This document shows, piece after piece, positions 1-64,000 of a stretch of DNA of 64,000 nucleotides. A program made the position numbers and the translations under genes. Where the stretch lies: contig CAZAUR010000018.1 of NCBI GenBank assembly GCA_964488255.1, forward strand, positions 6,596 through 70,595. The letters are read 5' to 3'. Below the pieces are notes generated by a model. That model searched no databases. It was not told where the DNA came from and saw only the letters and a program-made list of their open reading frames with translations. This DNA comes from an uncultured Spirochaetaceae bacterium (GTDB taxonomy: Bacteria > Myxococcota_A > UBA9160 > UBA4427). Position 1 is the stretch's first letter, and each line of letters begins with the position of its first letter.

Positions 1-2
1 CC

Positions 3-722
3 GGCGAGGGGCCCCTTCGGGTCGAGTTCGAGAGCGTCGCGCTCGACGGAATCTTCAGCGAAGTCGACTTCCGAATCGAGCCCGGCGAACGCGTCCGGCT
101 GATCGGGGCGAGCGGATCCGGGAAGTCGTCCCTGATCGCGCTCGCGACCCGCTCCTTCGATCCCGACGAGGGGGAGGTCCTTTTGAACGACGTGCCTCTG
201 CATGCGCTCTCGCTCGACTCGCTTCACGGGGCGGTTCAGCGCGTCTCTCCGGATCTTCCTCTACTCCGAGGGACCATCGCGGAAAACGTCGGCTACGGCG
301 CCCCCGACATCGACGCAGGATGGATGGCAGAGATCGTCGACGCCTGCGGCCTGAGCGACGCCCGCGAGGCACTTCCTGACGGTCTCGACAGCCGGGTCGA
401 AGAGCGCGGAGCGAATCTCTCCGAAGGGCTCTCGGCCAGAATCGCGCTCGCTCGCGCTTGTGCGATCCGACCTCGACTCCTGCTCGTCGACCACCCGATC
501 TTCGACACCGATGCGACGGCCGCAAGAGCCCTCGAACGGATACTCGAGATCGCGCCATTCACCTCGCTGATCGTCACGACCGACGGATCGAGGACGCCGA
601 ATTGGGGACGTGTCATGGAGCTTTCCGAGGGCAAGCTGCAGACGCATGGCGAATTCAAGCAGCCTCTCGCGGGATCTGAACCGATTCCGCGTGCCGTCGG
701 CGATTCGAGGACTTCGGCCTGA
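3..722 (+). CDS. ABC exporter ATP-binding domain, 5' partial, degenerate NBD
   Basis: Frame open from the window edge. Walker A GASGSGKS, then LPDGLDSRVEERGANLSEG (signature region) and Walker B-like LLLVDHP. Confidence 0.85.
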   Translation, partial: GEGPLRVEFESVALDGIFSEVDFRIEPGERVRLIGASGSGKSSLIALATRSFDPDEGEVLLNDVPLHALSLDSLHGAVQRVSPDLPLLRGTIAENVGYGAPDIDAGWMAEIVDACGLSDAREALPDGLDSRVEERGANLSEGLSARIALARACAIRPRLLLVDHPIFDTDATAARALERILEIAPFTSLIVTTDGSRTPNWGRVMELSEGKLQTHGEFKQPLAGSEPIPRAVGDSRTSA

Positions 723-939
723 GCTTCGGGAAGCGGCGATGAGCACCTTCCGGGTAGGCGCAAGCCTCCGGCAACTGCGCGGCGAAGGCGTGTTTGATCT
801 TGCAGTGCGTGGCTCACTTTGGGAAAATTTTCCCTAGAAGAAACGTCGGGCTTCAGGCCGACGCCCCGTCTCCGATCGGATGCTCGGAGATGCCACCGGT
901 CCGACGAGCCGAAACGAGACAGTGAGGAAAGGACAACTC

Positions 940-1764
940 GTGGACGACGTACTCCGACGGTCGCTCGTCGCATTGCTCCGACCCGTGGCGCGGCTTCTGC
1001 TCAAGCGAGGCATCCCCCATAACGCATTCGTCGAAGTCTCGAAGGAAGCCTTCGTCGAGTCCGCGCGGCTCGACTTCGCTGTTCCGGGCCGCAAGCCCTC
1101 CATTTCGCGTGTGTCCGTCCTCACGGGTCTCACGCGAAAGGAAGCGAGCCGATTCGTCCGCCAGCCCGCCGGTGTGCGCGAGGCACTCGCTCGCAAGCGC
1201 ATCAATCGAGCGGCGCGGGTCGTTTCCGCGTGGGTCGGGGACCGCAAGTATCGCGACGGGAGAGGCGGGCCCGCCTCGCTCGTCGTCGAGTCCGACGGCG
1301 GGCCGAGCTTTTCATCTCTGGTCGCGGAACACGGAGGAGACGTCACCCCCCGAGCCGTTCTCGACGAACTGATGCGGGTCGGCGCCATCCGCCGATTGAA
1401 GGACGGACGCGTACGGCTGGTTCAACGCGCCTATATCCCCGAGTCCGATGAGGTCGCAAAGCTGGAGATCCTGGGCACGGATGTGGCCGACTTGATTTCG
1501 TCGATCGAGCACAATCTCGAACCGGAGACTTCCGAGTCGCCGTACTTCCAGCGAAAAGTGGCCTACGACAACCTGCCCGTCGAATACCTGGCGGGTTTTC
1601 GAGCACTCCTCGCCCGCAAGGGCCAACGACTTCTCGAGGAGCTGAATGCCGAGCTCGCTGCCCACGACAGAGACGTCACCGGCGAATCGGAAGGCCAAGG
1701 CCGTCGGCGCGCAATGGTCGGCGTCTACTATTTCGAGGACGTCGTCGATGACGAAGAGGATTGA
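940..1764 (+). CDS. DUF6502-family protein
   Basis: ORF 880-1764; likely GTG start at 940 after an AGGA RBS. LLRPVARLLLKRGIP...SRVSVLTGLTRKE...W...Y...GPASL...F..LV...GGDV.PRAVLDEL...FQRKVAYDNL is typical of this family, which usually lies upstream of DUF5666 genes. Confidence 0.8.
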   Translation: MDDVLRRSLVALLRPVARLLLKRGIPHNAFVEVSKEAFVESARLDFAVPGRKPSISRVSVLTGLTRKEASRFVRQPAGVREALARKRINRAARVVSAWVGDRKYRDGRGGPASLVVESDGGPSFSSLVAEHGGDVTPRAVLDELMRVGAIRRLKDGRVRLVQRAYIPESDEVAKLEILGTDVADLISSIEHNLEPETSESPYFQRKVAYDNLPVEYLAGFRALLARKGQRLLEELNAELAAHDRDVTGESEGQGRRRAMVGVYYFEDVVDDEED

Positions 1765-3352
1765 TCACGTGCGCCGACCTACCTGCGCTCGCGACGGGCA
1801 GAGGGGCGAGGGCCGACAGGCCGGTCCGACCGCCCTGAATGAGCGGATACCGCGGAATCGATGGATCGCATTCGGCGCCATGCTCCAGCTCGCCGTCCTC
1901 GCGCTCGCGTGCGGGCCGGGAGGAGGGGGGCTCGCCGATAATGGCGGGATGAGCGGAACCGGCGTGAGCCAGGGACCGATCAGCTCCTTTGGCAGCATCT
2001 TCGTGAACGGGGTGCGATGGGATCTATCGAGCGCCTCGATCGAGATCGATGGTGTGCCGGCGCCAGAGTCCGACCTCCGGGTCGGCATGGTGGTTCGGGT
2101 CGAAGGTGATTTCGACGCCGGCAATCTGGGTGGCACGGCGACGCGCGTCCAGTTCGAAGACGAGCTCGAGGGGCCGATCGCGAGTGCGCCGATCGAAATC
2201 GTTCCGGGACAGGTCAAGACTTTTGCGATTCTCGGACAGGCCGTGACGGTCGATGTGTTCGAGACGATCTTCGACGGCGGCGCGACCTTCGCGACGCTCG
2301 CCGCGGGAGACGTGCTCGAGGTGTCCGGATTCCCGGACGGCTCGGGAGCGATCTCGACGTCACGAGTTTCGCTGCGCGGTGTGTTTCCGGCGGACGATGA
2401 CGTCAGTCTGGTCGGGCCGGTGACCAACCTCGTCGTGAATCCGGACGACTCCGGGATGTTCGATCTGGGCACGGTCACGGTGCGTTTCACGCCGACGACG
2501 CCGTTCACCGACGTGACGCGAACCGCATTGATGGACGGTGACCGCGTGAAGGTCCAAGGCATGCTCCGGCTTTCCGGGACGGAAATCGACGCCACGGGGG
2601 TCGAGTCCGAGGGCGACGGTCTCGGAGTGGATGACCTCGATCGGGTCGAGATCGAAGGCGTTGCGGCGACCTGTGCGTCATCTCCGGACTTTTGCGTCGA
2701 TGGCGTACCAGTCGACATTTCCATGGCGTCGTTCGATCCGCCGACCTTCGTCCCGATGGTGGGCGATCTGATAGAGGTCGAAGGTCCACTGGTCGCGGGG
2801 ACGCTCGAGGCGACCGAGGTGGAGTCCGAAGAAGAAGATGCGAATCAGCGCAACGTTCGTGTCGACGCGGAAGTGACGAGCGTCGACCCGGTCGGGCAGA
2901 CTCTGGTCGTGCTGGGTGTGACTTTCGTGGCCGACGGGGACACCGTGCTCGAAGACGACAGCTCCGTGGGCGACGAGAACTTCGGGTTCGCCGAGATCCT
3001 GGTCGGTGACTTCGTGGAAGTGAGGGGAGTCGATGACGGAGGAGCGACGGTGCGCGCGCTGTCGATCGAGCGCGATGATGCGACCGCGGGCGTCGACGAA
3101 GTGAGGCTCGAAGGTCCGGTGACGGCGCTCGACACGCTGACGCCGACGATCGAGATTCTCGGGCAGGCCATCCCCTTGGACGTGGGGACGCTCTACTTCG
3201 ACGATACCGGTGCTCCGCGAACCGAGGAGGAGTTCTTCCGGACGCCGGGCGACGTGATGATCGGTGACATCGTGAGCGCGAAGGATGCGGCAGCAGCGGA
3301 CCTCACCACGGTCGGCGAGGGCGACGAAGTCTCGCTCGAGGATCCGATCTGA
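1748..3352 (+). CDS. DUF5666 repeat lipoprotein
   Basis: Lipobox LALAC-G followed by GGMSGTG and GPISSFGSIFVNG. Six repeats of about 70-85 aa, each ending G(D/M)x(V/I)xVxG. Start codon uncertain. Confidence 0.8.
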   Translation: MTKRIDHVRRPTCARDGQRGEGRQAGPTALNERIPRNRWIAFGAMLQLAVLALACGPGGGGLADNGGMSGTGVSQGPISSFGSIFVNGVRWDLSSASIEIDGVPAPESDLRVGMVVRVEGDFDAGNLGGTATRVQFEDELEGPIASAPIEIVPGQVKTFAILGQAVTVDVFETIFDGGATFATLAAGDVLEVSGFPDGSGAISTSRVSLRGVFPADDDVSLVGPVTNLVVNPDDSGMFDLGTVTVRFTPTTPFTDVTRTALMDGDRVKVQGMLRLSGTEIDATGVESEGDGLGVDDLDRVEIEGVAATCASSPDFCVDGVPVDISMASFDPPTFVPMVGDLIEVEGPLVAGTLEATEVESEEEDANQRNVRVDAEVTSVDPVGQTLVVLGVTFVADGDTVLEDDSSVGDENFGFAEILVGDFVEVRGVDDGGATVRALSIERDDATAGVDEVRLEGPVTALDTLTPTIEILGQAIPLDVGTLYFDDTGAPRTEEEFFRTPGDVMIGDIVSAKDAAAADLTTVGEGDEVSLEDPI

Positions 3353-3377
3353 AGGCGGATGGTCGGTCGGGAATGGG

Positions 3378-3399
3378 GTAACCGCTCAGCGCACCCCAT
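3378..3399 (+). repeat. IS66 left inverted repeat
   Basis: GTAACCGCTCAGCGCACCCCAT. Confidence 0.9.
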
Positions 3400-3459
3400 G
3401 TATCGCTGTCCGATCGGATGAGCGACGTTGCGGTCTCGGAACTCGAGAGGAGATCGCAG

Positions 3460-3594
3460 ATGGCATCACGACGGATCGCCGCATCTGGCCCGTCGGCTCC
3501 GCTCCGGGTGCGGCTGTCGAGTGGAATCGAGCTCGAGTGGGCGGAAGCGCCTCGGGGAGACGCACTCCGCGATCTCGTCGAGGCCCTGTCGTGA
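3460..3594 (+). pseudogene. tnpA: IS66 tnpA remnant (44 aa, internal deletion)
   Basis: GAGGAG RBS and ATG at 3460. Encodes MASRRIA...PLRVRLSSGIELEWAEAPRGDALRDLVEALS, with its stop overlapping the tnpB start. The TnpA C-terminal pattern is present but the HTH is missing. Confidence 0.6.
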
Positions 3595-3959
3595 TGCGCC
3601 CGGTCGAAGACGTGCCGGTCCATCTCTGTCGCGAGCCCGTCGACTTCCGTAAGGCGATCAACGGCCTTTCGATCCTGGTGGCCGACGAGTTCGAACTCGA
3701 CCCGTTCTCGTCCCACGTCTTTGCCTTCTGCAACCGCAGGCGCAACCGCAAGCGCGATCAGGTGAAGCTGCTCGTATGGGAGCGCAACGGCTTCGTGATG
3801 TGGCAGAAGCGACTCGAGAAGGATCGCTTCGCGTGGCCTCAGTCGCCCGAGCAAGAACTCATCGAAGTGACGGGCCGAGAGCTCAACTGGCTACTCGACG
3901 GGATCGACGTTTTCGGCAACAAGCCTCACGGGGAACTGCACTATTCGCGAGTGATGTAG
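3594..3959 (+). CDS. tnpB: IS66 accessory protein TnpB
   Basis: PVDFRKAINGL...DPFSSHVFAFCNRRR...VKLLVWERNGF..W.KRLEK.RF.WP...ELNWLLDGID. Confidence 0.93.
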   Translation: MRPVEDVPVHLCREPVDFRKAINGLSILVADEFELDPFSSHVFAFCNRRRNRKRDQVKLLVWERNGFVMWQKRLEKDRFAWPQSPEQELIEVTGRELNWLLDGIDVFGNKPHGELHYSRVM

Positions 3960-4017
3960 CGCGAGTGATGTAGTCAGAAGAGTGGAGGAGATGTCGCATC
4001 GCTGTTAGTTTCTCGTC

Positions 4018-5595
4018 GTGAGCGAGAGCTTATCTCTTCCGGATGACACCGATCGCCTCCAGGCTCTTTTGAGGGAGCGCGACGCGCGGCGGGAAGCCGT
4101 CGACGAGCGAGACACCGAGATCCGACCGCTTCGCGAGTATGTGCGGCTGCTGAAGAGCGAGCGGTTCGGATCGAGCAGCGAACGAAGTCACCGCAGTCAG
4201 CTCGGCCTGTTCAACGAGGCCGAAGTGCTCGCCGAGACGCTTGCCGAGACCGACCCCACGGCCCCGGGGATCACCGTCGCCGAACACACGCGCAAGCCGC
4301 GGGGCCGCAAGCCCCTGCCGGCGTGGATGCCGCGCGAAGAGATCCTGCACGATCTGGAATAACACGAGAAGTTCTGCGGCCACGACGGACACCCGCTCGT
4401 CGAGATCGGCCGCGAGACCTCGGAACAAGTCGAGTTCATCCCGGCCAGTTCGCGTGTTCTGTCCCACGTCCGCCCCAAGTACGGCTGCCCGCACTGCAAG
4501 ACCGGCGTCGAGATCGCGCCGCTCCCCCCTCAGCCGGTCCCGAAGAGCATCGCTTCGCCTTCCCTGCTGGCCTACGTCGCCGTCTCGAAGTACGCCGACG
4601 CGCTCCCGCTCTACCGGCAGGAGGGCATGCTCGAGCGGATCGGGCTCGATGTCTCGCGGGCCACGCTGGCTTCCTGGATGATCAAGGCGGGCGAACTCGT
4701 ACAGCCGCTCGTCAACTTGCTGCGCGAGCAGATGCTCGACAGCGGCTTCGTGCAGTGCGACGAGAGCCGCTACCAGGTGCTGAAGGAGCCGGGCAAGGCC
4801 GCCGAGAGCCAGTCCTACATCTGGGTACAGCGGGCCGTGGTCGAAGACCACCCTCTCGTGCTCTACGAGTACGATCCGAGCCGTTCGGCCGAGGTGCCCA
4901 AGCGCATCTTCGCCGGATACGAGGGGTTGCTGCAGACCGACGGCTACAAGGGTTACGACGCCCTGGGGCGTGAGCCCGGCGTCGTCCATCTCGGATGCTG
5001 GGCCCATGCGCGACGCAAGTTCACCGACGCCCTCGAGGTGGGCGGGAAGAACCGGAAGAAGGGGACGAAGCGGTCGACCAGGCAGAGCAAGGCCGAGGTC
5101 GGTCTGCGTTTCATCCAAAAACTCTACGAGATCGAGCGTCGTGCGCGTGACCAGACGCCGTCCGAGCGGCTCGCGATGCGCCAGGACCGATCGCTGCCCG
5201 TGCTCCGCGATCTGCGCACCTGGCTCGACGAAGCCCTCGAGATCGTCGTGCCGCAGAGCCTCACGGGCAAGGCGATCGCCTACCTCGACGGCCAGTGGCC
5301 CAAGCTCGCGCGCGTGTTCGACCATGGCCACGTCCCGATCGACACGAACGCCGTCGAGAACGCCATCCGATCCTTCGCGGTCGGCCGCAAGAACTGGTTG
5401 TTCGCCGATACCGTCGCAGGGGCTGAGGCCAGTGCCAACCTCTACAGCCTGATCGAGACCGCCAAGGCAAACGGCATCGAACCCTGGAGCTATCTCCAGA
5501 AGGTTTTCGAAAAACTGCCGGCGGCTACATCCATCGAACATGTCGAGGCGTTGCTACCCCGAGCGCTGATGATCGACAAGGATGGGGTTCGCTGA
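4018..5595 (+). pseudogene. tnpC: IS66 transposase TnpC with in-frame TAA at 4360-4362
   Basis: ORFs 4018-4362 and 4627-5595 share one frame. Read-through gives the RFGSSSER, zinc-finger (C.H.G / KYGCPHC) and DDE segments (QCDES, LQTDGYKGY, GCWAHARRKF, IDTNAVENAIR, GRKNWLF). Confidence 0.9.
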
Positions 5596-5603
5596 GCGGT
5601 TAC
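5582..5603 (-). repeat. IS66 right inverted repeat
   Basis: Reverse complement is GTAACCGCTCAGCGAACCCCAT. It overlaps the tnpC stop codon. Confidence 0.9.
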
Positions 5604-6402
5604 GATTCTTCGTACGGGAGGCGATCGACGATTGCGTGAGCTGCCATACTAGTTTGGCGTCGCCACACGATGCTCCCATCTCCAAGGGGTTCGTTGATCA
5701 GGTCGCCTTCTCCGGATTCGTGCCTCGCGGTCGCGTACGCATCGCGCTCGCGACTCGCCAGTTCGACGAAGCCCTCGCCCTCGCAGAGATGGCACTGAAA
5801 GATCCTTCCACGCCGCCCCACGCCTTGACGCATTGGTTATCGACTATCTGACCACGGCCGTTCGGGTCACACGAGACCTCGAGCGGATCGGTCCGACCCT
5901 CCAGGCGCTCGAAGCGCGCCCGGATGTCTGGTCACAGTTTCGGACGGATCTCGGCGTATGGCGTACCACGATCGACCGCGCGATTCGTCGCCCACCCGAA
6001 GTGAGTCTCGCAGCTGCACGAGCCCTCATCGAGGAAGGGCGAAGTCTGGCGCGCCTTCCCTCGGATCGCACCGGTCGGATGCATGCGTTGCTCGCCTCGC
6101 GCGTCTTGTTCGACTGGCTTGCAGCGCACGGCGATGACGAGCCCGAAGCGCCGGAGGCGTACTACGAACTCGGCGTGGCCGAACTCGCGATCGGGCGAGA
6201 CTACTGGCATTCGAAGAGTGGTCTTCACCTAGAGCGCGCGATTCGTCTTGCGCCTCACACAGCGACCGCTCACGCGGCCTTCGCAAGACTCGAGCAAGAG
6301 ATCATATTCGGGTTCACCGGGTCGAGCGGTACCCATGTGCCCGCGGATGAACGTGCGCGACTCGATAGTCTGCAGACGCTCGCTACTCCCACAGGCCCGT
6401 GA
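5604..6402 (+). pseudogene. 5'-truncated, frameshifted paralog of the CxxCH/TPR-like lipoprotein at 19887-21179
   Basis: Begins at FFVREAIDDCVSCH right after the IS right repeat. One missing base near 5827 (TTG GAC to TTGAC) shifts the frame. Shares IGRDYW and GSSGTHVPADE with the intact copy. Confidence 0.85.
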
Positions 6403-6451
6403 AGGAGGTGCGCGGAGCGTCCAGACGTCGGCGTCGCGCTGGCTTGCGGCG

Positions 6452-6592
6452 GACTCATTGCGGTTGGGCTCAGCGGCTGCGAATGCGAATCCGACCGTAC
6501 CGTCGTGCCTTGGACCTACGATGAGTCAGACTGGCAAGCCCAACATAACGAGTCCAGTCTCAAGGTTGGGGTCTTGGCATGAACCTCATGCC
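6452..6592. other. Densely self-complementary non-coding element (structured RNA or mobile-element end candidate)
   Basis: Pairings 6452-58/6521-27, 6463-70/6537-44, 6528-34/6554-60, 6539-44/6565-70 and hairpin 6576-82/6586-92, all in the gap between convergent genes. Confidence 0.4.
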
Positions 6593-6646
6593 GCTTCACT
6601 CTTATCCTGCCCCACACCTGCCGGAGACGCCTCGGGCTGGTTCGAG

Positions 6647-7795
6647 CTAGATCCGCTCGATGATGGTGACGTTGGCCTGGCCGCCGCCTTCACACATCGT
6701 TTGAAGGCCGTAGCGCGCGCCCGTCCGCTCCAGCTCGTTGAGCAGCGTGGTCATCAAACGGGTGCCGGTGGCGCCGATCGGGTGGCCAAGCGCCATGGCG
6801 CCGCCATTGACGTTGACCTTCGAAAGATCCCAATCGAGCTCTTTCTGCCAGGCGAGTACGACGGACGCCATCGCCTCGTTGATCTCCACTAGATCAATCT
6901 GTTCCTTCTTCAATCCGGCCTTGGTCAGCGCCCGCTTCGTCGCGGGAATCGGCGCCGAGAGCATCAGGACTGGATCGTCGGCGAGGACGGAGATGTGGTG
7001 GATGCGGGCTCGCGGAACCAGATCGTGCTGCTTCAGGGCTCGATCGGACGCAATCAGCATCGCGGAGGAGGCGTCTGCAATCTGGCTGGCCAGAGCGGCA
7101 GTGTGTCGACCGCCCGGAAGGAGCGTCTGCAGAGCCTTGAGATTTTCGCGCGTCGAGGTGCGCATGCCCTCATCGTTCTCAACGCCCGCGATCGGCAGGA
7201 TCTCGTTCGTGAATCGACCTTCCCGGGTAGCGATCATCGCGCGCGCATGACTCTCGAGAGAGAGGCTCTCCATGTCGTCGCGAGAGATGTCCCACCTTTT
7301 CGCGATCATGTCGGCGCCGCGAAACTGAGAGATCTCCTGCGTCCCGAAACGGCTGATCCAGCCCTCTGATCCCGAGAATGGGTCATCGATTCCGAGGCTT
7401 GTCGCACAAGTCATTGCTGAAGAAATCGGGATCTGCGTCATGTTCTGTACGCCGCCCGCGATCACGATGTCTGCTGTTTCGCTCGAGACGGCCTGGGCGG
7501 CGAAATGAACGGCCTGTTGCGAAGAGCCGCATTGCCGATCGATCGTGACGCCCGGAACGTGAGTCGGGAGCCCCGCCGCCAGCCAGCAGGTACGCGCGAT
7601 ATCGCCTGCTTGTGAGCCGATCGTGTCGCAACACCCGAAGATCACGTCGTCCACGACTCCGGGGTCGAAATCGTTCCTCGCAACCAGACCTTTTAGGACA
7701 TGGGCGCCCAGATCGGCTGAGTGGATACTGCCGAGGCCCCCCCCGCGCTTGCCAACCGGCGTCCGTACGCCATCGACGATATATGCGTCAGTCAT
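6647..7795 (-). CDS. Acetyl-CoA C-acyltransferase (thiolase)
   Basis: VRTPVGK, DRQCGSSQQA (catalytic Cys), EINEA, NVNGGA.ALGHPIGATG, MCEGGG. Confidence 0.95.
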   Translation of the reverse strand: MTDAYIVDGVRTPVGKRGGGLGSIHSADLGAHVLKGLVARNDFDPGVVDDVIFGCCDTIGSQAGDIARTCWLAAGLPTHVPGVTIDRQCGSSQQAVHFAAQAVSSETADIVIAGGVQNMTQIPISSAMTCATSLGIDDPFSGSEGWISRFGTQEISQFRGADMIAKRWDISRDDMESLSLESHARAMIATREGRFTNEILPIAGVENDEGMRTSTRENLKALQTLLPGGRHTAALASQIADASSAMLIASDRALKQHDLVPRARIHHISVLADDPVLMLSAPIPATKRALTKAGLKKEQIDLVEINEAMASVVLAWQKELDWDLSKVNVNGGAMALGHPIGATGTRLMTTLLNELERTGARYGLQTMCEGGGQANVTIIERI

Positions 7796-8056
7796 GTCTT
7801 CTCCTCTGTCCCTTGCCCAGGGCAGCGATCACTGTTCTCGACTGTTCTCGACATAGCTGCAGAGCGTTGGTGCAGGGAAAGCTATGCATCGAAGTACGGG
7901 GAGTGCGCTGCACGCGATTCCGCCACGCCTGCGTGGGCTGGCGTAACGTCTGTTTTCATCCCTTCGGTGAGCCGACCGTGGGCGTCGTCCCAGGATCGAA
8001 GCAGATGTACATGGCGGTGTGGCGATGCATCCGAAGCGTGCGGATGAGTCAGGTTT

Positions 8057-8791
8057 CTAGCCTGGGGCCCCTGCACGTACCGCTTCACATCGCGGACAGC
8101 GGCCATGCGCAAGCTTCGCCGACCCGGAATTCGCGAGGTACCCGTCGACGAGCCGCCAGAAGGCAGGATCGTTCCGTACCTCGCGGCACACCGAGCACAC
8201 CGGTACCAGGACCCTGAGGATTTGGACCTCGGCGAATAGCCGGAGCGCGAATCGAACGAGTAGAGCCCCAAGGCACAAGCAACCGAACCCCACCGCGCCC
8301 AGCCAAAGTATCGACGCCTCCTCGTCGTTGGCGGTCGCGACCGTGTCGCGATTCGTGCGTGCGCGGGCGGCCCGAAGCAAGGAACGCGCCGCAACCTCCA
8401 TGTCAGAATGGTCAGAATGATCGCCCGCTCGTGCATCGCGGTCAGTCGCGCCGTCGGCGCGCGTACGCAGACTCGTCGACGCAATGAGCGCGCTCACTGA
8501 GCTGCCGACGTCATCGGGTTCGGATGCGTCATGATCGGCAGCCAAGGCAAGCACCCGCTCCAAACGATCTTCGATGGACGTCGATTCTGCCTGGACCCCT
8601 CCGTTCTCTGGACGATCTGCGAGCGCTGCGACCAGCTCCCGTGCAGCTCGTTCGAGAGGCAAGTCTTCGGCGATGATTCGCTCTATGTCATGCGAAAGAA
8701 CGGAGATTCGATATGCACTGGAGGCTGCTGTCATCACCGACAGGCTGACGAGAGTGAAGAGTGTGAAGATGATCGCGTTGCGACGTTCCAT
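8057..8791 (-). CDS. Two-TM membrane sensor-like protein with C-terminal CxxC...HxxCxxC domain
   Basis: TM1, helical periplasmic region, TM2, then VPVCSVCREVRND..FW..V..YL......LAHGRCPRC. Start placed at ATG 8791. Confidence 0.7.
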   Translation of the reverse strand: MERRNAIIFTLFTLVSLSVMTAASSAYRISVLSHDIERIIAEDLPLERAARELVAALADRPENGGVQAESTSIEDRLERVLALAADHDASEPDDVGSSVSALIASTSLRTRADGATDRDARAGDHSDHSDMEVAARSLLRAARARTNRDTVATANDEEASILWLGAVGFGCLCLGALLVRFALRLFAEVQILRVLVPVCSVCREVRNDPAFWRLVDGYLANSGSAKLAHGRCPRCEAVRAGAPG

Positions 8792-8965
8792 AGCGGTCCT
8801 AGTCGTGCAGAGACGTTCTGGGGCGCTTTTCTCGACGGCTCGGTGTTGTGACGTGCTGCGGTTTTGACGATCGTCCGGTCGGCTGCCAGGCACTTGATCG
8901 ATGAGTTCCGAGCCTGCGTCACCTCGATGAGGCACTTCAGCTTGGCGGTGTCGCGGACGATCGAA

Positions 8966-9391
8966 CTATCTCCGACGTGGTGGCTTGAGTCGCTCCATTT
9001 CGGGCGCGACCCGCGTGGCCGCGAACCGCCCGGGGTCGGGCGGCACGCAGATCAAGAATCGCTCGTCGGAACCTCCCCATCCGCGAGAGTAGCTCTCGAC
9101 TCGTTCGGCGGAACGGGATGCAGCGTATCCACATTCCGCCACGACCGTCGTAGCGCCGTTCCTGGGGTTCGTGCACACGACGTGGACAACGATTCCAAGC
9201 TCAGACGCGAGGTTCTGCGCGAGCTCGAGGCACAATCTGTCGGAAGGCACTGTCGCAGAGAGCGCGAATCCCTGGTGAGGGGTGTGGACACCGCTGATCG
9301 CTGCCACCGTCGATCCCTCATCGGCGCTCGCGATCCCGGGCAGGATCAACAATCCGACCGTTAGACCCAATGACGACCAACTTCGGAACAT
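8966..9391 (-). CDS. Secreted hypothetical protein with 4 Cys
   Basis: GGAG RBS and ATG at 9391. Signal peptide MFRSWSSLGLTVGLLILPGIASA|DE. Confidence 0.55.
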   Translation of the reverse strand: MFRSWSSLGLTVGLLILPGIASADEGSTVAAISGVHTPHQGFALSATVPSDRLCLELAQNLASELGIVVHVVCTNPRNGATTVVAECGYAASRSAERVESYSRGWGGSDERFLICVPPDPGRFAATRVAPEMERLKPPRRR

Positions 9392-9407
9392 GCGAACTCC
9401 TCCTGAA

Positions 9408-10853
9408 TCAAGGCTTCCAGAATCGCGGAAGCAGTAGCGCGACGACCGCAAAGAACTCGAGCCGTCCCAACCACATGAGAAATACCATCACGATCTTCTG
9501 CCAGCCCGCGAAAAACGCAAAGTTCTCGGTTGGCCCGACCGCGGACAGCCCAGGTCCGATATTCGAGACGGTGGCGAGAGAAGCCGTCGCGGCCGTCACG
9601 ATGTCCGTGTCGCCGACAGCGAGCAGGAGCGCGCCCCCTCCCCAACCCAACGTCCAGAGTAGGAGCAGCGAAGTGACTGCGCGCGCAGACGACTCCGGCA
9701 CCACCTGATCACCGACGGTCGCGGCGATGATGGCATTGGGACTGAACGTGAGACGGACTTCGCGAAGTGCGACCTTTGCTCCGATCAGGAGTCGGATGAC
9801 TTTCGCGCCGCCCGCGGTCGATCCGGCACAGCCGCCGACGAACATGGTCGAAACGAGGGTTGCATGTGCGAAGCCTGGCCAGCCTGCGAAATCCGCGGTC
9901 GCGAATCCGGTCGTCGTCAGAAGAGAGACCACCTGGAACGCGGCATCGAATAGCGCGTGCGCCGGTTCTGAATCCAGGCCAGCAAAATAGATGTCGGCAC
10001 CCACGACGAGGGTCGAAGCCGCTGCGATCAAGACGTAGACGCGGAGCTCCGTATCGTGGAAGAATGCCGATACGTCATTGCGCGCGAGTGCGTAGTAGAG
10101 CGAAAAGTTCACACCCGCGGCCAACATGAAGATGAGCACGACCGACTGAAGGGGAATCGAGAAATGAGCGATCGAATCGACGTAGGGGGAGAAGCCGCCG
10201 GTCGAGACCGTCGAGAACGTGTGAGTGACAGCGTCGAAAAGGCTCGCGCCAAAGAGGAGCATCAGGATCATCTGGGTTCCGGAGAGCGCCAGATAGATTC
10301 GAAACAGGGCGAGCGCCGTCTCCCGAACGCGCGTATGCAGAATCTCCGCTTTCGGCCCAGGAACTTCGAGCTTGAAGAGGAAGCGCGCCCCAGGGCCCAG
10401 CTCGGACAAGAGCGCCACGAAAAGGACGACGATGCCGATTCCGCCCAGCCACTGCGTCATGCTGCGCCAAACGAGAATTCCACGGGGAAGGGTCTCGATG
10501 TTCAGCAGGATCGACGCGCCTGTGGTCGTGAAACCAGACGCGGACTCGAAGAGCGCGTCGACCAGGTGTTCGATCGCGCCGCTCGCCAGATATGGAACGG
10601 CTCCGACGAGCGAGGCGAGAAGCCACGAGAAGACGACGACGAGTACGCCTTCTCGACGATAGAGCTCGCCCTCGTCGCTGCCGAAGAAACGCAGAATGGC
10701 GCCAAGAATCGCCGCGGTCGCGGACCCTGAGAGCAGGCCGAGAACGCCGCGATCGTCGAAGGGCGCGAGGCACCAGAACACCGGAAAGAGCTGAGCCACT
10801 GCCAACGAGTACAGCACGAGTCCGAGAATTCGGATGACTCTGGAGACGTTCAT
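9408..10853 (-). CDS. trkH: Trk potassium uptake membrane subunit
   Basis: Pore motifs FESASGFTTTGAS, STVSTGGFS, TTTGFAT, SNIGPG; also WRS.TQWLGG.GI, GGCAGSTAGG.K and LMWLGRLE. Confidence 0.96.
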   Translation of the reverse strand: MNVSRVIRILGLVLYSLAVAQLFPVFWCLAPFDDRGVLGLLSGSATAAILGAILRFFGSDEGELYRREGVLVVVFSWLLASLVGAVPYLASGAIEHLVDALFESASGFTTTGASILLNIETLPRGILVWRSMTQWLGGIGIVVLFVALLSELGPGARFLFKLEVPGPKAEILHTRVRETALALFRIYLALSGTQMILMLLFGASLFDAVTHTFSTVSTGGFSPYVDSIAHFSIPLQSVVLIFMLAAGVNFSLYYALARNDVSAFFHDTELRVYVLIAAASTLVVGADIYFAGLDSEPAHALFDAAFQVVSLLTTTGFATADFAGWPGFAHATLVSTMFVGGCAGSTAGGAKVIRLLIGAKVALREVRLTFSPNAIIAATVGDQVVPESSARAVTSLLLLWTLGWGGGALLLAVGDTDIVTAATASLATVSNIGPGLSAVGPTENFAFFAGWQKIVMVFLMWLGRLEFFAVVALLLPRFWKP

Positions 10854-10860
10854 CCGGTGG

Positions 10861-12219
10861 CTACTCCGCCTCGGGTCCCGGGAAGAGGAGCTGCGCCATT
10901 GCGAGCTCGTTCTCGCGAACGAAGAGGATCACCGCGTCTCCGGGATGAAGCTCGTCACGGCCGGTCGGGATGATCGCCTTCCCGTCGCGCAGGATTGCGG
11001 CCACGATGATGCCTCTCGGCGTTTCCAGGCTGTCCAATCGTGCCCCGGCCGCGGGGCTCTGCGCGAACACCTCCTTGTGCACGAATTTCGCAGCGCCGTT
11101 CTCAAAGGACACGATGTGAGGCTCGTAGCCGTTCTCGATGTAGATCTGGATCCGCTCGGCTGCGATCGCGCGCGGGGAAACGACATCGACGACTGCGACC
11201 TTCTTCCAGAGCGTCGATGTTTCACTCTTTTGCACGAGTGCGGTCAGGTGTTCGACGCCGAGCTCCTGAGCCAGAAGGCAGGCCATGAGATTGGTCTCGT
11301 CGTTTCCTGTAAGTGCGATGAAGGCTTCTGCCTTCCCGAGCCCCTCCGAAGCGAGGATCGCGGCGTCCGTGGCGTCGGCGTGGAGTACGTCGATGCGTGG
11401 GAAGCGAGCGGCGAGTTGCTCGGCGCGCTGGCGCTCACGCTCGATCACCTTGATTCGACCGACTTGGCCGTCGAGGTGTTCGATGACTGCTTCGGCCGTC
11501 GATCCGCCGCCGGCGATCGCGACGAGATTTCGCCGCTCCGAGTGTTGACTGACGGAGCGCTCGAACTCGCCGATCGCCTCGGGCGTTCCGATCACCAGTG
11601 CGTCATCGCCGATGTTTGCTCTGTCTCTGCCCGTCGGTACCACGACGCTTCCGTCGGAGACGAAGGCAAGGACCAGGCATCCAGGTGGGAGACGAGTCTC
11701 CGAGAGAGGGGCTCGCTCGAGAGCTGAACCGGCCTCGATCGCGGTGCGACGTACCTGTAGCGCGCCGCCGGCGAGGTACTCGATTTCGAGCGTGTTGTAA
11801 CCGAGGACGTGATTCAGGATCCGCGTCGTCGTGAGGAGCTGCGTCGAAAGAAGGAGGTCGGCTCGAAAAGCGCGTTCGTATGTTCTGCCGAATTGCGTGA
11901 CGTCCGCGAACGTCTTCACGCGCACTACGGTTCGTGGTGCGCCGACAGTCTTGGCGAGCAACGAAGCTGCCAGGTTGGCGTCGTCCGAGGAGCTTGCAGC
12001 GATGAAGAGGTCACAATTCGCGACGCCCGCAGCCTCTAGCGTCGGGACGTGACTACCGCTTCCGAGCACGAAGCCCACGTCGAGCTGATCCTCGATCGCG
12101 GCCTGTTTGTGATGGTCATGATCCACGACCGTCACCGCGTGGCCTTCTGACGAAAGGCCACGCGCAAGAAATCGGCCGACCTCGCCGGCGCCCATGATTA
12201 CGAACTTGCGAGGATCCAT
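10861..12219 (-). CDS. trkA: Trk potassium uptake RCK subunit
   Basis: N-terminal GAGEVG Rossmann motif, two RCK_N/RCK_C pairs, adjacent to trkH. Start placed at ATG 12219. Confidence 0.93.
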   Translation of the reverse strand: MDPRKFVIMGAGEVGRFLARGLSSEGHAVTVVDHDHHKQAAIEDQLDVGFVLGSGSHVPTLEAAGVANCDLFIAASSSDDANLAASLLAKTVGAPRTVVRVKTFADVTQFGRTYERAFRADLLLSTQLLTTTRILNHVLGYNTLEIEYLAGGALQVRRTAIEAGSALERAPLSETRLPPGCLVLAFVSDGSVVVPTGRDRANIGDDALVIGTPEAIGEFERSVSQHSERRNLVAIAGGGSTAEAVIEHLDGQVGRIKVIERERQRAEQLAARFPRIDVLHADATDAAILASEGLGKAEAFIALTGNDETNLMACLLAQELGVEHLTALVQKSETSTLWKKVAVVDVVSPRAIAAERIQIYIENGYEPHIVSFENGAAKFVHKEVFAQSPAAGARLDSLETPRGIIVAAILRDGKAIIPTGRDELHPGDAVILFVRENELAMAQLLFPGPEAE

Positions 12220-12474
12220 GGGTATGCCGCTCGTCCGGGTGCAGATGGGGATGTCGTTTCCGTGATCGGAACGCTTCGAAGACACGTTTCGGAGCCTACA
12301 TCCACCGAATCGTGCCACCAGTTCTTACCGGCCTTCACGGGTTCGAGTCGAGAGGCAGGATACGGCGTTCAGAGTAGTGCAGCAGTATTTCGGTGGGGCC
12401 TGGTGGTCGATGATCAGTCGATGATCAGACCACGTCGCTCTAGACCGGGGTTGCCCAACCCAGCTCGAGCCTTG

Positions 12475-12806
12475 CTAGCGCCTGGCGGCCTTGGTCAAAG
12501 TGTGGTCGGACGCCATCTCCTCCTTGCGAGGTATTCTAACGAGCGCCTCCCAAGAATCGGGTACGTATCGGCTTGCCCTCATGGTGAGACTGATCGACGT
12601 GAGGTCCCAACTCGGGCTCGTGACGAGAAGCTGGCATTCGACTCACACATCGCCTGAGTCGAACGCGGAGGTCCAGTCGAACTCCGGCGCTGGTGTTTCG
12701 AGGATCGCTCCAGGCGATGGCGAGCCGACAACTGGGATGCTCGCCAGTTCACTTCCGCAGGCCGAGGAGGTCAGCAATGCGACAGAGCCAGCATGAGGAT
12801 CGGCAT
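12475..12806 (-). pseudogene. Possible small lipoprotein remnant
   Basis: Restoring one G near 12783 gives MPILMLALVALLTSSAC|GSE (lipobox). An in-frame TGA lies at 12643-12645 and the frame then continues to TAG at 12475. Confidence 0.3.
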
Positions 12807-13177
12807 TGTCGATGCAAAGCGGTTCGCAATCGACTGCTGACGTGCTGATCTCGAGTGATTGGAGATCCGATTCGGGCTGTGCGGTGGAGCCTGTCTTGTC
12901 CCTTCGCCGTCGATTGCGTTGATTGAACGAAAGTTGGGGCCACGTCCGAGAATCCTGCGCGATGAGCACCTTTTGCGAGTTTCGTCTCCTGGCCCCCCTG
13001 GGCGAGCCTGCGGCCCGCTGCGTTCCGCTTGCAGACCGCACTCTCAGAGGCCACCTCGCATGGCTGATCTTGCATTCACCCCGAACGCGACCCCGTCATC
13101 CTGTCGCGACTCGTCGAACCTTCGGATTCTTCTGCCCGAAGCTCGCCTACTGCTGTTGGTACGCGTGTGCTTGCGAG

Positions 13178-14806
13178 CTACGCGTGAGATGTCTCGTTCA
13201 AGCCGGCTGTCGTACCCCGACGTCGTGTGGCGTGTGGGTGCGCGGACGACGCGACCATCGAGTCCATCCCCAGGATCTCGAGGTCCGCGTCGCCGAGCTC
13301 GTCGGACATGGCGTCGAGACGGCTGAGAAACGTGTGGTCCGTCAGATGGGCCTTCTCGAGGTCGACGACGACTCGTCGCACCCCCGGATCGACTTCGCGG
13401 AGAATCTTTCGAACCGCGAGGAGGCTAGTGAAGGCTGCCACGCCCTCGATCCCGATTCGGACCTCCTCGGGGCTCGTGTTCTCCGTGACGACCTTGGAAG
13501 TGACGAGTCGCATCGGCGAGATGCCCCGACTCCAGTGGAGCATGACCTTGAGGAGCAAGCCGACTCCTACCCCGATCAGGAGGTCCGTTGCGAGTGTGAC
13601 CACGAACGTCGTCAGAAAGAGCCCGAGCTGGTCGTTACCGATGCTACGCGCGTGCATGAACTCACTGGGTGATGCGAGGCGCGCGCCGGTGTAGACGAGC
13701 ATTGCTGCAAGGGCGGCCAGGGGAATCATCTGGAGGAGACCCGGCAATAGCACCACGAATGCCAGCAGGAAGACACCGTGGGAGAAATTCGACCATCGGG
13801 ATTGCGCGCCGGCGTCCACGTTCGCCTTGCTTCGGACGATTTCGGAGATCATCGGAAGACCGCCGATCATCGCGCAGATGAGGTTACCGACCCCTACGCC
13901 GAGCAGATCGCGGTTCAGGTCGGACGGGTTCTTCTTCGGGTCCATCGAGTCGACCGCCAATACGCTCAGTATCGATTCGATCATGCCTACGAGGGCGAAC
14001 ATGATCACGTACTTGATCGACGTCATGGTCATGATCACGGAGAAGTCAGGGAAATTGATGGCATCTACCAGGGAGCCCGGTAGAGACACGAGGTACTCGG
14101 GACCGACGGCGAAGTTGCTGCCCATGAACGCGTACTCGTGCGGGTGCGCGAAGTCGAACATCAGGTCGAGCGGGATGGCGACCAGAAGGACGATGAGGGG
14201 GGCCGGGATCGCGCGCGCCCACTGCGCCCGCATGAGCGGCCAGGCGAAGAGGATCGCGAGCGACAGGGCCCCGATGAGAAGAATCTCGGGATTGGCATTC
14301 AGAACGCTGTGCGGGATTTCCCCGAGCAGTTCGAGCGGTTCGCCGCCCTCGGGCGCCACGCCGACCATGGTGTGGACCTGCTTCGAGATGATGATCACGC
14401 CGATCGCGGCGAGCATGCCGTGGACGACCGATGGTGACATCGCGATGCCGACGGTCGCCGTGCGGAAGAGCGCGAAGGCGATCTGAATCACCGCGGCCGC
14501 GGCGCCGACGGCGAGCGCACGTTTGTACCCGAGCACAGGATCGCCTTGTCCCAGCTCCTGGACCGCGCCGAGCGCGATGACGATCAGACCGGCGGCCGGT
14601 CCCTTGATCGTGAGCTCGGCGCTTCCCATGAAAGAAACGAGAGCTCCGCCCACGATTGCGGTCAGGACACCCGCGATCGGCGGGAATCCGCTGGCCATCG
14701 CGATGCCGAGGCACAAAGGGAGCGCGATCAGAAAGACGAGAAATCCCGACCGAACGTCCTGAATGGTCGGCGTCGGGAATCCCCCTGCGCGTCCGTTGGC
14801 TTGCAC
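13178..14806 (-). CDS. SulP/SLC26 anion (probably bicarbonate or sulfate) transporter with C-terminal STAS-like domain
   Basis: SGFLVFLIALPLCLGIAMASG.PP.AG...AIVGG, IKGPAAGLIV, GLPMISEIVRS.AN..AG, VVVDL...HL.DHT. Confidence 0.92.
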   Translation of the reverse strand: MQANGRAGGFPTPTIQDVRSGFLVFLIALPLCLGIAMASGFPPIAGVLTAIVGGALVSFMGSAELTIKGPAAGLIVIALGAVQELGQGDPVLGYKRALAVGAAAAVIQIAFALFRTATVGIAMSPSVVHGMLAAIGVIIISKQVHTMVGVAPEGGEPLELLGEIPHSVLNANPEILLIGALSLAILFAWPLMRAQWARAIPAPLIVLLVAIPLDLMFDFAHPHEYAFMGSNFAVGPEYLVSLPGSLVDAINFPDFSVIMTMTSIKYVIMFALVGMIESILSVLAVDSMDPKKNPSDLNRDLLGVGVGNLICAMIGGLPMISEIVRSKANVDAGAQSRWSNFSHGVFLLAFVVLLPGLLQMIPLAALAAMLVYTGARLASPSEFMHARSIGNDQLGLFLTTFVVTLATDLLIGVGVGLLLKVMLHWSRGISPMRLVTSKVVTENTSPEEVRIGIEGVAAFTSLLAVRKILREVDPGVRRVVVDLEKAHLTDHTFLSRLDAMSDELGDADLEILGMDSMVASSAHPHATRRRGTTAGLNETSHA

Positions 14807-14969
14807 TCGAGAATCCTCCGAAAATGGCCCGTGCCGTGCACCGAGCGGCTGGTAGAGCGAACGGCGGGACTATCGACCGATCAGATGGGGCTGCGGTGTA
14901 CCCAACATGAACTCGGTGAAAGATTCGTGGAGGGCACGGATTCCCGTGCGTGACCGAAGATTCCAGGAG

Positions 14970-16115
14970 TCAGAAGAAGATCTGCGTCTGCACGAGCGCT
15001 GCGTGTCGGTCCCTCCGATCGATTCCTTGCGGACCCGCCGTATCGAATCGGTAGGCGAGGGTGAGCTTGAGGTGGTGGCCGAACGACGTGGATCCCGAAC
15101 GAGCGTACGCCGTAAGAAAGGCTTCGTAGCTCTGCTGGTCAGGTCCGTCCGAGAGCCAGCCTGCGCGTCCGCCGACTTCCAGCGTTCGCGGGACGACGAA
15201 GATGCCCGCCTGGCCGTAGGCTCCAAACGCGTTCGCCACTCGCGGCGAGCCGTGCGCTGACCGCCAGAAACCCTCGGCCCGTAGACTCGTGGGACCCCAC
15301 ATCACCGCGACGTCTGCGGCCAAGTTGCCCAACTGCTCGTGTGACGTCGTTCCGGCGGCGGTCTTGACCGCCCTCCAGGAAAACGCGCCTCCCAGCCCGA
15401 TGGTTGCCCCGAGGGGGTTCTGGCGTGAAAGTGACGGCGCCTGGTCGTAGGGGACGACCTCGCCGAACCTGAATTCGGTCCGAGCGATCGCGGACGGGGA
15501 ATCGCGATTTCCGTTGCGATCGTTGACGGTCGCCCCGTTCACGATCGCGAGGTCATAGTGGAACCGTTTGCTGCGGAGATCGCCGGACAGCATCAGGCCG
15601 GTATCCCGGCCAAGACCGAATCGGTCGATGACCAGACCGCGGGAGGGCAGCTCGAGGTTGGTCAGTGGCGTGATGAACGCGCGGGAATAGGGTGTTCGGA
15701 ACTGTCCGATCCGAAGGCGAGCCGCCTCGGTGAAGCGCCACTCTGCAAAGAGATCGAGAAGGCGGGTGCTGCTCCCGGCGAACTCAACCTGTCCGAAGAA
15801 CCCGAGCCGATGATCGAGCAAGTGGCCGTTCGTGAAGAGTCGGCCGACCGGAATCGAGAAGTCGACGTCGGTCTCGTCGCTCACACGCGTGAGGGACTGT
15901 GCGCGAGCCCATGCATAACCGTGCAGGTCGATTTGCGCGCCTTCGCTCTCGACGACCAGGCCCGTCGTGGGCCCGAATCGTACGACGGCAGCCTCGCGGT
16001 TTGGCTGCGTGTCCGACGCGTGCGCGCCCAGCGCATTCAACGCGAGTACCAGTGCGCAGATCGGGCGCTGGCCCATCTTCCATCGCGTTCCGAACGTCGC
16101 GCGCACATGCCTCAT
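14970..16115 (-). CDS. OprO/OprP-like anion-selective porin
   Basis: Signal peptide, RLRIGQFRTPYS, GRDTG, beta-strand periodicity, C-terminal Phe (VQTQIFF). Start placed at ATG 16115 by RBS spacing. Confidence 0.8.
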   Translation of the reverse strand: MRHVRATFGTRWKMGQRPICALVLALNALGAHASDTQPNREAAVVRFGPTTGLVVESEGAQIDLHGYAWARAQSLTRVSDETDVDFSIPVGRLFTNGHLLDHRLGFFGQVEFAGSSTRLLDLFAEWRFTEAARLRIGQFRTPYSRAFITPLTNLELPSRGLVIDRFGLGRDTGLMLSGDLRSKRFHYDLAIVNGATVNDRNGNRDSPSAIARTEFRFGEVVPYDQAPSLSRQNPLGATIGLGGAFSWRAVKTAAGTTSHEQLGNLAADVAVMWGPTSLRAEGFWRSAHGSPRVANAFGAYGQAGIFVVPRTLEVGGRAGWLSDGPDQQSYEAFLTAYARSGSTSFGHHLKLTLAYRFDTAGPQGIDRRDRHAALVQTQIFF

Positions 16116-16809
16116 CTCCATTCTCCTCCAGCCGGTAGGCAAGTCCGCACGCGATCGTGCGATCGAGCGCGAGCGCAGAGTGTCCACGCTTCGAGCGCTG
16201 CTGCACCGCGCTAGCGCTCCGATGCTCGGCGGCACCCGTGAAGAGAGCGTTTCTACGAGATGAATCTTGGTTCACGTCCTGGTGCGTGGTCCTCTGCGGC
16301 CCTCCGATCGCGGGGTCCGCTGCCTGCTTGGAGCGCGAGCCCGGGGCGTCAGGATTCGACCGCTAGCCCGATCTGATCGGAGTGGTCAGTAGTCAGTAGT
16401 CAGTCGGGCGGAGATGAATCGCATTGGATCCCTGACGCCTCCATTGGTGTATGCAATTGGTGTATGCATCCCACGTCGATTGGCGATTGACAAGGGTCGA
16501 CCCACGCGTCGTGAGGACGTCCGCGGACGAATCCGCATCGGCCGATGGGCGATCGCTGAACGCGAGATGAACTCGGTGTCAGAATCGACCGAATCGTAGG
16601 ACTCGTGGATCGATTGGATCGATCTGCCGAGATGAACCGCGAATCTGGTCGACTCGAGAGTGTCGATTCGAGACGCCGCACAGAGCGCTTTCCGCGCATG
16701 GAGTTCGCATTGTCGATGGCGCGAGTCCACGAATGAGGCAATCGGCGCCCAAAGTTTCGGCACCATGCGCGACTCGCGACGCGAGTCGCGACGAGAGTTG
16801 GCTCGCGGT

Positions 16810-16825
16810 TGGCACGGGATCTGCT
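16810..16825 (+). promoter_or_regulatory. Sigma-54 (-24/-12) promoter candidate
   Basis: TGGCACGGGATCTGCT matches TGGCAC-N5-TTGCW with exact GG-N10-GC spacing, 31 bp before ATG 16857. Confidence 0.55.
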
Positions 16826-16856
16826 GTAGAGGGGGACAACATGGAGGAGATCGACG

Positions 16857-17171
16857 ATGCCCCGCCTCACTCGCCGGCTCGCAGTTGCCGCCTTTTGTGC
16901 GTTGGTGATCACGTCTGGAAGCGGCGTTGCACGAAGCTATTCGGGCAATCGCGCGGACGTCGTCGCGGCTTCGCAACCGGATCTGACGAGGCTCGACTTC
17001 CTGAGTCGAATCCTCGACCCGACGACCGCCTGTTCAAATCGCATTGAGATTGAATTGGCTCGACGGGCGATTCAGCGGGGTGATCGGGAGACGGCCCTCG
17101 TTCATCTGAGATCGGCACGCCGGCTGTTTTCTACGTGTCGATCGGGCGGCGGAAGACAGGGAGCGAACTAG
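16857..17171 (+). CDS. Small secreted helical protein with 2 mature-region Cys
   Basis: Strong GGAGGAG RBS, signal peptide, and C..RIEIELARRAIQRGDRETALVHLRSARRLF..C. Confidence 0.7.
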   Translation: MPRLTRRLAVAAFCALVITSGSGVARSYSGNRADVVAASQPDLTRLDFLSRILDPTTACSNRIEIELARRAIQRGDRETALVHLRSARRLFSTCRSGGGRQGAN

Positions 17172-17205
17172 ATCCTCCGCAGCCGCCAGCACTCATTCGA
17201 ATCTT

Positions 17206-17254
17206 GCAGAGGCTGCCTTCCCCTGGGAGGGATGGGTAGAAAGGCAGCCTCTGC
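17206..17254. terminator. Bidirectional terminator-like hairpin
   Basis: Perfect 14-bp inverted repeat GCAGAGGCTGCCTT / AAGGCAGCCTCTGC between convergent genes. Confidence 0.7.
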
Positions 17255-17304
17255 GTTCCGCCCAAGCATCAGTCGGCGCGGTCGGATGGCAGTTCGGATT
17301 CAGG

Positions 17305-17982
17305 CTAGCGACTCGAATCGTTCTTGATGCGAGCGATCGTCGCTTCGAGATCACCGATCTCGTCCCGAACCCTGCCGCGCTCCACGACGCCCATCTTGTG
17401 ACCGGTCAGGTGACGGCGCAGCGAAGCAAGTCGAACCTGATGCTCGTGCAGGCTCTGTGACGGCGAGCGCCGCGCGCCTGCGAATCGACTGCCCAGCGCG
17501 GCGTTGAGGGTTGCGACCTCGACGGTTTCTCCAGATTCGAGTGCGGCGATGACCCCGTCCAAGCGATCGAGCTCCTCTCGCATCGTCTCTCGAGCGTGCA
17601 TGCCCATCTTCGGACCAACGACGAGACGTCTCTCGATCGAAGTACGCCGAGCCGATACGCGCTCCAGCAGCGACGGCTGATCCGCGCCAACGTGTCGATC
17701 GCCCATCAGGGTGGCCAGTCGGTCCGCGTCGATAGATCCCCCGCGCTCGAGGAGGATGATCTCGCGCTCCACCGCGCGCAACTGCTCGTGGAGCTTCGCC
17801 CGGGTAGATGTCCCGCCTTTGATAGGCGTGTGGTGGATCCGTTCGGAGAGGTCGGTTGCTCGCGCTTCGAGCCGCGAAATGGCTCCTTCCTCGTCCGATG
17901 CCGCCGAGAGTGTCGGAGTGGCGACAACGAAGGCGACCGTGACGGCGATTCCTGCTGCGAGGCCTCGGTTGATCCTGGGCAT
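17305..17982 (-). CDS. Secreted helical protein with three internal repeats of about 70 aa
   Basis: Signal peptide, then repeat cores PIKGG..TR, GPKMG..AR and GHKMG..ER. Confidence 0.75.
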   Translation of the reverse strand: MPRINRGLAAGIAVTVAFVVATPTLSAASDEEGAISRLEARATDLSERIHHTPIKGGTSTRAKLHEQLRAVEREIILLERGGSIDADRLATLMGDRHVGADQPSLLERVSARRTSIERRLVVGPKMGMHARETMREELDRLDGVIAALESGETVEVATLNAALGSRFAGARRSPSQSLHEHQVRLASLRRHLTGHKMGVVERGRVRDEIGDLEATIARIKNDSSR

Positions 17983-18219
17983 TTCGTACTTCCTTGTCCT
18001 ATCTGGCTCGTCAATTCATGAACGGTCCCATGTTCGGTCAGTCGAGTGAGACGCAGCTGAACCCAACGTGAAGATCCTGTAAGAAATCGCCGACGTGTCT
18101 GTATCTCCCTCATGCACGCACGAGCACACGCCGAAACGCCTTATGTCGTCTCCGAACCCCGTGGCTTCAGTTCACCCTCAATAATCGCGGCCCCGATCCC
18201 ACAGCCATCTGGAGGCATC

Positions 18220-18915
18220 ATGTTTCGCAACCCGGCACCTCGATCCCGGCGCTCTCGAGCACTTCTTCGCGGCATTGATTCGCCGAGCAGGGGGCTCACT
18301 GTGCTTCTCACGCTCCTCGCGCAAATTCTGGGGGCGTCACCGGGCGCCGCAGGGGACGCTCGAGACCCACTTCTCGAGAAGGCCGACTGGCAGCGCCGCT
18401 ATTACGCCTTGCGCGTGCACGAGGCTCGACTCGTCAAGACCATCGAGCTCGCGACCAAGGAATATGCCGATGCGAATCGGCGTAACTACCGTCGGAGCGG
18501 TGTGCGACATTTTCACCGCACCAATGCGAATGAGGCCAAGGTGGAGCTCGCGAACCACCGCGAGCGAATCGACCTGTTTCGCGAGCAGCTTCGCGCCTCA
18601 GGCGGATCGATCCACTGGCTGGACGAAATCGACGAAATGCCCGTCGACGCCCCCCGCCTGGAAGGGCTTGGCGAATATCGTCGCGGAGGGCGGTTCGGGG
18701 GGGAGGGGGCATATTCAGTCGAGCCTCGGCCTGACGCTCTCGGATCCGACCCGGACGACGGTCGGAATCCGCGCTTCCTGCGAAACGAAGATGGCTCCGA
18801 TTTTCGTCTGGAGCGATCCGAATCCCGGTATGACTTCGACGAATGGCGCGCGGACCGCGAGCAGTACGAGGGCGAACGTGCCCCCGAACGGCAGTTGAGG
18901 CGGAACGACTACTAA
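18220..18915 (+). CDS. Secreted coiled-coil hypothetical protein
   Basis: GGAGG RBS and ATG at 18220, signal-like hydrophobic stretch, DWQRRY...helical region...GGSIHWL, and an acidic Arg-rich tail. Confidence 0.7.
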   Translation: MFRNPAPRSRRSRALLRGIDSPSRGLTVLLTLLAQILGASPGAAGDARDPLLEKADWQRRYYALRVHEARLVKTIELATKEYADANRRNYRRSGVRHFHRTNANEAKVELANHRERIDLFREQLRASGGSIHWLDEIDEMPVDAPRLEGLGEYRRGGRFGGEGAYSVEPRPDALGSDPDDGRNPRFLRNEDGSDFRLERSESRYDFDEWRADREQYEGERAPERQLRRNDY

Positions 18916-18951
18916 CCCGGCTGTCGAGTCCCACGGCTTCGGGACGGCTAC

Positions 18952-19890
18952 CTAGCTCGACAGCTCAGCGCTGAATCGCACCGACAGATAGACGGCGTAG
19001 AACAGGAGCAGAATCGCGCCTTGAACCCGTCCGAGAGGCCTCGCAGACCGCATGTCGACGGCGAGCATGCCCGAGAGGGCGACGAACGCGAAGAGATCCA
19101 GAGTCGCCAGGCGGGGGAACGCAATGGGCTCGACCATTGCGGTCGAGCCGAGAATGAACATCAAGTTGAACGCGTTGGAGCCGAGGACCGTGCCCATGAC
19201 CATTGCCGACTCACCCCGCCTCAGCGCGGCGAGCGAAGTGAACAACTCAGGCAGGCTCGTGCCCAGCGCGACGACCGACAAACCGACCAGCTCCTGGGGC
19301 CAGTCGAGTGTCGCAGCGAGCGCGACTGCTCCATGCACGAGGACTTCGGCCCCTGCGAACAGGAACGAAAGGCCGGCTGCCGAGAGCGCAGCCGGCTTCC
19401 AAGCCGACCTGCGATCCAAGGCCTTCGTGTCTTGCGCGGCGTTTAGCGACCGGTCACCGCGCGAATAGACGACGAACACCACCAGGAGCGCGGCACCGGG
19501 GCGTCGGCCGACTGAAGACGCTCCAGCCGCGGCTCCGGCGCCGAGCAAGAACCGTACGGCTACGCTGAAAATGAGCGCACGGCGCTCAACCGAAGACGAC
19601 TCGGGGCGAAACGATCGCATGATCGCGGCAATACCGAGAACCAGACCTAGATTCGCGATATTGGAACCCAGCACGTTTCCGAAGGCGAGTTCCGTGTGGC
19701 CGTTGTACGCAGCAGAGGCGTTGACGGCGAATTCTGGAGCGCTTGTCGCGACGGCGAGCAGCGTCGCTCCCGTCGTCTAGCTGGAGAGACCCAACCGCCG
19801 AGCGAGCTGGATCGCGCCCACGATGAAGGCTTCGCCGCCGACCAGGAGAAGTGTGAGGCCGCGAGCGACGGTCACGATATCAAGGCTCAC
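18952..19890 (-). pseudogene. Ca2+/Na+ (CaCA, YrbG-like) antiporter with in-frame TAG at 19777-19779
   Basis: Alpha-1 ATSAPE...GNVLGSNIANLGLVLG and alpha-2 GTSLPEL...GTVLGSNAFN repeats. GTG start overlaps the upstream stop. The TAG is collinear with the Leu of LGVSPLVIG-type homologues. Confidence 0.85.
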
Positions 19891-21179
19891 CGCCGACCAG
19901 ACCCCCTGCCACTTTGCTGAGTTCGATCGGCCGGATCGCGAACGAAGGCAGGCGAAGCCTCGGCGATTGCCTTCAGGCGTTCGAGGCGGTGCAGCTCGTC
20001 GGCCGGAACATGCGTACCGCTCGAACCGCTGTAGCCCAGTAGAACATCGTCCCGAAGGGCATCGTAGGCTCGGCGTGCGAGCTCGGTCCCCGGAGCATGA
20101 TCGATCGTACATTCGAAGTAGAAGTCGCTCTTCGGGGGCCAGTAGTCGCGACCGATAGCCTGATCGGCTCGGCCCATTTCGAAACACCCTGCGGCCAGCT
20201 CTTCGTTGGAGCGGTCACGCGATGCGAGCCAGTCCGAGAGAATTCTCGAGGCGATCACGGCGTGGGCGCGTGCCCTCATTCCTGAAGCGCCGCGACCGAC
20301 CTGTTGGGCGGCAGCAAGTTCCGCGCGTGCGGACGAGAGCGTTTCGGCCGGCGGATGCCGAACCACCTCGTTCAAGGCCTCGATCCATTGGCGCAGATCC
20401 GAACGGAAACTCCCGCTCAGTCCGTCATGGTGGGAAAGACGATCGATGGTCTTCGTCACCCGTGCGGGGCTCCGTGCTCCGCGTACTCCGGCGATCAGGT
20501 AGTCCAGCGCGATCCCGTCGAGTACGTGGGTCGGCGTCGACGGATCGTCGAGCGCCGCTTCACCGATGGAGAGCGCCTCTTCGATCTGGTAGGTCGCCAG
20601 CGCCAATCGCATGCGCTCGCGAGCGTCCAGTCTTTGAAACGGGCGGAGTCTTGCGAATCCCGCCGCCAGGGGCGCTGCGTGTGGCCGTGCTATTTCCAAA
20701 TGGCAGCTGACACACTCGTCTACTGATTCCCGAACGAAGAATGCCGCGCTCTCGTAGTTCTTTTCGGAAATCGCCTTCCACGCTCGCTGGTAGTCGTCGA
20801 CGAGTGTTCCTGCGAGGAGCCTGTCGAGAGGATCCGCGGCGTGCTCGAACACGTCCGCGGCTCCGGTTTGCAGATTCTCGAGCTCCTCTTCTGCGGAGGA
20901 CCGTTCTCTGGCGAACCCGTTTCCATCGATTTCGACCGCAAGAGGCAGAAGCACGCGAATTGCTGCGTAGATACGATCCATGGCCTCCCGCGTCTCGTCC
21001 GCCTGCTTGTCTGACACCTCCGAATGGGCCGGGTACGCACAGCCGTTGAACGACACCGTGAAACCGACGAGCGTCAAGACGAGCACGCGCCAAATCCAGC
21101 CCTGTCCGACGCCCGAACTCGCGATCACCAACGGCGGCTCAAGCTCGACCCTGCCGGCTCGTCGCAGCGGTGCGCCCAT
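19887..21179 (-). CDS. Lipoprotein with a single c-type heme motif and TPR-like helical C-terminus
   Basis: Lipobox FNGC, helical bundle ending in ECVSCH, then long helical repeats. Paralog at 5604-6402. Start codon uncertain. Confidence 0.75.
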   Translation of the reverse strand: MGAPLRRAGRVELEPPLVIASSGVGQGWIWRVLVLTLVGFTVSFNGCAYPAHSEVSDKQADETREAMDRIYAAIRVLLPLAVEIDGNGFARERSSAEEELENLQTGAADVFEHAADPLDRLLAGTLVDDYQRAWKAISEKNYESAAFFVRESVDECVSCHLEIARPHAAPLAAGFARLRPFQRLDARERMRLALATYQIEEALSIGEAALDDPSTPTHVLDGIALDYLIAGVRGARSPARVTKTIDRLSHHDGLSGSFRSDLRQWIEALNEVVRHPPAETLSSARAELAAAQQVGRGASGMRARAHAVIASRILSDWLASRDRSNEELAAGCFEMGRADQAIGRDYWPPKSDFYFECTIDHAPGTELARRAYDALRDDVLLGYSGSSGTHVPADELHRLERLKAIAEASPAFVRDPADRTQQSGRGSGRR

Positions 21180-21186
21180 GAATTTT

Positions 21187-21570
21187 CTAGACCATATACG
21201 CGGCTAGAACGAGGACGAAGAGCCCGCCCACGAGGGTGTAGAGCGAGAGCGTGACCGACAAGAGGACGGCGGACTGTTCGCGCTCGAACTCCGCTCGATC
21301 CTCGGCCGTCGCGAGCTCATGTGGAGGCGACGCGACGGCGATGAGCAGGGCAGCGACCGTTCCCACGGCCACGAACGGCAGCCAGTAGGTCACCCAGCCC
21401 TCAGCGTGAATCGGCGCCAGCCAAGCGCCGCCAGCCCACGCGCAGAGGAAGATCAAACTTCCGAAGGCCCACCGCCTCTGCCTCGTACCGCGCTGATTCG
21501 AAAACCTGAGAAGCGCCCAGGACAGCGCGATCGCGACGACCAGTGCCAGTCCTACGTCTGTGAAGAACAT
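21187..21570 (-). CDS. Small membrane protein with about 4 TM segments
   Basis: GAGGAGG RBS and ATG at 21570, with four hydrophobic segments. Confidence 0.7.
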   Translation of the reverse strand: MFFTDVGLALVVAIALSWALLRFSNQRGTRQRRWAFGSLIFLCAWAGGAWLAPIHAEGWVTYWLPFVAVGTVAALLIAVASPPHELATAEDRAEFEREQSAVLLSVTLSLYTLVGGLFVLVLAAYMV

Positions 21571-21832
21571 TCGACACCTCCTCGCTCGAACCCATTCGCA
21601 TGATTCGGTGATCACGAGTGTCGGATGCAAGAATGGACAATCGGCGAAGGCTTGATGAACATCTGTTCATGAGGCTCGTTCGCGCGACGATCTGTCGCCC
21701 GATCTACGGTCGCCAGGTCGTCTCCGCCTCTGCCGGGGTTGTCGCGGAGCGGAGGATGATCGGGCTCGATCTTCTCCACGCGAGGAACCTGCGCGATTAC
21801 GATTCGGGTGAGCCCGCCTGGCCCCTTCCGTA

Positions 21833-22615
21833 TCACGTGCCGACGGTCTCCATCCATGACGACACCCGGTCCACGACGCGCTCGCGTACAGAGGGGTCGC
21901 TCTTCCTCAGAATCGCCTGAATCGACGTGATCTCTCGATCCAGGCCTTCGAGCTCCGATTCATTCCCGTTCTCGCCGCCTTCTACCGGCGTCAGCCCGGC
22001 AAGACGACTCTTCGCGCGCTCGAATGCCATATGGCCGCTTTCGTAGATGTCGTCGGCAATCAAATTTCGGGCGAGTGAGAGATCGTCGTGGATCGCCGGG
22101 CGGGATCGGAGACGACCTGCTCGTCAGTGACCGCATTCCTGAACACGCCCGTCAGGGCGACACGGGCGCCTGCTTCGTCATCGGCGACGAGCTTTGATTC
22201 CGCTTCGGCGACGGCCGACGAGACCTCGCGGAGATCGACGGAGATCGGCGGAGATGGTCGCTTCCGTTACTCCGGCATCCAACTCTGTGACGTCGGCGTC
22301 GCGGAAAGCGCGATGGGTCTCCCGGTAGTCGCTCAGGAGAAAAACGTCGTCCACGGCTGGAACGTAGTAGTGCCGTGGCTCGTCCTCGAACTTGCACGAG
22401 AGCTTTCCGTAATCGTACTGCGTGACCGATCGAACCTGCGGCGCGCTCGCCTCTTTGTGTGAGAGCGTTCTCGTTCGGGCGCGCTGCTCGTCGATTTCGC
22501 GCGAGATTCTCTCACCTTCGGTCTCCGCGACTTCTCCCGACGCAGAAACCGCTGGACCGAGAGCGATGGCCAGTGCTGCCGTACACGCAACGATCGTTCG
22601 GATTGGTCGAATCAT
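21833..22615 (-). pseudogene. Secreted YfdX-like protein, two frameshifts
   Basis: Signal peptide and YYVPAVDDVFLLSDY. Removing one 10-bp repeat unit (22229-22258) gives ...ISADLREVSSAVAEAESKL..DDEAGARVAL. A second shift near 22120 joins PAIHDDLSLARNLIADDIYESGHMAFERA. The YfdX resemblance is by eye only. Confidence 0.5.
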
Positions 22616-23238
22616 CTTGACTGACTCCATGCACCGACGCCGTCCGGCCAGGTGCTCGTCATTTCGATTCGTCGCGGAACCGATGCACCATCTCTCCTCG
22701 AGGCCTGTATGACGCGTGAACGGGAGTTCAGCCAGACGGAGCTCCGCGGCCGATGCCTGGGGCAGCGTCGATTCGGATGAACGATTGTTCATCCGCTGGA
22801 AACGGCGGGGTCAATCCGGGCGACGATGATGGAAAAACCTGCCGACCGCACGCAACCGAGTGCACGAGAAGACGTAGTGATGGAGGTGATGGACATGCCG
22901 CTGATCCGGAGGCCCATTCGAATGGACACGAGATTTCAGAGACGTGAAGCGAGTATCGGCGAAGAGGCGGTCGCGCGACCGCTCCGACACCCAGAGCCGG
23001 TGGCGCCCTGTGATCTACTCTCCCGTTCTCGCGCGCGAAGGGCTCGACGAGGAAGGCGAGGCGGGATCGGTCGCGAATTCGGTTTCGATGACCTCGATGA
23101 GCGTGTGAGTGGCGAGGCGAGCCCGAACATCCAAGCGTGACTCCCGGCGCGGCGGAGCGTACGACGATGAGTCGAGCGCGAGTTCCCTTCGCTGTATCCT
23201 GAGTTCGCCAACGGAATCGACGAGGGACTCCGACCGAA

Positions 23239-23922
23239 ATGAATATCCTGCTCCTAGAAGATGACCAGGTGACCGCCGACTATCTTTCGAAATCGATGGG
23301 AGAATCCGGTCATCACGTCGTGCACGCATCGGACGGCTTGGAGGGCCTCAATGAGGCCATGACCGGCGACTTCGACGTGATGATCGTCGATCGTATGGTT
23401 CCGTCGCTCGACGGATTGAGTGTGATCGAAGCACTCAGAAAGGCGGGCCGAGAGCTACCCGTCCTGATCCTGAGCGCCCTCGACGCAGTCGATGAGCGGG
23501 TGAAGGGTCTGCGATCTGGCGGGGACGACTACATGACGAAGCCGTTCGCCTTTTCCGAGCTGCTTGCGCGCGTCGAGGTCCTCGCGTCCCGCCGACGTTC
23601 GGGCGAGAGTCCGACCACGCGACTCGCCATCGGCGATCTTGAATTGGATTTGCTCACCCGAAAGGTCCGGCGGGGGGCGCGGGATATCGACCTCAAACCA
23701 CGAGAGTTCGCGCTCTTGGAATACCTCATGCGCCACGAGGGGCAGGTCGTCACACGCACGATGCTTCTCGAGTCGGTCTGGGATTTCAACTTCGATCCGA
23801 AGACGAATGTGATCGACGTGCACATCAGTCGATTGCGCAAGAAGATCGATCGCGACTCTTCGAGACCGCTTCTCCAGACGGTACGAGGCGTCGGCTACGT
23901 GCTCCGGACGAGTGCGAGTTGA
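23239..23922 (+). CDS. OmpR-family response regulator
   Basis: LLLEDD, DVMIVDRM.P..DG, DDYMTKPFAFSELLAR, winged helix NVIDVHISRLRKKID. Confidence 0.96.
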   Translation: MNILLLEDDQVTADYLSKSMGESGHHVVHASDGLEGLNEAMTGDFDVMIVDRMVPSLDGLSVIEALRKAGRELPVLILSALDAVDERVKGLRSGGDDYMTKPFAFSELLARVEVLASRRRSGESPTTRLAIGDLELDLLTRKVRRGARDIDLKPREFALLEYLMRHEGQVVTRTMLLESVWDFNFDPKTNVIDVHISRLRKKIDRDSSRPLLQTVRGVGYVLRTSAS

Positions 23923-25277
23923 ACGTTCGAATCCGCACGCGGCTCAGCTTGGCGACCATGGCTTTCGTCGCGGCGACGGCGGCGATCGTGATCGCCGTCG
24001 TCTACGTGGCAACCGTGTCGACGCTCAACGAACGCGCGAGCGAGACGGTTCGCGAGGAGCTGAATTCGCTGACGAACCACTGGCGCAAGGGGGGAGTTTC
24101 GAGTCTCGCGGGTGAGGTTCAGCGTCGCTCCGAAGAAGCGGGCGGAGACGGGTTCGTCTACCTCTTGGCCAAGGAAGAGCAGACGCCCGTCATCGGAAAC
24201 ATTCGGGAGTGGCCGACTGGGCATCAAACGGGCGAACAGGGGAGTCAGATTCCAGTCACGCATCGCGAGGCAGACGTCTGGCTTCTGAAGCACGTCAGTC
24301 TCGAATCGATCCAGTTGGATGACCATCAGCTTCTCGTTGGGCGCGACTTCTCCCATCACGATGAGGCGATTGATACTCTGGGCACTGCCGCGATCGCGGG
24401 ACTCGGGTTCACGGCGCTGCTCGCGATTGCTGCGGGTCTTTCGGTCGGCCAGCGACTCCTGGGTAGGGTCGAGGGAATGCAGTCCAAGATCGCGAGCATT
24501 CTTCGCGGCGCTCGTAATGAGCGTGTCGCTGTCGGTTCCGCTGGTGATGAATTCGACGAACTGGCGACTCACTTCAATCAGTTGCTGGATGAGAATGAGC
24601 AGCTGCTCGCGCAGGTTCGCGAGACCACGAACAACATTGCTCACGACCTCCGCACACCGCTTCAGCGGATGAGAAGCCGAATCGAGGGCGCGCTCTCATC
24701 CAGCGGCGATCTCGACTCCGAAGCCCCGGTTCTGCACGCACTTTCTGGGGATGTCGATCAGCTGCTCGCGACTTTCAACGGACTGCTGCAGATCGCGAGG
24801 GTCGAGGCGGACGAGATTCGCGAGGGAATGGAGCCTACGCCCGTCGGATCAGTGGTCGACGACATCCAGGATCTCTACGATCCACTTGCCGATGAAGTCG
24901 ACATGAGATTCGAGATCGACATCGAGCCCGACCTACGAGTGATCGTGGACCGTCAATTGCTTTCGCAGGCGATCGCGAACCTCGTCGATAACGCGATAAA
25001 ATACGCGCGAGAGGGCGGTCTGATCGCCATCCGCGCGCGGCGGAGTGGAGACCGGGTCGTTCTATCCGTCGGCGATCGGGGTCCGGGAGTTCCAGAGGAG
25101 GATCGAGCGCACGTCGTCGAGCGATTGGCTCGACTCGACGCTTCGCGGACAGTTCCTGGCTCGGGGCTTGGCCTGAGCTTCGTAGCCGCCGTCGCTCGCC
25201 TTCACGGTACGGAGCTTCGGCTCGTCGACAATGGGCCTGGGCTGCGGGCGGAGCTCTCGCTGCCGGCGGCCTCCTGA
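23919..25277 (+). CDS. HAMP-domain sensor histidine kinase
   Basis: Two TMs, HAMP (DEFDELA..FN), IAHDLRTPL, NLVDNAIKY, DRGPGV, GSGLGLS. Overlaps the regulator stop. Confidence 0.95.
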   Translation: MNVRIRTRLSLATMAFVAATAAIVIAVVYVATVSTLNERASETVREELNSLTNHWRKGGVSSLAGEVQRRSEEAGGDGFVYLLAKEEQTPVIGNIREWPTGHQTGEQGSQIPVTHREADVWLLKHVSLESIQLDDHQLLVGRDFSHHDEAIDTLGTAAIAGLGFTALLAIAAGLSVGQRLLGRVEGMQSKIASILRGARNERVAVGSAGDEFDELATHFNQLLDENEQLLAQVRETTNNIAHDLRTPLQRMRSRIEGALSSSGDLDSEAPVLHALSGDVDQLLATFNGLLQIARVEADEIREGMEPTPVGSVVDDIQDLYDPLADEVDMRFEIDIEPDLRVIVDRQLLSQAIANLVDNAIKYAREGGLIAIRARRSGDRVVLSVGDRGPGVPEEDRAHVVERLARLDASRTVPGSGLGLSFVAAVARLHGTELRLVDNGPGLRAELSLPAAS

Positions 25278-25550
25278 TCAGTTGGAGAGCGGCGCGATGG
25301 TTGACCAGCTGTAGAGCGTCGGGGGCCGTCTCCGTGATCGGGCTCCGGCCCATCGAATTTCGACCGAGGGGATTGAGCGACCCGACTGATCCCCTTCTGG
25401 TCTGGGCATTCTCGAATGCCGCGCGGAAACTCAACTTTGGGGGTAGGAATGCGGTGTCAGGGTTCGGTTGGGTCGACATGTCCAACGCGGCCGCGCCTCG
25501 GTCGAGTGTCGAACGGCAAGCTGGGAGGGCGTCGCGCTCCCGCGATACGA

Positions 25551-26096
25551 ATGACGCGAACCGGGTCGCCTCGCGCGCTCGAGTCGCTCGCGTTCGCGGC
25601 GGTCATGCTCTCGGTCATGCTATCCGCCGGGTGCGCGACGTCGCCCGAGCGTAGCTTCCTTGTCGGTAGCTGGACCGCACCGTCGGGAGCCAATCAGAAG
25701 GTGACGATTCGGTTGCATCGCGAAATGAAGGGGCGGGGCTCGCTGTCCACGCAACTCGGTCCCGTCGGTGAGCGATTTTCCGGCGAGTACCTGCGCCTCG
25801 ACGAGACGGTCGAAGACGCTCGCCTGCGACGCATCCACCGGATGTGGGTCTCCGATCATTTCGAGCAGGTCCCCCCGAGTCTCCCCGGTCAGCATCCATG
25901 GGGGAGCAGTATCACTCTGGACGGATTTCGACACCACTACGACCGTCACGTCGTTGCGACTCTGCGTGGTGACAGAGGGCACATCATGCGCTGCCGTCTC
26001 GAGCTCCTCGACTCGAAACGCGGCTTGCGAGCTGGTGCCCGCGGTGAATGTGATTTGAGTACCGGGGATCGAATTCTCTTCGACGGCCGACGATGA
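25551..26096 (+). CDS. Beta-rich lipoprotein, hypothetical
   Basis: Lipobox LSAGC, then ATLRGDRG..MRCRL...G..GEC. It lies directly upstream of dabA. Confidence 0.65.
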   Translation: MTRTGSPRALESLAFAAVMLSVMLSAGCATSPERSFLVGSWTAPSGANQKVTIRLHREMKGRGSLSTQLGPVGERFSGEYLRLDETVEDARLRRIHRMWVSDHFEQVPPSLPGQHPWGSSITLDGFRHHYDRHVVATLRGDRGHIMRCRLELLDSKRGLRAGARGECDLSTGDRILFDGRR

Positions 26097-26198
26097 CGAC
26101 ACGCGAGCGCCCTGTTCTTCGAGTCGATCGAATCGAAACTCCTCGGAGATCCGCGAGGGCCGCGGGGGATCAGCTCGTGCACGACCAGGAGACCATCA

Positions 26199-29100
26199 TT
26201 GCCTCATTCCCATGAACGAGAGGGCGATGCTTCTCGTGACCTCGATTCCGCTGAACGATCCATTCGCGAAGTGGTTCTCCACGCCGCTCATCTATTGCCG
26301 GCACAAGGTTCGATCGAGGTCTTCGTCCACCACAACACCCTTCACGCGCTCGCGGGTCACGCGTTTCATGAGGGCGTAAAGCGTGGACAGGAACGGTTCG
26401 GCGGGAATCCCTATTTGTCCGAGGTCAGATACGGAGAACTCCTTCGGAGCGGCCGAATCGTTGCGTCGGATCTGGACTGGGTCATCTCGGGCGATGTAGA
26501 CGCTCCGCCCGAGGAGACGATTGCCGGGTTGTGCTCCCGACTCGAGCTTCGGCGAGCCATGCTCTATCACCCTGTCCGCGAACACTCCGAAGCCGAGCTA
26601 GCGTGGACACTCTTCGAGACGGATGCGCTCGTTCGGTTCGACCGCGAGGTCTCCGAATCGAAGCGAACACGTGAGATAGGCGAAACCAATCGTTGGCTTC
26701 TCGATGCGTCATGCGACGCCGAGACCATGGACTTCGCCTCGAAATCAGTCGGGCGCCGAAGAGGTGATCGACCCGGCGAGTGGTCCGACGAGGCGTGGGA
26801 GCGCGTCACGCTCGCACTTCTCTGGGAAGCGTGTCGACGCGGGGTCGAGAATCATACGACTCGACCTCGACCCGCGTCGACGTATCGGACACCTGTCGAA
26901 ATGGTTCGCGTCGCGACGGGTCACGACGCCAACCGATACGTCTTCGACGTGCTCATTCGATTCTGTGGGAGCTACCTGGATCAAGGGTATGCCGAATGGT
27001 CGTTGCCGAAGCGCGAGGCGGGGATCTACCGATCATTCCTGGCCCTTTTCGGATCCGGGAGCGCGTTCGGAGACGCATGGATGAGCGGCCTGCAGTCCGA
27101 GCTCCGGGAGCGCCAGAGATCAGGCGTGTCGGCGGAAGCGTCCATTCTCCGGTCGCTCGACGAGCTGGGCATCGCGGAAGAGGACCGCGAAGAGTACGTG
27201 ATTCGCACGCTCCTCTCGCTTCGAGGGTGGGCGGGCATGGTGTGGGAGATGGAGAACGCAGCTGCCTGGGTCGTCAAGCCGGCTCCTCCGGGTTCGTTGG
27301 TTGGCTATCTGGCTGTTCAGCTCCTCCTCGAGCAACAGGCGGTTGCTCACATTGCGAGGCAATCGTTCGGAAGCGGGGGTTCGATCGGAGAGCTTCTCGC
27401 CAGCGTGAGGACGGAGGGGCACGAGGACGCGTCGCGCTCGGCCGAGCGCCACGCGTATCAGATCTTTCGCGTCGGGCAGGCGCTCGGCTGGTCGGCGAGT
27501 GCGTTGTCCGAATTGAGCGCCGAGCAATGGTCGGCGCTGGTCTCGGAAGTCGAAGACTTCGACGAGATCGCGCGTCGGCGGACGATGCACGAGGCGTTCG
27601 AACGGGGCTACCGAGTTCATGCACTCGATGCTTTTGCCAACCACGCTCGTTCGATCAGCGATTCACGCTCAGACGAGCGCCCGTCTCATCCGTCGTTTCA
27701 GATCGTCTGCTGCATCGACGATCGAGAGGAGTCGTTTCGACGCCATCTCGAGGAAATCGACCCGACATGCGAGACGTTCGGCGCCGCGGGCTTCTTCGCC
27801 GTTGCGATTCAATACCGGGGCGCGACGGATGGCTTCTACAAACCCTTGTGTCCGGCAGTCATCGAGCCGGATCACTATGTGGAGGAGCATGTCGGCTATT
27901 CATTCGAGGGCGTACATCGCGCTCGCTCTGATCTGCGGAGTCGCCTCGGTCGAGCGCAGTACTACTTCCATACACGGAGCCGTACCTTCTTTGGAGGCAT
28001 CGCGACCGGAATCGTTGGTTCTCTCGCGACCGTCCCGCTCGTCTCGCGAGTCGTGTTTCCGCACCTGACCGCGCGGGTGCGACGTCGGTTCGGCCATCTC
28101 CTGCAGCCGCCGATCACACAGCTTCACCTACACCGCCACGAGGATCCGCCCGGTCCTGATGGAGGGCACGTCGGTTTCGTTCGAGACGAGATGGCAGAAG
28201 TCGTCACTCGGCTGCTCCAGGACATCGGCCTCACTGCGACGGCGGACTTCTCACGCCTCGTGATCATCTGCGGCCATGGGTCGTCGAGTCTCAATAATCC
28301 GCACGAATCGGCCTATTGCTGCGGCGCTTGTGCCGGGAAGCGCGGGGGGCCGAACGCGCGCGCGTTCGCCGAGATGGCGAACGATTTCCGCGTTCGAGTG
28401 CTCGTTGCGGAGCGCGGGATCGAGATCCCCGAAGAGACAGTCTTCATCGGCGCGTATCACAACACATGTGACGACTCCGTCGTCTACTTCGATCTGGACC
28501 GGCTTCCGTCGTCGCATCGGGATGCGTTCGAAGACACGCGACGGCATGTCGAGGAGGCACGGCGGCGGAACGCTCATGAGCGTTGCCGTCGATTCGGATC
28601 GGCCGCGCTGGACCTCGATCTCGAGGGCGCTCTCCGACATGTCGAGGCTCGCTCGCAGGATCTCGCGCAGGCTCGACCCGAGTACAACCACGCGACGAAT
28701 GCATTGTGTCTCGTCGGGCGTCGGGCCTGGAGTCGAGGGCTATTTCTCGACCGGCGCGCGTTTCTGACTTCGTACGATCCGGCGCAGGACGACGACCAGT
28801 CGTCGGTTCTGCTGCGGATTCTCTCGGCCGCGATCCCCGTGTGCGCGGGGATCAGCCTCGAGTACTACTTCTCGTGCGTGGATTTCGTGACCTACGGGTC
28901 CGGAAACAAGCTCCCCCACAATTTGATTTCGATGCTGGGCGTGATGGAAGGGGCGTCGAGTGACCTGCGTACCGGGCTCTATCAGCAAATGGTCGAGATC
29001 CACGAACCACTCCGACTGCTCTTCGTGATCGAGACGACGCCGGACGTCATGTTGTCGATCATGGATCGCAACGAGGACATCGGACGGCTCTGTCGAGGTG

Positions 29101-29288
29101 GCTGGATCTAGTTGGCGGTCATCGATCCGAAGTCATCGGTGATACGGGTCTTCCGCGACGGTGCTTTTGAAGCGTACGAGCCGTCGTCCGAGACGTTGCT
29201 GGACGCGCCGTCCTCGCTCGAGTGCTACGAGAATTCAAGGGACCACGCGCCCATTCGAGCGGTGCCTTCGGCCGCTCCTCGATTCTGA
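26199..29288 (+). pseudogene. dabA: DUF2309/UPF0753 (DabA/MpsB, beta-carbonic-anhydrase-like subunit of an inorganic carbon pump), TAG at 29109-29111
   Basis: LPAQGSIEVFVHHNTLH, CCIDDREESFRRHLE, ETFGAAGFF, GHGSSSLNNP..SAYCCGAC.G..GG.NAR, LFLDRRAFL.SYD, INLEYYFS-like ISLEYYFS. Collinear coding continues 59 codons past the TAG. Confidence 0.92.
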
Positions 29289-29603
29289 TACCAGCGCGCA
29301 CAGGCGGGCCGATGTGCCCGCCGCGCGGGCCCCGTCGGGCAGCGGGGCTTTCAGAGCGCGCGAGCCACGAAGCGTGTACGCATGGGCGTCGAACTCGGCA
29401 GCGACCCCGCGTTCGTCGAAGGCACGTCGCAGCACCGTCTTCGCCTCGGGTTGCCTCGCGTCGCCGTACGCTGTGACTGAGAAAGGGGAGGGGGCATCGA
29501 TTCGGGAGCCAGAAGATGCTGCCTGTCCACGCGACCGATGATCAGCCGTCCGCGATGCATGGAAAGAGGCCCCGGCGCCGATGCGGCCCGCGCTGGCGGC
29601 GGA

Positions 29604-29615
29604 CCCCCCCCCCCC
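29604..29615. repeat. C12/G12 homopolymer
   Basis: 12 consecutive C in the gap between the dabA and HgcAB-like gene ends. Confidence 0.8.
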
Positions 29616-29661
29616 GCGCCGTCGTCGACCTCCAACACGACGCCTCGGCTCGCGACCCGAA

Positions 29662-30756
29662 TCAGCCCGTGACGACGTTCCGTTTGCCGAGCAGGTTGAG
29701 CTTGAAGCGGCGAATCGTATCGGGTTCGATCCGTTCGCCCGTCTCGGACTCGAGGTAGAGCGCGTCCTTCGGACATTGCACGACGCACGCGCCGCAGCGG
29801 ATGCAGCGATCGTCGTGCGCGAGCACGACTTTTCGGCGGGCTTCGTCCTTCTCGAAGCAGGCTTCGGGACAGACTTCCCAGCATCGAAAGACGCCCTTGC
29901 AGGCCTCCTCGTCGAAGGTGATGTGCCACTTGCGCTCTTCGAAGTGGCTGCCGCCCTCGAGGGGGGTGGAGCCGGCGTAGTCGGCGGTCAACAGGCCGGT
30001 CAGGAATCCGGGTAGGAGGACGGCCGCGGCGAGTGCCGCGCCGCCGCCACCGGCGGTGATCGTCGCGATGAGAGACGCGGCGATCGAAGTCGTGAGCAGG
30101 AGCCCCCGCCGCGCCGGGCCGAACTTGTCATAGAGGGTGAAGACCGCGATCGACATCGCCACCACGAGTGCGAGACACGGCAAGGTCCACCCGGGTGCGA
30201 GCCAGGCGGCGATCCCCGCGATCACGAGGGCGGTCGGCGTTGCCCACATCAGCGCCATCTGAAGGCGGTCGCGAAGGGGAAACTCGACGCGTCGCATCCC
30301 GGCCGTCTTCGTACCCGTCGCGAGATAGGCGGGGATGTCGCGCATGTCCACGGGACCGAAACGGACCCTCCAGCGACTTCGTCGAAAGACGTCGAGGGCG
30401 AGCACCCCGGTGGCGGCGAGCTGAGGGAGGATGACGTCTCGGCGGTCCACCTTCTCCGCGATCCCCGAAGTCTTGAGCGCCGTCACCACCTGGTGCGTCG
30501 TCAGGTGTCCACCCGAGGAAGCGCACCACACGTTGATGCCACCCGACGGGGCGATGAGCAACCATGCGTCGATGCCCTGCAGGCTCCGCTCGAGACGGCG
30601 CACGGTGAGATCGAAGTTGCACGTCAGCAGCACGGGGCTCGACGCATCGGGCTCTCCGATCGCCCGGAGGCCGGGTTCCGTCGGCCATGGAAAGAGGCGG
30701 AACGCCGTCTGCAAGAACTCCCTCGCCGCATCGCCGATCGTTCGAGCGAGGCTCAC
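29662..30756 (-). CDS. HgcAB-like fusion: corrinoid-binding (CdhD/HgcA-like) domain + TM region + ferredoxin
   Basis: PVLLTCNFDLT, AWLL...SGGINVWCASSGG, VILPQLAA.G, FGPV...DIPAYL, about 4 TMs ending DYAGSTP, then CKGVFRCWEVCP and CIRCGACVVQCP. GTG start overlaps the methyltransferase stop. Confidence 0.85.
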   Translation of the reverse strand: MSLARTIGDAAREFLQTAFRLFPWPTEPGLRAIGEPDASSPVLLTCNFDLTVRRLERSLQGIDAWLLIAPSGGINVWCASSGGHLTTHQVVTALKTSGIAEKVDRRDVILPQLAATGVLALDVFRRSRWRVRFGPVDMRDIPAYLATGTKTAGMRRVEFPLRDRLQMALMWATPTALVIAGIAAWLAPGWTLPCLALVVAMSIAVFTLYDKFGPARRGLLLTTSIAASLIATITAGGGGAALAAAVLLPGFLTGLLTADYAGSTPLEGGSHFEERKWHITFDEEACKGVFRCWEVCPEACFEKDEARRKVVLAHDDRCIRCGACVVQCPKDALYLESETGERIEPDTIRRFKLNLLGKRNVVTG

Positions 30757-31412
30757 GGAGCGACCTCGGCGACGATCAGGGCGAGACTGCCGAGCATGAA
30801 TCGATGCTCGTGACGCGGCGTGAATCCTGCCCGTCGGATCTCCTGCGCGAGATTCGCGATCGGCCGCGAGACTTCCCCGACGAGCAGCCATCCGAGCGCC
30901 GACTGTGGCAAGCGCCAAACGCGTTGGGCCCAACGCCGCAGTCCGGGTGGCGCGTGCACTTCGTCCGCCACCACCAGCCGCCCCCCCGTCGCCAGCAGCC
31001 GCGTGCATGCAGTCAGCACGAAGGTGCGCTCGTTGGAAGACATGTCCGACAGACACAAGGAGATCACGATTGCGTCGAAATCCGCTTCGGGCAAGCCATC
31101 GACCTCGGCCGCGGTCTGCTCGAGCCAGCGCACATCGGTCTCGCCGGCGGGGGAGAGTCGCTGGCGAGCCTGCTCGATCATGTCCGGCGATTGGTCGACG
31201 GCCGTGACCCGAGCGCCGCGGGCTACGAGCAGCGCGGTGACGGTTCCGGTCCCGGAGCCGATCTCGAGGACGCGGTCGCCAGGCTCGGCAACCGCCGCCT
31301 CGGTGGCAGCCGCATGGAGCTTCGCCACCTGACCGAACGTGATGAGACGCATCCCTGCGTCGTAGCGTTCGGGCGAGCCTTCCAACCAGCGCATGAGGGC
31401 GAGTGAACTCAT
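30753..31412 (-). CDS. Class I SAM-dependent methyltransferase (corrinoid-protein-associated, CpaM-like)
   Basis: LM..LE..P.RYD.G.RL.TFG N-terminus, motif I VLEIGSGTG, AVDQSPDM, LATGGRLVVADE. Confidence 0.88.
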   Translation of the reverse strand: MSSLALMRWLEGSPERYDAGMRLITFGQVAKLHAAATEAAVAEPGDRVLEIGSGTGTVTALLVARGARVTAVDQSPDMIEQARQRLSPAGETDVRWLEQTAAEVDGLPEADFDAIVISLCLSDMSSNERTFVLTACTRLLATGGRLVVADEVHAPPGLRRWAQRVWRLPQSALGWLLVGEVSRPIANLAQEIRRAGFTPRHEHRFMLGSLALIVAEVAP

Positions 31413-31990
31413 GGGGTGACCATCCGCCGAGTCAGTTGGACGAGGTCGCGCGTAAGATCTTCGGGATCAGGAAACGCGGCTTCGTCGATGAAGTATTGCA
31501 GCAGCAACCCATCGATCGCCCCGATCAGGACCGAGGCCTGGGCGGACGCGGACGGTCGGGCTGCGAGGGTTCCGTTCCGCTGCCCTTCGCGGATCACGGC
31601 AGCGAGATCACGCCGCGCCGCGCGGAAGAACCCGCCCATCTCACGAGCATCCTCGAGGCGCAGGTCCATCAAGACCCGGCCGAAGGCGGCCCACTCGGGA
31701 AACAACGCCGCGCAAGCAGCGGCAAGTCGTTCGATGCGCGCGAGCGGAGTGCCCTCGCCTCCGAGGCACGCGCGAAACAACGCGCGTTCCTGGTCGAGCA
31801 TCTCGCTCACCATGTCGGCGAGCAGCGCATCCTTGTCGGGGTAGTAGTGGTAGAGGCTGGAGCGCCCCATGCCGGCCGAATCGGCGACGTGGGTGAGGCC
31901 GGTACCACGGACGCCGCGCTCCGCGAACACGCGGCGTGCCGCGCTGCGGATTACTCGTCGCTGGCTCGAGGGATCGACGATCTTCGGCAT
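31409..31990 (-). CDS. TetR/AcrR-family regulator
   Basis: MPKIVD....R..I..AARRVFAERG..GT.L..VA..AGMGRSSLYHYY.DK..L. Its stop overlaps the methyltransferase ATG. Confidence 0.93.
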   Translation of the reverse strand: MPKIVDPSSQRRVIRSAARRVFAERGVRGTGLTHVADSAGMGRSSLYHYYPDKDALLADMVSEMLDQERALFRACLGGEGTPLARIERLAAACAALFPEWAAFGRVLMDLRLEDAREMGGFFRAARRDLAAVIREGQRNGTLAARPSASAQASVLIGAIDGLLLQYFIDEAAFPDPEDLTRDLVQLTRRMVTP

Positions 31991-32017
31991 CGGGAAGCTC
32001 CCGAACCCCAGCATCGC

Positions 32018-32045
32018 TTATTTCGACACTGATGTCCATAAAAAT
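32018..32045. promoter_or_regulatory. Candidate TetR operator / promoter
   Basis: AT-rich island with a GACA-ctga-TGTC dyad (32025-32036). It overlaps a TGGACA -35-like hexamer on the minus strand, about 35-48 bp upstream of tetR. Confidence 0.35.
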
Positions 32046-32058
32046 GCGACTGGATCGG

Positions 32059-33306
32059 TCAGTTGCGCCTGCGGCGCTCCTGGCCCCGCGGTGGGCGAAC
32101 GGGCGGCTTCGCGTCACCGGCTCCGTGAAGTGCGACCAACGCCAGAGCGAGCAGCGCCATGCCCCCGCCGAACCAGAAGGTCGCCGGGGCGCCGAGTCGA
32201 TCCCAGAGCATCCCCGCGGCCGCGCTCGCGACGAGCGCGGCGAGCCCGGAGAGCAGGTTGAAGAACCCGAACGCCGTGCCGCGGAGCTCGTCCGGTGCGG
32301 CGTTCGCGACCATCGTCGCCAGCAGTCCCTGGGTCATCCCCAGGTGCAGACCCCAGAGCCCGATTCCCACTGCGAGCACCGGCCAGCCGTCGCCGATCGC
32401 CAGAATCACGTCCGCCGCGATCAAGACAGCGAGGCCTGCGATCAGGACCGCTGCAGGGGGGAGCTTGTCCGACAGCTTCCCGAACGGGTAGGCCGTCGCG
32501 GCGTAGGCGGCGTTCATCACGACCAGGACCAGCGGCACAGAGGACAGCGCGAGGCCGGCCTGCTGGGCGCGCAGTACCAGAAAGGCTTCACTGAAACGCG
32601 CGAGCGCGAAGGCGGTCCCGATCGCGACGACGGACCAATACGCGCCGGTCAAGCGCGGGATCGCCCGCCAATCGACGGGGTGCCCGGGTTTCGCATCGGT
32701 CGTATGTCGAGGCTCTCGCACTCCGATCCAGAGTACGGCCACGGCGAGCCCGGCCGGGATCACGGCGATCCAGAACACGGCGCGAATATCTTCGGCCATG
32801 AGCATCATCAGCCCCATCGCGAGCAGCGGACCGATCAGCGCGCCGACCGTGTCCAGCGCCTGTCGCAATCCGTAGGCCGCGCCGCGAACCGCTCGTGGCG
32901 TGAGGTCCGCGATCAGCGCATCCCGCGGCGCCCCACGAATCCCCTTGCCTGTACGATCCACGAAGCGGGCGGCGAAGACCATGCCGACGCTGCCGGACAG
33001 GGCGAATAGCGGCTTGCTGAGCGCGCCCAGGCCGTAGCCCAGGACCGCGAGCGCCTTGCGGCGACGGAGATAGTCACTCGCGTAGCCCGAGAAGACCTTG
33101 ACGATCAGCGCGGTTGCCTCGGCGACCCCCTCGATCAGACCGATCGTGAGCGCGCTCGTACCGAAGCTCACCATGAGGAAGACGGGGAGCAGGCTGTGAA
33201 TCAGCTCCGAGGAGACGTCCATGAGCAGACTGACGAAGCCGAGCACCCAGATGCCGCGCGGAATCGTCCCCGCGTGCTCGACTTCTCGTACGTCCACGGG
33301 TCTCAT
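32059..33306 (-). CDS. MFS transporter
   Basis: IWVLGFVSLLMD.SSE.IHSLLP, GYASDYLRRRK, DR.GKGIRGAPRDAL.AD, about 12 TMs. Confidence 0.93.
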   Translation of the reverse strand: MRPVDVREVEHAGTIPRGIWVLGFVSLLMDVSSELIHSLLPVFLMVSFGTSALTIGLIEGVAEATALIVKVFSGYASDYLRRRKALAVLGYGLGALSKPLFALSGSVGMVFAARFVDRTGKGIRGAPRDALIADLTPRAVRGAAYGLRQALDTVGALIGPLLAMGLMMLMAEDIRAVFWIAVIPAGLAVAVLWIGVREPRHTTDAKPGHPVDWRAIPRLTGAYWSVVAIGTAFALARFSEAFLVLRAQQAGLALSSVPLVLVVMNAAYAATAYPFGKLSDKLPPAAVLIAGLAVLIAADVILAIGDGWPVLAVGIGLWGLHLGMTQGLLATMVANAAPDELRGTAFGFFNLLSGLAALVASAAAGMLWDRLGAPATFWFGGGMALLALALVALHGAGDAKPPVRPPRGQERRRRN

Positions 33307-33540
33307 GTCGATGGATCCACTCCGAATTGATCACGGCGCGGGGATGGTCGGCGCTCGACTGGGCGCAGTTCTCCCGACCCACGCCTTTCTTGCCGGAGGA
33401 TCGACTCGGCGCTCGGTCCGATTCGCGCCCATCTTCGCCTCGGTCCTGGTGCGGTCCCACGACAGGCGTGGACGCATGGGAGCAGTGAGTGCGATCCAGC
33501 CCATGAGCTGCAAGGTCTCGCACGCCTCCCCGTCCGGGCG

Positions 33541-35001
33541 CTAATCCAACTCGACCGTAACCTGTTTCTCGGCAGCGGCGTGATGCGCGTCGGCCTCCTC
33601 GGCCTCCTCGGCCTCGTCAGGGGCGCGCAGGTCGCTTCGAAGCATGATGATCTCCTCGGCAGCGTGGTAGCGAGAGGCGACCCCCGGCTGAGGGTAGAGC
33701 CCACCCCCGAGCATCATCGCCGAGAGGACGATGATCAGGACACGCTCGCTCGGCCGACAACCCATCGTCGCGGTCGCCTCTCGGCGCACACCCGTGAATA
33801 CCCGAAAATACGCCTGCACGACGGCGATTCCGTTGAGCATCGCGGCGATGACGACGCTCAGTCCGATCAGCGGATACACGTCGACGGCGCCTTCGACGAG
33901 CAATTCGGCTCCGACGAAGCCGACGGTGCCTGGAAAGCCGACCGACGCCAGGCCGCTCAGCAGAAAGAAGCCTGAGATCAGAGGCGTGAGCTGCGACAGA
34001 CCGTGATATCCATCCAGGGAGAGTCGTCCCGTCCGGGCTTCGATGCAGCGAAGCGCGAGGCCGAAGCCGCCCAGCGAGATTCCTACGGAGAGCCAGACGT
34101 AGAGCGCTCCGGTCAAGCCAATCGGCGTGACCATCTCCAGCCCGACGAGCACGAGCGAAGCGTGGCTCAGGAACACGAAGCAGAAGAATCGGCGCGCCTC
34201 ATGTTGGACGAGCGCCATTCCGGCGGCGTAGACGGCCGTTGCGAGAGACACGATCGCGATGCCCTGCATGCCCCAGGCGGGCGCGACTGGCAAGACGAGC
34301 CTGACTACGGCGTACGCGCCCGTCATCGGGATGACGGCAAGGAGTGCGGTCCCGAAGCCCGCTCGTTCGAAGAGCTCGGTGATCCAGCCATGGAGGGGGA
34401 AGACTCCACTCCGCAAGAGCGCTGCGAGGGTCACAACGAGCACGCCGATCGAGGAGAAGTCTTCCGTCCCGATCATCGATTGACCGCCCGTCAAGCACAC
34501 CACGAAGAGTCCCATGTAGACCCAATAGAGCCGCGCAGACCGACCGCGTCTCTGGATCTCGAGCGCGGGAGGGATCGTCGCGAGCGAGAGGAGGACGACG
34601 ATCCCCCACGGTGCACGGCAGCTGAGCAGTGCCATCAGGATGGATTCCGACACCAGCGTCGAGACGAACGAGAATCGCCGCACTTTGGTCCGGAGTGTCG
34701 TGGCGATCGTCGCGAGGTAGAGCATCGCGCCCAATGGCAGAAGCGGCGCGCTCAACTCATCGACGACGAACAGGTCTGCGTGATAGAGGCCAAACGACTC
34801 GAGCCAAGGGTCGTGCGCTTCGAAGGCATGGAGTGTCGCGAAGTCGAACCATGCCCCGATCGCGAGGAACAGTGTCGCGGCGCTGACGATGATGCTCGTG
34901 CGTCGCACAGAGTCAAAGTCGTCTATCCTGGAGACGACGATGGCGCCCACCAGCGGCACGAACGTCGCAAGCTCGAGCCAAGGGAAATGCAGGCTCTGCA
35001 T
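33541..35001 (-). CDS. NuoM-like proton-translocating antiporter-type subunit
   Basis: About 13 TMs, LFVVDELSAPL, RSG.FPLH.W, LASVG.PGT.GFVG.ELL. Coupled to the upstream NuoL-like gene. Confidence 0.8.
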   Translation of the reverse strand: MQSLHFPWLELATFVPLVGAIVVSRIDDFDSVRRTSIIVSAATLFLAIGAWFDFATLHAFEAHDPWLESFGLYHADLFVVDELSAPLLPLGAMLYLATIATTLRTKVRRFSFVSTLVSESILMALLSCRAPWGIVVLLSLATIPPALEIQRRGRSARLYWVYMGLFVVCLTGGQSMIGTEDFSSIGVLVVTLAALLRSGVFPLHGWITELFERAGFGTALLAVIPMTGAYAVVRLVLPVAPAWGMQGIAIVSLATAVYAAGMALVQHEARRFFCFVFLSHASLVLVGLEMVTPIGLTGALYVWLSVGISLGGFGLALRCIEARTGRLSLDGYHGLSQLTPLISGFFLLSGLASVGFPGTVGFVGAELLVEGAVDVYPLIGLSVVIAAMLNGIAVVQAYFRVFTGVRREATATMGCRPSERVLIIVLSAMMLGGGLYPQPGVASRYHAAEEIIMLRSDLRAPDEAEEAEEADAHHAAAEKQVTVELD

Positions 35002-36389
35002 CAGGTGGAATCCTCTAGCGAACGCGGGTAGGGAACCACGGGACGCGGTTCATGGCTGGACTCACCGGAGAGCATCGACGCGACGGCATGCTCGACGCGA
35101 TCACACCATCGAAAGAACGACACGAACGGACCGACCACGACACGGTCGAGCATTGCATCCAGGTACCCGCGCTCGAACGCGAATCGAAAGAGGCCGCGAG
35201 GTGGAGTACGCGGATTGCTCGCGTCGGATTCGCGGACGTCGCCGATATGCAGACCCATCGCGTCCTCCAGGAGCTGATAGTCCTTGAGGACGGAAGGCGC
35301 CCTCAACAGCTGCAGGGTTCGGAGGCACGCATGTCCGATCATGTGAATCAGCGCGATGTAGTAGAGACCGAATCCGATCTCGATCGCGATGATTCCAACT
35401 TGGGTCAGTGACGCGAAAGCGAGCGCGCTCTTGACATCGGTCTGCGCTCGCGATGCGACGGACCCGAAGATGGCGGAGGCCAATCCGGTCGCGAGCACGG
35501 CGAGTTGGAGCGGTACCGAAGCCGCGATCAAGGGGCTCACGCGAAGGAGGAGAAAGGGGCCGAGGTGAATCGAGAGCGCCCCGTAGAAGATCGCGCTCGA
35601 TGGAGTCGGCCCCTCCATGGCGCGCGGTAGCCATCCGGAGAAGGGGACCATGCCCGACTTGCCAGCTGCAGCCACCAGCAAGAGACCCCCAACGAGGAGC
35701 GCCGCCGATGAATCGATGGCCGAGACACCCTCGGGCCATGATCCGACGCCCATCAGTTCTTCGAAATCCCCGGCACCGGTCATGCTGTGAAGCGTCAGCG
35801 CCGCGACGAGGAATGCCGCATCCGCGGCCCGGTAGATGGCCCAGACGCGCTGTCCGTTGCGCACGGGTCCAGCGCGCTCATGAAAGTAGGCGATGAGAAG
35901 CGCCGACGAGAGACCGACGAGCTCCCAACCGAGAAAGAGTGTCTCAATCGTGCCGGCAAGTGACGAAACCACCATCCCGAGCAGAAAGAGCGCGTACAAC
36001 AGGAAGAATCTCGAGTGTCCCGGTTCGCGATGGAGGTACACGCTGGCGAACGCACCGACCGTCCCGCAAAGAACGAAAGACAGGATCACGAAGGGAACGG
36101 ACAGTCGATCGAACACGAACTTCAGATGAAAATGAAAGTGCTCCTCTGGGATCGCCACCCAGTCCCCGATGTCGATCGGAACGTGGCGCAGGTCGAAGGC
36201 CAGCATCATCCCCAGAATTCCGATGGCGGAGCCGAGTCCGATCGCAATCGTGAGCTTCGTGAGCCATTCCTGCGCGCGCTCGCTGAGATTCGAGCTGAAG
36301 AGCGCGCTCGCTGCAAAGATCGTGAGCAGAGCCGCCGGACTCGTGATCGTCACGAGGCCGAGGATCCTGAAAGTGAAATCGATCGTCAT
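35001..36389 (-). CDS. dabB: NuoL/ND5-like membrane subunit (DabB/MpsA type)
   Basis: [66 protein letters not shown]. dabA lies 5.7 kb away. Confidence 0.8.
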
Positions 36390-36463
36390 TTGCTACGTCC
36401 ATTTCGCGCCGTCGCCAGTTCGGCTCGAGCCGTGCCCCGTCTTTCGTACGGATCGGGCGCCGT

Positions 36464-36505
36464 TCTACGACCTAAGACCTAAGACCTAAGACCTAAGACC
36501 TACGA
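36464..36505. repeat. Heptamer simple-sequence repeat (CCTAAGA)4 with degenerate flanking units
   Basis: TCTACGA-(CCTAAGA)x4-CCTACGA, 75 bp upstream of the dabB start. Confidence 0.9.
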
Positions 36506-37002
36506 TCATTCTGTTAGGCACCCGCGGCGCGACGTGCTTCGGCCATTCGAGCGGCGACTACCGGCGAGCCGCGAAGAGTATTGCATCGAAGTCCGCCATT
36601 CGATAGCCGTGAACCCCGCCGACTCGCGAGGGTGCGGTCATCAATGCCCGTCGAGCTTCGGGGGAGGAGGCTTCGAACATTCACGTACTCTCGAATCATG
36701 TGGTGCAGGCGACGCGCGCGGCCCGAGTGACGCATGCAATGCTCACCGCTGCGGCATTCGCATCGGCGGAGTTCTCGGATGTCCGTGAACGACGACGGCT
36801 CCGGCGCATCGAAGTCAGCCCGATGGCCGCGAGGTGAATCGAGCTCGCAGTCGCACGGCGCAGTCGCCCTGAAGGGGGTCGAGGACGGCGTCGCGACTGA
36901 AGTTGCCGACGAGGTTCCGTGCGAGAAGGTCGAATCGAAGTCGACCACGGAGTGCGGGCGTGACGTGTCCTCATAGGCAGCGCTCGAAGGAACCGCGTTG
37001 GT

Positions 37003-38496
37003 TCAATTCACCGGCACCCGCTGCAGATACGCGCTCGCTTCGCTGATCCACCGTGCAAGAAACTCGGGCGTGTCCAGCCCCAGCCAGACGGTCAAGGCCA
37101 TGCACAGCAAAATGGGGGCCACCATCGCGAAATCGTCGTCGAACCTCGACCGGCTGACCGTCCCTCCCTCTCCCTGGTCGCCGGCATCGCCCGACGTCGG
37201 ATTGGGCGCGGGGCCGAAGCAGCAGCCGATGATCGTATTGCCCATGCCGAAAAACACCAGAAGCAGCAGGATCAGGAACAGCACGCCCGCGGCCGTGTGA
37301 CCCGTAGTGAAGGCACCGCTGAGAATCTGGTACTCGCTCACGAAGGGGCCAAACAATGGCGAGCCGGTGATCGCGAAGAACCCGACGAGCAGGAGCGAGC
37401 CGCTCCAGGGCAGCCGTTTGAGTACGCCCTGCACCTCGTCGGTGGTCTTGCTTCCGTAGACCCGATGGATGTTGCCTGCCGCGAGAAACAATGCAGCTTT
37501 GCAGATGCCATTGTGAATCATGTGCAAGAGAGCTCCGCTCGCCGCGAGCCCTCCGATGCCCATCCCGAAGACGAGCATTCCCATGTGCTCGACGCTCGAA
37601 TAGGCCAACAGACGTTTGATGTCCTTCTGCCGCGACATGAACACCGCGGCCGTTGCCATCGACAAGACCCCCATGAAGATCAGCATCTGTCGAGAATAGA
37701 CGTCGTCATGAGCGATGTGGGCGATGTGGAAGAAACGGAGAACGCACAGGAATGCGCAACTCGTCAGGCCGCCCGCCAGCAGCGCTCCGACGATGCCAGG
37801 TGCTTCGCCGTAGGCGTCCGGCTTCCAGGTGTACATGGGCGAGAGGCCCATCTTCGTGCCGTAGCCGACCAGAAGCAGAACGAACGAAGCGTGTAGCCAT
37901 GGCCGCGAGAGTGCGTGTGAATGCTCGACCAGCTCGTCGAACATGAGCGTCGATTCCGAGCCCGCTTGCAACATCGAGTAGGCCAGGAAGAACGAGCCGA
38001 GTAGAGCCAGGGCGATGCCGACCGAGCAGATCATCAAGTACTTCCAAGTGGCTTCGAGCGACTTCGAGTTGTGCGTGAAGTAGATGCAAGGTGCCGTCGC
38101 CAGCGTCGTCGCTTCCATCGCGATCCACATCAATCCGAGGTGATGCGACAGGGTGACGAGCGTCATCGTCGCCAGCGCCAGCAGCAGGCAGGCGCAGAGT
38201 GCTCGATTGTCGCGCTCGGCTCTCGCCCGGAGGTAGCCTGGCGCGTAGGTTGACAGCAAGAAGAAGAGCAGACTCACGAACCCCGTGAACAGTCGGCTGA
38301 GTGGGTCGATCGCCAGCCAACGTTCGAACATCCACTGCTCTCCCTGCGCCAGCTGCCAAGATGTCAGCGCTAAGTGGGCCGCACCCGTGAGTGGCAGCAG
38401 CAATGGACGGACGCGATTCGACGGAATTGCGAACGCCAGCCCGGCGGCGAGGACCGGGAGCAGGATGAGGATCAGCAACATGAGAGTGCCATCCAT
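37003..38496 (-). CDS. hyfF: Hydrogenase-4 component F-like membrane subunit, copy 2
   Basis: HHLGLMW.AMEATTLA, SLEATWKYL, GYGTKMGL.PM, KRLLAYSSVEHMG, FFAITGSP. Confidence 0.88.
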   Translation of the reverse strand: MDGTLMLLILILLPVLAAGLAFAIPSNRVRPLLLPLTGAAHLALTSWQLAQGEQWMFERWLAIDPLSRLFTGFVSLLFFLLSTYAPGYLRARAERDNRALCACLLLALATMTLVTLSHHLGLMWIAMEATTLATAPCIYFTHNSKSLEATWKYLMICSVGIALALLGSFFLAYSMLQAGSESTLMFDELVEHSHALSRPWLHASFVLLLVGYGTKMGLSPMYTWKPDAYGEAPGIVGALLAGGLTSCAFLCVLRFFHIAHIAHDDVYSRQMLIFMGVLSMATAAVFMSRQKDIKRLLAYSSVEHMGMLVFGMGIGGLAASGALLHMIHNGICKAALFLAAGNIHRVYGSKTTDEVQGVLKRLPWSGSLLLVGFFAITGSPLFGPFVSEYQILSGAFTTGHTAAGVLFLILLLLVFFGMGNTIIGCCFGPAPNPTSGDAGDQGEGGTVSRSRFDDDFAMVAPILLCMALTVWLGLDTPEFLARWISEASAYLQRVPVN

Positions 38497-38677
38497 CTGG
38501 CTGATCGACTCGATGCGCCGATCGCTGCAGTCAGGTGCCGCTGCAGAAACTTCGACCGGCGGCCGCGAGACGATGTTGAGAACACGATGCGTGAAGGCGG
38601 AGACCCTCTTCGATGCGCCCGGCCCTCGATCTCGATGCAGGAATACGTCGCGCTGGGGGATCGGGTGGGTTCGCGAT

Positions 38678-40168
38678 TCAATGTGCGGCTTCCACGGCCA
38701 TCAGGATCCAGTCCCGCAAGAACGGTGGCGTGTAGAAACCCAGTATCACGACAAGCACCAGAGCAATGAATGCCGGCAGCGTGTCGCCGAGCCGCTCCCC
38801 CGCCCAATATGGAGGGTGCGTCGCAGTCGCGGGCGCCGAGCTCGAGGTCCACTCGCGCTTCTCGGCCGTGTCCGACGCATCCGACAGCTCGGGCGGTGGT
38901 CCAAGAGCGATTCGCAGCACTGTGTTCCCCATACCGACGAACACGAAGAAGAGCAGCGCGAGGAACACACAACCGGCCAGCGTCCGGCCCCCCGAGAACG
39001 CTCCGCCCAGCATCATGACCTCGCTCACGAACGGCCCGAATCCCGGTGCTCCGGTGATCGCGAAGAACCCGGCGACGAACGCCGCGCCCGACCACGGCAC
39101 GCGCCGCAGCACGCCCTTCATCTGCCGCATGTCGCGGGTGCCGTACGCGTGATACAGATTTCCAGCCGTGAGGAACAGCACGCCCTTGCACAGGCCGTTG
39201 TGCACGACGTGCAGCAGCGCGGCGATCACTCCGACGCCGCCCACGCCCAGTCCGAACGCCATCATGCCCATATGCTCGACGCTGGAATACGCAACCAGCC
39301 TCTTGATGTCCGTCTGTCGTCCGATCGATACTGCCGAGACCGCCATCGAGAATAGGCCGATGAAGATCAGCATCGGCTGAATGTCCCGTGCGTGTCCGGC
39401 CGCCGAGATGATCAGATACACGCGCAGAATGCCGAGGAACGCACAGTTCAGCAGGGCACCGGACAGGAGTGCGGAGACCACCGCTGGCGATTCGCCGTGC
39501 GCGTCCGGCAGCCACGTGTGCATTGGAGCGAGTCCCATCTTCGTGCCGTATCCAACCAGGACGAACACGAACGCTACGTGGAGCCAAGGCGCCGACAGCT
39601 CTCCAGCATGGACCATCAGGTCTTCGAACAGCAATGAGTGCAGTCCGCAGTGGAGAGAGGCGTATGCGAGACACAGCGTTCCCAGCAGCGCCAGCGCGAT
39701 GCCCACCGAGCAGAGCATCAAATACTTCCAAGTCGCTTCCAGCGCCCGCTGGGTGTGCTCGAAGTACACGCACGGAGCGGTCGCCAACGTCGTGGCTTCG
39801 ACGGCGATCCACATGAGTCCCAGGTGGTGCGCCGTGATCACAGCCGTCATGGACGAAAGCGACGCCAGAAGGCACGCGCACAGGATGCGGTTCGAGCGGC
39901 CGCCGTTGCTCCGCAGGTACGCCGGCAAGTACGTCGCCAGGATGAGAAAGAAGAGGCTGATGAACGACAGGAAGAAGCGGCTTTGTGCGTCGATTCTCAG
40001 CCAGCCCGGCGGTCCGGTCGGCAGCGGCTGTGTGACGGCAAACAGCGTCAGCAGCGCATGACACGCCGCTCCTGCCGGCACGATCCAGGGGCGCCACCGG
40101 TTCGATGGCACGGCCAGCGCCAGCCCCGCGGCGATCAGCGGCGTCAGGATCAGCACGGTTGACAGCAT
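38678..40168 (-). CDS. hyfF: Hydrogenase-4 component F-like membrane subunit, copy 1
   Basis: HHLGLMW.AVEATTLA, ALEATWKYL, GYGTKMGLAPMHTWLPDAH, KRLVAYSSVEHMG. Start placed at ATG 40168 by RBS. Confidence 0.9.
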   Translation of the reverse strand: MLSTVLILTPLIAAGLALAVPSNRWRPWIVPAGAACHALLTLFAVTQPLPTGPPGWLRIDAQSRFFLSFISLFFLILATYLPAYLRSNGGRSNRILCACLLASLSSMTAVITAHHLGLMWIAVEATTLATAPCVYFEHTQRALEATWKYLMLCSVGIALALLGTLCLAYASLHCGLHSLLFEDLMVHAGELSAPWLHVAFVFVLVGYGTKMGLAPMHTWLPDAHGESPAVVSALLSGALLNCAFLGILRVYLIISAAGHARDIQPMLIFIGLFSMAVSAVSIGRQTDIKRLVAYSSVEHMGMMAFGLGVGGVGVIAALLHVVHNGLCKGVLFLTAGNLYHAYGTRDMRQMKGVLRRVPWSGAAFVAGFFAITGAPGFGPFVSEVMMLGGAFSGGRTLAGCVFLALLFFVFVGMGNTVLRIALGPPPELSDASDTAEKREWTSSSAPATATHPPYWAGERLGDTLPAFIALVLVVILGFYTPPFLRDWILMAVEAAH

Positions 40169-40222
40169 TTGCGCCACCTCCGCTCAGCGGGCCGGCCCTC
40201 CGGCCCTTCGCGACCCGTATGC

Positions 40223-40903
40223 TCATTCTTTGAGACTCGACAGGTGTTCGATGCTCGCTTCGGGAAACGCCCGGCTCACGTGGTTGAAGATGATTCCCAT
40301 CACGAACACGCCGACGAACAGGTCCAATACGATGCCCAGCTCGACCATGATCGGCACGGCTTCGATCAGTAGCAGTCCGAAAATGAAGATGCCGTTTTCG
40401 AGCACGATGTAACCCAGCACCTGCCCGAGTGCCTCTCGGCGAGTGCTGAGCATCAGGAACCCGCACACGACCGTCGCGAGCGCGGCCGGGATCGGCAGAT
40501 GGCTGCCGTGCTCGGTCGCCATCGGCAGGTTGCGGGCGAACGCGATGGCGAGCACCGTGCCTAATGCGCCGATCAAGAGCGGCAGCACGATTCCCACCGT
40601 CGACGTCACCTGCGAACGCACGTCCGCGAGTCGCACGGCCCGCGACAGCAGCCGCGGAATCACCCATCCCTTGATTGCGACGATCGCGACCGTAAGCCCG
40701 AACAGACGCAGCATCGCGACGGCACCCATCTCATGTCCGCCCCCGAGCAGATCCGCATGCGCCACCGGATACAGAAGCCCCAGAAGTGCTCCCTGGATGG
40801 CCACGGCATTGATGACCTCTTTCAGACTGCTCACCGTCAGCACATAGAAGTTGAGCAGAAGGGCGATCACCAGTCCGGGGTCGAGTAGTAGGCCACTCAT
40901 CAT
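40223..40903 (-). CDS. hyfE: Hydrogenase-4 component E-like subunit
   Basis: AVAIQG.LL, KG.VIP.LL.RA, QVLGYIVLENGIF.FG, VELG..LDLFVGVFVMGI. Confidence 0.9.
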   Translation of the reverse strand: MMSGLLLDPGLVIALLLNFYVLTVSSLKEVINAVAIQGALLGLLYPVAHADLLGGGHEMGAVAMLRLFGLTVAIVAIKGWVIPRLLSRAVRLADVRSQVTSTVGIVLPLLIGALGTVLAIAFARNLPMATEHGSHLPIPAALATVVCGFLMLSTRREALGQVLGYIVLENGIFIFGLLLIEAVPIMVELGIVLDLFVGVFVMGIIFNHVSRAFPEASIEHLSSLKE

Positions 40904-40919
40904 CCAGTTCCATCCCGCC

Positions 40920-41849
40920 TCACGGATAACTCACCAGCAGAATCACGGCGAAGAGTGACACCACGCCTGACCCGATCAGGAGGGTCGGAACCTCCACCAT
41001 CTTCAATCGGGCCATGACCGACTCGACGGTTCCGATCAGCACGCCGACGAGCAGCGTTCCCAACAGGAATACCACCCAGTCGACGATTGGGCTCCCCGTG
41101 GCGAAGGGCAGAACGAGGTTCACGATCATTCCGGCGAAGACGAACAGTTTGATCGAGGCTCCGTAGACGATCGCTCCGAGAGCGGGTCCGCTGTGGTCGA
41201 GCACCATGACTTCGTGAATCATCGTCAGCTCGAGGTGCGTGTTCGGGTCGTCGAAAGGGATGCGCGAGTTTTCGACGAGCAGCACCGCGAACCAGCTCGC
41301 CACGACCAGCAGCAGCGGCGCGGCGGACGTCATCCAGCCGGTTGCCACCTCATCGCCCAACAGACCGCTCATCGAGAGCGACCCGCTGATTCGCGACAGC
41401 GCCAGCAGTCCGAGAAAGAGCACGGCTTCCGCCAGGCAGGCGAATGTCGCTTCTCGCACCGAGCCCATGCCCTCGAACGCGGAACCCGTATCGAGTGCCG
41501 CGGTCATCGTGAAGAAGCGTCCCAGCGCGAGCACGTATGCGAATAGAATCACATCGCCGGAAAACGACAGCGGAGCGCTCGCGTGACCCAGCGGCACGAT
41601 CAGCCCGGCAACCAGCGCCGTCGTCAATCCGACGATCGGCCCGAACCGAAACACCCACGTCGTCGTCTCGCTGAAGACGCTGTCCTTTCGCAGGAGCTTG
41701 GCGAGGTCGTAGTACGTCTGCAGGATCGGCTGCCCGCGCCGACCCCCGAATTTCGCCTTCGTCCGGTTGATGATCCCCAGCAGCAGGGGCGGGAACGTGA
41801 GAAGGGCGACCACGTGGATCAGCGTGTGAACGGAGAGGGAGTCGAACAT
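40920..41849 (-). CDS. hyfC: Hydrogenase-4 component C / NuoH-like subunit
   Basis: GRRGQP.LQ.YYDL.KLLRK, ALDTGSAFEGMGSVREA, ENSRIPFDDPNTHLELTMIHEVM.LDHSG. Confidence 0.93.
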   Translation of the reverse strand: MFDSLSVHTLIHVVALLTFPPLLLGIINRTKAKFGGRRGQPILQTYYDLAKLLRKDSVFSETTTWVFRFGPIVGLTTALVAGLIVPLGHASAPLSFSGDVILFAYVLALGRFFTMTAALDTGSAFEGMGSVREATFACLAEAVLFLGLLALSRISGSLSMSGLLGDEVATGWMTSAAPLLLVVASWFAVLLVENSRIPFDDPNTHLELTMIHEVMVLDHSGPALGAIVYGASIKLFVFAGMIVNLVLPFATGSPIVDWVVFLLGTLLVGVLIGTVESVMARLKMVEVPTLLIGSGVVSLFAVILLVSYP

Positions 41850-41967
41850 GGTCATTCTCCGTCTACCTCGCCACGTTGGCCCGAGCGCCGGCCGCGCGAT
41901 CCGTCCACAGTCGGCCGACGGCTACGTCGCCAATGATTTCGCCGTTTCTGGTCGGGACGGTCTGTCC

Positions 41968-43968
41968 TCATGGTGAACCTCCGGGCTGCCACATCAGCAA
42001 CCCGACGACGATCACCAGGATGTACAGCAAGTACGCGTGCAGGCTGCCCTGCTGGATGTACCTCGACAGGCCGAACAACCAGGTCAGGGCGCGCGTGACC
42101 GGAAGAACTGCGTTCTCCAGCACGGTGTCGTGAACGTGACTCTCGAAGGGCGTGTCTTTCGGGAAGATCACGTCGATCTTCGGGCGATGCACGACTGGTC
42201 GCAGAGCCCAACCGAACAAGTCGACCAACCATTGCGCGAACGAACTCGATGAGTACTGCATCCGCGGCGACGGAGCCGCATAACCGCAATCCCATGTCGG
42301 TGACGACGGCGAATTGCGCACGCGCAGCAGCAGAGCGCTCGATCCGACCAGCAGGAGACCGATCAATAGCGCCGCGATGATGCTCACCGGCCCGAGCGGT
42401 GTGAGGCTGTCCAGTGGGACACCGGAGATGTCGGCCGAAGTTCCCACTGTGGCATTCGCCCACGCCCTGGCCGCGTCGTCCAGCACTGGAGCGAAGAGCG
42501 ACGGGGCGACTCCGATCAGCACGCAGCATCCGCTCAGCACCCACATCGGACCCGTCATCGCGCGACCGGACTCGTGCGCGTGAGCGGCCTTGTCTCCGCG
42601 CGGCGCGCCCAGGAACACGATCCCGTACACCTTGACGAAGCACGCGACCGCGAGCGCTCCGACCAGGGCGAGTCCAGGCGCCGCGAGCGCTGCGGCCGAG
42701 GCCAGCGACGTCGGTTCCGCCTGAATCGTCTTGAACAGGCCGAGATAGATCATCAACTCGGACACGAACCCGTTCAGCGGAGGCAGACCGCAGATCGCCA
42801 CGGCTCCGATCAGGAAGCACGTCGCGGTCACGGGCATCCGTCGACCGAGCCCGCCCATCACGTCCAGCTCGCGCGTTTCCATGCTGTGGACGACCGACCC
42901 GGCTCCGAAGAACAACAGCGACTTGAATAGCGCGTGATTCCAGACGTGCAGAAGCGCGCCGCCGATCCCCAGCAGCACCCACTCTGCGTGCCCGGTGGCA
43001 CGGCCGATCAGGGCCAGGCCCAGGCCCATCACGATGATTCCGATGTTCTCGATGCTGTGGTAGGCCAGCAGCCGTTTGAGATCGTGCTGGCCGATTGCGA
43101 ATGCGACCCCGAGAATCGCCGAGATCGTTCCAGCCGCGAGCGTGATCATCCCCCACGACAGCGGAATTTCGGGGAAGAAGGACGCGGTGCGAAAGATGCC
43201 GTAGATGCCCATCTTGATCATGACGCCGGACATGACGGCCGACACGTGGCTCGGCGCCGCGGCGTGCGCACCCGGCAGCCACACGTGCATCGGCATCAGC
43301 CCAGCCTTGGTCCCGAAGCCGAAGAGGCCAAGAGCGGCCATGATCACGGCCGCGGTCGTCGTCGAACTGGGAAGCGTCGAAAAGGCGAACGATCCCGTCT
43401 GCGAATAGAGCAGCGCGAACACGCCGAACGCGGACAGCGTGGCGAAATGGCTGGCTGCGATGTAGAGCCACGACGCCTTGCGGGTTTCTTCGATGTGGTC
43501 TTCCGTCGCCACCAGGAAGAGCGCGGAGACGGCCATCGTTTCCCAGCCGAGCAGAAATAGCAGGCCGTCTCCTGCCGCGACCAGCGTGATCATCGCAGCC
43601 GTCATCAGCCCGAGAAACAGCGATACCCGCCGAGCGTTGGGCGCCCCGTCTCCCTGCGGCCAGTACTGCAGCCCGTAGATCGAAGCGAGCCCGCACACCA
43701 GCAGAATCGGCACGAGGAAGAACGTCGACAAGCCGTCCATCGCGACGATGAAATCGAATCCGGCGATCGGCGTCGGCAGCAGGAGTGGGTCAGCCGGACC
43801 GTCTGCGTAGAAGGTCCACACGGCACCGAGTCCACAGCCACAACCGGCCACGTTGAGAAGGGTCGCCAGCCTCTGCCCGATGCTCGAGCGCACCGGCAGC
43901 AGCAGCGCAGGAAGGCCGCTCGAGGCGGTGAGTGAAGCGGCGAGAACGACGAGCGCGTGAGCGTTCAT
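41968..43968 (-). CDS. hyfB: Hydrogenase-4 component B-like subunit
   Basis: FL.GWE.MA, GFGTKAG..P.HVWLP.AH.AAPSHVSA.MSGVMIK, DLKRLLAYHSIENIGII, GLPPLNGFVSE, MQYS..SF. Start placed at ATG 43968. Confidence 0.93.
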   Translation of the reverse strand: MNAHALVVLAASLTASSGLPALLLPVRSSIGQRLATLLNVAGCGCGLGAVWTFYADGPADPLLLPTPIAGFDFIVAMDGLSTFFLVPILLVCGLASIYGLQYWPQGDGAPNARRVSLFLGLMTAAMITLVAAGDGLLFLLGWETMAVSALFLVATEDHIEETRKASWLYIAASHFATLSAFGVFALLYSQTGSFAFSTLPSSTTTAAVIMAALGLFGFGTKAGLMPMHVWLPGAHAAAPSHVSAVMSGVMIKMGIYGIFRTASFFPEIPLSWGMITLAAGTISAILGVAFAIGQHDLKRLLAYHSIENIGIIVMGLGLALIGRATGHAEWVLLGIGGALLHVWNHALFKSLLFFGAGSVVHSMETRELDVMGGLGRRMPVTATCFLIGAVAICGLPPLNGFVSELMIYLGLFKTIQAEPTSLASAAALAAPGLALVGALAVACFVKVYGIVFLGAPRGDKAAHAHESGRAMTGPMWVLSGCCVLIGVAPSLFAPVLDDAARAWANATVGTSADISGVPLDSLTPLGPVSIIAALLIGLLLVGSSALLLRVRNSPSSPTWDCGYAAPSPRMQYSSSSFAQWLVDLFGWALRPVVHRPKIDVIFPKDTPFESHVHDTVLENAVLPVTRALTWLFGLSRYIQQGSLHAYLLYILVIVVGLLMWQPGGSP

Positions 43969-44457
43969 CCGCATTCTCCGGAGTCTGCACTCTGCGATCG
44001 GTGTGATCGGTGTGATCGAACAGGAACGCGGCGGCCATTCCCGGTCGCCTGGGCGCTGCCATTTCGGCAGGCCCCCCGAACCGTCGAACATCGAACGGCA
44101 AGTTCACAAGACACTCGGCAGATTCGCAGTCTCATCTCCGACTCATCGCTTTCGGACCAATCCACCAGCTCGTTCTCCGTTCCGCGAGTGAAAACGCCCC
44201 CGTCAATCGTCGTAGTCCGTCCTGGTCGACTCGATCTCTCCCTGAATCCTGCTCGGGCGACGCGCGCCGCCTGCAAGCCGGAGCGCTGAGACCGGTAGAG
44301 TCGCTAGTATCTTCCAGGTCAGTCAAGACGACGCCTCGCAGGCGCGCAGGCACGGCTTTACTTCGACCGATGGATTCCCGCCGTGAAGGCTGGTGCGCGT
44401 CTCTGCTCGTGAGTATCGTATGCTTCCAGCCGTCTCCGCCAGCGTCAGTCGACTTGA

Positions 44458-44473
44458 TGTCATGTAGTTCACA
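44458..44473. promoter_or_regulatory. CRP/FNR-family box candidate in the divergent hyfB / PTS-IIA promoter region
   Basis: TGTCA-tgtagt-TCACA has one mismatch to TGTGA-N6-TCACA. Confidence 0.3.
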
Positions 44474-44628
44474 GTCGGGCAATACAGCGTTCATGGACGA
44501 CCGCCATTGTATTGCGACGCCTGAGCACGCTCGTCCTGGCAGCCATGCTCGAGGGAGAATCGACCGGCAAGGGGAGACGTGCAGTCCGCGACTGAGGGTC
44601 GTGTGCTTGGACGAGTGAGGGCACTTCG

Positions 44629-45330
44629 ATGGAACTCAGTCTCAAACAGGCGGCAGAGGTGTTCGACGTTCCCGAGCGAACCATCGTCGACTGGATACGC
44701 GACGACGGGCTGCCGGCGGAGCTGGTCTCCGATCAATACCGGTTTCACCGAGCGGACTTGCTCGAATGGGCAGCCACTCGCAGGCGCGCGTTCAAGTCCG
44801 AGATCTACCTGCGCGCGAACGGCGATCTGACGGAGTCGGGCACGCATCTGGCCGACGCGCTCGAGCACGGAGGTGTGTTGCGTGACGTGGTCGGTTCGAG
44901 CCTCCGCGACTGCCTGTCCGTGGCGCTGGAAGGCTTGCCGATTCCGGACTCGCTCGGGCTCGACGCGCTGCTCGATCTCATCGTTCAACGCTCGGACGGT
45001 GGTTGCATCGCGGTCGGAAATGGGGTCGGGATACCGCATCCGCGAAGACCCATACTGCTCGACGTACCTGGACCTCACGTGCGCCTGTGTTATTTGAGAG
45101 AGCCACTCGACGTGACGGGGCCGGACGGCCGCGGCGTCGACAAGCTGTTCGTGATGCTCAGCCCGTCCACACACGAGCATCTGCAGCTACTCGCACGCCT
45201 CGGGGCCGTGCTCCAGACCGAATCAGTCCAGCAGGCGCTCGAGCAGAAGCTGGACCTCGACCCCCTGTGTCGCGTGATCCGCGATGCTGGTCGGAGCTTT
45301 CATGAGAAGACACCCGCTTCATCCACATAG
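44629..45330 (+). CDS. Excisionase-type HTH + PTS EIIA (nitrogen-regulatory-like) fusion
   Basis: LSLKQAAEVFDVPERTI..WIR...LPA......YRF.R.DLLEWA, then GVGIPHPR (phospho-His) and HL.LL.RL. Confidence 0.88.
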   Translation: MELSLKQAAEVFDVPERTIVDWIRDDGLPAELVSDQYRFHRADLLEWAATRRRAFKSEIYLRANGDLTESGTHLADALEHGGVLRDVVGSSLRDCLSVALEGLPIPDSLGLDALLDLIVQRSDGGCIAVGNGVGIPHPRRPILLDVPGPHVRLCYLREPLDVTGPDGRGVDKLFVMLSPSTHEHLQLLARLGAVLQTESVQQALEQKLDLDPLCRVIRDAGRSFHEKTPASST

Positions 45331-45434
45331 CCCAGGCGCCCATCCGACCCCACCGTCGGACGGTGGTCTCCGGCTTGCGGCAGAGCGAGGCACATCTGTG
45401 CGCTTTGGCGAGCGTGCCTTAAGCGGATCCGACG

Positions 45435-46976
45435 ATGCCCTCACCTGACGATCTTCTTCGGACGTCGAACTGCCAGCCGGTCGCGCTGGCGGACGTACCG
45501 CTGCTCGACCGCGATGGTTTTGCCGCCTGGCTGTCCGGAGAACTCGACGGCAATTCCAGCGGACTGTCCGCATTGTTCGGCGTCCCGCAGTCTGCACATT
45601 CGGTGCGCCTGTACGCGGTGACGAATCATCCGAGAACGGCCGAGCTACGATTCATGGCCACGGACGTTGGCGAATCGTACGTCGCGTTCACACCGGAGAT
45701 CCCTCGGGCACACTGGTTCGAGCGCGAGATCGCCGAACAGTGGGGCATCGTGCCCGAAGGGCATCCGTGGCTGAAGCCGATCCGCTCTCACCACGCGTAC
45801 GTGAAAGGCCGCGACGCGTGGGGTCGCTCCTCGGAGGATGCGATCCTGCCCAGCGTTCAGCCGCCGGGTACGGACTACTTCAAAGTCACAGGGGATGAGA
45901 TCCACGAAGTCGCAGTCGGCCCCGTGCATGCCGGTGTGATCGAACCCGGTCATTTCCGCTTTCAGTGCCACGGCGAGAACGTGTTCTCGCTGGAGATCGA
46001 ACTCGGCTTCCAGCATCGCGGAATCGAGCGGGCTCTCCTCGGAGGTCCCGACAAGCGGTCGCTGCATCACATGGAAACACTCGCCGGTGACACGACGATC
46101 GGACACAGCACGGCGTATAGTCAGTTGCTGGAGGGACTCGCTGGAATCGAAGCACCCTTGCGCGCGCAATCGATCCGCTGCGTGGCACTGGAACTCGAGC
46201 GGTTGGCGAATCACACGGGCGATCTCGGTGCTCTGGCGATGGACGTCGGCTTCCTGCCCACCTCCTCTTTCTGTGGACGGCTGCGCGGCGACTGGCTGAA
46301 CGCCTCGGCGCTCATCTGCGGAAACCGGTTCGGACGGTCGCTGGCGCGGCCCGGCGGATCGCGATGGGACATCGACGAGGGCAAGGCCGAAGAACTCGTG
46401 GCGCGGACGAATGCTGCATTCGAGGACGTGACCGGAGCGGTGGAATTGCTGTGGAATACGCCGAGCGTGAGATCTCGATTCGACGGCTGCGGCGAGATCC
46501 CACGAACCCTCGCCGAAGAGCTCGGACTGGTCGGCATGGCGGCGCGGGCCTGCGGCATCGGCCGCGATGCACGCCGTGATTTTCCATTCGGGATCTACCG
46601 GTTCTCCCAGGTGCCGACTGCGATCTGGCATACGGGGGACGTGTTCGCTCGGGCCTATGTTCGCTGGCTGGAGATCGATCGATCGGTGCCGTTCGTCCTC
46701 GAGCAGCTCCAGTCGCTCCCTCGTGGCGAGATCCGTCGCGATGTCGGTTCACTACAGCCGGACGCGCTGGCGGTCTCGATCACCGAAGGCTGGCGTGGCG
46801 AGATCTGCCACGTGGCGATCACGGATTCAGACGGCCGATTCGCTCACTACAAAGTCGTGGATCCGAGTTTCCACAATTGGATCGGCCTCGCGATGGCGCT
46901 GAGAAACCAGGGAATCAGCGACTTCCCAGTCAACAACAAGAGCTTCAATCTCAGCTATTGCGGACACGACCTCTGA
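45435..46976 (+). CDS. HyfG/HycE-like (NuoC+D) large subunit lacking NiFe ligands (Ehr type)
   Basis: AHWFEREIAE.WG..P.GHPWLKP.R, VAVGPVHAGVIEPGHFRF, LG.QHRG.E, EGWRGE, KVVDPSFHNW. L1 reads ETLAGDTTIGH and L2 reads SFNLSYCGHDL, with no CxxC pairs. Confidence 0.9.
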   Translation: MPSPDDLLRTSNCQPVALADVPLLDRDGFAAWLSGELDGNSSGLSALFGVPQSAHSVRLYAVTNHPRTAELRFMATDVGESYVAFTPEIPRAHWFEREIAEQWGIVPEGHPWLKPIRSHHAYVKGRDAWGRSSEDAILPSVQPPGTDYFKVTGDEIHEVAVGPVHAGVIEPGHFRFQCHGENVFSLEIELGFQHRGIERALLGGPDKRSLHHMETLAGDTTIGHSTAYSQLLEGLAGIEAPLRAQSIRCVALELERLANHTGDLGALAMDVGFLPTSSFCGRLRGDWLNASALICGNRFGRSLARPGGSRWDIDEGKAEELVARTNAAFEDVTGAVELLWNTPSVRSRFDGCGEIPRTLAEELGLVGMAARACGIGRDARRDFPFGIYRFSQVPTAIWHTGDVFARAYVRWLEIDRSVPFVLEQLQSLPRGEIRRDVGSLQPDALAVSITEGWRGEICHVAITDSDGRFAHYKVVDPSFHNWIGLAMALRNQGISDFPVNNKSFNLSYCGHDL

Positions 46977-47055
46977 CATCGAATGTCGTGTGAGCGGCGA
47001 CCGACGAGGGATCGCGCAGGCTCGATACCCGACGCTCAAAACTGGACGAGAACCC

Positions 47056-47826
47056 ATGCTCAAAGTCCTTCGCGAACGCATGAATCAGGGCTACCGGACG
47101 ATGTCCTGGCCGGCCGGCGCCCCCCCCGAGATGCCCGACCGCTACCGCGGTCTGCCGGCGATCGACGCGACCAGGTGCCCCGACGGTTGCCGCGAATGCG
47201 TCGACGTGTGTCCCACCGACGCCATCGAGCGCGCACCGAGTTCGATGAAACTCGATCTGGGCAAGTGTCTGTTCTGCACCGATTGCATCGACGCCTGCCC
47301 GGAGGGCGCGATCGAATTCAGCAGTGAGTTTCGCATGGCGTTCGACAAGCGCGCGAGTCTCGTGCTCGACGGCAAGGCGGTCGAAATGGCTCAGGCGCTC
47401 GACGAGAAGGCGCGCCGGATGTTCGGGCGCTCGCTGCAGTTGCGGCAAGTCAGTGCGGGTGGCTGCAATGCATGCGAAGCCGACATCAATGTCCTGGGGA
47501 CGATCGGCTTCGATCTCGGCCGATTCGGTATCCACATGGTCGCCTCGCCGCGCCACGCCGACGGTTTGGTCATCACCGGACCCGTTACCGAGAACATGCG
47601 ACTGGCTCTGGAGAAGACCTACGCGGCGACCCCGGCGCCGAAATTCGTGATCGCCGTCGGGGCCTGCGCGATTTCCGGCGGGCCCTTCCGGGACCACCCC
47701 GAGCAGAACAATGGCGCCGACAGCGTTCTTCCTGTCGACCTGTACATCCCGGGCTGTCCACCACACCCGATGACGATCCTCGACGGCCTCTTACGGATGC
47801 TGGGCCGGGTCGAGGAACGGGTCTGA
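47056..47826 (+). CDS. 2x[4Fe-4S] ferredoxin fused to NuoB/HyfI-like small subunit
   Basis: CPDGCRECVDVCP, CLFCTDCIDACP, GGCNACE, SPRHADGL..TGPVT.NM, VGACAISGG, YIPGCPPHP. Confidence 0.92.
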   Translation: MLKVLRERMNQGYRTMSWPAGAPPEMPDRYRGLPAIDATRCPDGCRECVDVCPTDAIERAPSSMKLDLGKCLFCTDCIDACPEGAIEFSSEFRMAFDKRASLVLDGKAVEMAQALDEKARRMFGRSLQLRQVSAGGCNACEADINVLGTIGFDLGRFGIHMVASPRHADGLVITGPVTENMRLALEKTYAATPAPKFVIAVGACAISGGPFRDHPEQNNGADSVLPVDLYIPGCPPHPMTILDGLLRMLGRVEERV

Positions 47827-47853
47827 CGCGCGGCGCGAGCGATCGTCAGACGT

Positions 47854-49305
47854 ATGACGACGAAGGACTCGAACGAGAATCGTACGGCGCAGGAGGCTCC
47901 CTCGGGCTCGAGACTGGCTCGGGATCATGATGAGCTACGAAGCCGAGATTCGGCCAAGCCGCGACGACCACATGTCGTCATCGTGGGCGGCGGATTCGGC
48001 GGCCTCGCGGTCGCGCGCGGGCTCGGAGGTTCTGCGGTCGATGTCACGCTGATCGACAAGAGAAATTTCCACCTCTTTCAGCCCTTGCTCTATCAAGTGG
48101 CGACCGGCGCGCTCTCTCCTGCCAACATCGCGACTCCACTTCGCTGGTCGCTCAGGCGCTACCGCAATGTCGACATCGTCCTCGGCGAGGTCACTGGCTT
48201 CGACGTCGACGAATCTACGGTCGAGCTTCGCGGCGACTCGATCCGCTACGACCATCTCGTCGTCGCTTCGGGGGCCACGCACAGCTATTTCGGAAATGAC
48301 TGGAGCGGAATGGCGCCAGGTCTCAAATCTCTCGAGGACGCGCTGGAGATCCGCCGACGCGTTCTGCTGGCGTTCGAGCGCGCCGATCGAGCGCGCGATC
48401 CCAGCGAGCGTGCAGCGCTTCTCACGTTCGTGATCGTCGGCGGCGGACCGACGGGGATCGAGCTCGCGGGAGCGCTCGCGGAGATCGCCCACCACACGCT
48501 CAGCCGCGACTTTCGACACATCGATCCATCGGAAGCTCGGATCATGCTCGTCGACGCTGCTGAGCACGTTCTGTCCGCCTATCCCCGGGAGTCCGCGCGA
48601 CAAGCCAAATCGGCGGTCGAGGAACTCGGCGTGGAGGTACGAGTGCATACGAGGGTCACGTCGATTCGGCAGGACGCGATCGATCTCGAGACCGAGATGG
48701 GCACCGAGTCGATCAGCGCGGGAACGATTCTTTGGGCGGCCGGAGTGCAGGCGTCCTCACTCGGGAAGTCGCTCGCCGACCCGACGGGCACCGCAGTAGA
48801 TCGTGCAGGCCGAGTGCGGGTGTCCGCCGAGCTGACCCTGGCGGGGTATCACGAGATTTCCGTGATAGGCGATCTGGCCGCTTGTGCGAACGGTGAATCC
48901 GGCTCGCCGCTGCCGGGAATCGCGCCGGTCGCGATGCAACAGGGAACCTACGTGGCCGAGCGGATCCTGGCAGAAGGGGCGGGTCGACAAATGCCGTCCT
49001 TTCATTACCGAGACCGGGGCATGCTCGCGACGATCGGACGCGGAAGAGCCGTTGCGGCACTCGGGCGCGCGCGGCTCAGCGGTCTGCCGGCCTGGCTGAT
49101 CTGGATATTCGTGCATCTCAGAGAGTTGGCGAGAGCCGACAATAGAGTCCTCGTCTTCGTTCAGTGGGCGTGGAGCTACCTCACTTACGAACGCTCCGCG
49201 CGATTGATCACGAATGCGGACAGAGATTCGAAGTTGTCGACTGGAACCCGGAACACGAGACCGGATGGGGATCGCGGTGCGAAACCGCATGCGTCACCGC
49301 CGTGA
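47854..49305 (+). CDS. ndh: Type II NADH dehydrogenase (NDH-2) family FAD oxidoreductase
   Basis: GGGFGG, FQPLLYQVATG.L, GLK.LEDA, GGGPTG.ELAG, WAAGV, GD.A, AP.A.QQG. Confidence 0.92.
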   Translation: MTTKDSNENRTAQEAPSGSRLARDHDELRSRDSAKPRRPHVVIVGGGFGGLAVARGLGGSAVDVTLIDKRNFHLFQPLLYQVATGALSPANIATPLRWSLRRYRNVDIVLGEVTGFDVDESTVELRGDSIRYDHLVVASGATHSYFGNDWSGMAPGLKSLEDALEIRRRVLLAFERADRARDPSERAALLTFVIVGGGPTGIELAGALAEIAHHTLSRDFRHIDPSEARIMLVDAAEHVLSAYPRESARQAKSAVEELGVEVRVHTRVTSIRQDAIDLETEMGTESISAGTILWAAGVQASSLGKSLADPTGTAVDRAGRVRVSAELTLAGYHEISVIGDLAACANGESGSPLPGIAPVAMQQGTYVAERILAEGAGRQMPSFHYRDRGMLATIGRGRAVAALGRARLSGLPAWLIWIFVHLRELARADNRVLVFVQWAWSYLTYERSARLITNADRDSKLSTGTRNTRPDGDRGAKPHASPP

Positions 49306-49523
49306 TCTCGACACTTGGAGGCGCTGAGACGCGGCCGACCACGCATTCCCTGCGAAGGCAGGATTCCCATGGGGTGCTCTCTGGCAGACCCGGCCGCGAC
49401 GCGGAGCAGGGCTCGGGATCATCATGATTCGTCATGAGCCTTCAATGATGGCGATCCAATCCGTATCGGAATCGAGAACGAAAGCAGAAGATCCCCGAGC
49501 GAGAACGACGAAAGGCTCTCGAA

Positions 49524-51482
49524 TTGGCGCCCCTTCAAGCTTACGCCGCGCAGCTGGCTGGGCTCTTCCCGTGCCTCGCAGTGTGCGTATTCTGCCTCGG
49601 GATCTTCTCGATTTCGAGAGGCGCGCTGCTGCTCTGGATGCACGAGCGACTGCTCTCCGCCGGGATCGAGCACCTCCCGTTCGTCCTCGGTCAAGGCCTC
49701 CGCTTCGACATCGTCACCCTCGGCCTGCTGCTCGGCCCCCTGTTCATCCTGTTTCCGATCGCATCCATGAGTTCGCTGGGCGCGCGCGCATGGTCCCGAA
49801 TCGCGATCGTCTGGTGCCTGTCGGTCATCGGCCTCGTGCTCTTCATGGAGATCGCGACGCCTCCGTTCGTCAACGAATTCGACGCAAAGCCGGACCGGCG
49901 CTTCTTCGAGTACCTGGTCGAGCCTCGGGAGGTGGCCGCGACCCTGTGGGGCGCCTACGCACCTTGGATCGCGATCGGCGGAGTCTCGATTCCCGGCGTC
50001 TTGTGGCGATGCCACCGATGGCTGGTCGGGCACTTCAGAGTCCCGCGCACCGTTTCGCCCTCGGCGGCCGCGCTCTATGCCCCGATCATCGCGCTTCTGA
50101 CGGTCGCGGCGGTGCGGTCGACCACTGACCATCGCCCGGTCAATCCCAGCACCGTCGTCTTTTCGAGCGATCCGCTCGCCAACCAGTTCTCGCTGAACTC
50201 GACCTATTCACTTCTGTACGCGGCGTACGAGTTCGTCAGGGAGGACGACGAGTTCGCGTATCGAACGGTTTCGCCGAGATCCGCGGCGGCCGCCGCGCGT
50301 GCAGAAGTCCGCATCGACCCGACCCGATTCTCCGGTGGCCCGAGTTCCACGGAGCACGCGCAGCCGGCGACGCAACCTCGCCGACATCCGCTCAATCTGG
50401 TCATCGTGCTCGAGGAGAGTCTCGGCGCCGAATTCGTGGGGGCGCTAGGGGGTTTGCCCTTGACGCCGAACCTGGATCGTTTGAGCGAGCAGGGCATCTG
50501 GTTCGAACGCCTCTATGCGACGGGAACCCGCTCCGTACGAGGCATCGAGGCGGTTACGACCGGATTTCTGCCGACGACGTCTCGCGCCATCGTCAAACGC
50601 CCTCTCGCCCAGCGTGACTTCTTCACGCTCGCCGGCCTGCTGGCGCGCCAGGGTTACGCCACATCGTTTCTCTACGGTGGCGAGCCGCAGTTCGACAACA
50701 TGGCTCGGTTTCTGGGCAACAACGGCGTGGAGAGCATCATCGGGCGCCACGACTTCGCAGGCGACGTCTACGAGGGCGCCTGGGGTGTTGCCGACGAAGA
50801 CCTCTTCAGCCGTGCGAACGAACATTTTGCCACCCAACCCGAAGATCGCCCCTTCTTCAGCCTCGTGTTCACCACTTCCAATCACTCGCCCTGGGATTTC
50901 CCGCCGGGCCGCATCGAGCTCTTCGAGTCTCCGAAGGCGACTCGACACAATGCGGTGAAGTACGCGGATTACGCGCTCGGACGGTTCTTCGATTCGGCAG
51001 GTGCGTCGGCGTACTGGAACGACACGGTCTTCCTCGTCGTTGCCGACCACGCTTCGAGAGTCCGGGGAGCCGAACTCGTTCCGATCGAGGGCTTCCGGAT
51101 TCCAGGGCTGATCCTGGGTGGCGAGATCACACCGGGCCGCGTGGAACGAATCGCGAGCCAGATCGACCTGCTGCCGACGCTGCTGTCATTGATCGGTATC
51201 GACAGCGCTCATCCCGCCATCGGAATCGATCACACTCGAGAGGATCTCGGTCGCTTCCCCGGACGTGCGATCATGCAGTACGGCCCCAATCAAGCCTACC
51301 TCCGCGGGGACGAGGTCGTCATTCTGAGGCCCGACCTGCCGGAGAGGCAATTCCGGTACCGCGACGGGCACCTGGATCCCGTCCCGAACGACCCGAGCTT
51401 CCTGAACCATGTCGTCGCACTGGCGAATTGGCCGTGGCATGCCTATCGAGAGCGTCTCTATCGATCGATGCCTACCGAATGA
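49524..51482 (+). CDS. LTA synthase family / sulfatase-like membrane protein
   Basis: N-terminal TMs, NLVIVLEESLG, GTRSVRG.EA, YGG...FDNM..F, WG..DEDL, T.SNH.P, YAD.ALG.F, ADH. Start codon uncertain. Confidence 0.9.
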   Translation: MAPLQAYAAQLAGLFPCLAVCVFCLGIFSISRGALLLWMHERLLSAGIEHLPFVLGQGLRFDIVTLGLLLGPLFILFPIASMSSLGARAWSRIAIVWCLSVIGLVLFMEIATPPFVNEFDAKPDRRFFEYLVEPREVAATLWGAYAPWIAIGGVSIPGVLWRCHRWLVGHFRVPRTVSPSAAALYAPIIALLTVAAVRSTTDHRPVNPSTVVFSSDPLANQFSLNSTYSLLYAAYEFVREDDEFAYRTVSPRSAAAAARAEVRIDPTRFSGGPSSTEHAQPATQPRRHPLNLVIVLEESLGAEFVGALGGLPLTPNLDRLSEQGIWFERLYATGTRSVRGIEAVTTGFLPTTSRAIVKRPLAQRDFFTLAGLLARQGYATSFLYGGEPQFDNMARFLGNNGVESIIGRHDFAGDVYEGAWGVADEDLFSRANEHFATQPEDRPFFSLVFTTSNHSPWDFPPGRIELFESPKATRHNAVKYADYALGRFFDSAGASAYWNDTVFLVVADHASRVRGAELVPIEGFRIPGLILGGEITPGRVERIASQIDLLPTLLSLIGIDSAHPAIGIDHTREDLGRFPGRAIMQYGPNQAYLRGDEVVILRPDLPERQFRYRDGHLDPVPNDPSFLNHVVALANWPWHAYRERLYRSMPTE

Positions 51483-51503
51483 GGCCCGATCTACATCCGC
51501 TCG

Positions 51504-52307
51504 CTACTTCCCCAGAATCATCGGCGTCGTTCCGTCCGTGACGATCACCTTTGCGTTTGGCGACGTCACGAGATTCTTGAGGACCTGAATCTGGTTGTAC
51601 TGCAGCTGACGGTCGGTGAGGGAGGCGTTGATGATTTCCTGCGCACGCCGGACCCCCTCTGCTTCGATCCGAACGCGCTCGGCCTCTCGCTCCTGCTTCT
51701 GGATCACGAACTCCATCTGCAGGGCCGCCTGCTCGGCGTTCACCTTCGCCTGAATCGCATCGGACATCGATCGCGGAAGCAGGATGTCCTTCAGCAGGAC
51801 GGCGTCGACGATGAAGCCTTTGTCTCCGATGTGCCGAGTGAGCTCTTCCTTCATGACTTGCTCGACCTTCTGGCGCTCGATCGCGTAGAGCTCCTTGGCG
51901 TAGTACTTGGAGCTGACTTCGCGAGCGGTCGCGAGAAAGTTGCTGAGGACCATGACTTGCTCGTACTTCGGACCGAGGTCCGTGTAGATCTTGCGAACCG
52001 CATCCGGATCTGCGTGATAGAGAAGCGCGATCTGCGCCTGAACGCTGAGCCCCTCCTTCGTGGGAAGCGGTAGCTCTTCGTAGAGCTCGACCGTTTGTAC
52101 GTTGAGCTTGACGACCTTCGTGACGAGCGGGTTGTAGAGATGAGGCCCGCTTTCGAGTGTCCCTGGAACCAGGCGACCCAGTCGCTGGGCGATCCCGACC
52201 TGGCCGGGACGAACGATCGCGCACCCCGAAGAGGCGAAAACGACGATCGCGCATGCAATCATGCTTCGAAGGAACAATCCCCGGCGACTTTCATTGGCCA
52301 AGAACAT
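51504..52307 (-). CDS. SPFH/prohibitin (band 7) family protein, probable lipoprotein
   Basis: SSGC lipobox, VRPGQVGI, TKEGL.V, L.D..LP.....AIQAK..AEQ, EAER.RIEAEG. Confidence 0.9.
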   Translation of the reverse strand: MFLANESRRGLFLRSMIACAIVVFASSGCAIVRPGQVGIAQRLGRLVPGTLESGPHLYNPLVTKVVKLNVQTVELYEELPLPTKEGLSVQAQIALLYHADPDAVRKIYTDLGPKYEQVMVLSNFLATAREVSSKYYAKELYAIERQKVEQVMKEELTRHIGDKGFIVDAVLLKDILLPRSMSDAIQAKVNAEQAALQMEFVIQKQEREAERVRIEAEGVRRAQEIINASLTDRQLQYNQIQVLKNLVTSPNAKVIVTDGTTPMILGK

Positions 52308-52582
52308 GATTCGCCTCACTTTAATTGCTGTTCGAGTCACTCGACACTCGGTGAAGGGCGGTACATCGACTCGCTCGGGGGACCCTCCCGCAGCGAGGTT
52401 CCAAATGCGCTCCGCCGAGACCGAGCAGCGTGGTCACATGATCGTGAGGGCTACTGGACGTGAGATTTCGCGGACGTGAAGAAAAATTAACGGACGGGGT
52501 GGATCCGATGCCGTGGACGAAATTCGACTCCCGCTAGGATCCGGGCATCCAATTCCTGGATTCGCTCACGACGGAAGAATGA

Positions 52583-54418
52583 ATGGACGAGCTCAAACGG
52601 CTCCTGACGACCGTGAACACCCGCTCGATCTACGCCTATTCGATCCTCATCGGCATAGCTGCGGGACTCGCCGCCGCGGTGTTCAATGACGTGCTCCATG
52701 CGCTCTCGAGCGTGACGATGGACCTCGTCGTCGGCATCGCGGTCCCGGAACCCGCGGGTGAAGCGCACGGCGCGCCGCTCGCGGAGGCCATCGATCGACG
52801 CTGGGCGCTGGTCCTGTTGCCGGTCGTCGGCGGCCTCGTCTCGGGGCTGCTGGTCAAGACGTTCGCGCCCGAGGCGGAAGGGACGGGGACTGACAGCTAC
52901 ATCGACGCGTTTCACAATCGCGCTGGCGCGATTCGATCGCGAGTCCCGATCGTGAAATCCCTCGCGACGATCGCGACGATCGCGTGTGGCGGCAGCGCTG
53001 GCAAGGAAGGGCCGATCGCGCAGATCGGTGCGGGCGTCGGATCGAGTCTGGGCAAGTACATCGAGATGGGGGCCCGCGCTCGCCGCACGCTGATGATCGC
53101 TGGTGCCGCGGCGGGGCTCAGCGCGATCTTTCGTGCGCCACTCGGCGGGGCGCTCACGGCGGTCGAAGTGCTCTACAAGGAGGACCTGGAGACCGATGCG
53201 CTCACGCCTGCAATTCTTTCGTCCATTACGGCCTACACCGTATTCTGTTCCATCAATGGATTCGATCACGTATTCGCATTTGAAGTCGTCGGTTTTCATT
53301 CTCCGATCGAGCTCGTCTTCTACGCGATACTGGGATGTGTCTGTTCGCTGTCCGGTTTTCTGTTCGTCAGATTCTTCCACGGATCGAAGCGCCGTTTCTT
53401 CGGTCGTCTTCCGGTCAATCGCTATCTGATTCCTCCGATCGGAGGCCTGCTCGTCGGTGCGATCGGATATGGGTATCCGCAGGTGCTCGGCGGTGGTTTT
53501 GGCTACGTGCAGGAGTTGATCCAGGGATCGCCCGTGGGCGGAATGCAGGCCACCGCTGCCTCGCTGATCCTGCTGGGGGGACTCAAAATCGTGACGACGT
53601 CGTTCACGATCTCGTCGGGGGGATCGGGTGGGGTCTTCGCCCCGAGCCTGTTCATTGGTGCGATGATCGGTGGGGCCGTGGGGACGCTGTGCCATGATTT
53701 GTTTCCCGAGCTCGCGCCGCAAGTTGCACCTTTCGTCGTGGTAGGAATGGGCGGATTCTTCGCCGGCGTCGCGAACGCGCCGATCGCGTCCCTCATGATG
53801 GTGTGCGAGCTGACCGGCGCGTACGAGTTGCTGCCGCCGCTGATGATCGTCGCGACGATTGCCCTCGCGATCTCGCGCAAGTGGTCGATCTACGAGAGTC
53901 AGGTCGACAACAAGTTCATGTCGCGCGCGCACGTTTGGGAGATGAATCCCGTCATTCTTCGCCGAACGACGATCAGCGACGCGGTCGCAGGCCAATACAA
54001 GGGGGAGTGCATCGTGCGAGTCGATGCGCCTCTCTCCGAAGTCGCGGCTCGTACGGCAGAGAGTGGGGCGCGAGACCTCGTGGTCGTCGATCGAGACGGT
54101 AGACTCGCCGGTTCGATTTGCATGAGAGAGATCGAATTCGATCGCGACGTCGGGGCGCTCGACGCCGTGGTCGTCGCCGCGGATCTCGTCAATCGTCGCC
54201 CATTCTCCTTGTCGCCCGAGAGCAGCCTCGTCGACGCGATGGAATACTTCGGTCAGAGCGACCTGACCAACCTCCCGATCAAGGCGTCGGCGGCGGGTGG
54301 GGCGCCGGTCATCGGCTATGTCGACTACGACGCGATCCTGGCGTTCTATCGAACCCAACAGGTCGAAGGGGCGTCGCGCGCCGACGAATCCGAGCCGACA
54401 TCCGAAGGGCCTGCCTGA
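52583..54418 (+). CDS. ClC chloride channel/antiporter with CBS domains
   Basis: GTGTD (GSGIP position), GSAGKEGP, FRAPLGG...A.EVLY, GGSGGVFAP.LF.GA, SIY..QV, C-terminal CBS pair. Confidence 0.93.
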   Translation: MDELKRLLTTVNTRSIYAYSILIGIAAGLAAAVFNDVLHALSSVTMDLVVGIAVPEPAGEAHGAPLAEAIDRRWALVLLPVVGGLVSGLLVKTFAPEAEGTGTDSYIDAFHNRAGAIRSRVPIVKSLATIATIACGGSAGKEGPIAQIGAGVGSSLGKYIEMGARARRTLMIAGAAAGLSAIFRAPLGGALTAVEVLYKEDLETDALTPAILSSITAYTVFCSINGFDHVFAFEVVGFHSPIELVFYAILGCVCSLSGFLFVRFFHGSKRRFFGRLPVNRYLIPPIGGLLVGAIGYGYPQVLGGGFGYVQELIQGSPVGGMQATAASLILLGGLKIVTTSFTISSGGSGGVFAPSLFIGAMIGGAVGTLCHDLFPELAPQVAPFVVVGMGGFFAGVANAPIASLMMVCELTGAYELLPPLMIVATIALAISRKWSIYESQVDNKFMSRAHVWEMNPVILRRTTISDAVAGQYKGECIVRVDAPLSEVAARTAESGARDLVVVDRDGRLAGSICMREIEFDRDVGALDAVVVAADLVNRRPFSLSPESSLVDAMEYFGQSDLTNLPIKASAAGGAPVIGYVDYDAILAFYRTQQVEGASRADESEPTSEGPA

Positions 54419-54592
54419 TGGACGGATCGACCGACGGACGGAGCGACCGAGAGACGGAGCGAGCGAGAGACGCTGCAGGACCTGTTCCGTGGAGCACGGC
54501 AGCCCGACTGCGATGCTCGTGTCGAGACGACGAGGCATTCGACTCCGCGGACTCGCGTCGGTCGGTTGCGGCGTGGTCGTTGGTGAATTCGC

Positions 54593-56438
54593 GTGACACA
54601 CAGTGAATCCGAAGAGAGCTCGGAGCCGTGGGAATTCGCCGGCTGGGGAACAGCCGAACGGATCCAGAATCTGCGCCCCGCTTCATTGTCCCATCTCGAC
54701 CAATCGCGAAGGCACACCCTGGGTTCTTGGCGCGCGACCGCCATCTGCGGCAACGACATCACGTCGAGCGTGCTCTACGTGTCCGCGCTTTGCGCGGCCC
54801 AGGCGGGCGTCCTCGCGCCGCTCGTGCTGCTCATTGTCGCCGGCGTTCTCTATCTGTTTCGCAGGGTCTATGCCGAAGTCGGAAGCGCGCTCCCGCTGAA
54901 CGGCGGGACCTACACCGTCCTGTTGAACACGACGAACAAGCGATTGGCGGCGGGAGCGGCGTGCCTGACGCTGCTCTCCTACGTCGCGACGGCCGTCATC
55001 AGTGCCAGCGAGGCGATGCACTACGCCCATAATCTCGTGCCGGGCCTCGACGTCTTCTCCGCGACGATTGGCCTGCTAGGCACGTTCGCGCTGCTGGGCA
55101 TCGTCGGAATCAGCGAATCCGCGGTCGTCGCGCTCGGGATCTTCCTGCTTCACATGGTGACGCTATCGCTGCTGGCGGTCGCCGGTGCCGCGGTCGTCGC
55201 ACAGAATCCCTCGCTCCTCGTCGAGAACTGGCAGCTTCCGAGCGTCGAGAGCATTCCCAAGGCGCTCTTCTTCGGATTCGCGGCGGCGATGTTGGGGATC
55301 AGCGGCTTCGAGAGCTCGGCGAATTTCATCGAGGAGCAAGAGGAGGGGGTCTTCCCGAAGACGCTGCGGAACATGTGGATCGCAGTCGCGATCTTCAATC
55401 CCGCGATCAGCTTCTTGTCGCTTGGTTTGTTGCCCCTCGCCCAGATCCAGGAAGTACCGCCCGATCTCCTCGCACAGATGGGAGAGGCTGCGCTCGGTCG
55501 GCCCCTCGCCGTGCTGGTCAGCGTCGACGCCGTGCTCGTGTTGTCCGGTGCGGTGTTGACGAGCTACGTGGGGGTGTCCGGATTGGTTCGGCGCATGGCG
55601 CTCGACCGATGTCTACCGCAGTTCCTACTCGCGGAGAATCGATGGCGGGGCACCAATCACTGGATCTTCCTCGCATTCTTCGGGCTCTGTGTGTCGATTC
55701 TCGTGATCACGCAGGGGCGGATCGAGTCGCTCGCGGGCGTGTATACGCTGGCCTTCTTGAGCGTGATGGCGCTCTTCGCCGTGGGCAACATGCTGCTCAA
55801 GACCCGCCGCGCCGCGCTACCACGGGCCGTGCGCGCGGGTTGGCCGACCGTGACCGTGGCGTTAGTTGCGGTGCTGTTGGGTCTGGCTGGCAATATCGTG
55901 CTCGACCCGATCACGCTCGAAATCTTCCAGGCCTACTTTGCGGCGACCGCGGCGGTCGTGGCATTGATGTTCCTGCGAGTTCAAATACTCAAGGGCACGC
56001 TCTACGCCTCGCGCGCCGCGATCGAAAACTTCCGAAGTGCGAGTGGCTGGGTGCATGGGCTCATCCTCCACTTGATGGAGCGCGTCAACGAGCAGGCGAT
56101 GGTCTACTTCACGAAGGGCGACAATCTGGTGACCTTGAACCAGGCTGCGCTCTACGTGCTCAGCAACGAACAGACTGCGCGCCTGCGAGTCGTACACGTC
56201 TACGAGAACGAGGACGAGATTCCGCCTCATCTCGCGGGGCACCTGAAGCTCATCGATCGGCTCTATCCTCAGCTTCGAATCGACTTCGTGGCCGTCCGGG
56301 GGGAGCTTTGGTCCTGAGCTGGTGGAGGCGATCGCACACCGGCTCTCCGTGCCCAAGAATCACATGTTCATCGGGACGCCCGGGGATCGATTCCCACATC
56401 GGATCGAAAAACTCGGTGGCGTTCGCGTCGTATTGTGA
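54593..56438 (+). pseudogene. APC-family amino acid permease with C-terminal soluble domain; +1 frameshift in the G6 run at 56298-56303
   Basis: ATAICGNDITSS.LYV, ALPLNGG.Y..LLNT, GISGFESSANF.EEQ. Removing one G restores RGSFGPELVE.....L.VPKN.MFIG.PGD.FP.RIE.LGGVR.VL*. May be a sequencing error. Confidence 0.85.
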
Positions 56439-56457
56439 GGTCCGTTTGCACGTGAGT

Positions 56458-57060
56458 ATGGTGGCGCGGAGTCTCCAGGACTACGGATTGCTCGCAATCG
56501 TGTTGGGGACGTTCTTCGAAGGCGAAGCCACGCTCGTCCTGGCAGGCGTGGCAGCGAACCGAGGTTACCTCAGCGTCGGTCTCGTGATCGTCGCGGGTTT
56601 CGTCGGCACCGTAATGGGGGACCAGCTGTATTTTCATCTCGGCCGTACGCGTGGCGCTGATATCCTCGTGAGTCGGCCCCAATGGGCTCCGCGGTTGGAG
56701 CGCGTGAAGCGATTCCTCGCCCGCTACGACATGGCCTTCATTCTCGGGTTTCGGTTTCTCTACGGCCTTCGTGTCTTGTCGCCGTTCGCGATCGGAATGA
56801 GCGGGATACCCGCGCGCCGGTTCCTCGTTCTGAACGGAATCGGTGCGCTTCTCTGGTCCGTAGGCATCACGCTTCTCGGTTACGGCCTCGGCCAGGGAGC
56901 GGAGGCGCTGCTCGGACGAGCCAAAGAAGTCGAGCTCATGTTGTTCATGGCCATCGTCCTCGTGGCGACCGCTTGCTGGGTGACGTCGCTGGTGCGCCGT
57001 CGGTTGGCCGCCCGGCGCGACGCCGAGAGGCTCGAGCGCGACCGCTTCAGGACGCGCTGA
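56458..57060 (+). CDS. DedA family membrane protein
   Basis: YG..A...GTFFEGE..L..AG, GDQ..F.LGR, RFLYGLR, F...N.IGALLW. Confidence 0.92.
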   Translation: MVARSLQDYGLLAIVLGTFFEGEATLVLAGVAANRGYLSVGLVIVAGFVGTVMGDQLYFHLGRTRGADILVSRPQWAPRLERVKRFLARYDMAFILGFRFLYGLRVLSPFAIGMSGIPARRFLVLNGIGALLWSVGITLLGYGLGQGAEALLGRAKEVELMLFMAIVLVATACWVTSLVRRRLAARRDAERLERDRFRTR

Positions 57061-57154
57061 TCGGCGGGGGCGAAGGCGAGAGAAGAGGGCGCCGACCCAC
57101 TCGTGCGTCAGCCGTCGCGGGCGCGCCCAGTCGGACTGAAGGGACGCGAACCGC

Positions 57155-58573
57155 TCAGGACGAAAGGGTTGAGACGTCGATCGGTCTCGGCTCAGTCGCG
57201 ACTTCCGGGGGCTTCCGGCCGGGCAGCCAGAGCACGAATCGTGCGCCCCCCATTTTCGACGCTTCCACCCGCAGGTCGCCGCCGTGAGAGACGGCGATCG
57301 ACCGCGCGATCGCGAGACCGAGGCCATGACCGTTCGGTCGACCGTCGCCGACCGTCACGAAGCGTTCGAAGACGCGCTCGGAGTCCTCCTGCGGAATTCC
57401 GGCTCCGGCGTCGTCGACGGTGATCTGGACGCCTTCGTGGATCCATTGGCAGCGCACCGCCACCGCGGTGTTCGGATCCGTATGGTGCAAGGCGTTGTCC
57501 AGAAGGTTGGCGATCACGCGGTCGATCAGATCGGGGTCACCACGAATGACCGCCGCGCATGTGTCGACACGAAGCGACGAACCGCGCGCCTCGAAGGCAG
57601 CTTCGTACACCGCGATCGCGTTCTCGAGACGAGCCGTGAGGTCGAATGGTTGGAACCGGGTCGTCGCGCGACCGTCTTCCACTTCCGCGATCAGCAATAG
57701 GCCATCGACGACGCGGCTCAGTTCCGCTGAAGTCGCGCGTACTGATTCGAGTGCTTTCGTCTTCTGCTGCAACGTTCCGTCGTAGGCGACCTCCGCGACC
57801 GTCGCGATGCGATTGAGCGGAGTCCGGAACTCGTGAGCCAGGACGCTCGCGAATTCTCGGAGCCGCGAGAACGACCCGTCGATCTCCTCGAGCGTCTCGT
57901 TGAGGAGTCGCGCGTGCTCGTCGACCGGGTCACGTGTGCCGCGTTCCGGGATCCGCTCGGCAAGGCGCCTCGGCCCGACACGCTCGAGCGCCCTGCTCGA
58001 CTGACGAAGAGGGCGAAAGGCCCAGGTTGTCGCGAAGACCGCCGAAACCAGCGCGAGGGCGCTCGTGATCCCGGCTACGAGGAGAAGGCCCCGCTTGATC
58101 TCCGCGAGCTCCGAGGCAAAATGCTCCATCGATACCGCGACCTCGAGCTTCTCTCCCTGGTCGAACCGTCGGCTTCCGACCAGGAACCCAGATGGATCGA
58201 GGACGCGGAACGCGTTGAGATCGCGACCGTCGTCGCCCGGCTGCGCGCGGGTGATCACGGATTCGTCGGGCCAGCGCCCAAAGCGCTCGATCGAGCCATC
58301 GGAGGCCTCGACGCGCATCGCGACTTCCGATCCCTCGAGCGCGAGGCGCGCGTCCGCAACCGCCAGACTCGGATCGACGCCGATCGCGACTTCCCGCTCC
58401 ACGGTGCGAAGGATGTGTTGAACCCATGCGTCGGCGGCTTCGAGCGACTCCATCGCGACGAACGCATAGAGGACCGCGCTCTCGATGGCGATGCTCGTGA
58501 GCAGGAGGAACCCGATCAGGAGGGAGGCTCGGGTGTCCGTCCGCCTCGCGAAGCGCCGGATCCCCTCACGCAA
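57155..58573 (-). CDS. Sensor histidine kinase (CusS/CzcS-like)
   Basis: Two TMs, HAMP, LAHEFRTPL, NLLDNAL.H, DAGAGI, GHGLGLAI. Confidence 0.93.
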   Translation of the reverse strand: MREGIRRFARRTDTRASLLIGFLLLTSIAIESAVLYAFVAMESLEAADAWVQHILRTVEREVAIGVDPSLAVADARLALEGSEVAMRVEASDGSIERFGRWPDESVITRAQPGDDGRDLNAFRVLDPSGFLVGSRRFDQGEKLEVAVSMEHFASELAEIKRGLLLVAGITSALALVSAVFATTWAFRPLRQSSRALERVGPRRLAERIPERGTRDPVDEHARLLNETLEEIDGSFSRLREFASVLAHEFRTPLNRIATVAEVAYDGTLQQKTKALESVRATSAELSRVVDGLLLIAEVEDGRATTRFQPFDLTARLENAIAVYEAAFEARGSSLRVDTCAAVIRGDPDLIDRVIANLLDNALHHTDPNTAVAVRCQWIHEGVQITVDDAGAGIPQEDSERVFERFVTVGDGRPNGHGLGLAIARSIAVSHGGDLRVEASKMGGARFVLWLPGRKPPEVATEPRPIDVSTLSS

Positions 58574-59228
58574 GCGAATACCCTCGACCGCGGACGGTTC
58601 GAATGGCCGACCCGACCCCTTCGGCTTCGAGCTTTCGGCGCAGCCGGTTCACGTGCACATCGACGACGTTCGTCGCGGGCTCGAAGTCGTAGCCCCAGAC
58701 TTCCCGCAGGAGGCTGCCCCGATTGACGATCTGGCCGTCGGAGCGGGCGAGCATCGCGAGCAGACCGAACTCGATGGGGGTCAGTTCGAGACGACTGCCC
58801 CGCGCGGCAGCGACGCGCCGCACCATGTCGATTTCGAGCGCTCCGACCGAGAAGCGCGTCGCCTCGAGTCGGGGGCGCCGCTCGAGTGCGCGGAGGCGCG
58901 CCGCGAGCTCGGCGAATGCAAAAGGCTTGACGAGATAGTCGTCGGCTCCGCGATCGAGGCCCTCGACGCGATCTTCGAGCGCTCCCCGCGCCGTCAAGAT
59001 CAGACAGGACGCTTCGGGATGGCGGTCACGGATCTGCGTAAGGACGTCGTAACCGGACCCGTCGGGCAACCCGAGGTCGAGAACTGCGGCATCGAGCGAG
59101 CGGGTCTCGAGCGCGATCGCCGCGGATGCGACGCCGTCGGCAATGAGAACCTCGTGGCCTTCTCGCTCCAATCCTACGCGAAGCGCCTCGGCCGTCTCCT
59201 TGTCGTCTTCCAGAACGAGGATCTTCAT
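58566..59228 (-). CDS. OmpR-family response regulator (CusR/CzcR-like)
   Basis: ILVLEDD, LDLGLPDGSG, GADDYLVKPFAFAEL.ARL, TNVVDVHVNRLRRK. Confidence 0.95.
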   Translation of the reverse strand: MKILVLEDDKETAEALRVGLEREGHEVLIADGVASAAIALETRSLDAAVLDLGLPDGSGYDVLTQIRDRHPEASCLILTARGALEDRVEGLDRGADDYLVKPFAFAELAARLRALERRPRLEATRFSVGALEIDMVRRVAAARGSRLELTPIEFGLLAMLARSDGQIVNRGSLLREVWGYDFEPATNVVDVHVNRLRRKLEAEGVGSAIRTVRGRGYSLA

Positions 59229-59286
59229 CCGAACACCTGAGGCGGGAGTCTAGCCGCGCCTCGCGAATGCGGAGGACGTCGGCCGC

Positions 59287-59302
59287 ATGACGATCCGTTC
59301 AT
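59287..59302. promoter_or_regulatory. CusR/CopR-like box candidate
   Basis: ATGACGATCCGTTCAT resembles ATGACA-N4-TGTCAT and lies in the 113-bp divergent gap between the regulator and tolC. Confidence 0.4.
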
Positions 59303-59341
59303 ATTGGCGGAAGGCAATGGCGTCCCGATCGCGCGGAGCCG

Positions 59342-60721
59342 ATGATGCGGCGCATGGAGGGAGGGCTCGGCAGACGTTCTCGAGGTCGGGCGGTGTGGGT
59401 CGATCGGCGTTCGCACCGCCAGGGCGCACGCCTACTCACGGCTTCGCTCGTGACCGTGCTCGGATGTGCGAATCCCTCGACTGATCCCGATCTGTCCTCG
59501 GAACTCGAGGAGCGCCTTCGAGCCGGCTTCGATCGCCCTCCCGGAACGGAGTTCCAGGTGCCTCCCGAGGTCCGCCTGGACGACGGCCTCTCGGAGAACG
59601 AAGCGGTCGCGCTCGCGCTGTGGAACGAGCCGCGTTTCCGAGAAGCCCTGGTCGGGCTCGAAGTTGCCGAAGCCGATCTGTGGCAGGCGGGTCTGCTGCC
59701 GAATCCGGTCCTCCGGCTGTTCTTTCCGCTCGACGTGAAGCAGTTCGAAGGCACGATGGCGTGGGCCCTCGATGCGCTCTGGACGCGCCCCTGGCGAGTC
59801 GCGTCTGCGCGAAACGTCTGGGGTGAAACGGCGCAGCGGCTCGTCGAAACCGGCCTTCAGACCGCCTCCGCGACGCGCCTCGCGTTCATCGATGCGCGGT
59901 TCGGAGAGGGCAGCGCCGATCTCGCGCAACGTCGCGCGCGCCTCTCCGAACGCTTCGCGGCGATCGTGGCGGCCCGCGCGAAACGCGGAGAGGTGATCGA
60001 GTTCCAGGCCGCGAGCCGGCGGGCGGACGCGCTTCGCGCCCGGGAAGACGCCGTCGCGGCCCGCCAGCGAGCCGATCGCGCACGCATGGCGCTGCGCGCG
60101 GCCGTCGGCGCGGACGAGATGCTCCCCGCGCTCGAACTCGGCAGGGCTCGCGAACTCGAGGAGCCACCGGATGCCGAAGAGGCGAAGCTGCGGGCGCTCG
60201 AAACGCGCCCGGCGATCCTGGCGGCGCGGCTGAGGGTCGACGCCGCGGCCGAGCAGATCGGGCTCGCGAAGCGAAGCGTGGTTCGACTGGGCGTCGTCGT
60301 CGACTCGAATCAGAAGGGCGCGAACGGATGGGAGGTGGGCCCCGGCCTCGACGTCGAGATCCCCCTCTTCGACCGCAACCAGGCGGGAATCGCGCGCGCG
60401 GAGGCGTCGCTCGAGCAAGCGGAGTGGGCCTACGCCGGCGAGCGTCGCCGTGTGTCGATCGAAGTCGCGACAGCCCACCGCGTCTACGCCGACGCGCTCG
60501 GCGCGGTCGAGCGCTGGACCGCCGAAGCGATCCCGGCCGTGATCCGTCGTGCGGAGCTCGCGCGGCGTGCCGAACAGCAGGGCAGTATTCCCTATACCGA
60601 CTTGATCACGGCCGAGCTGCAGCTGGTGGACGCCGAAATCCGCGCGCTCGATCTCGAGACGGCCGCCCGACGTGCACTCGTCGATCTCGAACGTGGCATC
60701 GGCAGGAGGTTCGATGAGTAA
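59342..60721 (+). CDS. TolC-family outer membrane factor (lipoprotein)
   Basis: VLGC lipobox, EAV.LAL.N.P, AGL.PNP, GL...IP.FDRNQ..IARAEA. Confidence 0.92.
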   Translation: MMRRMEGGLGRRSRGRAVWVDRRSHRQGARLLTASLVTVLGCANPSTDPDLSSELEERLRAGFDRPPGTEFQVPPEVRLDDGLSENEAVALALWNEPRFREALVGLEVAEADLWQAGLLPNPVLRLFFPLDVKQFEGTMAWALDALWTRPWRVASARNVWGETAQRLVETGLQTASATRLAFIDARFGEGSADLAQRRARLSERFAAIVAARAKRGEVIEFQAASRRADALRAREDAVAARQRADRARMALRAAVGADEMLPALELGRARELEEPPDAEEAKLRALETRPAILAARLRVDAAAEQIGLAKRSVVRLGVVVDSNQKGANGWEVGPGLDVEIPLFDRNQAGIARAEASLEQAEWAYAGERRRVSIEVATAHRVYADALGAVERWTAEAIPAVIRRAELARRAEQQGSIPYTDLITAELQLVDAEIRALDLETAARRALVDLERGIGRRFDE

Positions 60722-60746
60722 CGTCAGGAGGTTCGATGAGTCACGT
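60703..60746 (+). repeat. 22-bp tandem duplication carrying RBS + ATG
   Basis: CAGGAGGTTCGATGAGTAACGT / CAGGAGGTTCGATGAGTCACGT (21/22 identical). Confidence 0.9.
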
Positions 60747-61917
60747 TGATCGATCGGCTTCGAGACGGGCCGTGGTGCGCGGGCGCGCGGCTGCGCTGGT
60801 CGCCGTGTTCTACTTGCCCGCGGCGATGGCGCTCGCAGCCGGGACCGACGGCCAGCGACCCACCGCCGCCGAACCGGTTGCGGTCGAGAACGAACGCCCG
60901 GAAAGCGAACTCGCACTCGTGAAGCTCGTCCCGCAAGCGGCTGCCCGACTCGGGATCCGGACCGTCGCGATTCGCCGAGAGCCGGTCGTGCGTCGGCGCT
61001 CGGTCGGGGGGGTCGTCATGACACCTGCGGGTCGGATCATTCAGGTCTCCGCGCCGACGGAAGGAAATGTTCTCGGGGTCGATGGCAACGCCTTTCCCTT
61101 CCCGGGCACGAAAGTGCGGGCCGGTGCCGAGCTCCTTCGCCTCCTGGTCGTGTCGGCACCCGAGCTCGCTCGAGCGCGTGAGGTGATCGAGGTCGCGATG
61201 GCTCGCGTGGCCGTTGCGGAGGCCGCCCAATCCACTGACGCGACCCCCGAATCCGAGCTGGAGCTGGCCGAGGCCAGGCGCTCTCTCGCCGCAGCGCGTC
61301 GCCGCCAGCAGGTGCTGACGGGGACCGGGGATGCAGCTGATCTGGCTCCGGTGTCGGTGTCGGCCCCGATCTCGGGGGTCATCCGGTCGCTGATGGTGAG
61401 CCCCGGACAATCCGTTCCGGCCGGGGCGCCCCTCGTCGAGATCGTCGCTACGGATCCGATGTGGGTTCGCACGCCGGTCTTCGCCGGAGACGTCCGCTCG
61501 TTCGCGAGCGATCGCGGCGCGAGTGTTCGCCGGCTCGGTGATCGCGAAGTACGACCGGCGAGCCCGGTTGCAGCCCCGCCCTCAGCGGACCCGGCTCTGG
61601 CTTCCATCGACCTCTACTACTCGGTTCCGAACCCGGATGGCGACCTGCGAGACGGCGAACGCGTGGAAGTGAACCTGGCGATGAAGGGCAAAGATCGCGC
61701 GCTCGTCCTCCCCTATGCGGCCGTCGTCTACGACACGCACGGGGGAACCTGGGTCTACGAAGAAGTCGACGCCCACGTATTCACACGCCGTCGCATCGAC
61801 ATCGCCTTCGTCGACGGCGATCAGGTGATCGCGACGCGCGGCCCCGCCGATGGCGCACGCATCGTCGTCGAGGGTGTCTCGGAGCTCTTCGGCGCCGAGT
61901 TCGGGATCGGTCGATGA
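60736..61917 (+). CDS. RND membrane fusion protein (CzcB/CusB-like)
   Basis: [21 protein letters not shown]....V.PGQ.V.AG.PL.EI, LP..AVVYD.HG..WVY, C-terminal GAELFG-like VSELFGAEF. Confidence 0.92.
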
Positions 61918-61954
61918 AGTCTCGCTCGCCCGCGTCGCAAGGAACTCCGGCGTC

Positions 61955-64000
61955 ATGAAGTGGATCGTGCAGACAGCGCTCCGGTTCCGAGTGCTCGTCG
62001 TCGCGAGCGCTCTACTGCTGCTGGGATTGGGGCAGCGGCTCCTCCCCGAGACGCCCCTCGATGTCTTTCCGGAGTTCGCACCTCCCCTCGTCGAGATCCA
62101 GACCGAGGCCCCCGGTCTCTCCAGCGAGGACGTCGAGAGCCTGATCACGATGCCGATCGAGAACGGGGTGATCGGCACGCCCTGGATGACCGACATCCGT
62201 TCGAAGTCGGTGCTGGGATTGTCTTCGATCCGACTGATCTTCGATCGTGACGTCGACCTGATGAACGCGCGCCAGCTGGTTCGGGAGCGGCTCGATCAGG
62301 CTGCGCGGGCGCTGCCGGCCGTGGCTCGGCCCCCGGTTCTGCTCTCTCCGCTGTCGTCGACGAGCCGCGTACTCAAGATCGGGCTCTGGTCCGACCGACT
62401 CTCGCGCTCCGAGTTGTCGCAGATCGCGAGATGGAAGATCCGCCCTCGGTTGATGGCGGTCGAGGGCGTCGCCAACGTCGCGATCTGGGGTCAGCGCGAC
62501 CCGCAACTCCAGGTACTCGTCGATCCCGAGCGCCTTCGCACGTTCGGTATCTCCCTCGATCGCGTGATCGCCGCGGCGGGCGAAGCCTCCGCGCTCGGCG
62601 GGGGCGGCTTCATCGACACGCCGAACCAGCGACTCGCGATCGCCTTCGATCGAACGGTCGACACGAGCGCGGATCTCGAAGAGATGCTGCTGGAGTCGGG
62701 GGGTGGCGCGGTCCTGACGCTCGGCGACGTGGCCGATGTCGTAGAGGGCGTCGGGCCTCCGATCGGCGACGCGATCGTCAATGACGTGCCCGGAATCCTG
62801 CTGATCGTCGAAAAGCAACCCTGGGGCAACACGCTCCAGGTCACCCACGAAGTCGAGCGCGTACTCGACGCGTTGCGTCCCGCGCTCGATGGCGTCGAGA
62901 TGGACGCGACGATCTTTCGGCCTGCGACGTTCGTGGAGATGTCGCTCGCGAACCTGCGCACGGCGCTGCTGATCGGCGCAGTGCTCGTCGCCGCGATCCT
63001 CGGGCTGTTTCTATACGAGTGGCGCACGGCGCTGATTAGCATGCTCGCCATGCCGCTCAGCCTCGTCGCGGCCGCCCTCGCGATCCGCTACCAGGGCGGG
63101 ACGATCGACACGATGGTGCTCGCGGGCCTGATCATCGCGCTCGGCGAGGTCGTCGACGACGCGATCATCGACGTCGAAAACGTCCTTCGCAGGCTGCGTC
63201 TCGAGCGCGATCGAGTCGATCCGCGCTCGCCGTTCGAAGTCGTATTGTCCGCGTCGCTCGAGGTGCGCAGCGCCGTTCTCTACGCGAGTCTGATCGTGGC
63301 CGTCGTGCTCGTCCCGGTCTTCCTGCTTCCCGGATTGAGCGGCGCATTCTTCCGTCCCCTGGCGCTCTCCTACATTCTGGCGATCCTCGCGTCTCTCGCC
63401 GTCGCGCTGACCGTGACGCCCGCGCTCTGTCTTCTACTGCTTCCCGGCGCGCTCGATGGCGCGAGGGAAGCGCCCGTCACGACCTGGCTTCGAAAGGGCT
63501 ACCAGCGAGTCTTGCCTCGCGTGATGCGCCCGCGCGCTTCCGTGGCGGTGATCGCTGGCAGCTGCGCCGCGGCGCTCGCCGTTTGGCCGCTGGTGTCGCA
63601 GGAGTTCCTGCCGAACTTCAAGGAGTACGACTTCTTGATGCACTGGGTCGAGAAGCCGAGTGTCGGAATCGAGGCGATGGACCGGATCACGATCCGCGTG
63701 AGCCGCGAGCTGCGTGCCGTGCCCGGCGTACGCAACTTCGGTTCGCACATCGGGCGGGCGGAGGCCGCCGACGAAGTCGTCGGGACCGAGTTCACGGAGC
63801 TCTGGATCAGCCTGGAGCCCGACGTCGACTACGAATCGACCGTCGCGAACGTGCAGGAGATCGTGGACGGTTACCCGGGGCTCCATCGGGATCTCTTGAC
63901 CTATTTGCGAGAACGCATCAAGGAGGTGCTCACCGGCGCTAGCGCTTCGGTGGTCGTCCGGCTCTATGGCGACGATCTCGGAGAATTGCGGAGCGCCGCC
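61955..64000 (+). CDS. CzcA/CusA/HelA-family RND efflux permease, 3' partial
   Basis: [39 protein letters not shown]...[31 protein letters not shown]. Confidence 0.95.

Follow-up and report, generated by a model that had tools for sequence, protein, structure and literature searches.

A tetR-cpaM-hgcAB-like operon as a candidate membrane-anchored, SAM- and corrinoid-dependent methyl-transfer system

What reaction is carried out by a protein that joins an HgcA-like corrinoid domain to a ferredoxin in one chain, and is it the methylation of mercury? The question is raised by three minus-strand genes in the window (the whole stretch of 64,000 nucleotides that was analysed), which run in the order tetR, cpaM and hgcAB-like fusion. 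As the earlier note had described, they are chained by ATGA and GTGA overlaps: reading the minus-strand sequence, we found the tetR stop and the cpaM start to overlap at 31409-31412 ('...atg gtc acc cca TGA' with 'ATG agt tca'), and the cpaM stop and the fusion start at 30753-30756 ('...gct ccg TGA' with 'GTG agc ctc').

31409-31990, minus strand: tetR, TetR-family repressor, 193 aa from ATG 31990 (PF00440 TetR_N, 53.9 bits)
30753-31412, minus strand: cpaM, class I SAM-dependent methyltransferase, 219 aa
29662-30756, minus strand: HgcAB-like fusion gene, 364 aa, GTG start at 30756

The ORF finder placed the TetR start at ATG 32014 (201 aa), which is probably wrong, because the homologues begin MPKIVD and thus at ATG 31990 (193 aa). 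The latter coordinate was also the one used in the earlier note. Neither a sigma-70-like promoter nor a convincing terminator emerged from a scan of positions 29300-33600, and the inverted repeats 3' of the fusion stop codon were weak.

We moderately favour the reading that this autoregulated operon encodes a self-contained, membrane-anchored SAM- and corrinoid-dependent methyl-transfer system, distinct from an HgcAB-type mercury methylase. The operon belongs to a widespread family that has already been catalogued: NCBIfam names both protein families and their pairing. In a literature search for the CpaM association or the HgcAB-like fusion, the only papers to emerge were Podar 2015, Gilmour 2018, Capo 2022 and Lin 2023, and NCBIfam seems to be the only place where the pairing is on record.

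The translation of the fusion gene, identical in length and sequence to the database protein P0001, scored 394.1 bits against the NCBIfam model 'HgcAB-like fusion protein' (NF043039, cutoff 285), with a match from position 3 to position 350 of the 350 in the model. The one chain unites a corrinoid domain whose cap helix carries a cysteine, transmembrane helices and a C-terminal ferredoxin domain:

30307-30699, minus strand: corrinoid-binding domain, about residues 20-150 (PF03599 CdhD at residues 23-144, 60.7 bits)
30508-30540, minus strand: cap-helix segment GINVWCASSGG, residues 73-83 (Cys78 codon at 30523-30525)
29989-30276, minus strand: four predicted transmembrane helices, residues 161-256 (hydropathy and AlphaFold)
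29737-29928, minus strand: Fe-S (ferredoxin-like) domain, residues 277-340 (Fer4 family matches at 279-340)

The PF03599 match upholds the corrinoid domain that had been proposed from the sequence, and the domain aligned with residues 317-438 of the CFeSP large subunit 2h9a, with a Foldseek rmsd of 3.0 over 127 columns. Across 63 relatives, G73, I74, N75, W77, C78, A79, G82 and G83 were invariant; Cys78 is the cysteine that had been noted as retained in GINVWCASSGG. Both CFeSP (AcsC/AcsD and CdhD/E, with MeTr and RACo, of the Wood-Ljungdahl pathway) and the fusion have the corrinoid fold and an Fe-S centre that reduces, or in the fusion would reduce, the cobalt, whereas what they have in common is confined to the last 120 or so residues of the PF03599 profile (positions 265-386 of 387), in which the CFeSP cap helix has a threonine aligned to Cys78. 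Furthermore, CFeSP is soluble and obtains its methyl group from methyl-tetrahydrofolate via a TIM-barrel methyltransferase rather than from SAM, and the fusion scored 83.1 bits against the CFeSP large-subunit model NF003195, far below the cutoff of 306.

Hydropathy and AlphaFold both yielded four transmembrane helices (161-186, 188-207, 213-234 and 239-256 in the AlphaFold model), the last of which terminates in ...LLTADYAGSTP, in agreement with the earlier estimate of about four helices ending DYAGSTP. Four such helices place the corrinoid and Fe-S domains on one side of the membrane. In the AlphaFold model (pLDDT 81, pTM 0.78), the cap helix was of low confidence, as it also was in the model of a triple fusion described below. 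The two-cluster ferredoxin that had been proposed stood as a fused Fe-S domain but not as a canonical two-cluster pattern: motif 2 is canonical (CxxCxxCxxxCP, C318-C328), whereas motif 1 reads C286-KG-V289-FR-C292-WEV-C296-P-EA-C300, that is, a three-Cys motif plus C300, and alignment to the MvhB motif CNECGDCVEVCP placed a valine at the second cysteine position. The best fold matches of the whole protein were a deposited computed HgcAB complex model (9a0b_A), followed by CFeSP large subunits. A sequence search for a solved HgcA structure returned none, and the fold search gave one HgcA entry, a deposited computed model.

CpaM was found to be a dedicated partner of the fusion. It scored 253.7 bits against NF043040 ('corrinoid protein-associated methyltransferase CpaM'; cutoff 180) over model positions 1-215 of 216, it also matched Methyltransf_25/11/12 and UbiE-family profiles, and its best fold match was yeast Coq5 (TM-score 0.71-0.73, normalised to target length). 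Its SAM motif is intact (LEIGSGTG, residues 49-56; LExGxGTG in the family), and this motif, D73 and the residues L10, E11, P14, R16, Y17, D18 and G20 of an N-terminal motif are among those invariant in the family alignment. Upon comparing 80 related bacterial and archaeal loci, 78 of them HgcAB-like and assessable for CpaM, we found that cpaM directly precedes the fusion gene, in the same orientation, in 77 of the 78, spread over many bacterial and archaeal phyla, with a 4-bp cpaM/fusion overlap in at least 17. In one clade (7 loci), CpaM is fused in frame, resulting in a single protein of about 589 aa with CpaM, HgcA-like and ferredoxin parts; such single-ORF proteins, P0121 among them, are found in more than 100 protein clusters and pass both NCBIfam models. 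The pairwise distances of CpaM and fusion were correlated as well (Mantel r 0.77, a value reached in 0 of 999 permutations), while the sole true-HgcA locus recovered, L077, was without CpaM. The partnership and the conserved methyltransferase synteny expected in the earlier note were thus borne out by linkage, overlaps, in-frame fusion and correlated distances. A further candidate triple fusion, the 636-aa P0028, was rejected, since what it carries beyond the fusion protein is an unrelated extension at the C-terminus.

Above both cutoffs, the window pair has the same architecture as the fused HgcAB-like systems (NF043039, with Pyrococcus furiosus Q8U2U9 and Methanococcoides methylutens, plus CpaM NF043040), with corrinoid domain, transmembrane helices and ferredoxin in one chain and the CpaM gene directly upstream. 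A further cultured carrier of the pair is Breoghania sp. L-A4, and possibly also the type strain of Caldithrix abyssi. The Myxococcota-type clade of the window is marked by its three-Cys motif 1 with C300, by the conserved tail KLNLLGKR and by a TetR whose operator is defined, whereas other fused clades have two canonical motifs, or no TetR, or CpaM fused in frame.

The regulator has an N-terminal helix-turn-helix domain and a palindrome at its own promoter, which we predict to be its operator:

32021-32040, minus strand: putative TetR operator TATGGACAtcagTGTCGAAA, imperfect palindrome, core 32023-32038

Some 30 nt separate this site from the tetR start downstream, and the stop codon of the preceding MFS gene comes directly before it. 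Each of the 11 loci of the window's clade that carry tetR has the palindrome TCGACA-N4-TGTCGA, with no more than 1 mismatch, immediately upstream of that gene, often doubled as two sites 18 bp apart; L002 and L004 have such double sites. Throughout 1.0 Mb of loci there were 24 matches, 16 of them at the position just upstream of tetR; as the count inside the window alone is not above chance, the support comes from the conserved position. Hence, within the operon model that we moderately favour, TetR would autoregulate the operon through this palindrome. Membership of TetR in the unit, as proposed earlier, holds for the window's clade (directly upstream in 11 of 15 loci, with a conserved operator) but fails in about three quarters of all loci, TetR being present in about 26%; L012, the closest relative, is among those without it. 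The regulator with its defined operator offers a practical handle, since an inducer screen could reveal the substrate.

On the basis of gene linkage, a scheme in which the methyl group passes from SAM to cobalamin and on to an acceptor is plausible. TetR would sit on the palindrome at 32021-32040 and be released upon binding a small molecule. The N-terminal domain of the fusion would hold a cobamide with Cys78 as the lower axial ligand, its C-terminal Fe-S domain would feed low-potential electrons to generate Co(I), and CpaM would provide the SAM site and the methyl group to form methyl-Co(III). An acceptor located where the four-helix membrane domain faces the cytoplasm could then receive the methyl group, which may depart as a carbanion or radical, beyond the reach of SAM alone. 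Precedents exist for parts of this scheme. MetH reactivation, with SAM and flavodoxin, shows SAM methylating a reduced protein-bound cobalamin with an electron donor, although the SAM domain of MetH is not a class I Rossmann fold and the reaction is a repair step rather than the main cycle. Cobalamin-dependent radical SAM enzymes of class B (TsrM, menaquinone methylases) likewise pass a methyl group from SAM via cobalamin to an unreactive or electrophilic centre, whereas the window system has no radical-SAM CxxxCxxC, a separate class I methyltransferase and a CFeSP-type corrinoid domain. We know of no class I Rossmann methyltransferase that methylates a protein-bound corrinoid. In true HgcAB, a 2024 study found the methyl group to come from SAM via a methyl-cob(III)alamin with a Cys thiolate ligand, with HgcB relaying electrons (PMC11588087), and SAM as the methyl source in the fusion system fits this finding.

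The same work raises an alternative, as purified true HgcAB reacts with SAM and reductant without a separate methyltransferase (PMC11588087), and CpaM may therefore do something other than load cobalt. The HgcA-like domain would then take the SAM methyl group directly, while CpaM, which resembles ordinary small-molecule C/O-methyltransferases (UbiE/Coq5 family, yeast Coq5 fold), would methylate the substrate or product at a second position, or a cofactor or protein. We consider this unlikely, though it is the strongest of the alternatives: the obligate linkage, and the fusion of CpaM to the N-terminus of the corrinoid domain, fit a direct partnership better, while remaining compatible with a second step.

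Somewhat less probable still is the extended model of the earlier note, an inducible detoxification cassette in which the MFS transporter moves the substrate sensed by TetR. The MFS gene does share the strand of tetR and precedes it by 68 bp, and a link to efflux recurs with another transporter type, since in three Chloroflexota loci (L037, L042 and L063) the CpaM-fusion pair lies inside a TetR-linked ABC-2 exporter operon. However, the 80 loci yielded no MFS homologue by tblastn, a transporter adjoining the pair is missing from most loci, and the three Chloroflexota loci, all of one clade, probably represent a single event. Moreover, the putative operator comes after the MFS gene and ahead of tetR, so that the MFS gene falls outside the regulated unit, and no second operator was found upstream of the MFS gene. 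The proposed synteny of tetR, methyltransferase, fusion and MFS thus held for the methyltransferase, partially for TetR and not at all for the MFS. The same tblastn search gave no DabA or NuoL/M-like matches save one NuoL-like, 7 kb off in L052. Clustering of all flanking ORFs indicated that, beyond CpaM, only TetR recurs widely, with ABC-2 exporter genes in few loci; no other conserved neighbour of the pair appeared, including a second methyltransferase or a tetrahydrofolate-related gene, so that gene context points to no acceptor. A detoxification role and a metal(loid) acceptor are speculation.

Returning to the proposed methyl-transfer system, its acceptor is probably not mercury. A functional mercury methylase, with HgcAB in fused form, would be suggested by the common superfamily, the cap-helix Cys, the membrane domain and the Fe-S domain, as well as by 33% identity to the computed HgcA model 9a0b_A. 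Indeed, the window protein and HgcA/HgcB have in common a CFeSP-type corrinoid domain with a cap-helix Cys, a membrane anchor, a ferredoxin partner and, probably, SAM as the methyl source. Yet the fusion scored only 159.6 bits against the true HgcA model NF040863 (cutoff 275; 356.5 for the control L077), in keeping with the earlier view of an HgcA-like paralogue rather than true HgcA, and 49.9 bits against the true HgcB model NF040864, where 99 is required. Its cap helix, NVWCASSGGH, does not fit the HgcA motif N(V/I)WC(A/S)(A/G/S)GK and differs from all six motifs accepted for HgcA (PMC10087281), and the protein has four predicted transmembrane helices versus the five of HgcA (PMC11588087). 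HgcB has two CxxCxxCxxxCP motifs, C73 and a C-terminal Cys pair, of which C73, C94 and C95 are needed for mercury methylation (PMC11588087), whereas in the fused ferredoxin motif 1 lacks its second Cys, the translation has no Cys after C328, and neither the Cys pair nor a C73 equivalent is present. Mercury methylation is absent from cultured organisms with fused HgcAB; P. furiosus and M. methylutens, both with fused genes, make no methylmercury (PMC4646819, PMC5893877). In the tree, a long branch parts all fusions from L077, the single true-HgcA locus compared (we otherwise relied on curated model scores and published trees). HgcAB also has no counterpart of the dedicated class I methyltransferase. 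We therefore regard mercury methylation by this system as very improbable.

Equally remote is a system running in reverse, a demethylase in which a methylated substrate would hand its methyl group to the corrinoid protein, in the manner of the O-demethylase and methylamine systems: such systems typically pair corrinoid proteins with reductive activators, but their methyltransferases are not known to be class I SAM enzymes, whereas the SAM-binding motif of CpaM is intact and family-invariant, and the pair has neither a second methyltransferase gene nor a tetrahydrofolate-related one linked to it.

Methylating mercury brings no evident advantage to a cell, which leaves the natural role of the HgcA superfamily to be explained. 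As SAM is the methyl donor of true HgcAB, and as the linkage to CpaM is near-constant, the fused branch is a good place to seek the original reaction. We tentatively raise the possibility, which we think rather doubtful, that the pair runs the ancestral reaction of the superfamily, from SAM to a Cys-ligated methyl-cobalamin and then, as a carbanion or radical, onto a non-mercury electrophile at the membrane, either a metal(loid) or a lipid-soluble compound such as a quinone, the latter suggested only because CpaM is UbiE/Coq5-like. If so, the TetR ligand would point to the true substrate. In environmental surveys, fused HgcAB-like genes should not be tallied as mercury methylators. Fused HgcAB was termed "rare" in 2015, whereas we found the fused branch in at least 597 species genomes, making it much commoner than first reported.

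We found the three genes of the operon to be real and overlapping, arranged as a minus-strand series in which each junction is a 4-base start/stop overlap. Together with their surroundings in the window, they read as follows.

26199-29111, plus strand: DabA (PF10070, 755 bits), downstream of the operon and convergent with it
29662-30756, minus strand: HgcAB-like fusion gene
30753-30756, minus strand: cpaM/fusion junction, '...ccg TGA' overlapping 'GTG a'
30753-31412, minus strand: cpaM
31409-31412, minus strand: tetR/cpaM junction, '...cca TGA' overlapping 'ATG a'
31409-31990, minus strand: tetR
32021-32040: putative operator, TATGGACAtcagTGTCGAAA, in the gap from the MFS stop codon to the start of tetR
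32059-33306, same strand as the operon, upstream: MFS transporter gene
40920-41855, in the minus-strand complex-I/Mrp-like cluster: NuoH
45435-46976, plus strand: fused 30-kDa/49-kDa subunit

The ORF finder started tetR at ATG 32014, while the homologues' N-terminus, MPKIVD, corresponds to ATG 31990, which has GGAG seven bases 5' of it and is the end coordinate used in the earlier note. Translation of the third gene from GTG 30756 yielded 364 aa, an exact match to a database protein of that length (P0001). Translation, Pfam and NCBIfam scores agreed with the natures that the earlier note had given all three products. The fusion protein has its corrinoid domain, of CdhD type, at residues 23-144 (PF03599, 60.7 bits) and Fer4-type matches at residues 279-340, and it scored 394.1 bits against NF043039, "HgcAB-like fusion protein" (cutoff 285). 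The second protein, with Methyltransf_25/11/12 and UbiE family matches, is a class I SAM methyltransferase and reached 253.7 bits against NF043040, "corrinoid protein-associated methyltransferase CpaM" (cutoff 180). The first is a TetR-family regulator (PF00440, 53.9 bits), for which no specific subfamily fitted in profile searches. NCBIfam already curates both CpaM and the HgcAB-like fusion, along with the pairing of the two, and a literature search found no paper describing that pairing; the locus adds one member to a family that is known but uncharacterised. What we add is modest: a conserved putative operator, the non-canonical Fe-S motif seen in the window's clade, and how widely the CpaM linkage extends.

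The family is large and widespread. A protein search returned more than 1,000 relatives, with 169 matches at E <= 1e-30 among representatives of 50%-identity protein clusters, and in a survey that took one genome per species there were at least 597 carriers, from Myxococcota, Chloroflexota, Acidobacteriota, Actinomycetota, Gemmatimonadota, Desulfobacterota and several archaeal phyla. Among the matches listed, Myxococcota MAGs were nearest to the window, the closest being locus L012 at 78% identity.

Of 80 related loci fetched, 79 were HgcAB-like, and in 77 of the 78 whose upstream side could be assessed, CpaM lay shortly upstream of the fusion in the same orientation, with a 4-bp overlap in at least 17 of the 77 and an intervening gene in 3 loci. 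In seven loci (L060, L065, L071, L072, L073, L076 and L080), a single ORF of ~589 aa (for example L072:607-2373) encodes CpaM, the corrinoid/TM part and a ferredoxin whose two cluster motifs are both canonical. These triple fusions formed one clade in a neighbour-joining tree, and a search with one as query returned more than 100 full-length proteins or protein clusters from Calditrichota, Marinimicrobia, Desulfobacteraceae and others; one of them, P0121, scored above both NCBIfam cutoffs. In two Chloroflexota loci (L070:3404-5395 and L079:1407-3349), the fusion of CpaM takes in the corrinoid/TM part alone, and a short ORF of its own encodes the ferredoxin part immediately 3'; this reflects either another type of fusion or a frameshift. 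Over 72 loci, CpaM distances between pairs of loci correlated with those of the fusion (r 0.77, a value reached by 0 of 999 permutations). The one true-HgcA locus, L077, had no CpaM nearby. The methyltransferase partnership proposed in the earlier note is thus borne out by its near-constant presence, by natural fusions and by this correlation. A Thermoanaerobaculales contig (L056) holds two CpaM-fusion pairs (L056:607-2495 and L056:3861-5581) 1.4 kb apart.

In true HgcAB, SAM methylates Co(I) of the HgcA-bound cobalamin to give methyl-cob(III)alamin with a Cys ligand, and electrons are relayed by HgcB (PMC11588087). By analogy, the window's system would perform the same SAM-to-cobalamin chemistry and CpaM would provide the SAM site, since the linkage is obligate and CpaM is repeatedly fused N-terminal of the corrinoid domain. 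True HgcAB works without a CpaM-like partner, however, so CpaM could instead act on the substrate rather than load cobalt; its sequence and fold resemble a UbiE/Coq5-type small-molecule methyltransferase. The function suggested in the earlier note, possible detoxification of a metal(loid) or small organic, is speculative.

The AlphaFold model of the fusion (pLDDT 81, pTM 0.78) comprised a Rossmann-like domain, four long helices (residues 161-186, 188-207, 213-234 and 239-256) and, after a linker of low confidence (261-274), a small Fe-S domain of beta/alpha type. Hydropathy likewise gave four helices, and as this number is even, the corrinoid and Fe-S domains are predicted to lie on one side of the membrane. 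The top fold-search match was a deposited computed HgcAB model (9a0b_A, E 2.9e-10, 33% identity), followed by large subunits of the corrinoid iron-sulfur protein CFeSP (rmsd 3.0 over ~127 columns). Residues 23-144 align to 317-438 of the solved CFeSP large subunit 2h9a, where a Thr occupies the position of the fusion's cap-helix Cys78; G73, I74, N75, W77, C78, A79, G82 and G83 were invariant among 63 aligned sequences. Of the two cluster motifs in the Fe-S domain, one (C318-C328) is a canonical CxxCxxCxxxCP. The other reads C286-KG-V-FR-C292-WEV-C296-P-EA-C300, with Val at the second Cys position of the MvhB motif CNECGDCVEVCP in the alignment, and would form a site that is either three-Cys and [3Fe-4S]-like or completed by C300 as fourth ligand. 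In the poorly modelled stretch that connects TM4 to the Fe-S domain (residues 259-272; 29941-29982), D259, G262, T264, P265, H271 and F272 are invariant in the window's clade, and the Asp is also kept in triple fusions. Separately, P0288, P0304, P0333 and some ten comparable representatives are HgcAB-like proteins of ~470-480 aa whose N-terminal extension of ~145 aa had no Pfam match.

Mercury is unlikely as the methyl acceptor, an assessment drawn from scores, cap motif, TM count, missing Cys, tree branch and non-methylating carriers. The fusion is HgcA-like yet scored below cutoff with the true HgcA model NF040863 (159.6 bits, cutoff 275) and the HgcB model (49.9 bits, cutoff 99). Its cap-helix motif, NVWCASSGGH, equals none of the six accepted for HgcA (PMC10087281), and four TM helices are predicted, whereas HgcA has five (PMC11588087). 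HgcB requires C73, C94 and C95 (PMC11588087), of which the fusion lacks equivalents, its translated sequence containing no Cys beyond C328. The sole true HgcA by curated model among the 80 loci, L077 (356.5 bits, motif NVWCAAGK, Cys-rich tail), was divided from all fusions by a long branch in the crude neighbour-joining tree, and fused HgcAB form a separate clade in published trees (Lin et al. 2023). Two cultured carriers, P. furiosus and M. methylutens, made no methylmercury when tested (PMC4646819, PMC5893877). On these grounds the fusion is not a true HgcAB. In the Acidobacteriota locus L077 itself, a 448-aa ORF (L077:7851-9197) spans HgcA and an HgcB-like part (97 bits, cutoff 99), and may represent a true-type HgcA and HgcB read as one ORF.

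The inclusion of TetR in the system was partly borne out. Within the window's clade, 11 of 15 loci carry it; among 80 HgcAB-like loci, the window counted, 21 have a TetR gene whose 3' end meets or overlaps the start of CpaM (the other 10, one of them archaeal, lie outside the clade), and L012 has none. A palindrome, TCGACA-N4-TGTCGA, flanked by T/A runs, occurs 5' of tetR in all 11 tetR-bearing loci of the clade, in several as two copies 18 bp apart, and 16 of 24 matches (<=1 mismatch) in 1.0 Mb of loci sit just upstream of tetR. Its count within the window alone was not above chance, and we call it a putative operator because its position is conserved across loci; it supports a predicted autoregulated tetR-cpaM-fusion unit.

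The MFS transporter, which the earlier note had assigned to the system, drops out: neither it nor DabA had a homologue adjoining the pair in any of the 80 loci. For the flanking NuoL/M-like genes the one exception was a NuoL-like match 7 kb off in L052, and clustering of all flanking ORFs revealed no further conserved neighbours. In three related Chloroflexota loci (L037, L042 and L063), the pair lies inside a same-strand TetR/ABC-2 permease/ABC ATPase operon, a weak hint of a possible efflux linkage that possibly reflects one evolutionary event and does not rescue the MFS. The complex-I/Mrp-like membrane subunits form a long minus-strand cluster within 33541-46976, with PF00361 found four times; there, ORFs 35001-36389 (matching the NuoL N-terminal part) and 33541-35001 (matching the NuoM C-terminal part) abut and have base 35001 in common. 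GC is 0.67-0.68 over 30001-34000, which holds the operon and MFS gene, versus 0.61-0.65 on either side, and this block may have been acquired separately. Some 47 nt 3' of the fusion gene stop codon lies a 12-G run on the minus strand (29604-29615), bordered by the weak inverted repeat 29614-29648.

Follow-up and report, generated by a model that had tools for sequence, protein, structure and literature searches.

An Ehr complex locus with a second, ancient HyfF paralogue and neighbouring DAB1-type genes in a Pirellulaceae-like planctomycete

Described relatives of the locus

The Ehr complex of Geobacter sulfurreducens is encoded by GSU0739-0745, with EhrA-1, EhrC, EhrL, EhrS and others as its products. 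DABs have been described as stand-alone systems that run on the proton motive force independently of redox reactions. DAB1 consists of DabA, DabB and DabC as a heterotrimer, and the DabC of T. albus is a half-size protein with no Pfam match. Among more distant relatives, Hyf has three antiporter-like subunits (HyfB, HyfD and HyfF), and the cyanobacterial NDH-1MS complex carries CupA-NdhD3-NdhF3 on a complex-I core. The '2M' form of complex I is said to have gained a second NuoM by duplication, with more ions moved per electron pair as the proposed consequence, and its NuoL lateral helix is reportedly lengthened to span the extra subunit.

The locus analyzed here occupies positions 37003-47826 of a 64,000-nucleotide stretch of DNA (the window) and encodes a complete, intact Ehr complex of the Geobacter EhrABCDLS type in a Pirellulaceae-like planctomycete from a subsurface metagenome. 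Like the Geobacter system, it comprises NuoL/HyfB-like, NuoH-like, HyfE-like and HyfF-like proteins together with a large subunit lacking the NiFe cysteines and a small Fe-S subunit, and metagenome loci with the order EIIA-B-B'-C-E-F-G-HI match the seven-gene Geobacter cluster with 'EhrA-1' when compared by published labels. Unlike in Geobacter, the third antiporter-like module is a second HyfF/EhrD (here F2, beside the usual copy, F1) rather than a second HyfB/EhrA, the genes form two divergent arms instead of one operon, and DAB1-type genes lie nearby. When compared with Escherichia coli Hyf and Hyc, HycE (PDB 7z0s) is the best match of EhrL in both sequence and fold, and HyfB, HyfC, HyfE and HyfF are the best NCBIfam models for the membrane proteins, whereas the Ni-Fe ligands are missing, HyfH and HyfI are fused, and an EIIA-HTH gene takes the place of the sigma-54 activator; genes for HyfA, HyfD, HyfJ, HyfR, FdhF, HycI and Hyp proteins were not found at the locus. 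The likeness to '2M' complex I consists of an extra antiporter-like subunit added by duplication, but HyfB here has no F2-linked insertion.

Gene content of the divergent Ehr locus

Gene calls agreed with Pfam and NCBIfam matches, and with the original prediction, in placing hyfB-C-E-F-F' on the minus strand, diverging from plus-strand genes for an EIIA-HTH protein, a large subunit and a ferredoxin-NuoB fusion. All seven structural genes were assigned by Pfam or NCBIfam to the Ehr set (small NuoB-like, large NuoD-like, NuoH-like, HyfB/HyfF antiporter-like and HyfE-like subunits), with every NCBIfam score below its equivalog cut-off. On the minus strand, ehrA (hyfB-like; 41968 to about 43971) encodes a NuoL-type antiporter-like protein with a C-terminal extension (PF00361) that scores 576 bits against the NCBIfam hydrogenase-4 subunit B model, covering positions 3-665 of 669; its longest reading frame reaches 44091, and alignment with 14 orthologues places the likely start at MRMNAH near 43971, homologues starting near M41. 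The NuoH-like membrane subunit is encoded by ehrB (hyfC; 40920-41855; PF00146 NADHdh, E 4.6e-34) and the small membrane subunit by ehrC (hyfE-like; 40223-40903; NCBIfam HyfE, hydrogenase-4 membrane subunit, E 2.3e-14), and the adjacency of hyfE and hyfF is conserved in 74 loci. The two hyfF/ehrD genes complete this arm: F2 (38678-40177; 499 aa; PF00361; HyfF model, 327 bits), starting at GTG 40177 or ATG 40168, and F1 (37003-38496; 497 aa; HyfF-like), which is orthologous to the one hyfF found in related Pirellulaceae-like genomes. The plus strand carries the gene for an HTH_17 and PTS_EIIA_2 protein (EIIA Ntr-like; 44629-45330; Pfam and NCBIfam matches), ehrL (45435-46976) for a fused NuoC+NuoD/HycE-like large subunit, assigned by Pfam, NCBIfam and alignment, and ehrS (46990-47826), which joins a 2x[4Fe-4S] ferredoxin (HyfH/NuoI-like) to a NuoB/HyfI-like domain (Pfam Oxidored_q6 and Fer4 families; NCBIfam NuoB, HyfH and NuoI).

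The HTH-EIIA protein has a phospho-accepting His motif, G.G..IPH, that is kept in 56 sequences, and across several phyla most loci have its gene at the start of the operon or of the soluble-arm operon; the gene is a conserved hallmark of the Ehr family to which the locus belongs. The generalization that Ehr loci are usually collinear with one hyfF held for the wider family and failed for the Pirellulaceae-like clade of the window, in which 14 complete relatives are divergent, so the split arms are the normal layout of this clade rather than a peculiarity of the locus.

The assignment to the Ehr-type, NiFe-less relatives of hydrogenase-4 was supported by the family matches and by the lost ligands. 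When aligned with HycE, the N-terminal CxxC falls on A217..T220 of EhrL and the C-terminal CxxC on S507..G510, and none of the four Ni-Fe ligand positions holds a cysteine in the window or in any of the 130 relatives compared, which extends to these relatives the earlier observation that both Ni-binding motifs are missing. The family-invariant replacement set consists of E214, G218, D219, H224, C178, C280, C295, C458, H459, C509, H511 and D512. An AF2 model of EhrL (pTM 0.82) has HycE as its best fold match (7z0s_E, TM 0.78), and the C-terminus of EhrL falls at the residue where mature HycE stops, which we take to be the HycE cleavage site; since EhrL ends exactly where processed HycE does, maturation by Hyp proteins and a protease would not be needed. 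In EhrS, 12 of 12 Fe-S cysteines are kept (four NuoB-type and eight in the ferredoxin domain, conserved across 75 sequences), and the peripheral arm keeps a chain of three [4Fe-4S] clusters.

The window also proved free of recognizable hyp maturation genes, as had been stated: none of the 43 proteins scanned against Pfam matched a Hyp family, a count that leaves out two short calls (98 and 101 aa) and depends on GC3-based gene calling, which could miss small genes, with hyp genes elsewhere in the genome being possible. The sole HypC-like N-terminal motif sits in a 31-codon non-gene. The two CxxC motifs, maturation genes and cleaved C-terminal extension of group 4 [NiFe]-hydrogenases (Hyf/Hyc/Ech) are all missing here; as for complex I (Nuo/Nqo), NuoE, NuoF and NuoG were not found at the locus and the quinone-ligating Tyr87 of Nqo4 aligns to the invariant G218.

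DAB1-type genes beside the Ehr arms

Two further antiporter-like genes (33541-36389) lie just outside the boundary at 37003 originally drawn for the locus. A dabB-like gene of the NuoL/NdhF type (35001-36389, minus strand; PF00662 and PF00361) is found 613 bp downstream of F1 on the same strand; its product matches the DabB2 chain 9rd0_B and NuoL chains, and its orthologues come after dabA in seven relatives. In the dabC position is a NuoM-like gene (33541-35001, minus strand; PF00361, 81 bits), whose orthologues likewise follow the dabB-like gene in relatives. The third component, dabA (26199-29111, plus strand; PF10070, Pfam DabA, E 1e-226), encodes a beta-carbonic-anhydrase-like subunit that aligns with 9rd0_A (E 8.5e-64) through the motifs CID...GHGS...CGAC and keeps the Zn ligands C..D, H and C, thus combining the PF10070 family with the beta-carbonic-anhydrase Zn ligands of DAB1. 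Ion transporters are frequent in the neighbourhood (TrkAH, SulP, CLC and a Na/Ca exchanger).

In the window, the dabB-like and NuoM-like genes are 6 kb from dabA and on the other strand, while all three are contiguous in seven relatives. Furthermore, dabA directly follows ehrS in eight relatives, its start lying -29 to +36 bp from the ehrS stop in six of the eight, and a single operon of relatives holds EIIA-HTH, ehrL, ehrS, dabA, dabB and dabC (plus SulP). As judged from homology and gene order, the three genes appear to make up a CO2-hydration module of the DAB1 type, which in relatives shares an operon with ehrS. Like described DAB1, the window and its relatives combine a dabA that has Zn ligands with a DabB-like gene and a third gene, here NuoM-like. 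The product of this last gene differs in being a full-size PF00361 protein, compared with the half-size DabC of T. albus; NuoM chains match its residues ~190-445, and its TM7 Lys is replaced by Arg.

This Ehr-DAB synteny occurs in a single clade, is disrupted in the window itself, and may owe more to ancestry than to function. By gene content only, the soluble Ehr arm and DAB operon of relatives resemble the redox pump and CO2-hydrating module of NDH-1MS. We regard it as doubtful that Ehr and DAB1 of Pirellulaceae-like planctomycetes form one machine or a tightly coupled pair, a non-photosynthetic counterpart of NDH-1MS. Were they to do so, electrons passing through the three Fe-S clusters to the NiFe-less EhrL site would power proton extrusion, and this would either drive the vectorial hydration of CO2 by DabA or remove the proton that it yields, with F2, DabB and the NuoM-like DabC as connecting or tuning modules. 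Such coupling would be the first physiological role for Ehr complexes and would run against the view that redox complexes are never partners of DABs. The position of Ehr among CO2-uptake (DAB) genes gives a testable lead to Ehr function, and it is a better lead than the extra hyfF.

Origin and placement of the second hyfF

F1 and F2 are 53% identical over 491 aa, with both frames intact and both copies keeping GTKMGL and HNG.CK, in line with the original prediction. The single hyfF of relatives with complete divergent-type loci scores 650-825 bits against F1 in phmmer versus 450-520 bits against F2. Orthologues of F2 (P0122-P0128) are 67-74% identical, and in all five contigs that extend beyond it F2 is flanked on one side by hyfE and on the other by a second antiporter-like gene, which is a full F1-type hyfF in L081, L086, L087 and L088 and is cut by the contig end in L085. 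The HyfF tree recovered an F2 clade and an F1 clade, each with 100% bootstrap support, and placed F2 outside a group formed by F1 and the collinear Pirellula type (87.5%), with subclades F2a and F2b mirroring F1a and F1b. The choice that had been posed between recent duplication and acquisition is therefore answered by neither; F1 and F2 are an ancient paralogue pair, one member of which was repeatedly lost. F2 is older than the split of lineages only ~66% identical in EhrL, and dN/dS is ~0.1-0.2 for F1 and F2 alike, with equal orthologue identity in matched genome pairs. F2 is thus a paralogue that predates the radiation of the clade and was co-inherited with F1 under similar purifying selection.

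A survey of Ehr loci bore out that tandem hyfF is uncommon: F2 is present in one of 52 species-representative loci, and the F2-F1 tandem occurs on few metagenome contigs. Among the other 51 loci, one (L016) holds an internally deleted F2 of 296 aa between hyfE and F1. F2 has thus been lost in most lineages, with L016 showing loss in progress, and since most relatives lost it without visible compensation it is not needed for the core function. No member of either clade has lost the TM5 Glu, TM7 Lys, TM11 Lys or TM12 Glu, and all channel residues are invariant in eight of eight members of the F2 clade. Thirteen of the 16 fixed differences between F1 and F2 are at residues 225-261; at most of these, including the whole 225-245 block, F2 has the residue of other phyla, as in the ancestral-type WLPDAH of its TM7b-TM8 versus the derived WKPDAY of F1. 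This concentration of differences in the channel core (TM7b-TM8) makes it probable that F1 and F2 handle ions differently and are not redundant.

Three antiporter-like subunits turned out not to be special for Ehr, since tandem hyfB gives the same number in 20 of 49 metagenome loci. This tandem is probably the EhrA-1/EhrA-2 layout of Geobacter, with the orthology and EhrA-2 itself taken from published labels. As originally proposed, a third such subunit could conceivably raise the H+/e- ratio. Alignment of F2-bearing and F2-lacking genomes revealed no lateral-helix insertion in HyfB linked to F2, and HyfB does not have the lengthened NuoL-like lateral helix of the '2M' type.

The best explanation overall, to which we assign a probability of about 0.6, is an intact Ehr pump that has the ancient F2 as a third module and has a functional link to the uptake of inorganic carbon or to pH homeostasis. 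Ehr would pump ions by means of a redox reaction, with ferredoxin or another low-potential donor supplying the electrons, and the EhrL site would be a non-hydrogenase catalytic center with an Asp/His/Cys set in place of the Ni-Fe cysteines. Placed from gene order only, F2 would join the other membrane subunits in one arm (EhrB/C, EhrA, F2, F1) as a third antiporter-like module and would bring the complex to a complex-I-like number of channels, as tandem EhrA does in other Ehr complexes. It is less probable, although worth considering, that F1 and F2 are alternative rather than simultaneous subunits, the distal subunit being swapped by conditions like the NdhD/NdhF isoforms of cyanobacterial NDH-1, with different ion specificity or docking partners (e.g., DabB/DabC) as the consequence. 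The clustering of fixed differences in the channel core fits such an exchange, as do the missing helix extension in HyfB and the sufficiency of F1 alone in most relatives, and spare membrane-arm-only B-C-E-F clusters in some genomes (L082/L083; L028) suggest exchangeable membrane modules in the family. However, F2 and F1 are in tandem in one operon wherever this is readable, only 6 bp apart in L081 and L086, which favours co-production; the region between them shows no promoter or terminator signal of its own, and tandem hyfB elsewhere shows that the Ehr family builds three-module arms. The longer spacer of the window, 181 bp, weighs against the three-module reading, and no RNA run was found to contain the sequence.

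It is improbable that one hyfF copy works outside Ehr, as a cation channel in its own right that serves the adjacent DAB-type module or some other transporter. F1 is indeed followed on its strand by the dabB-like and NuoM-like genes, in a neighbourhood rich in ion transport genes, yet no DAB genes adjoin the pair in the F2 contigs with enough flank (L081, L086 and L088), DAB-bearing relatives mostly lack F2, solved DAB complexes contain DabA and DabB with or without DabC only, and HyfF models are the best match for both copies. We disfavour, as very improbable, a redundant F2 heading for loss with no function of its own: its absence from 51 of the 52 species-representative loci and the degraded L016 copy are what such a gene would show, but the intact frame, the low dN/dS with orthologue identity matching that of F1, the invariant channel residues and the age of F2 all speak against it. 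Finally, the source is a metagenome, and the short-read contigs of all three runs break at a nearby (CTAAGAC)5.4 heptamer microsatellite (36465-36502) in the spacer that separates F1 from the dabB-like gene, which might have raised suspicion of an assembly artefact. That explanation is refuted, with next to no probability left to it, by the low identity of the two copies, by single contigs from two independent runs that cross the F-F' junction without differences, and by the same tandem in unrelated samples.

Gene content and the large subunit

Eight intact genes were found within positions 37003-47826 of the window, which has a G+C content of about 63% and whose closest relatives are MAGs that carry the labels Rhodopirellula, Pirellulaceae and Planctomycetaceae. 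The minus strand carries genes for a HyfB/NuoL-like protein (41968 to about 43971), a NuoH/HyfC-like protein (40920-41855), a HyfE-like protein (40223-40903) and two HyfF-like proteins, named F2 (38678-40177) and F1 (37003-38496). On the plus strand, a gene combining HTH_17 and PTS-EIIA domains (44629-45330) precedes a fused NuoC/NuoD-like large subunit, EhrL (45435-46976), and the small subunit EhrS (46990-47826), in which a two-[4Fe-4S] ferredoxin domain is fused to a NuoB-like domain. All sequence-level statements of the original prediction (gene set, strands, NiFe loss, two HyfF copies) were correct. The window sequence was present in three runs only, all of subsurface-metagenome DNA, and no RNA run carries it. 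Across 36300-45500, no sigma-70-like sites were found and terminator-like sites were no more frequent than in shuffled sequence; sigma-54-like sites were at chance level with none in the divergent spacer, repeats in 43900-44700 were short and chance-level only, and no Rfam family matched anywhere in the window.

By sequence, the best match of EhrL is HycE of the E. coli formate hydrogenlyase, and the best fold match of its AF2 model (pTM 0.82) is 7z0s_E (TM 0.78), the model being good overall and poor (pLDDT <50) at the invariant loop 137-192 and the C-terminus. The CxxC pair of HycE aligns to A217..T220 and S507..G510, and none of 130 relatives has cysteine at the four Ni-Fe positions, which, together with the HycE-type fold, bears out the predicted identity as a NiFe-less Ehr relative of hydrogenase-4. 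Among the same relatives, E214, G218, D219, H224, H459, D512 and the 13 C-terminal residues (NKSFNLSYCGHDL) show no or almost no variation, H511 is nearly invariant (124/130), and five cysteines with no counterpart in HycE (C178, C280, C295, C458 and C509) are conserved in 124-129. By these alignments the former Ni-Fe pocket has not decayed: a different, strictly conserved site of Asp, His and Cys residues has been built in its place, and this set could form a new metal or cofactor site in place of Ni-Fe. The Fe-S chain is retained, with all 12 cluster cysteines of EhrS conserved; taken with the rebuilt pocket, this argues for an as-yet-unknown redox chemistry.

The C-terminus of EhrL is the residue aligned with the end of processed HycE, so that C-terminal maturation would be unnecessary; no Pfam match to Hyp families was obtained among the 43 proteins scanned of 45 called window genes. 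The invariant G218 aligns with Tyr87 of Nqo4, the quinone ligand of complex I. As far as sequence can tell, these features of EhrL and EhrS fit the definition of an Ehr complex.

Two candidates for additional components were rejected. An NDH-2 gene (47854-49305, plus strand) starts 27 bp after ehrS and was considered as an electron partner; it is absent from this place in all surveyed loci, where dabA or SulP is often found in relatives, and we treat the adjacency as coincidental. The sole fusion that might have made HTH-EIIA a subunit and not a regulator, the 745-aa protein P0055 (EIIA-HTH plus large subunit, on a 141.7-kb contig), is probably a frameshift in the MAG: its linker reads like out-of-frame run-through and it was therefore not taken as evidence.

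Distribution, operon layout and number of antiporter-like subunits

The name Ehr goes back to Geobacter, and no function has been assigned to these complexes since. The family is widespread across several phyla: species-representative genomes yielded at least 574 stretches with large-subunit relatives, in Planctomycetota, Verrucomicrobiota, Lentisphaerota, Methylomirabilota, Thermodesulfobacteriota, Binatia and other groups. All eight genes were mapped onto 80 of the species-representative loci; our scans of genome collections used short peptide patterns as their starting point, so the frequencies in this text are counts in a sample, as opposed to a census. Loci that do not belong to the Pirellulales-like group have a collinear order (EIIA-HTH, B, C, E, F, G, HI, where B to F are hyfB, hyfC, hyfE and hyfF, G the large and HI the small subunit), and the EIIA-HTH gene, which carries a phosphorylatable His motif and heads this order across the family, is thus a family hallmark. 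The expectation of a collinear cluster with one hyfF holds for the wider family; the divergence of the two arms is not peculiar to the window, since 14 complete close relatives have exactly this layout, with F-E-C-B (the membrane arm) and EIIA-G-HI pointing away from each other, and it is therefore ordinary for the clade. Two relatives, L002 and L004, have B-C-E-F-EIIA-G-HI on a single strand.

Other arrangements were seen along the way. A membrane-arm-only hyfB-C-E-F cluster (L082/L083/L084) lacks adjoining genes for the large and small subunits; TrkH, CorA and a free-standing PTS-EIIA gene come after it, and it diverges from another EIIA-B-C-E-F operon of collinear type. The window, too, has TrkH/TrkA at 9408-12318 and a Porin_O_P gene at 14970-16235. 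In ten Verrucomicrobia-type loci (L038, L039, L044, L045, L047, L057, L058, L062, L063 and L071), the Ehr operon is directly followed by a Rex-like gene (Put_DNA-bind_N plus CoA_binding) of opposite orientation, which hints at Ehr control by NADH/NAD+.

Three antiporter-like subunits, which had been proposed to match complex I, are not unusual for Ehr: 20 of the 49 metagenome loci in which the hyfB region could be read have a tandem of two full-length hyfB genes. In locus L103 these lie at 4381-6390 and 6445-8448 and encode proteins of 669 and 667 aa that are 50% identical and have HyfB as best model; the operon order, EIIA-B-B'-C-E-F-G-HI, is shared by 19 further loci of L089-L168. Three antiporter-like modules are thus common in Ehr, and hyfF duplication is the rare route to them. 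The Geobacter cluster, with seven genes and an 'EhrA-1' label, is by its published labels probably of the tandem-hyfB kind. Complex I variants with two NuoM have a lengthened lateral helix, whereas the Ehr HyfB sequences compared contain no insertion tracking F2, and hence no sign of such lengthening. The number of modules has gone up on two independent occasions, once through duplication of hyfB and once through that of hyfF, and has come down many times; it therefore looks like an adjustable trait.

The hyfF pair

F1 and F2 are 53% identical. The single hyfF of close relatives scores about 650-825 bits to F1 versus about 450-520 to F2, which identifies the distal F1 as the orthologue and F2, between hyfE and F1, as the extra copy; F2 is not a HyfD equivalent, as both copies score far higher on HyfF than on HyfD models. 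Of 52 surveyed loci, 51 have hyfE followed by one hyfF, without another copy in between. In the remaining locus, L016, the place between hyfE and F1 is taken by an F2-type remnant (2399-3289, minus strand) that is in frame and 296 aa long; its channel core (about residues 150-355) is deleted, a snapshot of paralogue loss. Novipirellula aureliae, a member of the Pirellulaceae, has the single-hyfF form (P0025, P0179). Orthologues of F2 (P0122-P0128, 67-74% identity) were recovered on metagenome contigs, and on those that extend beyond F2 it is flanked by hyfE and another antiporter-like gene: a full F1-type hyfF on four (L081, L086, L087 and L088) and, on L085, a gene truncated at the end of the contig. 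The L089 contig stops 0.7 kb past F2, and no F1-type ORF was found there. Of the 233 relatives obtained when JGI metagenomes were scanned with an F2 pattern, only 2 were of F2 type; a tandem hyfF pair is rare in Ehr, in line with the original prediction.

In a neighbour-joining tree of HyfF (own distance code, 200 bootstraps), the F2 clade and the divergent-type F1 clade each have 100% support, as does the single Pirellulales-type clade that holds both, and F1 groups with the collinear Pirellula type to the exclusion of F2 (87.5%). Two F1 subclades are mirrored by two F2 subclades, and identities in matched genome pairs are close (69-75% for F2-F2, 71-75% for F1-F1). The tree and these divergences rule out F2 as a recent duplicate or a foreign acquisition, the two origins between which a tree had been expected to decide, and point to an ancient duplication followed by F1 divergence and repeated F2 loss. 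Sixteen differences between the copies are fixed, 13 of them at residues 225-261 in the TM7b-TM8 channel core; at most of these, including the whole 225-245 block, F2 has the state of other phyla (WLPDAH) and F1 is derived (WKPDAY).

We infer that Ehr is a ferredoxin-type, redox-driven ion pump and that F2 would be a third antiporter-like module in the same membrane arm, with ion handling unlike that of F1; to the joint core of this reading, a pump with F2 as a working extra module, we assign a probability of roughly 0.6. That the pair is an assembly artefact is hardly credible, since contigs from two independent runs cross the F1-F2 junction with zero differences. Both paralogues appear functional: the TM5 Glu, TM7 Lys, TM11 Lys and TM12 Glu are kept in both clades without exception, and rough dN/dS values, with dS saturated, are 0.09-0.20 for F2 and 0.07-0.14 for F1. 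The window is among the few lineages with both copies in working order, and a drift of F2 to loss, of the kind glimpsed in L016, is very improbable here. That F1 and F2 are exchangeable isoforms, each taking the same place in the complex, is an unlikely reading, though one to be taken seriously, as the fixed differences cluster in the channel core. It is considerably more doubtful that one copy serves another transporter. Taken by itself, the hyfF duplication is a modest finding.

DAB1 genes and SulP beside Ehr

Two further antiporter-like genes lie on the same strand as F1, 613 bp beyond the left boundary of the region first described: a NuoL/DabB-like gene (35001-36389, minus strand), matching the DabB2 chain 9rd0_B, and a NuoM-like gene in the dabC position (33541-35001, minus strand). 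A dabA gene with intact Zn ligands stands alone on the plus strand (26199-29111), so that the window's DAB1-type module is split. The DAB1 heterotrimer, composed of DabA, DabB and DabC, uses proton motive force to hydrate CO2, and according to the original work DABs have no redox partners. The dabB-like/F1 adjacency is a repeat-bridged join, seen in all three runs, over a (CTAAGAC)5.4 heptamer microsatellite (36465-36502) at which the short-read contigs of all three end or start and to which 34-base records map at high depth.

The linkage is operon-level in relatives. In eight loci dabA directly follows ehrS, with the two membrane genes next in seven, and in six of the eight dabA starts -29 to +36 bp from the ehrS stop. 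The dab block is on the opposite side of the membrane arm in L006 and L007, and L079 has a piece of it; found in several positions, the window's included, the association therefore survives several rearrangements. A SulP transporter, usually P-II-fused, is beside the dab block (after dabC or ehrS) in 11 related loci; the window's orthologue (13178-14806, minus strand) matches only residues 23-552, without the P-II domain. In L081 and in 9-15 related loci the two arms of Ehr are separated by an OmpR-type regulator and kinase, and the window has two OmpR-type response-regulator and histidine-kinase pairs (23239-25277, plus strand; 57155-59228, minus strand). The Ehr-DAB association was absent from all 80 loci of a second locus set and appears confined to the Pirellulaceae-like clade; no paper linking Ehr to DAB was found. 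We regard this linkage as established, along with the intact gene set, the Fe-S chain and the rebuilt non-NiFe pocket. A soluble-arm operon that runs into dabA-dabB-dabC and a SulP-PII transporter in one clade gives a testable inorganic-carbon/pH hypothesis for Ehr, in which the complex, DAB and SulP would jointly serve the homeostasis of inorganic carbon or pH.

An HgcAB-like fusion of a corrinoid domain and a 2x[4Fe-4S] ferredoxin (29662-31056, minus strand) is encoded in the interval from dabA to the dabB-like gene and matches NCBIfam NF043039 at 393 bits against a cut-off of 285. Pieces of an IS66-family transposase (LZ_Tnp_IS66, then DDE_Tnp_IS66) are present at 4018-5595 on the plus strand, a mobile element in surroundings that have been reshuffled compared with related genomes.
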